Shown here piece by piece: positions 1 to 28,611 of a stretch of DNA of 28,611 nt. The DNA is taken from the IMG/VR virus record IMGVR_UViG_3300031577_000012, positions 1-28,611 of that record. One strand, 5' to 3'. The stretch comes from a virus. Taxonomy: Duplodnaviria > Caudoviricetes. The translations under genes and the position numbers were made by a program. Within the stretch, counting starts at the first letter, position 1; each line of letters begins with the position of its first letter. The notes under the pieces are model-generated. The model worked only from the letters and a program-made list of their open reading frames with translations. It made no database searches and had not been told where the DNA came from.

Positions 1-459
1 ATACTAGGCAATCATGATGAAACTCATATAACTAACGGCGGTTTTGATATTAGCGAAATAATATCGCTTAAAAGGCCAGATATGAAATTCCTTGGCTATT
101 CCAATGCAACGGTTAATATCGCGCCTAATACCACTGTAGAGTTATGGCATGGAAAAGATGGTAGCAGCTACGCGAATTCTTACGCCTTGCAAAAATACTG
201 TGATGCTATGATGTCAGGCCAAAAACCTTCTATATTGTTATCAGGTCATCGCCATAAGTCATTCCAAATGTTTTACCGTAATGTATTTTGTTTCGAAAGC
301 GGAACAACACAGGCATTGACCCCGTTTATGCGAGATAAGAAACTGGCGGCCTATGTAGGCGGTTGGATTATTGAAGTTAGAGTAGACGAAGAAGGAAGTA
401 TTAAAGGCTGTAAAGGCGAGTTTTTACCGTTATACGTTATGCGAAAGGATGATTATTGA
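1..459 (+). CDS. Calcineurin-like metallophosphoesterase, 5'-truncated by the window edge
   Basis: Frame 1 is open from base 1 (ILGNHDETHIT...) into the 82..459 ORF. It carries the metallophosphoesterase motifs GNHD, LWHG and SGHRH. Confidence 0.85.
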   Translation: MLGNHDETHITNGGFDISEIISLKRPDMKFLGYSNATVNIAPNTTVELWHGKDGSSYANSYALQKYCDAMMSGQKPSILLSGHRHKSFQMFYRNVFCFESGTTQALTPFMRDKKLAAYVGGWIIEVRVDEEGSIKGCKGEFLPLYVMRKDDY

Positions 460-977
460 TGAATTATATTAGGACAGAATGCCCAAATTGTGGTACGAAT
501 GTAGTATCTTTGTCTATTCCTTTGGAATATGGCTCTACATATAGATGCGAGTGGTGCAAAAGAGAATTTACAATATACGAAAACGGCAAATGCAAAATAT
601 TATCAATAGAGGGCAAAAATCAACCAATGGAAACCGCTACGTTGATTAGAAATAAGCCGCTAGAATTTACGGAAACAACAGAGTGGAAGAAACACGACAA
701 CATCGTTACAGGCGTAAAGGGCGGTAAACAGTCGAAGATCACTACAGCCTTTAGCCTGATGCCGCATAGGGCACTATTAGAGGTTGGACATGTTATGGCA
801 CAAGGGGCAGAGAGGTATGAAAAAGATAATTGGCGTAAGCTGACACCCGATGAAATATACGATCACCTGATGGAACACTTGATAAACTGGCATTTGACTG
901 GTGACAAAGAAGAATTGGCGCATGGCATGGCAAGGGCAATGATGCTATGGGAGGTTGCGGAAGATGCCGCAGAATAG
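459..977 (+). CDS. N-terminal Zn-ribbon fused to a dATP/dGTP diphosphohydrolase-like (DUF5664-type) domain
   Basis: ATG at 459 overlaps the upstream stop (TGATG). CPNC...CEWC zinc ribbon. The C-terminal FSLMPHRALLEVGHVMAQGAERYEKDNWRK...HLMEHL...LAH segment matches the family pattern (hh.VM..GA.KY...NW). Confidence 0.75.
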   Translation: MNYIRTECPNCGTNVVSLSIPLEYGSTYRCEWCKREFTIYENGKCKILSIEGKNQPMETATLIRNKPLEFTETTEWKKHDNIVTGVKGGKQSKITTAFSLMPHRALLEVGHVMAQGAERYEKDNWRKLTPDEIYDHLMEHLINWHLTGDKEELAHGMARAMMLWEVAEDAAE

Positions 978-2529
978 CGATATTGCCAAGTTAGCTATAA
1001 TACAGAGGGAGTTAAATATTAGACAGGCTAGGGAGTCGTTCTGGGCGTTCTGCTGTATGTTAGCTGATGACTTTTACCAGCCTCATAGATGGCACTTACG
1101 ATTAAATTGCGAAGTTCTACAGGCATTATATGAGCGGCGACTTACAGGTAAACTGTTCAGACAACTAGCTGAAAGCATAGCCCCAAAATGGTATATATTA
1201 TCAGTTGATTGGGAACGGTTGCAGGACGATAAAGTTTATACTAAACTTATCCAGAATCTTCCACCTAGGCATGGCAAGTCAAGGACATTAGTTATGTTTT
1301 GTGAATGGATATTAGGTAAAAATGTTAGGGAAAAGATTATATCTTGTTCATATAACGACGATTTAGCAAGTGATTTTTCGAGATATACAAGAGATGGGAT
1401 AATGACAACTAAAAATTTGCCAACCGATATTGTTTATAGCGATATTTTCCCCAATACTAAAATATCTAAAGGCAATGCTTCGTTTATGCAATGGGCACTT
1501 GAGAAATCATTCTTCAATTACAAAGGGGCTGGTGTCGGAGGAAGTGTTACAGGGCGTGGCGCTTCTGTCCTTTTGTGCGATGATGTGGTTAAAGATGCTG
1601 AAACAGCGATGAACGAAAACGCTCTTGATAAAATATGGTTGTGGTACACGGGTACTATTATGTCACGGCTAGAAGATGGAACGACGGGCGGCATAGAAAT
1701 ACAAAATGCCACTAGGTGGTCTAAGAAAGACCCAACAGGGAGGATATTAGCAGGGCCGGAAGGTAAGGAATGGTTGGTATTAAGTATAGAAGCGTGTTCT
1801 CCCGAAGGTGAAATGTTATGCCCTGATGTATTGTCAAAGAAAAAATATGAAAGTTTAAAGCGGGTAGCAGACCCCGCTATTTTTATGGCCAATTATCACC
1901 AGAAGCCTATTGATGTACAAGGGAAATTGTATCAGCAAATACTTACTTACACAGATTTACCGAAGGATGATAACGGTAACCTACTGACCGAAAGAGTTAT
2001 TGCTTATTGCGATACTGCCGATAGCGGCAACGACTATTTAGCCTGTGTGATTGGACATGTGTACAAAGGTGAGGGATATATAACAGATATTGTCTATACC
2101 AAGGATGGTATGGAGATTACCGAGCCGCTTGTAGCTAAAAGTTTGCATGATAATTTGGTAAATCTAGCTGTTGTGGAAAGCAACGCAGGCGGTAAAACAT
2201 TTGCCAGGAACGTAGAAAGGATATATTACGAAAAACACAAGAACCGATATACTACTTTTAAGTGGTTTGCTCAGTCAAAAAACAAGGTAGCTAGAATTGT
2301 TACAGGTTCGACGTTCGTAATGAATCATCTATTTTTCCCTGCTAACTGGCGTGATAAATGGCCCGATGCCTATGCCCATATAATGAGTTATCAGCGTGAA
2401 GGTAAAAATACTCACGATGATATAGAGGACGCATTAACAGGATTCAGTGAGCAAATATCTGGCGGCGCAAATTTCGAAGGATTAATTAGATGGATGGAAC
2501 AACAAAAAGAAAATAAAACTTCGCATTAA
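964..2529 (+). CDS. terL: Terminase large subunit
   Basis: Walker A (NLPPRHGKS), TGRGA motif and Walker B (LLCDD), motif C (ATRW), nuclease acidic motifs (YCDTA...D, HDDIEDA). GGAGG at 950-954 favours ATG 964 over TTG 955. Confidence 0.95.
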   Translation: MPQNSDIAKLAIIQRELNIRQARESFWAFCCMLADDFYQPHRWHLRLNCEVLQALYERRLTGKLFRQLAESIAPKWYILSVDWERLQDDKVYTKLIQNLPPRHGKSRTLVMFCEWILGKNVREKIISCSYNDDLASDFSRYTRDGIMTTKNLPTDIVYSDIFPNTKISKGNASFMQWALEKSFFNYKGAGVGGSVTGRGASVLLCDDVVKDAETAMNENALDKIWLWYTGTIMSRLEDGTTGGIEIQNATRWSKKDPTGRILAGPEGKEWLVLSIEACSPEGEMLCPDVLSKKKYESLKRVADPAIFMANYHQKPIDVQGKLYQQILTYTDLPKDDNGNLLTERVIAYCDTADSGNDYLACVIGHVYKGEGYITDIVYTKDGMEITEPLVAKSLHDNLVNLAVVESNAGGKTFARNVERIYYEKHKNRYTTFKWFAQSKNKVARIVTGSTFVMNHLFFPANWRDKWPDAYAHIMSYQREGKNTHDDIEDALTGFSEQISGGANFEGLIRWMEQQKENKTSH

Positions 2530-2534
2530 AAACA

Positions 2535-2563
2535 TTGTAATTACTAATATAATGTGATATTAT
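2535..2563 (+). promoter_or_regulatory. Sigma-A/70-type promoter for the recombinase cassette
   Basis: TTGTAA (2535-2540), a 17-nt spacer, TG at 2555-2556, then TATTAT (2558-2563). RBS AGGAG precedes ATG 2598. Confidence 0.6.
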
Positions 2564-2597
2564 AAATACATAAAAGTTCACATTAGGAGTGGTTGCA

Positions 2598-3167
2598 ATG
2601 AACGCTAAAGGAAATATAGCAGAAGTTAAGCCAATTAAAGATGTTAAGAAAATTGAAGATATGAAGGAATTTTTACTTAGTCGCAATGAACGTGATTATT
2701 TAATGTTTGTGCTAGGTATTAATAGCGGCTTACGGATTAGCGATTTGCTGAAACTTACCGTAGAAGATGTGAAGGAAGGTATCGTGCAGATTAGGGAAAA
2801 GAAAACTGGTAAAGTTAAACAGTTTGCTCTGTCTGATACATGCGTTAAAGCAATAAAAAAATACTTAAAAAATACAGGAATTAATACAGGAACACTATTT
2901 CCCAGTGCCAAGGGAGAAAATAAACCTATAAGCGAAAAGAGCGCATGGAGAATACTGAAAACCGCCGCTGAATGGTGTGGGATAGAAGAAAACGTAGGGA
3001 CTCACAGTATGAGAAAAACCTTTGGGTATCACGCCTTTAAACAAGGTGTTGAGCCGTACTATATCATGAAGTGCTTAAACCATTCCAGCCTAGTAGTAAC
3101 GAAACGCTATATTGGCATTGAACAGGATGAATTAGACGAAATGGTATATTCTCAAATGAATCTTTAA
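2598..3167 (+). CDS. Minimal tyrosine recombinase (catalytic domain only)
   Basis: Complete catalytic set: R (GLRISD), K (EKKTGK), HxxR (HSMRK), H (LNHSS), Y (RYIG). About 190 aa with no arm-binding domain. RBS spacing favours ATG 2598. Confidence 0.92.
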   Translation: MNAKGNIAEVKPIKDVKKIEDMKEFLLSRNERDYLMFVLGINSGLRISDLLKLTVEDVKEGIVQIREKKTGKVKQFALSDTCVKAIKKYLKNTGINTGTLFPSAKGENKPISEKSAWRILKTAAEWCGIEENVGTHSMRKTFGYHAFKQGVEPYYIMKCLNHSSLVVTKRYIGIEQDELDEMVYSQMNL

Positions 3168-3179
3168 GGCGGTGCAATT

Positions 3180-3323
3180 ATGATAGTATTTTGCATGTGC
3201 GTTTTTCTCTTGGTCATACTTAACATGATGGGCGTTGGTAATCCACCCCATAGAGGGGCTAGGAGCGGACAGATCAGGGCGCAGAGACAGTTAAAGAGAA
3301 TGAGAAGAGGTAAATGGATATGA
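3180..3323 (+). CDS. Small 47-aa membrane protein, not in the ORF track
   Basis: MIVFCMCVFLLVILNMMGVGNPPHRGARSGQIRAQRQLKRMRRGKWI*. RBS-like AAGGCGGTG upstream, hydrophobic N-terminus, Arg-rich tail, ATGA overlap with the next gene. Confidence 0.6.
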   Translation: MIVFCMCVFLLVILNMMGVGNPPHRGARSGQIRAQRQLKRMRRGKWI

Positions 3324-3520
3324 GTAAAACGGTAACCGTTAATACTGAAGAATTGGATACAGAAAACAGATTGCAATTAACTTGGCGGCTTAATAGTTGC
3401 AAAATTGGTAAACTAACCATAACCAAAGATACAAAAATGACGAAAGATTGGTTTCTTGAATGGGCTGGACAATTGTATAATGAGATACATAATGAGAACG
3501 AGAATAAATTAAAAGGCTAG
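3320..3520 (+). CDS. Hypothetical protein (66 aa)
   Basis: ATG 3320 overlaps the upstream stop (ATGA). AGAGG RBS upstream. Ends inside a terminator hairpin. Confidence 0.7.
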   Translation: MSKTVTVNTEELDTENRLQLTWRLNSCKIGKLTITKDTKMTKDWFLEWAGQLYNEIHNENENKLKG

Positions 3521-3544
3521 GACAAAAATGTCTTAGTCTTTTTT
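3511..3544. terminator. Intrinsic terminator, possibly bidirectional
   Basis: AAAAGGCTAGGACA-AAAA-TGTCTTAGTCTTTTTT forms a stem with G-U pairs, an A-tract on the 5' side and a T-tract on the 3' side. Confidence 0.7.
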
Positions 3545-3596
3545 GCTGTATATATTTTGACCTTTTGACTATTAAAATAATTGGAGCGTAACAGAA

Positions 3597-3911
3597 ATGG
3601 AGAAAATAATAGGCACAAACGGCATAATAAAAGAAATTACAATAAGCGACCCTCAAGAGCCTATAGGAGGAATGAGGGTGGTGAGAAGTTTATCGCTACT
3701 AGAAAAGAGCATAATTATAGGTGAATTGCCGTTCAAAGATAATAACTGGATACAAAAGTTCAAAGTAACAGGGGCATGTGATTGTAATCCGGGCGATGAG
3801 GTGTTTATGATGATTGGCGAAAGCGGAGAAGGACTTTCGCTTAAAATAAATGGTAATAATTATCCGATAATCGAGAGCGATATTGTTGAGTTTGAAGAAA
3901 CTACAAATTAA
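3597..3911 (+). CDS. Hypothetical protein
   Basis: 104-aa ORF with a GGAG RBS and no recognisable motif. Confidence 0.7.
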   Translation: MEKIIGTNGIIKEITISDPQEPIGGMRVVRSLSLLEKSIIIGELPFKDNNWIQKFKVTGACDCNPGDEVFMMIGESGEGLSLKINGNNYPIIESDIVEFEETTN

Positions 3912-3968
3912 CTTGATTTACCGTGGTTATCTAAATTCATACTAAAATAGAAATTGGAGCGTGATTGC

Positions 3969-4448
3969 ATGACTTATACAGACCAGGAAATTAATAATAC
4001 AGTTGAAATGATACTGAAAAAATACCATACATACAGAGCAAAGGCACAGCTTGATAAAGAAGAATTAAGCGAGTTATTTGCCAAGTGTACCACAAGCTAT
4101 GATACTCAGCCGCATGGCACAGATATGGGAAATCAGACACTTGACCTTGTTGAGCGCAGGAACGAACCGACCCTTAATATGAAACGGGCCAGGGCGATAG
4201 AAATAATATTTGATTCGCTAAAGAAGGAGCTACAGGAATTTTGTAAGCTTTATTTTTTTGAGCAAAATAGCCGGAATCAGGTAGAAGTTTATATGCATAT
4301 TGAAAAAAACAGATTTTACGCTATGAAAGGTGAAGTAATAGGAAAGTATCGTGATTTGTTGCCATGGAAACAGTTTGGGGAGCGAAAAGAAGATATGCAG
4401 ACAAATTGCGGACAAAATGCGGACAAATTAGGGAACAAAACGGCTTAA
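3969..4448 (+). CDS. ArpU/RinA-family late transcriptional activator
   Basis: N-terminal VEMILKKY. C-terminal sigma-region-4-like segment AIEIIFDSL...FCKLYFFE...VEVYMHIEKNRFYAMK. Lies directly upstream of a late promoter and the morphogenesis genes. GGAG RBS favours ATG 3969. Confidence 0.8.
   Translation: MTYTDQEINNTVEMILKKYHTYRAKAQLDKEELSELFAKCTTSYDTQPHGTDMGNQTLDLVERRNEPTLNMKRARAIEIIFDSLKKELQEFCKLYFFEQNSRNQVEVYMHIEKNRFYAMKGEVIGKYRDLLPWKQFGERKEDMQTNCGQNADKLGNKTA
4396..4440 (+). repeat. Tandem 11-bp direct repeats, putative late-activator binding site
   Basis: TGCAGACAAAT / TGCGGACAAAA / TGCGGACAAAT followed by a degenerate TAGGGAACAAA. The period is about one helical turn. Confidence 0.8.
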
Positions 4449-4453
4449 ACGGC

Positions 4454-4462
4454 TGATATAAT
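4454..4462 (+). promoter_or_regulatory. Late promoter, extended -10 element
   Basis: TG-A-TATAAT is a perfect extended -10. No consensus -35 is present, consistent with activator dependence. Confidence 0.75.
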
Positions 4463-4482
4463 AGTAATATCGAAAAGAACGG

Positions 4483-4544
4483 AGTCGCCAAAGGGCGGCT
4501 ATTTTTATATGCGAAGGGCGTTGTCTTAGTACAGCGTCCTTTTT
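4483..4544 (+). terminator. Two tandem terminator-like hairpins in the late leader
   Basis: AGTCGCC-AAAG-GGCGGCT followed by ATTTTT, then AAGGGCGTTGT-CTTAGT-ACAGCGTCCTT followed by TTT. Confidence 0.6.
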
Positions 4545-4573
4545 AAAATTTCTCAAAGAAAGTCGGTGCATGG

Positions 4574-4717
4574 ATGGATGACAAGAAAGTTATTGTCGGC
4601 GTTGTCAAGTCAAAAACCGTAACAGGTATTGTTTGCGGCGGCGAGATTGTTCTATTGCAAAAGGAATTAGAAAAATTCAACGGGCAAATGGTTAAGGTTA
4701 CGATTGAACCAGCCTAG
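4574..4717 (+). CDS. Small 47-aa protein, first gene of the late operon, not in the ORF track
   Basis: MDDKKVIVGVVKSKTVTGIVCGGEIVLLQKELEKFNGQMVKVTIEPA*. Fills the gap between the leader and the portal gene. The RBS is weak (GGTG). Confidence 0.6.
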   Translation: MDDKKVIVGVVKSKTVTGIVCGGEIVLLQKELEKFNGQMVKVTIEPA

Positions 4718-4751
4718 AAATTGCTCGAATATCGAAGAAAGGAGGAAATAA

Positions 4752-7211
4752 ATGGGAATATTAGATTTTTTGCGTAAAGGTAATCAGGTAGCAAGTTCTA
4801 GAAGCCTGGCAGCAGAAGCACAAGCATTAACAGCACAGCAGAACCAGCAGAACGGTACAGTCGGCGGTAATAACGCATATAACGATGGCGGCATGTATTC
4901 GCCTGGGAATCCGCTTGAACCGCAGAACCAAGGTAAAGCACCTTGGCAATATCAATACCAAGTCGGTAGAAATCTTGTTGTTAATCCACGTACAGAAGAT
5001 GATCGCCTTGCGCCATTCCAAGTGCTGCGGACTCTTGCAGAGACACACGACATAACGGCTATGTGCTGGAAAATGATGATAGACCAGGTTACTGGTGATG
5101 AATGGGACATTGTTCCAGCCGATAAAAACGACAGGGAAAATTACAAAGAAGATATTGACACAGTAAAACAGTTTTTCTATAAGCCTGACAAGGTACACTT
5201 GTTTAACGATTGGCTCAAGCCGTATTTGACGGACGTATTACAAATTGATGCTGGATGTCTATATAAACGGCGTACAAGGGGCGGCAAACTTTATTCATTG
5301 GAATATGTTGACGGCTCAATGATAAAACCGCTAATAGATGCTTATGGGCGTGTGCCTCAACCGCCTAATGCTGCATATCAACAAATTGTATATGGTATGC
5401 CGTATGGTAGTGATGTTCCTCTTGGGTTTACAGCTAATGATATTATTTATAGACCGCGATACCCTAGGACATGGACACCTTACGGACTAGCACCAACTGA
5501 AAATATATTGATGAAAATTAATATCATGCTCAGACGTGATGACTTTCACCTGCGCTATTACACGAAGGGCGCATTGCCTGACGCTGGACTATTCCAGGTT
5601 GATGCTGAATGGACACCGGAACAAATTCAGCAATACCAAGAACTTTTCAACGATGTAATGAGCGGCAATATTAACGAACGTCTAGCAATGAGATTTGTTC
5701 CGAAAGGTACTTATACGGCTACTAAGGAATTTAAAGTCGACCCTGCCATAGACGAATGGATTGCGCGACTTGTAGCACTAAGTTATGGTGTTAACCCGCA
5801 GGCATTTATATCCGCAATGAACAGATCGACAGCACAGGCGCAAGATCAACAGCAAACAGATATTGGCCTTACTCCGTTGGAAAAGTACCTGGAAGAAAGT
5901 TTCACTGATATTATCCAATATGAGCTAGGCTTTACACGATTAAAATTCAAATATATTGATGAGAAAAAAGAAGATGCTCAACTTACAATTACCCGTGACA
6001 TGCAGTATGTTGATCGTGGTATTTTGACAGTCGATGAAGTTCGTTCGAATCGTGGACTTGCCCCGTTGACAACTTTGAAAGATGGTGTACCGCCTTATAT
6101 TAAGTTGGGCAATGATGTCGTATTGCTGACAGAGGAATTTATCAAAGCTAAAAGTGAAGCACAGGTTAAAGCACTTGAACAAGGTGACTACCAAACAGGC
6201 AATATGCAGAATATGAACATTCGAACACAACAAGCCGACAAAAAAGGCGATAAAACAGGCGATAAGAGCGGAGAAAAAGATAATCCCATAGAAGAATCTA
6301 CGGAAGATAAGAAAACGGCTCAGAAGTCGATTGCGGACGAATTAAAGCAATTCGAGAAATTTGCATTAAAAAGGCTAAAAAAAAAGACTAAAAGAGACTT
6401 TGAACCAAACGTTTTACCGTTGACTTTAACGAAAATGATGAATGAAAAGTTAAAGTCGATTGATTCTGCCGATGAAGTCAAAAAGTTCTTTGCAGACATG
6501 TCAAACTTTTCCAAGAATGATGATAGCGACTTGGAAGATACTTTTAACGATTTAGAAGATTACCTAATGGAAATGGCTGACGAATTACCTGACAACGTGA
6601 TTAACCAATCTGACAGCGACGATAAAAAAGCATTGCTTCTATTATTATTGTTTGGCAAGTTTGATTTTGAAAACGAGTTTGAACCTGCATTAAAATCATT
6701 GTTAAGAAGATATGCTCTAATGTCGCTTGATTCGGCTGAAACGGAAATAAAGCAGATCGGCGACTTTTCTATTACCAAAAAGCGAAAAGACGAAATAATT
6801 GACAACATTATTGAAGAACGGTTATCATTCATAATTCCAGAAATTGAACGTGTGACTAAAGAAAGAATATCTTCCAGTATTTCTACTTGCATTGATAAAG
6901 CGACGCTTAAACAGGCGATAAAGGACTCATATGTATTGAGTAACGACAGGGTAGAAAATATCGAAGAAATTGAACAACAAACTATTGAAAATATAACCCG
7001 TATTGCGATTGCAGTAGAAAGCGGCATAGTCGGCGGCGTGCTAGTCAGCGACGGAGAAGAATTTGACTCAGTATGTGCAACGGCTAACGGACAAACATGG
7101 TCGCTAAAATATGCGAACGACAATATATTAGAACATCCCAAATGCCGCAGACAATTTTCTTTTTTGAGCAAGGAAGAAGTCAAGGCGAATGGTGGATTTG
7201 ATGAAAAATAA
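4752..7211 (+). CDS. Portal protein fused to a C-terminal MuF/SPP1 gp7-like head morphogenesis domain
   Basis: HK97-type portal motifs (YSLEYVDGSMIKP, PYGLAPTE, YYTKGALP, GILTVDEVRSNRGLAP) in the N-terminal ~450 aa, then a charged linker. The C-terminus has the MuF-like DSVC..ANGQ..S and EHPKCRR motifs. Strong AAGGAGG RBS. Confidence 0.88.
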   Translation: MGILDFLRKGNQVASSRSLAAEAQALTAQQNQQNGTVGGNNAYNDGGMYSPGNPLEPQNQGKAPWQYQYQVGRNLVVNPRTEDDRLAPFQVLRTLAETHDITAMCWKMMIDQVTGDEWDIVPADKNDRENYKEDIDTVKQFFYKPDKVHLFNDWLKPYLTDVLQIDAGCLYKRRTRGGKLYSLEYVDGSMIKPLIDAYGRVPQPPNAAYQQIVYGMPYGSDVPLGFTANDIIYRPRYPRTWTPYGLAPTENILMKINIMLRRDDFHLRYYTKGALPDAGLFQVDAEWTPEQIQQYQELFNDVMSGNINERLAMRFVPKGTYTATKEFKVDPAIDEWIARLVALSYGVNPQAFISAMNRSTAQAQDQQQTDIGLTPLEKYLEESFTDIIQYELGFTRLKFKYIDEKKEDAQLTITRDMQYVDRGILTVDEVRSNRGLAPLTTLKDGVPPYIKLGNDVVLLTEEFIKAKSEAQVKALEQGDYQTGNMQNMNIRTQQADKKGDKTGDKSGEKDNPIEESTEDKKTAQKSIADELKQFEKFALKRLKKKTKRDFEPNVLPLTLTKMMNEKLKSIDSADEVKKFFADMSNFSKNDDSDLEDTFNDLEDYLMEMADELPDNVINQSDSDDKKALLLLLLFGKFDFENEFEPALKSLLRRYALMSLDSAETEIKQIGDFSITKKRKDEIIDNIIEERLSFIIPEIERVTKERISSSISTCIDKATLKQAIKDSYVLSNDRVENIEEIEQQTIENITRIAIAVESGIVGGVLVSDGEEFDSVCATANGQTWSLKYANDNILEHPKCRRQFSFLSKEEVKANGGFDEK

Positions 7212-7227
7212 AGGGAAGTGATTACAT

Positions 7228-8790
7228 TTGGATGGCTTAAAAATGTTTATTCCTATTACTAAAGTAGATGAAGAAAAGCGAGAAGTCTATGGAATAATGA
7301 CAGCCGAAAAAGTGGACAAGTCTGGTGAGTGTCTTGATTATGACCAATCTAAGGGAGAAATACAAAAGTGGTCAGATTCTATCAAGGAACTAAGTAAAGG
7401 AAAATCGCTTGGTAATGTGCGTCGTCAACATTCTGCTGAGGCTGTCGGTAAAGTAGTTGATATTGTATTCAATAATGAAGCCAAACAGGTGGAATGTTGC
7501 TCGAAAATCACTGATGATAAAACTTGGAATGATATTTTAGAAGGAGTAATCAACGGGTATTCAATCGGGGGCTCATATCAAAAGCGATGGTATGATGAAG
7601 AATTGCAAGCCACAAAATACATTCCAAGCATTGCTGAACTATCTGTTGTTGATAATCCTTGTCTTGGTGTAGCTGGATTTGAGGTTATTAAAGCTAACGG
7701 CACAACTGAGCAGCGCGAATTTAAGCACATGGAGGTTAAAACATTGGAAGTTAACAAAGATATACTAGGAGAGTTTCAAAAAGCCCTTGCGACTAATGAC
7801 TTGGCAAAGGCATTTTCTTATGAGGAAATTAGGGATAGGGTTAATGCCGCCATTACGGACAAGGTTAAAACACCTACTAATTACGGATATTTCTGGATAG
7901 AAAATACATATTCAGATTCGGTAATCGTTAAAGGTGATTTAGATGGTGATGGCGATAAGGATTTATGCCGAATTCCTTACACTATTGATGCAGACGGGGC
8001 GGTAACAATAGGAGAAGCCCAGCAGGTTAAAGTTGAATATGTTCCTATAAAAGATGAAACAGGTGGTAATGGGGCAGATGTTCTAACTACTAAATCACAA
8101 AAAAACTTGGATTTAGAAAAGGGAGACAAGGAAGAAAAAGACAAGAAAGACCCCGCTGACAAAGGGAAAGACGACAAGCCCCAAGATGATAAGAAACCAG
8201 ATGACAAAAAGGCCAAAGACAAAAAGCTGGACGATGGCGAGAAACAAGATGATGAGGCAGAAAAAGATAATAAGAAGGATAAAACCGATAAAACTGCTGA
8301 ATCTGACGGTCTTGAAAAGGCCGGGGCCAAGCACTCCAAAGACACATTAGCGGCCTTGCAAAAAATGGCACATGACCTAAACACTATGGGCGGTGCTTGT
8401 AAGTGCGATAAATGCGCTGGCATGTATAAAAAAGACATGGCAAACGCAGCACAGACTAGCGGAATGGAAAAGGCTATTGAAATGAATCAGCAACTCGCTA
8501 AAGCAATGGAAGGTATGTCGGTTTTACAGAAGGAATTTGATGGCCTTAAAGCTGATAACGAAGCATTGTCGAAGAAAGTTACTGACCTTGAAAATATGCC
8601 GATGCCAGGAGGCCCAGTTTTGGGTGGCGGTGCTGTGATAAATAAATCATTGGCTGGTAATATGGCTAAAGAAAATGCCCCTAGCAATGAATTGGATTTG
8701 CTCAAACGGCTACGGGATGAAGAAAAAGACCCGATGCTTAAACAGATGTTAAGTCAAAAAGTTGCGATTGCGACATATAACGCACAATAG
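7228..8790 (+). CDS. Prohead protease (XkdF-like) fused to a scaffold region
   Basis: FIPITKVDEEKREVYG, QH, GYSIGG and ELSVVDNP motifs. Lys/Asp-rich linker and C-terminal coiled coil. Lies between portal and capsid genes. TTG start. Confidence 0.85.
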   Translation: MDGLKMFIPITKVDEEKREVYGIMTAEKVDKSGECLDYDQSKGEIQKWSDSIKELSKGKSLGNVRRQHSAEAVGKVVDIVFNNEAKQVECCSKITDDKTWNDILEGVINGYSIGGSYQKRWYDEELQATKYIPSIAELSVVDNPCLGVAGFEVIKANGTTEQREFKHMEVKTLEVNKDILGEFQKALATNDLAKAFSYEEIRDRVNAAITDKVKTPTNYGYFWIENTYSDSVIVKGDLDGDGDKDLCRIPYTIDADGAVTIGEAQQVKVEYVPIKDETGGNGADVLTTKSQKNLDLEKGDKEEKDKKDPADKGKDDKPQDDKKPDDKKAKDKKLDDGEKQDDEAEKDNKKDKTDKTAESDGLEKAGAKHSKDTLAALQKMAHDLNTMGGACKCDKCAGMYKKDMANAAQTSGMEKAIEMNQQLAKAMEGMSVLQKEFDGLKADNEALSKKVTDLENMPMPGGPVLGGGAVINKSLAGNMAKENAPSNELDLLKRLRDEEKDPMLKQMLSQKVAIATYNAQ

Positions 8791-8813
8791 ACCGCTAAAA
8801 CAGCGGTTTTTTT
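8791..8813 (+). terminator. Terminator-like hairpin upstream of the capsid gene
   Basis: ACCGCT-AAAAC-AGCGGT followed by a T-tract. Confidence 0.6.
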
Positions 8814-8846
8814 GTTGCCTAAATTTAAGGAGGAATTATTTAAAAT

Positions 8847-10283
8847 ATGGATAACATGACCCAAATTACCCAAGAAACCCTTGATATGGTGAAATCAGCG
8901 CAAGACATGAATAAAGCGATTACCTTGGCTACTGGCCTTTCCGGCTATTCCTTGGAAGCACCTGCGAAACAGCTAGTTCCATTCCTTTCGCCTTTGCGTA
9001 ACCAGATTCCACGTAAACTTTCTAAGACAGGCTCTAGCGTACATTGGAAAGCAATTAGTGCCGTTGATGCGGCTGGTAAAGCTACTGCGGCAGAAGCAAC
9101 CAGAGGCAACGGAATGTCTTATACTCTGGAAGATAAATTAGCAACCTTCAAAGTTATTTCATTGCAAGACAGCGTGTCGCTTGAATCCGAAGCGGCTGGA
9201 CGTAATTTCCAAGATGCTAAAGCTACGGCGGCAACTAACTTGTTGTTGCGTGTAATGACCGAAGAAGAAAAGCTAATTCTCGGCGGTAATATTACCTCGC
9301 TGGGAACTATGTCCGCACCTACAGTAGCCACTTCGACCACTGGAGGCTCTATTGAGGCTAATACGTACTATGTAAAGGTCGCGGCGTTGACTCTTGTAGC
9401 GGCTAACCGTGTCGTATTGAACAGTCAGAAAGCTAGTCTTGTATTGGGCGTAACTGCAACCGATTCTTCAAATGCTACTATATCAGGCGCATATGACGGT
9501 GTAACGGCGGCAAGTTCTAATACGTCTATTACTACCACTGGTAGTGCATCAACCTTGACCCTTACTGCAACTCCGATTAGCGGCGCGTTGGCTTATGCTT
9601 GGTTTATTGGTACGACTTCCGGCTCTGAAACTTTGCAGATCGTAACTACTAACAGTGCAGTAACCATTGAAAAAATTGTATCGGGTGGAACTACTGCACC
9701 AACCGCTGACGGTTCTGGCGATGCTCTTGCATTTGACGGTATTATTCCTCAGATTATTAATGGTGGTGGCTATTACCTTGATATGGCTAACGGTCAATTG
9801 ACCCAAGCTAGTGGTGGTGTAGAACAGCTTGACGAATTGAACAGTTATCTATTCCAAAACTTCAAAATCGGCCCGACTCGCTACCTTGTATCCGAACAAT
9901 TACACAAAGATATTACTTCGGCTATTATTAGTGGTGCTGGTGCCCCTACGTTGTTTGTAAACAATGCGGAGAAAAACGATATTACTGGTAACTATTTGGC
10001 AACTAAGTATGTAAATAAATCGTATGGCGGCAATATTGTTAAGATCGAAGCGCACCCGTGGCTACCAAATGGGACTATGATCGCTATGGCTGACAATGTT
10101 CCTTATCCTAACGCCAATATTCCTTCCGTAATGGAAATTGAGTGCGGCTATGATTATCGTCAAATCGAGTATGCTTTCACTAGCCCGAAATATGAATTTG
10201 AGGTACGTTCGTATGAAGCATTGAAACATTACTTCCCATCGGCACAGGCTATTATTACCAACGTTAAGTCAGGTATTGCCTAA
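8847..10283 (+). CDS. Major capsid protein with an internal Thr/Ser-rich insertion
   Basis: Follows the protease/scaffold gene and has a very strong RBS. Motifs PLRNQIPR, EEKLILGG...AFDGI, IEAHPWLPNG and a C-terminal IITNV are typical of HK97-fold capsid proteins. Confidence 0.88.
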   Translation: MDNMTQITQETLDMVKSAQDMNKAITLATGLSGYSLEAPAKQLVPFLSPLRNQIPRKLSKTGSSVHWKAISAVDAAGKATAAEATRGNGMSYTLEDKLATFKVISLQDSVSLESEAAGRNFQDAKATAATNLLLRVMTEEEKLILGGNITSLGTMSAPTVATSTTGGSIEANTYYVKVAALTLVAANRVVLNSQKASLVLGVTATDSSNATISGAYDGVTAASSNTSITTTGSASTLTLTATPISGALAYAWFIGTTSGSETLQIVTTNSAVTIEKIVSGGTTAPTADGSGDALAFDGIIPQIINGGGYYLDMANGQLTQASGGVEQLDELNSYLFQNFKIGPTRYLVSEQLHKDITSAIISGAGAPTLFVNNAEKNDITGNYLATKYVNKSYGGNIVKIEAHPWLPNGTMIAMADNVPYPNANIPSVMEIECGYDYRQIEYAFTSPKYEFEVRSYEALKHYFPSAQAIITNVKSGIA

Positions 10284-10300
10284 GTAATTAATACAGCAAG

Positions 10301-10332
10301 GGGGCACTAAATACAGTGCCCCTATATTATTT
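10301..10332 (+). terminator. Hairpin after the capsid gene
   Basis: GGGGCACT-AAATAC-AGTGCCCC is a perfect 8-bp stem followed by an AT-rich tail. Confidence 0.65.
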
Positions 10333-10349
10333 AGAAGGAAGGTTTTCGA

Positions 10350-10523
10350 ATGGCTGATGAAGCTAAGCAAGAAATTAAACAAGAGTTAATCGAACTCGAA
10401 CACAATATAAAAAACGGTGTAATGGTTATCGGCGGTACGGCTTATGAAATTGTCAAAGGCAAAGTTAAGGTCGCGGCTGAACACCTGGACGAAGCAATCA
10501 AGCACATAAAAATGAGTAAATAG
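10350..10523 (+). CDS. Small 57-aa protein, not in the ORF track
   Basis: MADEAKQEIKQELIELEHNIKNGVMVIGGTAYEIVKGKVKVAAEHLDEAIKHIKMSK*. AAGGAAGG RBS. Ends 2 nt before the next gene. Confidence 0.75.
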   Translation: MADEAKQEIKQELIELEHNIKNGVMVIGGTAYEIVKGKVKVAAEHLDEAIKHIKMSK

Positions 10524-10525
10524 TT

Positions 10526-11125
10526 ATGGCCTATTGTGCATTAACCGACCTTATTGAGTTAGGTTACACATGGGAAACCACCGATGAAACCAACATTACG
10601 GCTATATGTGATACTGCATCTAAGGCAATTGATGCTTACTGTAAGCAGACGTTTGTCCAGGGTACTAGCGTAGCAGAAATGCACCAAGTCAGAGTAAAGG
10701 ATGGCTATGTTAAAGTATTTCCCAGGAATATGACAGTGTCTTCTATTGATTCAATAGTGTATAAAATCGTTGGTTCTACATTGTCATATACATGTGCTGA
10801 TTCGCTATATGTGCCTTATGGTGGCTATGTTCTAGCCAATACGACAGCACCTAATGGAACTTACCTTGCGACGTTGACCTATTCATATGGTTATGCGCCT
10901 GGAAGTTACCCCGGTGAGATAGTTAAAGCGGCTGTAATGGCATGCGCGCCGCAATTGGATGATTATTTCTTATCCTCAGACGCTAATGTTAGTATGGTTA
11001 AGTCAATAAAGCAAGGCAACCTTCATATACAGAGAGAAGACACGGACAAGTTACCTCAGTCAGTTATGGATATATTGAATGGCGGTAATTGTGGCCTTGG
11101 TTGGGTTAGGGTGAGGGCAGGATGA
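10526..11125 (+). CDS. Head-tail adaptor (HK97 gp6/SPP1 gp15-like)
   Basis: MAYCALTDL, ASKAIDAYCKQTF, YSYGY...PGEIVKA and LPQSVMDIL motifs, plus gene order. Confidence 0.8.
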   Translation: MAYCALTDLIELGYTWETTDETNITAICDTASKAIDAYCKQTFVQGTSVAEMHQVRVKDGYVKVFPRNMTVSSIDSIVYKIVGSTLSYTCADSLYVPYGGYVLANTTAPNGTYLATLTYSYGYAPGSYPGEIVKAAVMACAPQLDDYFLSSDANVSMVKSIKQGNLHIQREDTDKLPQSVMDILNGGNCGLGWVRVRAG

Positions 11126-11442
11126 TATTACCTTATAACGTAAAAGTGCAACGGTATGTAGTCAGTGGGCAGTCGGCAACAGGTAGACCTACTGAAACGC
11201 TGTCAACTATAACCGAAAGCCTGTCATGCGATTTACAGCCAGAGGGCGGTACAATTGTAGTTCCAGCACAAGGCCAAACTGCTATTTACTACAAAAATAT
11301 GTTTTGTAAGCCTACAGACATTAAGGTTAATGACATAATAACTGATTTAAGCACTAGCGAGAAATTTAAAGTTATTACCACAAATAGCTATTGGATGTTG
11401 AAGCATATGGAAATACGGTTGGAAGGTGGTACGATACAATGA
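11122..11442 (+). CDS. Head closure/stopper protein (SPP1 gp16-like)
   Basis: 106 aa, beta-rich, with DIKVNDII...KFKV...HMEIRL. ATGA overlap with the adaptor gene, plus gene order. Confidence 0.75.
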   Translation: MILPYNVKVQRYVVSGQSATGRPTETLSTITESLSCDLQPEGGTIVVPAQGQTAIYYKNMFCKPTDIKVNDIITDLSTSEKFKVITTNSYWMLKHMEIRLEGGTIQ

Positions 11443-11720
11443 GCGATGTTAAGACACTTTACAGTAGCGAGTCACTATATCCAAAGAAAGCTATTTCATA
11501 TAATGATAAGCCAAAGGCTAAAGCTAAGGATAACTTTCCGATTGTTGAAATTGATACGTTGCGTAGTGACGAAGAAACAGAGTTTGGGTTCGGCTTGAAG
11601 GTGTGGATTGATGGGAAAAAGGTATTTGCACCGCAAAAATGCGAGATTATTGCAGGCTCAGAAGATTTTACAATGGTAAGGCTGGAATTTCCTGCAATTA
11701 TTAAGAAACATGACGGTTAA
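11439..11720 (+). CDS. Hypothetical protein in the neck module
   Basis: ATG 11439 has an ATGA overlap and an AAGGTGG RBS. 93 aa. Overlaps the start of the next gene. Confidence 0.65.
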   Translation: MSDVKTLYSSESLYPKKAISYNDKPKAKAKDNFPIVEIDTLRSDEETEFGFGLKVWIDGKKVFAPQKCEIIAGSEDFTMVRLEFPAIIKKHDG

Positions 11721-12153
11721 TATTCAAGGCTTAGACGCTGTTATTGCCAACATACAAAATATCGTACCTGCCGAAGCCGCCAAGATGGGTGCTAGGCTTT
11801 CCGTTGCTGGTGGCATAGTAGAAAGTAATGTTAAACGACATGCCGAACTAACTGACCATAGCCTCAAAGAATTAGCCGACATGGGACACCCTTACAGCCC
11901 TAAATACCCTGCCAATACGCCGCATAGTGATGATATGGTGCATCAGCAATCAGGCACACTATACGCAAATATAGAGAAAAGCGAAGACTTGAACCTTATT
12001 AATCCGAAGGTCGAGATCGGAGTCCAGGAAAGTAAAGTACCGTATATTGCTGACCTGATTACAGGCACTTCTAAGATGCGGCCTAGAAACTTTATCGGCG
12101 GTGCATTTAAGGAATCGCTGGCAGAAGTAATGACCACTATACAAAGTGGGTGA
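11710..12153 (+). CDS. HK97 gp10-like tail completion/neck protein
   Basis: N-terminal VNIQGLDAV, SGTL..NI, and the C-terminal GTSKMRPRNFI signature. Confidence 0.85.
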   Translation: MTVNIQGLDAVIANIQNIVPAEAAKMGARLSVAGGIVESNVKRHAELTDHSLKELADMGHPYSPKYPANTPHSDDMVHQQSGTLYANIEKSEDLNLINPKVEIGVQESKVPYIADLITGTSKMRPRNFIGGAFKESLAEVMTTIQSG

Positions 12154-12159
12154 TGAACA

Positions 12160-12618
12160 ATATCAATAGTAACTTATGACCCGATTATAGCGACAATACG
12201 AACATATTTACTGGCTAACAGTAGTATTACATCCTTACTGGGTACTTTTACAGACTCAAGTAGTAATACATGCTATGCCATATATCCAGGCTATATCAGC
12301 GGTGTAAATAACCCTGTTTTCCCATGTATAACAATTATGAAGGACACATCGGAGACATTTGCACAAGCGCCTGTATTCGATGGTGACACCTATTATATTC
12401 ATGGCTGGTCAAAGAATGGGCCAGATGAAGTCGCTTACTTATACAATCTTGTTGTGTCTACTATAGATACGGCAGAAAATATGAGGAGCGCTATTGCAGA
12501 GTTGGCCAAATGCCGTAAAGTAGATGGCAAATTTAACTATGATATAGAAACTCGAACGGATTATTTTATGATTCAGTTTTCTATAATTGCATCACGTGGA
12601 CTAATGAACGCCTGCTAA
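12160..12618 (+). CDS. Tail terminator (SPP1 gp17/lambda gpU-like), probable ATA start
   Basis: The frame is open from 12157. The part upstream of ATG 12337 encodes IIATIRTYLLANSSITSLLG...AIYP...PVFPCITI, typical of terminator N-termini. Lies directly before the tail tube gene. Confidence 0.7.
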   Translation: MSIVTYDPIIATIRTYLLANSSITSLLGTFTDSSSNTCYAIYPGYISGVNNPVFPCITIMKDTSETFAQAPVFDGDTYYIHGWSKNGPDEVAYLYNLVVSTIDTAENMRSAIAELAKCRKVDGKFNYDIETRTDYFMIQFSIIASRGLMNAC

Positions 12619-12631
12619 GGGCGTATTTTTT
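12608..12631 (+). terminator. Terminator-like hairpin upstream of the tail tube gene
   Basis: ACGCCT-GCTAA-GGGCGT followed by ATTTTTT. Confidence 0.5.
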
Positions 12632-12662
12632 ATTGTAAATTTTTAAGGAGGAATTATTTTTT

Positions 12663-13751
12663 ATGGGTAATCAATATCCTTTTGGTTGTGCGTCTGTATA
12701 CGCTGTTGACTCGGACGGTATACCACAAGAGCTAATGAGTATCAGCGATATTACGCTTGACTTCAACCGAGATTCGAAAGAATTGGTAACACGCAGAGCA
12801 TACGCCGATATTATCGCACTAGGCAAAGGCACCATTAGCGGTAAGGGAACGATCAACGTTGTTAATAAAGACGCTATGGAACAACTATTTAACGGTGTCG
12901 GTTCAAGTACCGCAGGTCAACGGCTATGGCTACAAGAAGCGTTCTCACTGTCGGCAGGAACGTCAACATATACCGTTGCACAGGCGGCTAATTTCTATCA
13001 GGATTTGGGCGTTAAAAAAGTCATTGGCTCGACTAACTCCAAAATTCTAAAAGGAACTACTTCTACCGTTCCGGGCGTTGGCGAATACTATTGCGCTGAT
13101 GGTGTGTATACCTTCAATAGTTCGGATACAACTTCCGCTATGTCTGGTGTGGCAAGTTATTTGTATTCGAAAACAGCTACAGCAGGGGCGATGACCTACA
13201 CTGTAACCACTAACGCGGTGGCGGCTGATACGGTTACAGTTGCTGGAGTAACCCTTACAGCAACCGCGGCTACAACCGATAGCACTAATTTTGAGGTTGG
13301 CACTACCATTGCGGCTACTGTAGCAAATATTGTTACCGCATTGAACGCCAATACTACGGTTACAAACCTCTATACTGTAACTACCACTGGTGCAACCTTT
13401 ACCCTGACTGAAACGGATGCAGGTGAAGGGAATACTCCTGCCGCCGCAACATACACGGGCACAATTGTTATCTCTAGCGGAACGGCTACTACTTCCGTAT
13501 CTGCTGACGGTAATATTATTGCCCTGACTAACGTAAAACAAGCCGCCGCGACATTTTTCTCGATGTTCATCCAAGGCGACTTGATTAATAAACAGAATGA
13601 ATCTAAGCAAATGAATGTATGGCTAAATTGCTGTTTGTCGAGTAAGATCGGCATGGCATGGAAGTCAGAAGCGTTCAACGGCTCATCTTTCGACTTTAAA
13701 GCAACAGCAGACGATTTGAACAGTCTAGGCTGGATTAGTATGGGAAGTTAA
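12663..13751 (+). CDS. Major tail tube protein with inserted accessory domains
   Basis: PFGC..VY, ISDITLDF...KEL, ALGKGTISGK and C-terminal FDFKATADD tube motifs. Strong RBS. Lies before the chaperone and tape measure genes. Confidence 0.85.
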   Translation: MGNQYPFGCASVYAVDSDGIPQELMSISDITLDFNRDSKELVTRRAYADIIALGKGTISGKGTINVVNKDAMEQLFNGVGSSTAGQRLWLQEAFSLSAGTSTYTVAQAANFYQDLGVKKVIGSTNSKILKGTTSTVPGVGEYYCADGVYTFNSSDTTSAMSGVASYLYSKTATAGAMTYTVTTNAVAADTVTVAGVTLTATAATTDSTNFEVGTTIAATVANIVTALNANTTVTNLYTVTTTGATFTLTETDAGEGNTPAAATYTGTIVISSGTATTSVSADGNIIALTNVKQAAATFFSMFIQGDLINKQNESKQMNVWLNCCLSSKIGMAWKSEAFNGSSFDFKATADDLNSLGWISMGS

Positions 13752-13770
13752 TGTAAATTAAGTGAACAAA

Positions 13771-13791
13771 GGGGCGCTGTAATGGCGCTCC
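13771..13791 (+). terminator. Hairpin after the tail tube gene
   Basis: GGGGCGC-TGTAATG-GCGCTCC stem with a weak U-tract. Confidence 0.45.
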
Positions 13792-13823
13792 TAATTAAAT
13801 TTGGAAATAAGGTGGTTTTAATT

Positions 13824-14207
13824 TTGGTAAAAGTTAAAGGCGTTGAAATAGAATTAAATGGTCAAAAGTATATATTGCCTCCGCTACCGATAAAGGCTTT
13901 TTCAAAAGGTGATGCAAGTGCAAAACTGAAAAAGATTAATGATGATATGCGTAATATTAATGATGATGGACTAGGGGCTATTACGGCTGAAAGTTGGAGT
14001 AATCTTGTTGAATTGGTTGTTACCGCATTACGGCGCAATTATCCTGATATTGAAGCTGAAGAAGTTGAAAATGGTTTTGAAGATGTAACTGCGCTAATGG
14101 GCGTTATGCAAAATCTTGTTTCTCAGTCAACAGAATTTAAGGATAAAGTTGAATTAGAGAGAAAAAACGCTACGGAGAAGTTTCTGGAACACAAGAAAAA
14201 GGCTTAA
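13824..14207 (+). CDS. Tail assembly chaperone (gpG-like)
   Basis: TTG 13824 follows an AAGGTGG RBS, whereas the track start at 13782 lies inside a hairpin. IELNGQKYILPPL and ALRRNYPD motifs. Slippery site near the 3' end. Confidence 0.8.
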   Translation: MVKVKGVEIELNGQKYILPPLPIKAFSKGDASAKLKKINDDMRNINDDGLGAITAESWSNLVELVVTALRRNYPDIEAEEVENGFEDVTALMGVMQNLVSQSTEFKDKVELERKNATEKFLEHKKKA

Positions 14208-14479
14208 TATGGTTTGAAGTTTATCCCAAAATGGCGGCTAGTTTCGGCTATACGGAGCAATATGTAGACGAAGAACTAGATACAGAAACTTTGTTTTTTC
14301 ATCTTGATTACATACGGAATAATCCTCCTGCTGGAACAATGCTAAAATTATTTTTTGAAGCGTTCGCGTCTAGTAAGGGCGGCAATAAAGCCAATAAGAC
14401 CGCAGAGCCTAGTAATGTTAGTCGCAGCCTAGAGGGTTTTGTGGAAGATTTTACGGGCGCTGGCGGTTCATTTAAATAG
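14162..14479 (+). CDS. Frameshift extension of the tail chaperone (gpT-like), reached by -1 slip
   Basis: A-AAA-AAC heptamer at 14162-14168 is in correct phase. The -1 frame is open from there (KKRYGEVSGTQEKGLIWFEVYPKM...) into ORF 14231..14479, which lacks an RBS. Confidence 0.8.
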   Translation, partial: KKRYGEVSGTQEKGLIWFEVYPKMAASFGYTEQYVDEELDTETLFFHLDYIRNNPPAGTMLKLFFEAFASSKGGNKANKTAEPSNVSRSLEGFVEDFTGAGGSFK

Positions 14480-14493
14480 GAAAGGAGGATTTT

Positions 14494-17400
14494 ATGGCAG
14501 ATTCCAGTTTAGGCGAATACAAAGTTATTATCGGTGCTGATTATTCGGCTTTAACCGCATCTATGACAGCAATTACTCAGGCTGTAAGCCAATCAGCGCA
14601 GGACATAACTTCTAAAATGTCTACGATGACCGAAGGTATAGGTAAAAGCATGTCGGAAATGGCGGCTACTACCAGAACTGCGGCCTTGCAATCAGCTGAA
14701 CAGATTAATAGCATGAATAGTGCCCTTAAATCTGTTGAGACAGCAGGGGCGGCTAATTCTATTAAGAATGTCGGCAGTGCTACTGAAAGCCTAGGCCCAG
14801 CTTTTCAACGTGCCGCTTCAAGTGCAAGTGGATTAACTGGGGCGTTAGGTAAGCTAAAAAGCCATTTAGAATGGATTGGCACAGCGGCTTTTCTGGGCGG
14901 CATAGTTGCAATACCAGCGGCTATAATCGGCGTAACAGAATCAACAGAAGCGTTAAACGCCAAGATTAGGCAAAACCTTGAATTGTCTGACCGATACCAC
15001 GGCAACAACGAATTGCTTGACGCTGACATGCAACGATTAACACAGACTGCCCAAACTTATGCTGTTGGATATGGTGCTAGTATTGAAGACGTACAGCAAG
15101 CAATGCAAGTCCTGTCAAGAAGGTTCAAAGATGTCGAAATTGTATCATATTTGACAAGCGTTGCGCTAACTATGAATAGGCTCGACCAAGTTCAACTTAC
15201 AAAGGCAAGTCAGGATTTAGAAGCTGTAATGCTCCAATTTGGTTTATCAGGCGAAGGAACTAAACAATTTTTAAACGATTTTACAGTTGCGGTACATACG
15301 GCCAGAGTCACCGGGACAGATTTACTCGATGCGTTAGAACGCTCTGGGAGTGCGTTTAAAGGCTTTAATATGGACTGTAGAGAATCTATTGCGGCTGTTG
15401 CGGCACTGTCTACAGAAACGGCTCGCGCCGGAGGAACAATTGGCAACAGCTTCAAAAGTATAGCCGCAAACTTCGATACCAAAAAAGCTATCGAAGCGTT
15501 AGACGCTTACAATATCAAGCTATATGAAGTAAATGAAAACGGCACTAAGACAATGCGAAGCGGTGCAAATATATTCGGCGAGTTGCAAAACCTATTTCAA
15601 CAGCTAGACGATGAAGGACAGCGCAAATTGGCCTTGTCCTTGGCTGGTGGCAAATTCCAAGTTAACCAATTAATGGCCTTCCTAGAGGACGCTAATGGAA
15701 ACTTTTCTAAGATCATGAATGAAATGAAAGAGAAGTCTTCTGACGCAATGACTCAACAATTATTAGCAGTTTCCATGCAAACGTACCAAGTTAAAATTGC
15801 TCAGTTTAAGGCGGCGTTACAGGTATTAGCACAGACAATTGGTAATCAGGTATTACCTGCACTGAAAAAATTTGCTGTATTCCTCACTGGTAGCGCGATG
15901 TGGTTACAACAACATTCTACGGCTGTAATAAATGTAGGAAAAGGGTTGTTAATTTTAGTCGCTGGATACGTGGCGGTTCGTACGGCGGTTGGCATGGCGG
16001 CTATTGCAACGGGATTATATAACATAGCATTAGCGGCTACTACTGGAACAGTAGCACTATCGGCGGCAGGAACCTGGGCACAGTCGGCGGCAAGTGCGGC
16101 GGCAACAATAGCTACAACGGCACAAATAGCGGCTACTGACGGATTAGCAACAGCATTTAGGGCATTATGGGTTGCAATGGGGCCAGTTGGCTGGGTAATT
16201 CTTGGGATTATCGCCCTTGGAACAGCTATATACGAAGTTTATACCAATTGGAGTACAGTCGGCCCTTTGCTAATAGGCATATGGAACGGACTAATAGATT
16301 TTATTTATCAATGTTGTGAAAATGCTCTAAAAACGTTTCCTCTATTGGGCGTTGGTTTGTATGTGGTATACGCACTGTTTGAGGGAACAATCGAACTAAT
16401 TAAAGCACAATGGAATGGCTGGATTAGCTTTTTTAGTAGTGCGGCACAGATAATATATAAAATAATTATCAGCACTTGTGACGCTTTACCAGCTTTAGTA
16501 CAAGGCTTTAAGGACGCAATATCTAATATTTGCGGCGGTTTATTCGACTTCTCTGGCGTACAATTACCAGAATGGGCTAATCAGGTTATTTCTTATTTCT
16601 CGCAATTAGCTGATAAAATCGACGCATTAGCTGATAGAATAGCTAACAAAATTCGTAGTATCTTAGATATGGCGAAAGCAGCTACAAGTGCTGCAGATAG
16701 TAATGCGACGCCAGAAGAAGACCCTTTTCAAAAGGCCATTAACGAGCAAAAAGCCATGTACGAACAGTTTAAGGCTCAAATGGATTCTAGTATGGCTCCT
16801 GTTACAGCGCCAACCTTACCTGACCAAATAGGTGGCGGTGGCGCAGGGGGTAGTAGCGGAAGACACGGCGGTTCTGGTAGTTCCAGTGAATCAGGCGAAA
16901 CCGAATACGAACAGCAGAAAAAAGCCTATGAAGCGGCTAAAACACAAGCAGAGTACGATACAGAAAGTCAAGGTAAGAAGTTTACCGCTAACGATGATTT
17001 ATACTTATATAACGCCTTTTTGTCGGAAACACCCAAAACTGATGACAATAAGCATCAGGAAACTTTGGATTACAATAAGGGCGAATATGAGCGTAAGAAG
17101 AAGATCATTGACGAAGAATTAGAACTAGATCAGGCTAAATATGACCGTGAAGAAGCTATGGCAAAAATATCTGAGGACAAAAAAAAGCAGATTGAAAATG
17201 ATATTGCTCAGAAAAAGGCTAATGGTGAAACGCTTTCGCCTGATGAGGAAAAGGTTTACATAGCCTTACAAAAGGTCAATAGCGAATTAGCAGGTTCAGC
17301 TAAATGGTACGAACAGCGGAAAGCCGCTATAGAAGCTGAAACAAAGTTGATCGAAAATCAGCTAAAGGTAATAAAAGAACGGGCTAACCTAGAGAGAACA

Positions 17401-18636
17401 GCGTCAGCGGCACAAAAGGCCAAAGAAAATCCTGGTATTAATGTAGATGCTGTAATGGGTACGGAAAACAAAGAAAAGAAGACACAGCAGGAAAAAGTAG
17501 CGGCTAAACAAACCTACGATGATAACGAGCAAGAAACAGTAGAATTAGTTAGTGAAAGTGCGAAGAATTTAACTACACAATTAGATTTGTACAAGCAGTA
17601 TTGTAATGCTACTACATCGGCAGATCGGGCGAAAACCGAAAAGCTGATGGAAGACAACTCAACGGATGCCACTCAACTAAGATCGACTTTAAACGCCAAA
17701 ATGGCGGCTACTAAAGAGTATTATAATAAGAAGAATAATTTAGACCTTCAATCTTACCAGCAGGAGAATCGCTACGAAATAGCAGCCTTAAAAGCGTATA
17801 CTTCCGGCGTTGAGCAGGCTATGAATAGCATCCTTACTAAAACTAAGTCGTTCAAAGAGGCTATGACAAGCATCTTTAGTAGCCTTTGGAAAGCTGTAGC
17901 ACAACAGTATAGTAGCGATTTTGCAACGAAGTGGACCGCTGGCTTGAATAAGTTGGTGCTAGGTCAAAAGAAAGCCAACAACGAAGTCAAATCAAATACC
18001 ACAACAACTACTGCCGCTGAAACAGCTAATAAAACAGCGGCTGATACTGCCGCGATAACTTCGGACAATAATAAAACAGCCAAAGAAATTGCAAACGCAA
18101 ACAAGCTAAAAGAAGCACAGCAAAATGCTAGTACAGAAGCCGCGCAAACCTCCGTTACTAATATAGGTACTGAATTAGTATCCTTGCTACAAATGGCGGC
18201 TATTATGTATGCTCTGTCAGCGTTGTTTGGCGGCGGCTCTAGTTCATCTTCCAGCACCACAACCCGGTCAAGTTCCTCTTACTACGGCTCTGGGGTGGCG
18301 ACTACAAGTTTGCCGTCTTATGATGTAGGTACACTGGAAGTACCGGAGGATATGCTAGCACAGGTACATAAAGGAGAAACGATTGTCCCTGCTACTTTTG
18401 CTGAAGGCGCTAGGGACTTTATTTCAAATGGTGGTTTCTCTGGTAGCAATAATAATCAGCAACAACAATTCAGTGTTCCAAATGTAAGTAGCAGCCAAAA
18501 TTATAAAATCAGTGCAATGGACGGTGCGAGTGTTAAAAGGGTACTATCTAGCAATGCACAGCAGACAGCAAAGGGTATTTACAATGTGACAAGATCAGGA
18601 GCGCAATACAATGCTAATAGATGGAATTTAGCATAG
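14494..18636 (+). CDS. Tape measure protein
   Basis: 1380 aa, Ala-rich and helical. TP901-like core (AGGTIGNSFKSI), central hydrophobic/Trp-periodic segment, C-terminal SYDVGT..VP.DMLAQVHKGE motif. Confidence 0.93.
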   Translation: MADSSLGEYKVIIGADYSALTASMTAITQAVSQSAQDITSKMSTMTEGIGKSMSEMAATTRTAALQSAEQINSMNSALKSVETAGAANSIKNVGSATESLGPAFQRAASSASGLTGALGKLKSHLEWIGTAAFLGGIVAIPAAIIGVTESTEALNAKIRQNLELSDRYHGNNELLDADMQRLTQTAQTYAVGYGASIEDVQQAMQVLSRRFKDVEIVSYLTSVALTMNRLDQVQLTKASQDLEAVMLQFGLSGEGTKQFLNDFTVAVHTARVTGTDLLDALERSGSAFKGFNMDCRESIAAVAALSTETARAGGTIGNSFKSIAANFDTKKAIEALDAYNIKLYEVNENGTKTMRSGANIFGELQNLFQQLDDEGQRKLALSLAGGKFQVNQLMAFLEDANGNFSKIMNEMKEKSSDAMTQQLLAVSMQTYQVKIAQFKAALQVLAQTIGNQVLPALKKFAVFLTGSAMWLQQHSTAVINVGKGLLILVAGYVAVRTAVGMAAIATGLYNIALAATTGTVALSAAGTWAQSAASAAATIATTAQIAATDGLATAFRALWVAMGPVGWVILGIIALGTAIYEVYTNWSTVGPLLIGIWNGLIDFIYQCCENALKTFPLLGVGLYVVYALFEGTIELIKAQWNGWISFFSSAAQIIYKIIISTCDALPALVQGFKDAISNICGGLFDFSGVQLPEWANQVISYFSQLADKIDALADRIANKIRSILDMAKAATSAADSNATPEEDPFQKAINEQKAMYEQFKAQMDSSMAPVTAPTLPDQIGGGGAGGSSGRHGGSGSSSESGETEYEQQKKAYEAAKTQAEYDTESQGKKFTANDDLYLYNAFLSETPKTDDNKHQETLDYNKGEYERKKKIIDEELELDQAKYDREEAMAKISEDKKKQIENDIAQKKANGETLSPDEEKVYIALQKVNSELAGSAKWYEQRKAAIEAETKLIENQLKVIKERANLERTASAAQKAKENPGINVDAVMGTENKEKKTQQEKVAAKQTYDDNEQETVELVSESAKNLTTQLDLYKQYCNATTSADRAKTEKLMEDNSTDATQLRSTLNAKMAATKEYYNKKNNLDLQSYQQENRYEIAALKAYTSGVEQAMNSILTKTKSFKEAMTSIFSSLWKAVAQQYSSDFATKWTAGLNKLVLGQKKANNEVKSNTTTTTAAETANKTAADTAAITSDNNKTAKEIANANKLKEAQQNASTEAAQTSVTNIGTELVSLLQMAAIMYALSALFGGGSSSSSSTTTRSSSSYYGSGVATTSLPSYDVGTLEVPEDMLAQVHKGETIVPATFAEGARDFISNGGFSGSNNNQQQQFSVPNVSSSQNYKISAMDGASVKRVLSSNAQQTAKGIYNVTRSGAQYNANRWNLA

Positions 18637-18649
18637 GGCAGGTGATTGG

Positions 18650-19243
18650 ATGAGTGATGAAGTTTTTCCCTTATTGAGAGGGTTGTCGTTAGGTATAAAA
18701 AAGAAACCAGAGTTTAAAACAATACAGCAAACTAGCGTACTGGGGATAGATAAAACTCTATCCCTTGTTCCTTATCCTAAGTGGACATTCACTATCGGAT
18801 ACGAATATTTGCTAGATAAAAACTCGGTTAAAGATGACATACAGAAGTTAATTGGATTCTATATAAATCGCATGGGAAAATACGATGATTGGTTATATTA
18901 TGACCTATACGACAATTATTGTAATGGTCAAGAGTTCGGTACTGGTGACGGTTCAACAACAACATTTCAACTATGCAGATCATGGGGCGGCTTTATTGAA
19001 CCTGTGATCGGCGTACTGGATGACCCTGTTATTACTATAGATGGAGTACCTACAACCGCATTTACTTATACGTCAAAAGGTAAGGTTACCTTTACTACTG
19101 CCCCTTCATCGAGCGCAACGCTTGCATGGACGGGTGGTTTTTATTATAGGTGTAGATTTACGGAAGATGAGCAGGAATTTGAAGAGATTTTAAATGGAAT
19201 ATGGAAATGTGACAGTGTCATTTTTAAGTCGGTGCTGATATGA
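18650..19243 (+). CDS. Distal tail protein, DUF2460/GTA-type
   Basis: VFPLLRGL, KKPEFKT, FGTGDGSTTTFQL, VTFTTAP and WTGGFYYRCRF motifs. Directly follows the tape measure gene. Confidence 0.85.
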   Translation: MSDEVFPLLRGLSLGIKKKPEFKTIQQTSVLGIDKTLSLVPYPKWTFTIGYEYLLDKNSVKDDIQKLIGFYINRMGKYDDWLYYDLYDNYCNGQEFGTGDGSTTTFQLCRSWGGFIEPVIGVLDDPVITIDGVPTTAFTYTSKGKVTFTTAPSSSATLAWTGGFYYRCRFTEDEQEFEEILNGIWKCDSVIFKSVLI

Positions 19244-20124
19244 AGACATGTTCAACAGCATTACTCACATTGCTCAACTCGGCAACAAGCTTGTGCCTGG
19301 TTGAGCTTTTTAAATTCACGCTCACAGACGGAACAATATTCCGCTTTACTTCTCTTCCCTATAATTTTACATGCGGTTCATATAGCTATAGCCCATTACC
19401 AATTGACACGGGCGGTCTAAAACAATCGCTGGGTTTCAGTGTTGACGAATTGTCAATCACAATGTATTACGACACAGACACATTGACCATAAATAATAAT
19501 TCGGTTTATATTCCACGTGCGCTTAGATCAGGTTCATTCAGATGGGCTACATGCGAATATTCACAGGTGTTCATGGAGTCATGGGCATTGTCGGCTACAG
19601 AGGATTATCAATTAGTATTGTTCGTAGGCAGGACAGAAGTCGAATCTGCCGGACGTACAAAAGCTGAATTAAAAATCAAGACATTTACTGACCTGTTAAC
19701 AACCAAAAGTCCTCCTAATCTTTACCAGGCTGGATGTATGAATTGCCTATACGGTGATACTTGCGGCTTAGATGAAGACGATTGGACAGAAAGCTATACA
19801 TTGTTATCTGGCAGTACAAAAAGCAAGCTGTATGTCACTTGTAGCCATTCGGCTAGTTACTATCAAGGCGGCTATGTAAAATTCTCTACAGGCGATAATT
19901 ACGGTCTTAGCAGGACAATAAAAAGCCATACTTACGATTCTAGCATGGGTATAGCAACACTAAGCCTTATGTATAACCTGGAATATACTCCCGTTACAGG
20001 CAACACAGTGAAGCTAATAGCTGGATGTGACCATACTCGCTCACTTTGTAAAAGCAGGTTCTCTAATGGTAGTAGTTACAGGGGAACACCTTTCATTCCA
20101 GTTCCTAGGGTATCTGCTAGTTAA
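19240..20124 (+). CDS. Baseplate hub protein, DUF2163/BR0599-type (lambda gpL-like)
   Basis: Cys motifs YQAGCMNCLYGDTCG and AGCDHT...CKSRF..YRGTPFIP. Confidence 0.88.
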   Translation: MKTCSTALLTLLNSATSLCLVELFKFTLTDGTIFRFTSLPYNFTCGSYSYSPLPIDTGGLKQSLGFSVDELSITMYYDTDTLTINNNSVYIPRALRSGSFRWATCEYSQVFMESWALSATEDYQLVLFVGRTEVESAGRTKAELKIKTFTDLLTTKSPPNLYQAGCMNCLYGDTCGLDEDDWTESYTLLSGSTKSKLYVTCSHSASYYQGGYVKFSTGDNYGLSRTIKSHTYDSSMGIATLSLMYNLEYTPVTGNTVKLIAGCDHTRSLCKSRFSNGSSYRGTPFIPVPRVSAS

Positions 20125-20141
20125 TGGAAGGAGATTAATTT

Positions 20142-20585
20142 ATGACTGATTTAGAACGACAACAACGGCAACAAGTAGTAGACGAAGCAAAATCCTGGCT
20201 AGGCACTCCGCACATTAACGAAGCACGGGTAAAAGGGGCTGGCGTTGATTGTGGTATGTTGGTACTAGAAACATTCGAACGGTGCGGTCTTGTCCCACAT
20301 ACGGAATTACCACATTACTCTAATGAATGGCACTTGCATCACTCGGAAGAACAATATTTAGACTGGGTTAGCAAGTTCGGACATGAAGTTAAGAACCGTG
20401 ACCCACTTCCTGGTGATGTAATCTTGTACCAATACGGCAGATGTATTAGCCACGGCGCGATTGTGGTCGATTATCCAACCATAATCCATGCCTATATAAG
20501 GATAGGCGTTGTCTATGCTGATGCGACACAAAACAATCTATCGAAGCGTCAACGGGCAATATATTCCTTCTGGCCAGAAGGGTAG
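20142..20585 (+). CDS. Tail-associated NlpC/P60 peptidase
   Basis: AKSWLGTP, GAGVDCGML (catalytic Cys), PGDVILY, SHGAIV and IIHA motifs. Confidence 0.92.
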   Translation: MTDLERQQRQQVVDEAKSWLGTPHINEARVKGAGVDCGMLVLETFERCGLVPHTELPHYSNEWHLHHSEEQYLDWVSKFGHEVKNRDPLPGDVILYQYGRCISHGAIVVDYPTIIHAYIRIGVVYADATQNNLSKRQRAIYSFWPEG

Positions 20586-20594
20586 GAGATATAT

Positions 20595-23048
20595 TTGGGC
20601 GGTTCAACAGTATCAACAGGGACAAAATACGATTATTTAGACATCACTACCTCAGTATTCGGGCAACCACTTTCTATAGTGTACGGTACTCATAAACTTA
20701 GCGGTAACTGTATCGATTATGTTGATTTCACAGTTATAACAACGTCAACTACAAGCGGTAAAGGCGGCGTTACAACGGACAGTTACACTTATGAAGTAGC
20801 GGCGGCAATTGGACTGTGCGAAGGGACAATAGGCGGTATAGGCAGGATATGGGACTCTAGCACAGCATACGAAAAAAACTCGCTTAATAGTGATTATGGT
20901 TTTGATACGGCTACTAAAACGGCAATAGCAGCACTGTATTATGATTCCGATGGTGATGCGTTGGACACTGAAGACGATTTAAGCGTGTTTTATGGCACTA
21001 AAAGCCAGTCGGCATGGTCGTATATGACGAGTAAGCACAACGGTACTGTAACGGTAAGTACAAGCGGTTCGGGAACAGTACCATCTTCCAGCCCTTACAC
21101 GCTGACAATAACATTACCATCTACATCAGATACCTTTAGTAGCCTTACTTCTGTTTACTATTACAATGATGAAAGAAAGGTAACGCTTAGCACTGAATAT
21201 TATAGTTTTTCATCTTCTACATTAAAATTCACTTTCGATCAAGATTTTAGAGGTACAAAGATTTATTATACTTACAAGTATACTTATTATAGTGAAACCG
21301 CAAACCATGTTTTAACGTATCCTTACATCGCGTATGTGGCTGGCTATATATCATTAGGAAGCAGTAATTATCTAACTTCATACGGGTTTGAAGTGTTCGG
21401 GAAGAACATTTACGGTTCGGGTAATTTAGACTGCGAACCGTATTTGATTATTAAAGGGCTTTTAACTGACTCTGTATACGGCATTGATTACCCAACAGCC
21501 TACCTTGACGACATGAGCGAATATCAAACGTATTGCCTAGCAAGCGATATATTTCTCTCATTAGCATTAACAGACCAAGCAGAACTGTCGGATACCTTTA
21601 ACGACATAGCAAAGGCAACCAACAGTAACGCTATCGTTAGTCAAGGAATATTGAAGATAATTCCATACGGTACAACCAGCCTGACAGCTAACAGCACCAC
21701 ATATACGCCAGATTTAACACCAATATATTCGTTGTCTGACACCGATTATATCTATGATGATGACGACCCCGTTAAGCTAGGTACAGACAGCACAAGCGAC
21801 ATATATAATTTTCAGCAACTTACATTTAAGAATCGTGCTGATGAATACGCCGACGATGTTATTAGTTGCGAAGACCTGGCAAGTATTGACGATATTGGAC
21901 TTAGAAAAGCCGATTCTGTCAGCCTAGACTGTGTTACAACGTCAGCGGTGGCGGCTATTGTGGTCGTAAATATTGCCGAACGGACTATATACCATCGTAA
22001 TACCTACACGCTGAAAGTTCCTTATTTCCCATTTATCCTATTGGACCCAATGGACCTACTCGAAATAACTGACGATTACCTTGGACTTGATGCTGAATTG
22101 GTACGGATAAATGAAATTGAGGTTGACGAAAACAAAACAATCCAGCTAACAGTAGAAGAAGTTGGAGCAACAGGTAGTGGAACTGTTACTTACAGCAGAC
22201 AAGAACCAGTACGGGCAGGAACTAACACGGCTACATCCCCGGGTGATGTAAACACGCCTATTATTTTTGACCCTCCAAGCGGCCTTACTGACGGCACATT
22301 AGAAACCTGGATAGCGGCAAGCGGTGAATCGTCAAATTGGGGCGGTTGCTATGTTTATGTTTCACAGGACGGCGATAGCTACAAAAAGGTTGGCGAGATT
22401 AGTTCAAAATGTAAAACAGGCTTATTAACGGCTGACCTAGCTACAACAACTACTAGCCCTGACACAAGCAATACGCTGTCTGTCGATTTAACCGAAAGTA
22501 GCGGCACATTGTCAAGTGGTACACAGACAGACGCAACTAGTTACAACACTATTTGCTATGTGGACGGCGAGTTGATCGCATATGAAACAGCGACATTGAC
22601 CGCCGAATATAATTATGATCTAACATATTTAGTTCGTGGTATATATAGCACTACAATAGCCCAACACGAAAACGGGACACAATTCGCAAGACTAAACGAT
22701 TCCGTATTCAAATATGAATTTGGTGATAACTACGTTGGACAGACCATTTATATTAAGCTGTGTTCCTACAATATATATGGTAGTGGTGTTCAGTCCCTTT
22801 CGGACGTAACGGCATACACTCATACATTGACTAATAACGGCAAAGGTTCTTCTAGCGCAAGCTATACATTCACGCAATCGACAGCTAGTGCAACTTGGTC
22901 AATCACTCATGATTTGAATAAATACCCGTCTGTAACCTGCGTTGACACGTCCGGGAATAGCATTGTCGGTAGCGTTACTTATGATTCGCTAAATGCGCTA
23001 ACAATTACGTTCTCAGAAGCATTGACAGGAACAGCATATTTAACCTAA
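20595..23048 (+). CDS. Tail tip/host-specificity protein (lambda gpJ/GTA megatron-like)
   Basis: FGQPLSIVYG, GLCEGTIGGIGRIW, LLDPMD, WGGCYVYVSQDG, YLVRGIYST and IYIKLCSYN motifs. TTG start after an AGGAG RBS. Confidence 0.88.
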   Translation: MGGSTVSTGTKYDYLDITTSVFGQPLSIVYGTHKLSGNCIDYVDFTVITTSTTSGKGGVTTDSYTYEVAAAIGLCEGTIGGIGRIWDSSTAYEKNSLNSDYGFDTATKTAIAALYYDSDGDALDTEDDLSVFYGTKSQSAWSYMTSKHNGTVTVSTSGSGTVPSSSPYTLTITLPSTSDTFSSLTSVYYYNDERKVTLSTEYYSFSSSTLKFTFDQDFRGTKIYYTYKYTYYSETANHVLTYPYIAYVAGYISLGSSNYLTSYGFEVFGKNIYGSGNLDCEPYLIIKGLLTDSVYGIDYPTAYLDDMSEYQTYCLASDIFLSLALTDQAELSDTFNDIAKATNSNAIVSQGILKIIPYGTTSLTANSTTYTPDLTPIYSLSDTDYIYDDDDPVKLGTDSTSDIYNFQQLTFKNRADEYADDVISCEDLASIDDIGLRKADSVSLDCVTTSAVAAIVVVNIAERTIYHRNTYTLKVPYFPFILLDPMDLLEITDDYLGLDAELVRINEIEVDENKTIQLTVEEVGATGSGTVTYSRQEPVRAGTNTATSPGDVNTPIIFDPPSGLTDGTLETWIAASGESSNWGGCYVYVSQDGDSYKKVGEISSKCKTGLLTADLATTTTSPDTSNTLSVDLTESSGTLSSGTQTDATSYNTICYVDGELIAYETATLTAEYNYDLTYLVRGIYSTTIAQHENGTQFARLNDSVFKYEFGDNYVGQTIYIKLCSYNIYGSGVQSLSDVTAYTHTLTNNGKGSSSASYTFTQSTASATWSITHDLNKYPSVTCVDTSGNSIVGSVTYDSLNALTITFSEALTGTAYLT

Positions 23049-23061
23049 GGGAGGCGGTTTT

Positions 23062-23409
23062 TTGGCAACAACTAATGTCTATGTAAATTATGACATGAAC
23101 AGCAATTATATTCATAATCTCGCTGATGGGACAAGTGCGCAAGATGCGGCAACATATGCTCAAATTACTAGTCTAGAATCTTCTATGATGAAATGTTACA
23201 GCACAACCATAGGCGATGGTTCAGCAACTAGTTTTTCCGTATCTCACGGACTGTCTACGCAAAACGTCATAGTACAAGTCAGAATGACAGCATCACCGTA
23301 TACTTATATAACACCTTCGAGCATTGAAGCCACTGGCACTGCGTCGGTGGCTATCGCTTTTTCTAGTGCCCCAACAAGTGCGGAATACACAGTAATTATT
23401 ATTGGATAG
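23062..23409 (+). CDS. Small tail fibre/accessory protein
   Basis: IHNLADGTSAQDAATYAQI is a trimeric neck/stalk-like motif, followed by a beta-domain (IGDGSATSFSVSHGL...VIVQV). GGAGG RBS with TTG start. Confidence 0.65.
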   Translation: MATTNVYVNYDMNSNYIHNLADGTSAQDAATYAQITSLESSMMKCYSTTIGDGSATSFSVSHGLSTQNVIVQVRMTASPYTYITPSSIEATGTASVAIAFSSAPTSAEYTVIIIG

Positions 23410-23419
23410 GCGGTGGAAT

Positions 23420-23788
23420 ATGGCAGATGCAATAATTAAACTCAAGCAAGGAAGTTATTGGGAAAAGACATTAAAAGTTTATACCTCTGATGGGGATTTG
23501 TATTCTTTTTCGTCTTATAGTTCTGTAGCAATGGAAATAAGACGAACGCCGCAGGACAAAACGGCAATTGCTACGGTTACATGCGCCTTTGTTTCTCCTA
23601 AAGCTACGTCGGGCGAAATTACGCTAATACTCACTAGTGACCAAACAGCGGATATTCCGTCTAATGCTAAAACATTAGACGACTATACAATTTATTTCGG
23701 CGATGTATTTTTAACTTCCAGCACTGGTATTAGAACATGTCTTTGTAATTTAGAATTGCACGTAATACCAGAGGTAACAAGGTCATAA
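23420..23788 (+). CDS. Putative virion structural/fibre-attachment protein
   Basis: IKLKQGSYW...DG.LY.F..Y...MEIR...GEITLILTSDQT pattern is common in genes preceding fibres. ATG 23420 follows AGGCGGTGG. Confidence 0.65.
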   Translation: MADAIIKLKQGSYWEKTLKVYTSDGDLYSFSSYSSVAMEIRRTPQDKTAIATVTCAFVSPKATSGEITLILTSDQTADIPSNAKTLDDYTIYFGDVFLTSSTGIRTCLCNLELHVIPEVTRS

Positions 23789-23812
23789 AAGCATAGAAAG
23801 GGGCGAATATAT

Positions 23813-26452
23813 TTGAGCGATACAATTGTTATAACCTTGGATGACGCATCTTCTGCGGCTTCTTACGCAACAGCGGCGGCGGCAAGCGCAGCAGCGGCGG
23901 CGGCAAGCGCAACGACAGCAACAACCGAAGCAACGGCGGCAGAAGAAGCGGCCACCAACGCGCAAACATACTATACAGACGTACAAACTATTTTACAAAG
24001 TTCAGCAACATATACAACTTCCATAAATCAACTAACATTAGAAGAGTCTACAGGATACGGAATTGTTACCGGATTAGAAGTATCAGCACAATCTACAGCT
24101 AATATGACGGTTGCTGTTGCGGCAGGTACTGTTCATTTGCCAAGCGGTTACCGTTATGCCATATCAGCAGTATCTTCTCAGACGATTAGCAATGCCGATA
24201 GTACAAAGCCAAGAATCGATTTAATTTATGTAAGCTCAGCCGGGGCGGTTACTTATGAAGCTGGTGAACTCGGAACAGTGGCAGTCGCTGGTAGTGATAC
24301 TTACACACTGACAACTAATTTCGCAAGCGGAGATACTATCGTTTTTGACGGCATTACCTTCACGGTCACGACAGCAACACAAGATTCGACGGATTTTGTT
24401 CTTGGTAGCACCATAGCAACATCAATGACTAACTTCGCAACTGCTCTAAACGCCAATTCTACGATAAGCGCCACATATACGGCAACCGTAAACGATGGGG
24501 TTATAACTGTTGCCGAGACTACAGCAGGTGGCGGTAATATGCCGGGTAGCATGACTGTAACCGGAACAGGCGTTATTACCGCTGGAACGGCAACAACCTC
24601 AACAGAGGCAAGCGCAACAACTCCAACCTTGCCGAGCGGCGCATTGTCTTTAGCACAAATATCTGTAACGGCTAATGCAACCGCAATAACTGCTACAGAT
24701 ATTACAGATACTAGAATATTAAAGACCGAAGCAAAGGAATATATTGACGGTATCAACGCAATGTATCCTCCTGAACCATTAGTAGGAATAAGAGGAGACG
24801 GCACTAGTGATGATACAAGCCGTTTAAAAAGCATTGTAAGTTATGCAAAAACCAATTCGGCTAAAGTTTTTATTCCACCGTGTACCGTTCTAACGTCTTC
24901 GCCTATTCAGCTTTACGATAATGTTGCGGTTATCGGTTCCGGCATAAATTCAACGATAATGTTAAATACAGCAACATCGGTATTTGTTAATTATGATCCA
25001 GATAATCCAACAGATACCGATAGTTGGAGTAATAATATAAATATTGAGGGTGTAGGTTTTAGAGGTGACACAGATACAAGCCAGACCGTGCCTCATCTCA
25101 CAAGTGATACCAGTAGTTTAAATAAGCATTTATTTGTTGATTGCTCCTATAGTGTATCGAGTTATACAGACTCAAATACAGGATTAACAGTAACGCATTC
25201 TTATTCTTATAGTACAGACGCAAGGTGCGCGGTTCATCTTTGCATTGGTTCAAGTTCTCGCCTTGACAATCTTTATGCAGAAGGTTTTGATATAGGTTTC
25301 CAATTAGAAGGTGGAAGTATGTATAAGATTGATAAGCTTTCTGCATCATGGAACAAAATAGCGTTTGCAACTAATTACGACCCTGTGAACAATAGTACAA
25401 AAACTACTACAATTAGTATGAATACCTGCGATTTTTCATACAATTATATTGATTTGAAATTAAAAGAGTGCCAGGATTCTAATTTCGTTAATGTTAATTA
25501 TGACAGAGCATCGTTAGGGCTATGGTTAATTAATGTTTATGGTTTAAAATTTGAATCAACTTATTGCGAAATAGTATACGATGCTGTTCTTAATGAAGGT
25601 TCTTACGGCAATGACAATATAATGGAAAAATGTTATTTTTATTGGGTAAATGATAGCGGGACAATAAAATTACAACGCGGCAAATGGTATTTAAAGTCTC
25701 TTCGCGGAGGATGCGCGATTAATATAGCAAATAGTACAGCTAGTGTAGTGATAACCGACCTAGATACTAGCTATACAGTAACACGAAGCACTAGCTATCC
25801 TTATTCTTACATCGTTGGGAGCAGTGAAAGATTAATTAATTTGCTTTATCCCGACCCTTTCTTTTTGTTGAATGGGACAATGATTACTTATGGCGCGGGG
25901 ATTAGTTCGGTAACGTATTCGGCTGATAGCGAATGTTCAGCTAAAAATATATTAGTAGCGGTCGGCACAGCAGGAACACAAGCGTCAAACGGGTTGCGAA
26001 TAGCTTTACCTTCTAGCATAACAATACCACAGGACACGCCTATCAGAATTAATTTTGAATATCAATATACAGGGAGCGATACGGTTGCCGCCGCTCCGAT
26101 AGGTATTAAATATGGTTCAAATTTATTAGCGCATAAAACATTAACCACGGCAACTGAATGGACAACATACGAGGATGCTCTAATGTCTACAAGCGGTTAT
26201 TTGTCTCCTACTTATACCTATGGAACAGGCGGTTTTTCTGGTACGTTATCTATTCGTAATTTATTTATATATATCGGAGAACAAAAGCCAATATATAATG
26301 ATTTGTACGCCCCGTTGGGACAAGCTTGTACAACCGCTAATAGACCAACAAAAGGGATTATAGCGGGATATTCTATATTTGATTCGACTCTTGGATACCC
26401 AATATGGTATAGCGGTTCAGCATGGGTTAATTACGCTGGTACTACTGTATGA
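23813..26452 (+). CDS. Tail fibre/spike with a predicted beta-helix (pectin-lyase-like) receptor-binding or depolymerase domain
   Basis: Ala-rich coil, then an anchor domain (GLEV...MTVAVAAG...PRIDLI...LAQISV...ITDTR). Beta-helix entry motif GDGTSDDT...VFIPP, a possible carbohydrate-binding domain, and C-terminal TTANRP...FDSTLGYPIW..W motif. Confidence 0.85.
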   Translation: MSDTIVITLDDASSAASYATAAAASAAAAAASATTATTEATAAEEAATNAQTYYTDVQTILQSSATYTTSINQLTLEESTGYGIVTGLEVSAQSTANMTVAVAAGTVHLPSGYRYAISAVSSQTISNADSTKPRIDLIYVSSAGAVTYEAGELGTVAVAGSDTYTLTTNFASGDTIVFDGITFTVTTATQDSTDFVLGSTIATSMTNFATALNANSTISATYTATVNDGVITVAETTAGGGNMPGSMTVTGTGVITAGTATTSTEASATTPTLPSGALSLAQISVTANATAITATDITDTRILKTEAKEYIDGINAMYPPEPLVGIRGDGTSDDTSRLKSIVSYAKTNSAKVFIPPCTVLTSSPIQLYDNVAVIGSGINSTIMLNTATSVFVNYDPDNPTDTDSWSNNINIEGVGFRGDTDTSQTVPHLTSDTSSLNKHLFVDCSYSVSSYTDSNTGLTVTHSYSYSTDARCAVHLCIGSSSRLDNLYAEGFDIGFQLEGGSMYKIDKLSASWNKIAFATNYDPVNNSTKTTTISMNTCDFSYNYIDLKLKECQDSNFVNVNYDRASLGLWLINVYGLKFESTYCEIVYDAVLNEGSYGNDNIMEKCYFYWVNDSGTIKLQRGKWYLKSLRGGCAINIANSTASVVITDLDTSYTVTRSTSYPYSYIVGSSERLINLLYPDPFFLLNGTMITYGAGISSVTYSADSECSAKNILVAVGTAGTQASNGLRIALPSSITIPQDTPIRINFEYQYTGSDTVAAAPIGIKYGSNLLAHKTLTTATEWTTYEDALMSTSGYLSPTYTYGTGGFSGTLSIRNLFIYIGEQKPIYNDLYAPLGQACTTANRPTKGIIAGYSIFDSTLGYPIWYSGSAWVNYAGTTV
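23871..23911 (+). repeat. In-frame tandem repeat with 21-bp period
   Basis: CAGCGGCGGCGGCAAGCGCA occurs at 23871-23890 and again at 23892-23911, encoding Ala/Ser heptads. Confidence 0.85.
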
Positions 26453-26754
26453 TTAGACTAATATTTAGAACATTAATACTCATCACAACTTTAATCATCG
26501 TTCCGCCTATATGTTCAGCTAATGTTGTGCATCAAGCAGAAAATTCTATACCAATGGACAAATGGGCACATATCGGTGCCGGTTATATAATTAATGACCA
26601 ACTAAATAGATATACAAAATTGACACCGCTGGAAAGATTTCTGGCGGTGTCTTGCATTGCCTACACAAAGGAAAAGTTTGCAGATAGTAAATTTGACCAT
26701 GGTGACATTAATGCAACTATGGTCGGGGCATTGTTGTATGGGGTTGAATTTTAA
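26449..26754 (+). CDS. Exported/membrane protein with a DK..H motif (YfiM/DUF2279-like)
   Basis: Signal-peptide-like N-terminus, then DKWAHIGAG...KE..D..F...D..A...GA. ATGA overlap with the fibre gene. Confidence 0.6.
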   Translation: MIRLIFRTLILITTLIIVPPICSANVVHQAENSIPMDKWAHIGAGYIINDQLNRYTKLTPLERFLAVSCIAYTKEKFADSKFDHGDINATMVGALLYGVEF

Positions 26755-26772
26755 CTAGAGAGTAGGTGTAAT

Positions 26773-26937
26773 ATGGGAAACGAAATAGAGGGGGCAGTCG
26801 CTAAAACTATTCCACCAGCGGCAGTAACGACATTGACATTTTTAAACATACAACTGGCAGATTGGGTGTATATCCTTACTGCAATATATCTACTATTACA
26901 GATCATTTACTTAGCGAAAAAGATTATTAGGAAGTGA
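26773..26937 (+). CDS. Holin resembling T7 gp17.5, not in the ORF track
   Basis: MGNEIEGAVAKTIPPAAVTTLTFLNIQLADWVYILTAIYLLLQIIYLAKKIIRK*. L.DW.Y....Y...QI motif, basic C-terminus, AGGTG RBS, and 4 nt upstream of the endolysin. Confidence 0.8.
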   Translation: MGNEIEGAVAKTIPPAAVTTLTFLNIQLADWVYILTAIYLLLQIIYLAKKIIRK

Positions 26938-26941
26938 AAGA

Positions 26942-27511
26942 ATGCAATTAGATGATATTCGAAAATTAGCGCAAGCGGCAAAGGGTAATATCAATAAAAT
27001 TTACATTCACTGGACTGCTGGGCATTACGGTCAACAGTTTAACGATTATCATATCCTAGTTGATAAAGACGGCTCACTCTACGCTACAGTAGATGACCTT
27101 ACAACTCATTTGAACCATACTTACATGCGGAATACTGGGGCAGTGGCAATTGGGGTGTTATGCGCTTATCAGGCGCACTCAACAGATAACCTTGGCGAAG
27201 AACCACCCACAGACGCACAAATTGAAGCTATAGCGCAGGTAATAGCGGTGCTGGCTGAAGAGTTAGAAATAAACATCGATATTCAGCACGTTATGACACA
27301 TGCTGAAGCGGCCAATAATCTTGATGGCTATAATCCTGGATATGAAGATAATGGTTGTGTAAATGGTATTTATGGCCCAACTCCTAAGCCTGACGGAAGT
27401 CCTGGCGGTACTACTGAAAGATGGGATTTTTTGGTAGTTAAGGCGGGAGATAAGTTATGGTCAGGCGGTGACACATTAAGGGGAAAAGCAATATATTACT
27501 TAAATCATTAA
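26942..27511 (+). CDS. Endolysin, N-acetylmuramoyl-L-alanine amidase (Amidase_2-type), catalytic domain only
   Basis: IYIHWTAG, YHILVDKDG, HT..RNTGAVAI, PTDAQIEA and VMTHAE motifs. No cell-wall-binding repeat. Confidence 0.9.
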   Translation: MQLDDIRKLAQAAKGNINKIYIHWTAGHYGQQFNDYHILVDKDGSLYATVDDLTTHLNHTYMRNTGAVAIGVLCAYQAHSTDNLGEEPPTDAQIEAIAQVIAVLAEELEINIDIQHVMTHAEAANNLDGYNPGYEDNGCVNGIYGPTPKPDGSPGGTTERWDFLVVKAGDKLWSGGDTLRGKAIYYLNH

Positions 27512-27539
27512 TTTAAAATTAATTTTAAAAGGTGATTAA

Positions 27540-28268
27540 ATGACACCTATACAATTAAACCAAATAATCGAATCCCTAGCTAAATCGCCCTTTGTACAGT
27601 CCGAAATGGAAGCTGTCAAAGTGGCGATTTTTAGTTATGCCAAAGCAGAGGCAGAAGCAGCTATTCCATACGGATTAAAGACCGCTTGTCACTTACTGCA
27701 ATGGCTATATAAAAAAATAAAAGGAGAGTGTTCACACATGGCAGGAATTGCAACTATTACAGTCAACGACGGGACTAATGCACTGGAAGGAGTATCAATC
27801 GCTTATACAGTCAGTAGCGTATCATGTACGGCTACAACCGACAGTACAGGTATTGCTACTATTGAAGGTTTAGAAGCTGGTAGCTATGAATTTACGGCTA
27901 CTCTATCAGGCTATACCAGCGCAAGCGTTACGCTAACCGTTACCGACGATACCACTATTACTGGAACTATTTCATTAACTAAGGAGAGTGAAACTACTGT
28001 GTCAAACGAAATTACTACTGCTGTTACTACCGCTGCTATTGCGGCCGCTGAAACAAGCTTAGCTTCAACCGCTACTACCACTACTACGGGAATTGCTGAT
28101 ACCATCAACGCTAAAATTACCGAACTTACCAACGAAATCAAAAATACGGATAGTGCATGGGTAAAAGCGAGAGATTCTATTGAAATTGCGGCATTGGCTG
28201 GCGCATTGGCTGGTATTGTCGCAGGTCTGAAACAGGGAATTGAAGAACTAAAAGATAAAATTTCCTAA
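27540..28268 (+). CDS. Ig/transthyretin-like domain protein with a C-terminal helical and hydrophobic segment; second in-frame start at 27738
   Basis: ITVNDGTNALEGVSI...ATTDSTGIATIEGLEAGSYEFTATLSGY is a CarboxypepD_reg-like pattern. RBSs lie at both ATG 27540 (AAGGTGA) and ATG 27738 (AAGGAG). Confidence 0.75.
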   Translation: MTPIQLNQIIESLAKSPFVQSEMEAVKVAIFSYAKAEAEAAIPYGLKTACHLLQWLYKKIKGECSHMAGIATITVNDGTNALEGVSIAYTVSSVSCTATTDSTGIATIEGLEAGSYEFTATLSGYTSASVTLTVTDDTTITGTISLTKESETTVSNEITTAVTTAAIAAAETSLASTATTTTTGIADTINAKITELTNEIKNTDSAWVKARDSIEIAALAGALAGIVAGLKQGIEELKDKIS

Positions 28269-28283
28269 TAAGCAGTTACTACA

Positions 28284-28317
28284 AAGCCCCGGTCTTAATT
28301 GATCGGGGCTTATTTTT
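28284..28317 (+). terminator. Intrinsic terminator ending the late operon
   Basis: AAGCCCCGGTC-TTAATT-GATCGGGGCTT followed by ATTTTT. Confidence 0.85.
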
Positions 28318-28388
28318 ATATAGTTTTCAAACCATGGCGCCCATCAACAGTTGGCGCCAACTTTATATATGGGAGAGTTGATATTATA

Positions 28389-28611
28389 ATGAAGGTAAAT
28401 GTATTATTCTATTACGGCACGAACTGGATAGGTAAGATTATTGACACTGTAGAGGGCAAAGGCAAAGACCCAAGCCATACGGGCATATTTATGTTTGGCT
28501 ATCTCCTAGAGGCAATGGAACATGGCTTTATTGAGTCGCCTGTCGATGAATATAAGGATTGCGATACTAAGATTATTACTGTTGATGTACCAAGTTTACA
28601 GGCGGCAGAAG
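28389..28611 (+). CDS. Probable permuted papain-like (YiiX/YebB-type NlpC/P60) enzyme, 3'-truncated
   Basis: MKVNVLFYYGTNWIGKIIDTVEGKGKDPSHTGIFMFGYLLEAMEHG... shows the SH.GI and EA...G motifs. GGGAG RBS. The frame is open to the window end, so the catalytic Cys would lie outside. Confidence 0.65.
   Translation, partial: MKVNVLFYYGTNWIGKIIDTVEGKGKDPSHTGIFMFGYLLEAMEHGFIESPVDEYKDCDTKIITVDVPSLQAAE

What the first reader, a model, noticed from the sequence alone, without database searches (positions are those of the whole stretch)
13173..13496. The same 108-aa domain is inserted in both the tail tube and the tail fibre
Seen: tube residues TATAGAMTYTVTTN...NFEVGTTIAATVANIVTALNANTT...ETDAGEGNTP...GTATTS (13173-13496) align without gaps to fibre residues VAVAGSDTYTLTTN...DFVLGSTIATSMTNFATALNANST...ETTAGGGNMP...GTATTS (24278-24601). 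My hand count is about 56/108 identical residues. Inference: both copies interrupt otherwise contiguous domains. In the tube it sits between SYLYSK and DGNIIALTN; in the fibre it sits between TYEAGELG and PTLPSGALSLAQI. It therefore looks like a portable surface-display module, present in many copies along the tail and again at the fibre base. Its beta-beta-helix pattern (DTVTVAGVTLTA...F.VG...T..NI..ALN) reminds me of flagellin variable-region and tail-sheath insertion domains. That raises the unverified idea of a captured host flagellar or surface domain used for adhesion, mimicry or as a glycosylation acceptor.
Basis: partly seen in the sequence, partly recalled or inferred. Interest (0 to 1): 0.8.

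Follow-up and report, generated by a model that had tools for sequence, protein, structure and literature searches.

The report
Plug-in tail domain shared with flagellins
This phage carries two old copies of the same 108-residue protein domain, one inserted in its likely tail-tube protein and one in its tail fibre; relatives lack it at these sites or carry up to seven copies, its sequence is related to repeats in giant bacterial flagellins, and it likely works as an optional surface knob that helps the particle cling weakly to cells, though no binding partner has been shown.

Summary
Observation confirmed: 56 of 108 residues identical without gaps, far above composition-preserving shuffles. 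Both copies are optional inserts. Tube relatives lack the block or carry it in another loop. Fibre relatives carry 0 to 7 copies at this site, some nested. The family spans 719 sequence clusters: tubes, sheaths, cement and head proteins, fibres, giant Bacillota flagellins, an S-layer protein, FlgE. A profile built from flagellin repeats alone finds both window copies at about 60 bits. The predicted fold matches the sheath D3 domain (Z 10.9), more weakly flagellin and FliD; that fold-level link is already in print. Capture from host flagellin is not supported: flagellin repeats and phage copies fall on separate sides of the tree, and 1 of 187 flagellated genomes of the likely host class showed it. 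The two copies are no recent duplication. Function is untested; weak multivalent adhesion is my best guess. Earlier notes of this scan describe a look-alike module on other DNA. New variant of a known kind; interest 0.45.

The parts
13173..13496 (+). Module copy 1 (108 aa), inserted in the tail tube protein at aa 171-278, between the peripheral domain and the return to the tube core
   Evidence: fold
24278..24601 (+). Module copy 2 (108 aa), inserted in the N-terminal domain of the tail fibre at aa 156-263
12663..13751 (+). Likely tail tube protein, 362 aa; module-less relatives are 246-256 aa
   Evidence: Lies before two small genes and the tape measure gene; same order in phage Polewnik; phrog_8234, unknown function; module-less P0007 scores 0.97 with clusters that carry PF27173 YomU_Tube on 11-68% of members
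23813..26452 (+). Tail fibre or spike, 879 aa, with a pectate-lyase-like region at aa 325-538
   Evidence: PF12708 E 2.5e-9; C-terminal tail-fibre PHROG hits
24026..24277 (+). Left half of the fibre N-terminal domain that hosts the insert (aa 72-155)
   Evidence: Joined to the right half by 2 residues in P0254 and L025
24617..24721 (+). Right half of the same fibre domain (aa 269-303)
   Evidence: phrog_9534 hit at aa 255-302
14494..18636 (+). Tape measure protein, 1380 aa (context: a long tail, so many tube subunits)
   Evidence: PF10145 and PHROG tape-measure hits
18650..23048 (+). Tail-tip genes: DUF2460, baseplate hub, NlpC/P60, central tail protein (context: no sheath gene found, so likely a non-contractile tail)

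Best explanation
The block is an optional protein domain, predicted to fold on its own, inserted once in the likely tail tube and once in the tail fibre, and it likely acts as a many-copy surface knob that tethers the virion weakly to cell-surface or matrix polymers. Shown: it is absent from relatives at both sites, sits in a different loop in other tubes of the same family, occurs 0 to 7 times at the fibre site, and belongs to one sequence family with repeats of giant Bacillota flagellins and an S-layer protein. Inferred steps: (1) its two ends lie close together, so it fits into surface loops, including a loop of itself, which gives nested arrays; (2) it moves between virion genes by recombination among phages of Bacillota hosts, and this phage got its two copies by separate routes, a tube-type and a fibre-type; (3) it points outward, as the matching sheath domains do, once per tube subunit and once per fibre chain; (4) its use is accessory, low-affinity and multivalent, like that proposed for phage Ig-like domains. 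I put the plug-in surface-domain part at about 0.9 and adhesion as the main use at about 0.4.
For: Empty sites: P0007 and the Polewnik tube; P0254 and L025. Second site in the same tube family: profile position 168/169 here, 144/146 in P0009 and P0010; of 42 tube-family proteins 4 have this site, 31 the other, 7 were not classed. Copy number among 74 fibre-flank proteins: 55 with one, 8 with two, 4 with three, 2 with five, 1 with six, 4 with seven. 250 module-bearing proteins fall into 48 groups by flanking scaffold, among them DUF3383 and Phage_sheath_1 sheaths, Phage_TTP_1 and other major tail proteins, PF22758 cement, head decoration, SLH S-layer, FlgE. Separate routes: nearest relatives of the tube copy are 76% identical, of the fibre copy 86%; the window partner ranks 130 of 370 and 77 of 370. 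Traffic between sites: in nested fibre P0031 the inner copy is 80/107 to the fibre copy and 59/107 to the tube copy, the outer part 65/92 to the tube copy and 48/92 to the fibre copy. Kept under selection: against two relatives the tube module keeps 72-78% of residues, second codon positions 0.80-0.88, third 0.34-0.41. Fold: pLDDT 97.5; Z 10.9, rmsd 2.4, 93 aligned to the A-1(L) sheath; 9.8 phiTE, 9.5 Milano, 9.1 Mu. PMC11972413 places D3 laterally and PMC11915804 says the Mu domain III extends outward (passages). Nearly all identified hosts are virion or cell-surface filament proteins.
Against: No ligand or binding assay exists for this family. The module is poor in aromatic residues (W+Y+F 5.6% in 175 phage copies), so a classic sugar-stacking platform is not evident. 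The tube model failed (pLDDT 38), so exposure on this tube rests on analogy. PMC11972413 (Discussion) says it is unclear whether D3 domains share any conserved function and lists fibre docking and disulfide locking as uses in single phages. Tube identity rests on gene order and language-model features; no solved tube was hit by sequence. The family sample was drawn with a phage-seeded profile, so it is biased toward phage copies.
Confidence: 0.6

Rival explanations
1. Structural brace or docking knob: the domains stiffen the tail by touching neighbours, or park the folded-back fibre against the tube.
For: D3 domains contact tail fibres in phiTE, A-1(L) and Bas63 and lock the Milano sheath by disulfides (PMC11972413 Discussion). 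The fold also sits in T4 gp11 (Z 7.4) and T7 nozzle proteins (Z 7.5-7.6). A second prophage (G037) also decorates both tube and fibre.
Against: Insertion at two different loops of one tube family, 0-7 copies at the fibre site and use on heads, sheaths and flagella argue against one fixed geometry. Cys is 0.38% of phage copies, so no disulfide lock.
Confidence: 0.2
2. Passive shield: an inert Thr/Ala-rich coat that hides conserved surfaces from proteases, antibodies or grazers, with no ligand.
For: S+T 27.6%, few charged or aromatic residues. The Bxb1 capsid and tube extensions, a weak fold match (Z 5.3 and 5.1), are non-essential and immunodominant (PMC8704799 passages).
Against: Many positions are kept across unrelated hosts (D19 93%, G43 93%, E80 94%, G96 98% of 175 copies), though these may be structural. 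A copy at the fibre base shields little.
Confidence: 0.15
3. Glycosylation acceptor: host or phage enzymes add sugars to its Ser/Thr residues, as on flagellins, coating the virion.
For: High Ser/Thr content and sequence kinship with flagellin outer repeats. That flagellins are O-glycosylated is recalled knowledge.
Against: No glycosyltransferase family among 28 window ORFs or 102 ORFs of 190 aa or more on the + strand of 12 related loci. The window may be a part of a longer genome (the tube protein is on a 142,678-base contig), so genes elsewhere are not excluded.
Confidence: 0.12
4. Captured host flagellin domain used for mimicry or for binding the flagellum by like-to-like contact.
For: Reciprocal sequence homology: 62.7 and 58.4 bits with a flagellin-only profile, hhalign probability 99.5%. 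One genome of the likely host class has a flagellin with two repeats (G051). PMC10457771 proposed host capture for the XM1 sheath insertion from its FliD-like fold (passage).
Against: Flagellin and S-layer repeats lie on one side of a branch with support 0.96 (FastTree, 250 rows) and 95 (IQ-TREE, 115 rows, one non-cell row inside); no window-type phage copy nests among them. 17 other flagellins of that class, including ones from genomes G001, G037 and G058 that carry module-bearing prophages, gave no hit. The tree is unrooted, so an ancient flagellin origin, or the reverse, stays open.
Confidence: 0.1

Closest known systems
Sheath D3 domain, class I (A-1(L), phiTE, Milano; also Mu, 7-7-1, Sf14, Bas63)
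   Same: Same predicted fold over the whole module (Z 7.0-10.9); also an insertion of about 100 residues; other members of this family sit in sheaths (P0121, P0180, P0216).
   Different: 15-22% identity only; profile hits to the Milano and 7-7-1 sheaths are weak (E 2.7-3.2). Here it sits in a tube and a fibre of a tail with no sheath gene found, and it varies in site and number.
Flagellin outer domains and FliD D2/D3 (PDB 4nx9, 9atl, 5fhy); giant Bacillota flagellins such as Desulfotruncus arcticus A0A1I2P486
   Same: Fold match Z 7.5, 7.0, 6.8. Clear sequence homology to the tandem repeats of 840-1388 aa flagellins. The fold-level link between sheath domain, nozzle, auxiliary capsid proteins, FliD and flagellin is stated in PMC12846349 and PMC10457771 (passages).
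   Different: Phage copies share a conserved C-terminal stretch (positions 84-99) that flagellin repeats lack and form a separate side of the tree. I found no paper on a sequence-level family.
[quoted passage not shown]
   Same: One phage, one related domain on two virion proteins (47% identical), non-essential, function unknown (PMC8704799 passages). Weak fold match over the extension ranges (Z 5.3 capsid 302-397, Z 5.1 tube 193-283).
   Different: Bxb1 appends at the C-terminus; the window copies are internal inserts in tube and fibre. Z near 5 does not prove shared descent.
Ig-like accessory domains of phages (Big_2, I-set, FN3)
   Same: Optional, exchanged between unrelated virion proteins, proposed to aid weak adhesion (Fraser et al. 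2006, seen only as quoted in PMC9230969).
   Different: Different fold: a 14-residue helix packs on the strands; no Pfam Ig hit. It inserts into loops and into itself.
phrog_28344 (unknown function, 205 positions)
   Same: Matched 16 of 49 scanned proteins, mostly over their module.
   Different: Unnamed; does not hit the two window copies at E 0.001.

Membership tests
Sheath D3 class I fold | Beta-sandwich of about seven strands with a helix after the first strands (PMC11972413) | tested here: met
   Model has 8 short strands and helix 46-59 plus a short helix 61-66, pLDDT 97.5; Z 10.9, rmsd 2.4, 93 aligned
Sheath D3 class I fold | Inserted within a host chain and dispensable in relatives | tested here: met
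Sheath D3 class I fold | Part of a contractile sheath protein | tested here: not met
   Window copies are in tube and fibre; no sheath family among 28 ORFs. Other family members are in sheaths
Sheath D3 class I fold | Sequence-level homology to solved D3 domains | tested here: inconclusive
   E 2.7 and 3.2 to 7-7-1 and Milano sheaths, below a xylanase chance hit
Sheath D3 class I fold | Points outward from the tail | not testable with these tools
   Tube model pLDDT 38; no ring model possible
Bacillota giant-flagellin repeat | Reciprocal sequence homology beyond composition | tested here: met
   62.7 and 58.4 bits, next of 240 window frames 3.4; 1000 shuffles each max 11.6 and 8.0; reversed below 0; hhalign E 3.4e-23
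Bacillota giant-flagellin repeat | Descent from a flagellin repeat (phage copies nested among them) | tested here: not met
   Separate sides of the tree; unrooted, 96-97 columns, so ancient direction is open
Bacillota giant-flagellin repeat | The phage's own host has such a flagellin | not testable with these tools
   Host unknown; 1 of 187 flagellated genomes of the likely class showed it
Phage Ig-like accessory domains | All-beta Greek-key sandwich (recalled definition) | tested here: not met
   Long helix in the model; no Pfam Ig family at E 0.01
Phage Ig-like accessory domains | Sporadic presence across unrelated virion proteins | tested here: met
Phage Ig-like accessory domains | Weak binding to surface carbohydrate | not testable with these tools
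   No assay; aromatic content low
Bxb1-type capsid and tube extension | Same fold | tested here: inconclusive
   Z 5.3 and 5.1
Bxb1-type capsid and tube extension | C-terminal position | tested here: not met
   Internal in both window proteins; C-terminal in relative P0109
Intein or other self-splicing insert | HINT family match and splice-junction residues (recalled definition) | tested here: not met
   No Pfam hit; ends vary and show no such residues; fold is sheath-D3-like
YomU-type tail tube (PF27173), for the host protein | Family match | tested here: inconclusive
   Feature score 0.97 for P0007, family on 11-68% of cluster members; the Pfam copy scanned gave no hit

The most novel reading that the evidence does not exclude
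Phage virions and Bacillota surface filaments draw on one shared, still unnamed pool of plug-in domains. Phages insert it into any surface loop, stack it up to seven times and nest it inside itself, while flagellins and S-layers build arrays of it. If it binds a common ligand, or itself, it is a general adhesion or camouflage module traded between phage and host, and its copy number would tune how sticky or how long a fibre is.
Probability: 0.25. Interest if true: 0.75.

Novelty: new variant of a known kind. Interest (0 to 1): 0.45.

Why it matters
The function of sheath D3-type domains is stated to be unclear (PMC11972413), and their likeness to flagellar proteins was noted only at fold level. 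Here is a sequence family with natural empty, single, tandem and nested alleles at the same site, plus cellular members at 42-46% identity. That makes two questions testable: what the domain binds, and which way it moved between phages and flagella. A small domain that is predicted to fold alone and is tolerated in many loops may also serve as a display scaffold.

Tried and rejected
Composition artefact: rejected by shuffles and reversals. Recent duplication within this genome: rejected by near-random third codon positions and neighbour ranks; the AU test of the two copies as one clade did not finish. DNA-level mobility signals: no repeat pairing the two copies or flanking them among the 20 largest direct-repeat families shown; the DNA alignment shows no conserved ends. 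Pfam and PHROGs: no hit for either copy. NCBIfam: 4 families hit one row each of 16, best FlgL at E 1.9e-4. Xylanase D CBM hits (E 0.08-0.57) were treated as chance; the fold search does not back them. Cultured phage records: no match to the module or the fibre N-region. Full tube fold: pLDDT 38 from a 5-row alignment, not used. Tube profiles against solved structures: nothing meaningful. The wide VIA search was never run because the machine was busy, so the Z-scores come from a re-alignment of Foldseek's 305 chains; Foldseek alone gave no PDB hit at E 0.001 or better (best 1.6e-3). Predicted complex of tube copy with fibre copy: no answer, score 0.00, no evidence either way. Search of viral contigs with module-less tube P0007: nothing. 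Earlier-findings look-ups by sequence and by place: nothing. The 1114-aa flagellin of G037 has repeats of another sequence type with, by eye, a similar strand-helix pattern; my profiles did not score them and I did not fold them.

Full report
Setting. The window is a 28.6-kb virus record with a head and tail gene block on the + strand: terminase, portal, protease, capsid, connectors, a 362-aa gene, two small genes, tape measure, DUF2460, hub, NlpC/P60, central tail protein, fibre, amidase. No sheath family was found among the 28 ORFs scanned, so the tail is likely non-contractile. Named relatives come from Pelorhabdus, Anaeromusa, Megasphaera and Massilibacillus; that these are Negativicutes is recalled, and the host itself is unknown. 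The 362-aa gene is likely the tail tube: same gene order in phage Polewnik, and its module-less relative P0007 resembles clusters bearing PF27173 YomU_Tube (score 0.97). No solved tube was hit by sequence.

Observation. The two blocks are 56 of 108 identical without gaps. The score is 285 against a shuffle maximum of 114 in 5000, and 141 with local shuffles; 25 identities are not Thr or Ala. Third codon positions match at 28 of 108, so the copies are old.

Both are optional inserts. Tube: P0007 (256 aa; 52% and 62% identical in the two flanks) and the Polewnik tube (246 aa) lack the block exactly. Seven cultured-phage records match P0007 over 91% or more of its length, and the module has no match in that collection; I aligned only Polewnik. 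Against a profile of three module-less tubes the window insert lies at position 168/169, that of P0009 and P0010 at 144/146, a second site in the same family. Of 42 tube-family proteins, 4 have the first site, 31 the second, 7 were not classed by my pattern. Fibre: P0254 and the L025 fibre join the flanks with 2 residues; others have spacers of about 113, 223-227, 336, 678 and 776. Among 74 proteins grouped by this flank, copy numbers were 1 (55), 2 (8), 3 (4), 5 (2), 6 (1) and 7 (4). P0212 appears empty at this site but has the module at aa 787. Some double and triple forms are nested: a whole copy sits just after the first strand of another; 9 of 19 multi-copy proteins matched a nesting pattern.

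The family. A 16-row profile finds 719 clusters at E 0.001, 165 at 1e-10 (I saw the best 150). The 250 module-bearing proteins I held fell into 48 groups by flanking scaffold. One protein per group was scanned, and others. Hosts include DUF3383 and Phage_sheath_1 sheaths, several major tail protein families, PF22758 cement, head decoration proteins, fibres and spikes, flagellins, one SLH S-layer protein and one FlgE; many hosts had no family. Neither window copy hits Pfam or PHROGs. phrog_28344, of unknown function, matched 16 of 49 scanned proteins. The nearest ESM Atlas clusters are unnamed viral proteins (0.93), with crAss_AuxCP at 0.89, a lead only. A second prophage, in G037, decorates both tube and fibre at other sites, and L006 and L045 each carry the module in two genes.

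Flagellin link. Five flagellins of 988-1388 aa carry 4-8 repeats. A profile iterated on these five alone (32 repeats; the seed stretch was located with the phage profile) scores the window copies at 62.7 and 58.4 bits, the next of 240 frames at 3.4. Shuffles reach at most 11.6 and 8.0, and hhalign gives 99.5%, E 3.4e-23, 37% identity over 84 columns. One named carrier is the Desulfotruncus arcticus flagellin. In 401 genomes drawn from the phylum, 7 matched: one prophage, five genomes with flagellins, one unidentified fragment. In 401 genomes of the class, 8 matched: seven in phage-type proteins, one flagellin, while 187 have a flagellin gene. Seventeen other flagellins of that class, chosen for length or for lying in lysogens, gave no hit. 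These searches use a loose first look and incomplete genomes, so they are lower bounds.

History. The tube copy's nearest relatives are 76% identical, the fibre copy's 86%; the partner ranks 130 of 370 and 77 of 370; best flagellin identity is 42%, best S-layer 46%. In FastTree (250 rows after an identity filter on 371 domains) all 73 flagellin and S-layer rows are one side of a branch, support 0.96. In IQ-TREE (115 rows, 96 columns) that branch has SH-aLRT 95 with one non-cell row inside, FlgE falls among phage rows, and the two window copies lie in separate well-supported sets. Most forks are unresolved and there is no root. So: shared ancestry, no recent capture, direction open. Nested fibres P0031, P0037 and P0040 join a fibre-like inner copy with a tube-like outer one; P0035 and P0038 show this less clearly or not at all. 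L023 matches the window's tube copy at 69% over 272 bases. This points to exchange between tube and fibre genes, which I infer to be by recombination. The tube module evolves about as slowly as its host gene (72-78% against 79-81%).

Fold. AlphaFold2 gives pLDDT 97.5, pTM 0.90: four strands, a long and a short helix, four strands. Foldseek ranks sheaths first but with E 1.6e-3 at best; in BFVD 10 hits pass E 0.001, among them a major tail and a major capsid protein. Re-alignment gives Z 10.9 for the A-1(L) sheath (residues 90-186), 9.8 phiTE, 9.5 Milano, 9.1 Mu, 7.5 T7 tail, 7.5 P. aeruginosa FliC, 7.4 T4 gp11, 6.8 FliD, 5.4 Patience, 5.3 and 5.1 Bxb1 capsid and tube. The tool warns that Z under 8 may mean only a common arrangement.

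What is in print. PMC11972413 (passages and part 1 of 2 of the Discussion) defines D3 classes, places D3 laterally and calls its general function unclear. PMC12846349 (passage) lists the same domain in sheaths, podovirus nozzles, auxiliary capsid proteins, FliD and flagellin. PMC10457771 (passage) notes the FliD likeness of the XM1 insertion and suggests host capture. PMC8704799 (passages) reports the 47%-identical, non-essential Bxb1 extensions. PMC9230969 (passages) proposes adhesion or stability for extra sheath domains. PMC11445458, PMC10966104 and PMC11915804 were seen as passages; the JBD30 tube has a decoration domain at residues 88-175 of 256, which fits by position, not by tested homology, with the window insert lying at the end of such a domain. 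Searches found no account of a sequence-level family joining these phage inserts to Bacillota flagellin repeats; the library lacks most subscription papers. Earlier notes of this scan describe a look-alike module in a connector and tail tube, in a giant adhesin, and as a nested stalk. I did not test whether they are the same sequence family, and a look-up by sequence found none.

How it most likely works. Shown: optional, mobile, conserved, on virion and cell-surface filament proteins. Inferred: ends close together, outward display once per subunit, movement by recombination. For use, I rank weak multivalent adhesion first (about 0.4), then brace or fibre dock (0.2), passive shield (0.15), glycosylation acceptor (0.12) and flagellar mimicry (0.1). 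Against a classic lectin, aromatics are 5.6% of residues; against a disulfide lock, Cys is 0.38%; against phage-run glycosylation, no transferase was found nearby.

Verdict. A real feature. The fold, its likeness to flagellar proteins and the idea of shuffled accessory domains are known. The unnamed sequence family, the empty-to-sevenfold allele series, the nesting and the sequence-level tie to flagellin and S-layer repeats are what this adds. New variant of a known kind, interest 0.45.

Noticed in passing
window 8847-10283: The likely major capsid (phrog_13692) has a Thr/Ser/Ala-rich internal stretch at about aa 150-290 that the module profile does not match (3.4 bits); perhaps another accessory domain.
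   Followed up: no
window 456-977 and 2589-3167: A dATP/dGTP diphosphohydrolase-domain gene (PF18909) lies just before the terminase, and a 192-aa tyrosine recombinase lies between terminase and portal.
   Followed up: no
window 12157-12618: The frame before the tube gene is open for 153 codons and its early part resembles by eye the matching gene of the G037 prophage, but the first ATG is at 12337 and no ATG/GTG/TTG lies in frame near 12157-12180; possibly an unusual start codon.
   Followed up: partly
window 27540-28268: A 242-aa gene after the amidase has a CarboxypepD_reg or prealbumin-like domain and relatives at the same place in L002, L003, L004.
   Followed up: no
P0006: Near-identical to tube P0004 but lacks 27 residues inside the module, between two copies of a four-residue word; a real deletion or an assembly slip.
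   Followed up: no
L001/L002:9296-12421, L023:2431-5958, P0027: Nested copies of the module, two deep in L001 and L023, three deep in P0027.
   Followed up: partly
L067:56-3397 (G037): A 1114-aa flagellin with tandem repeats of another sequence type, in a genome whose prophage carries the module twice.
   Followed up: partly
P0239; P0227: A 907-aa FlgE hook protein with about four related repeats, and a 1364-aa SLH S-layer protein with about five.
   Followed up: partly
L030:3168-4433: A gene right after the portal in a related phage ends in a domain matching Pfam TNT (E 3.6e-32).
   Followed up: no
L001:12890-13858; L003:9500-12220: An acyltransferase gene follows the fibre in L001, and the L003 fibre carries a polysaccharide deacetylase domain in place of the pectate-lyase-like region.
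   Followed up: no
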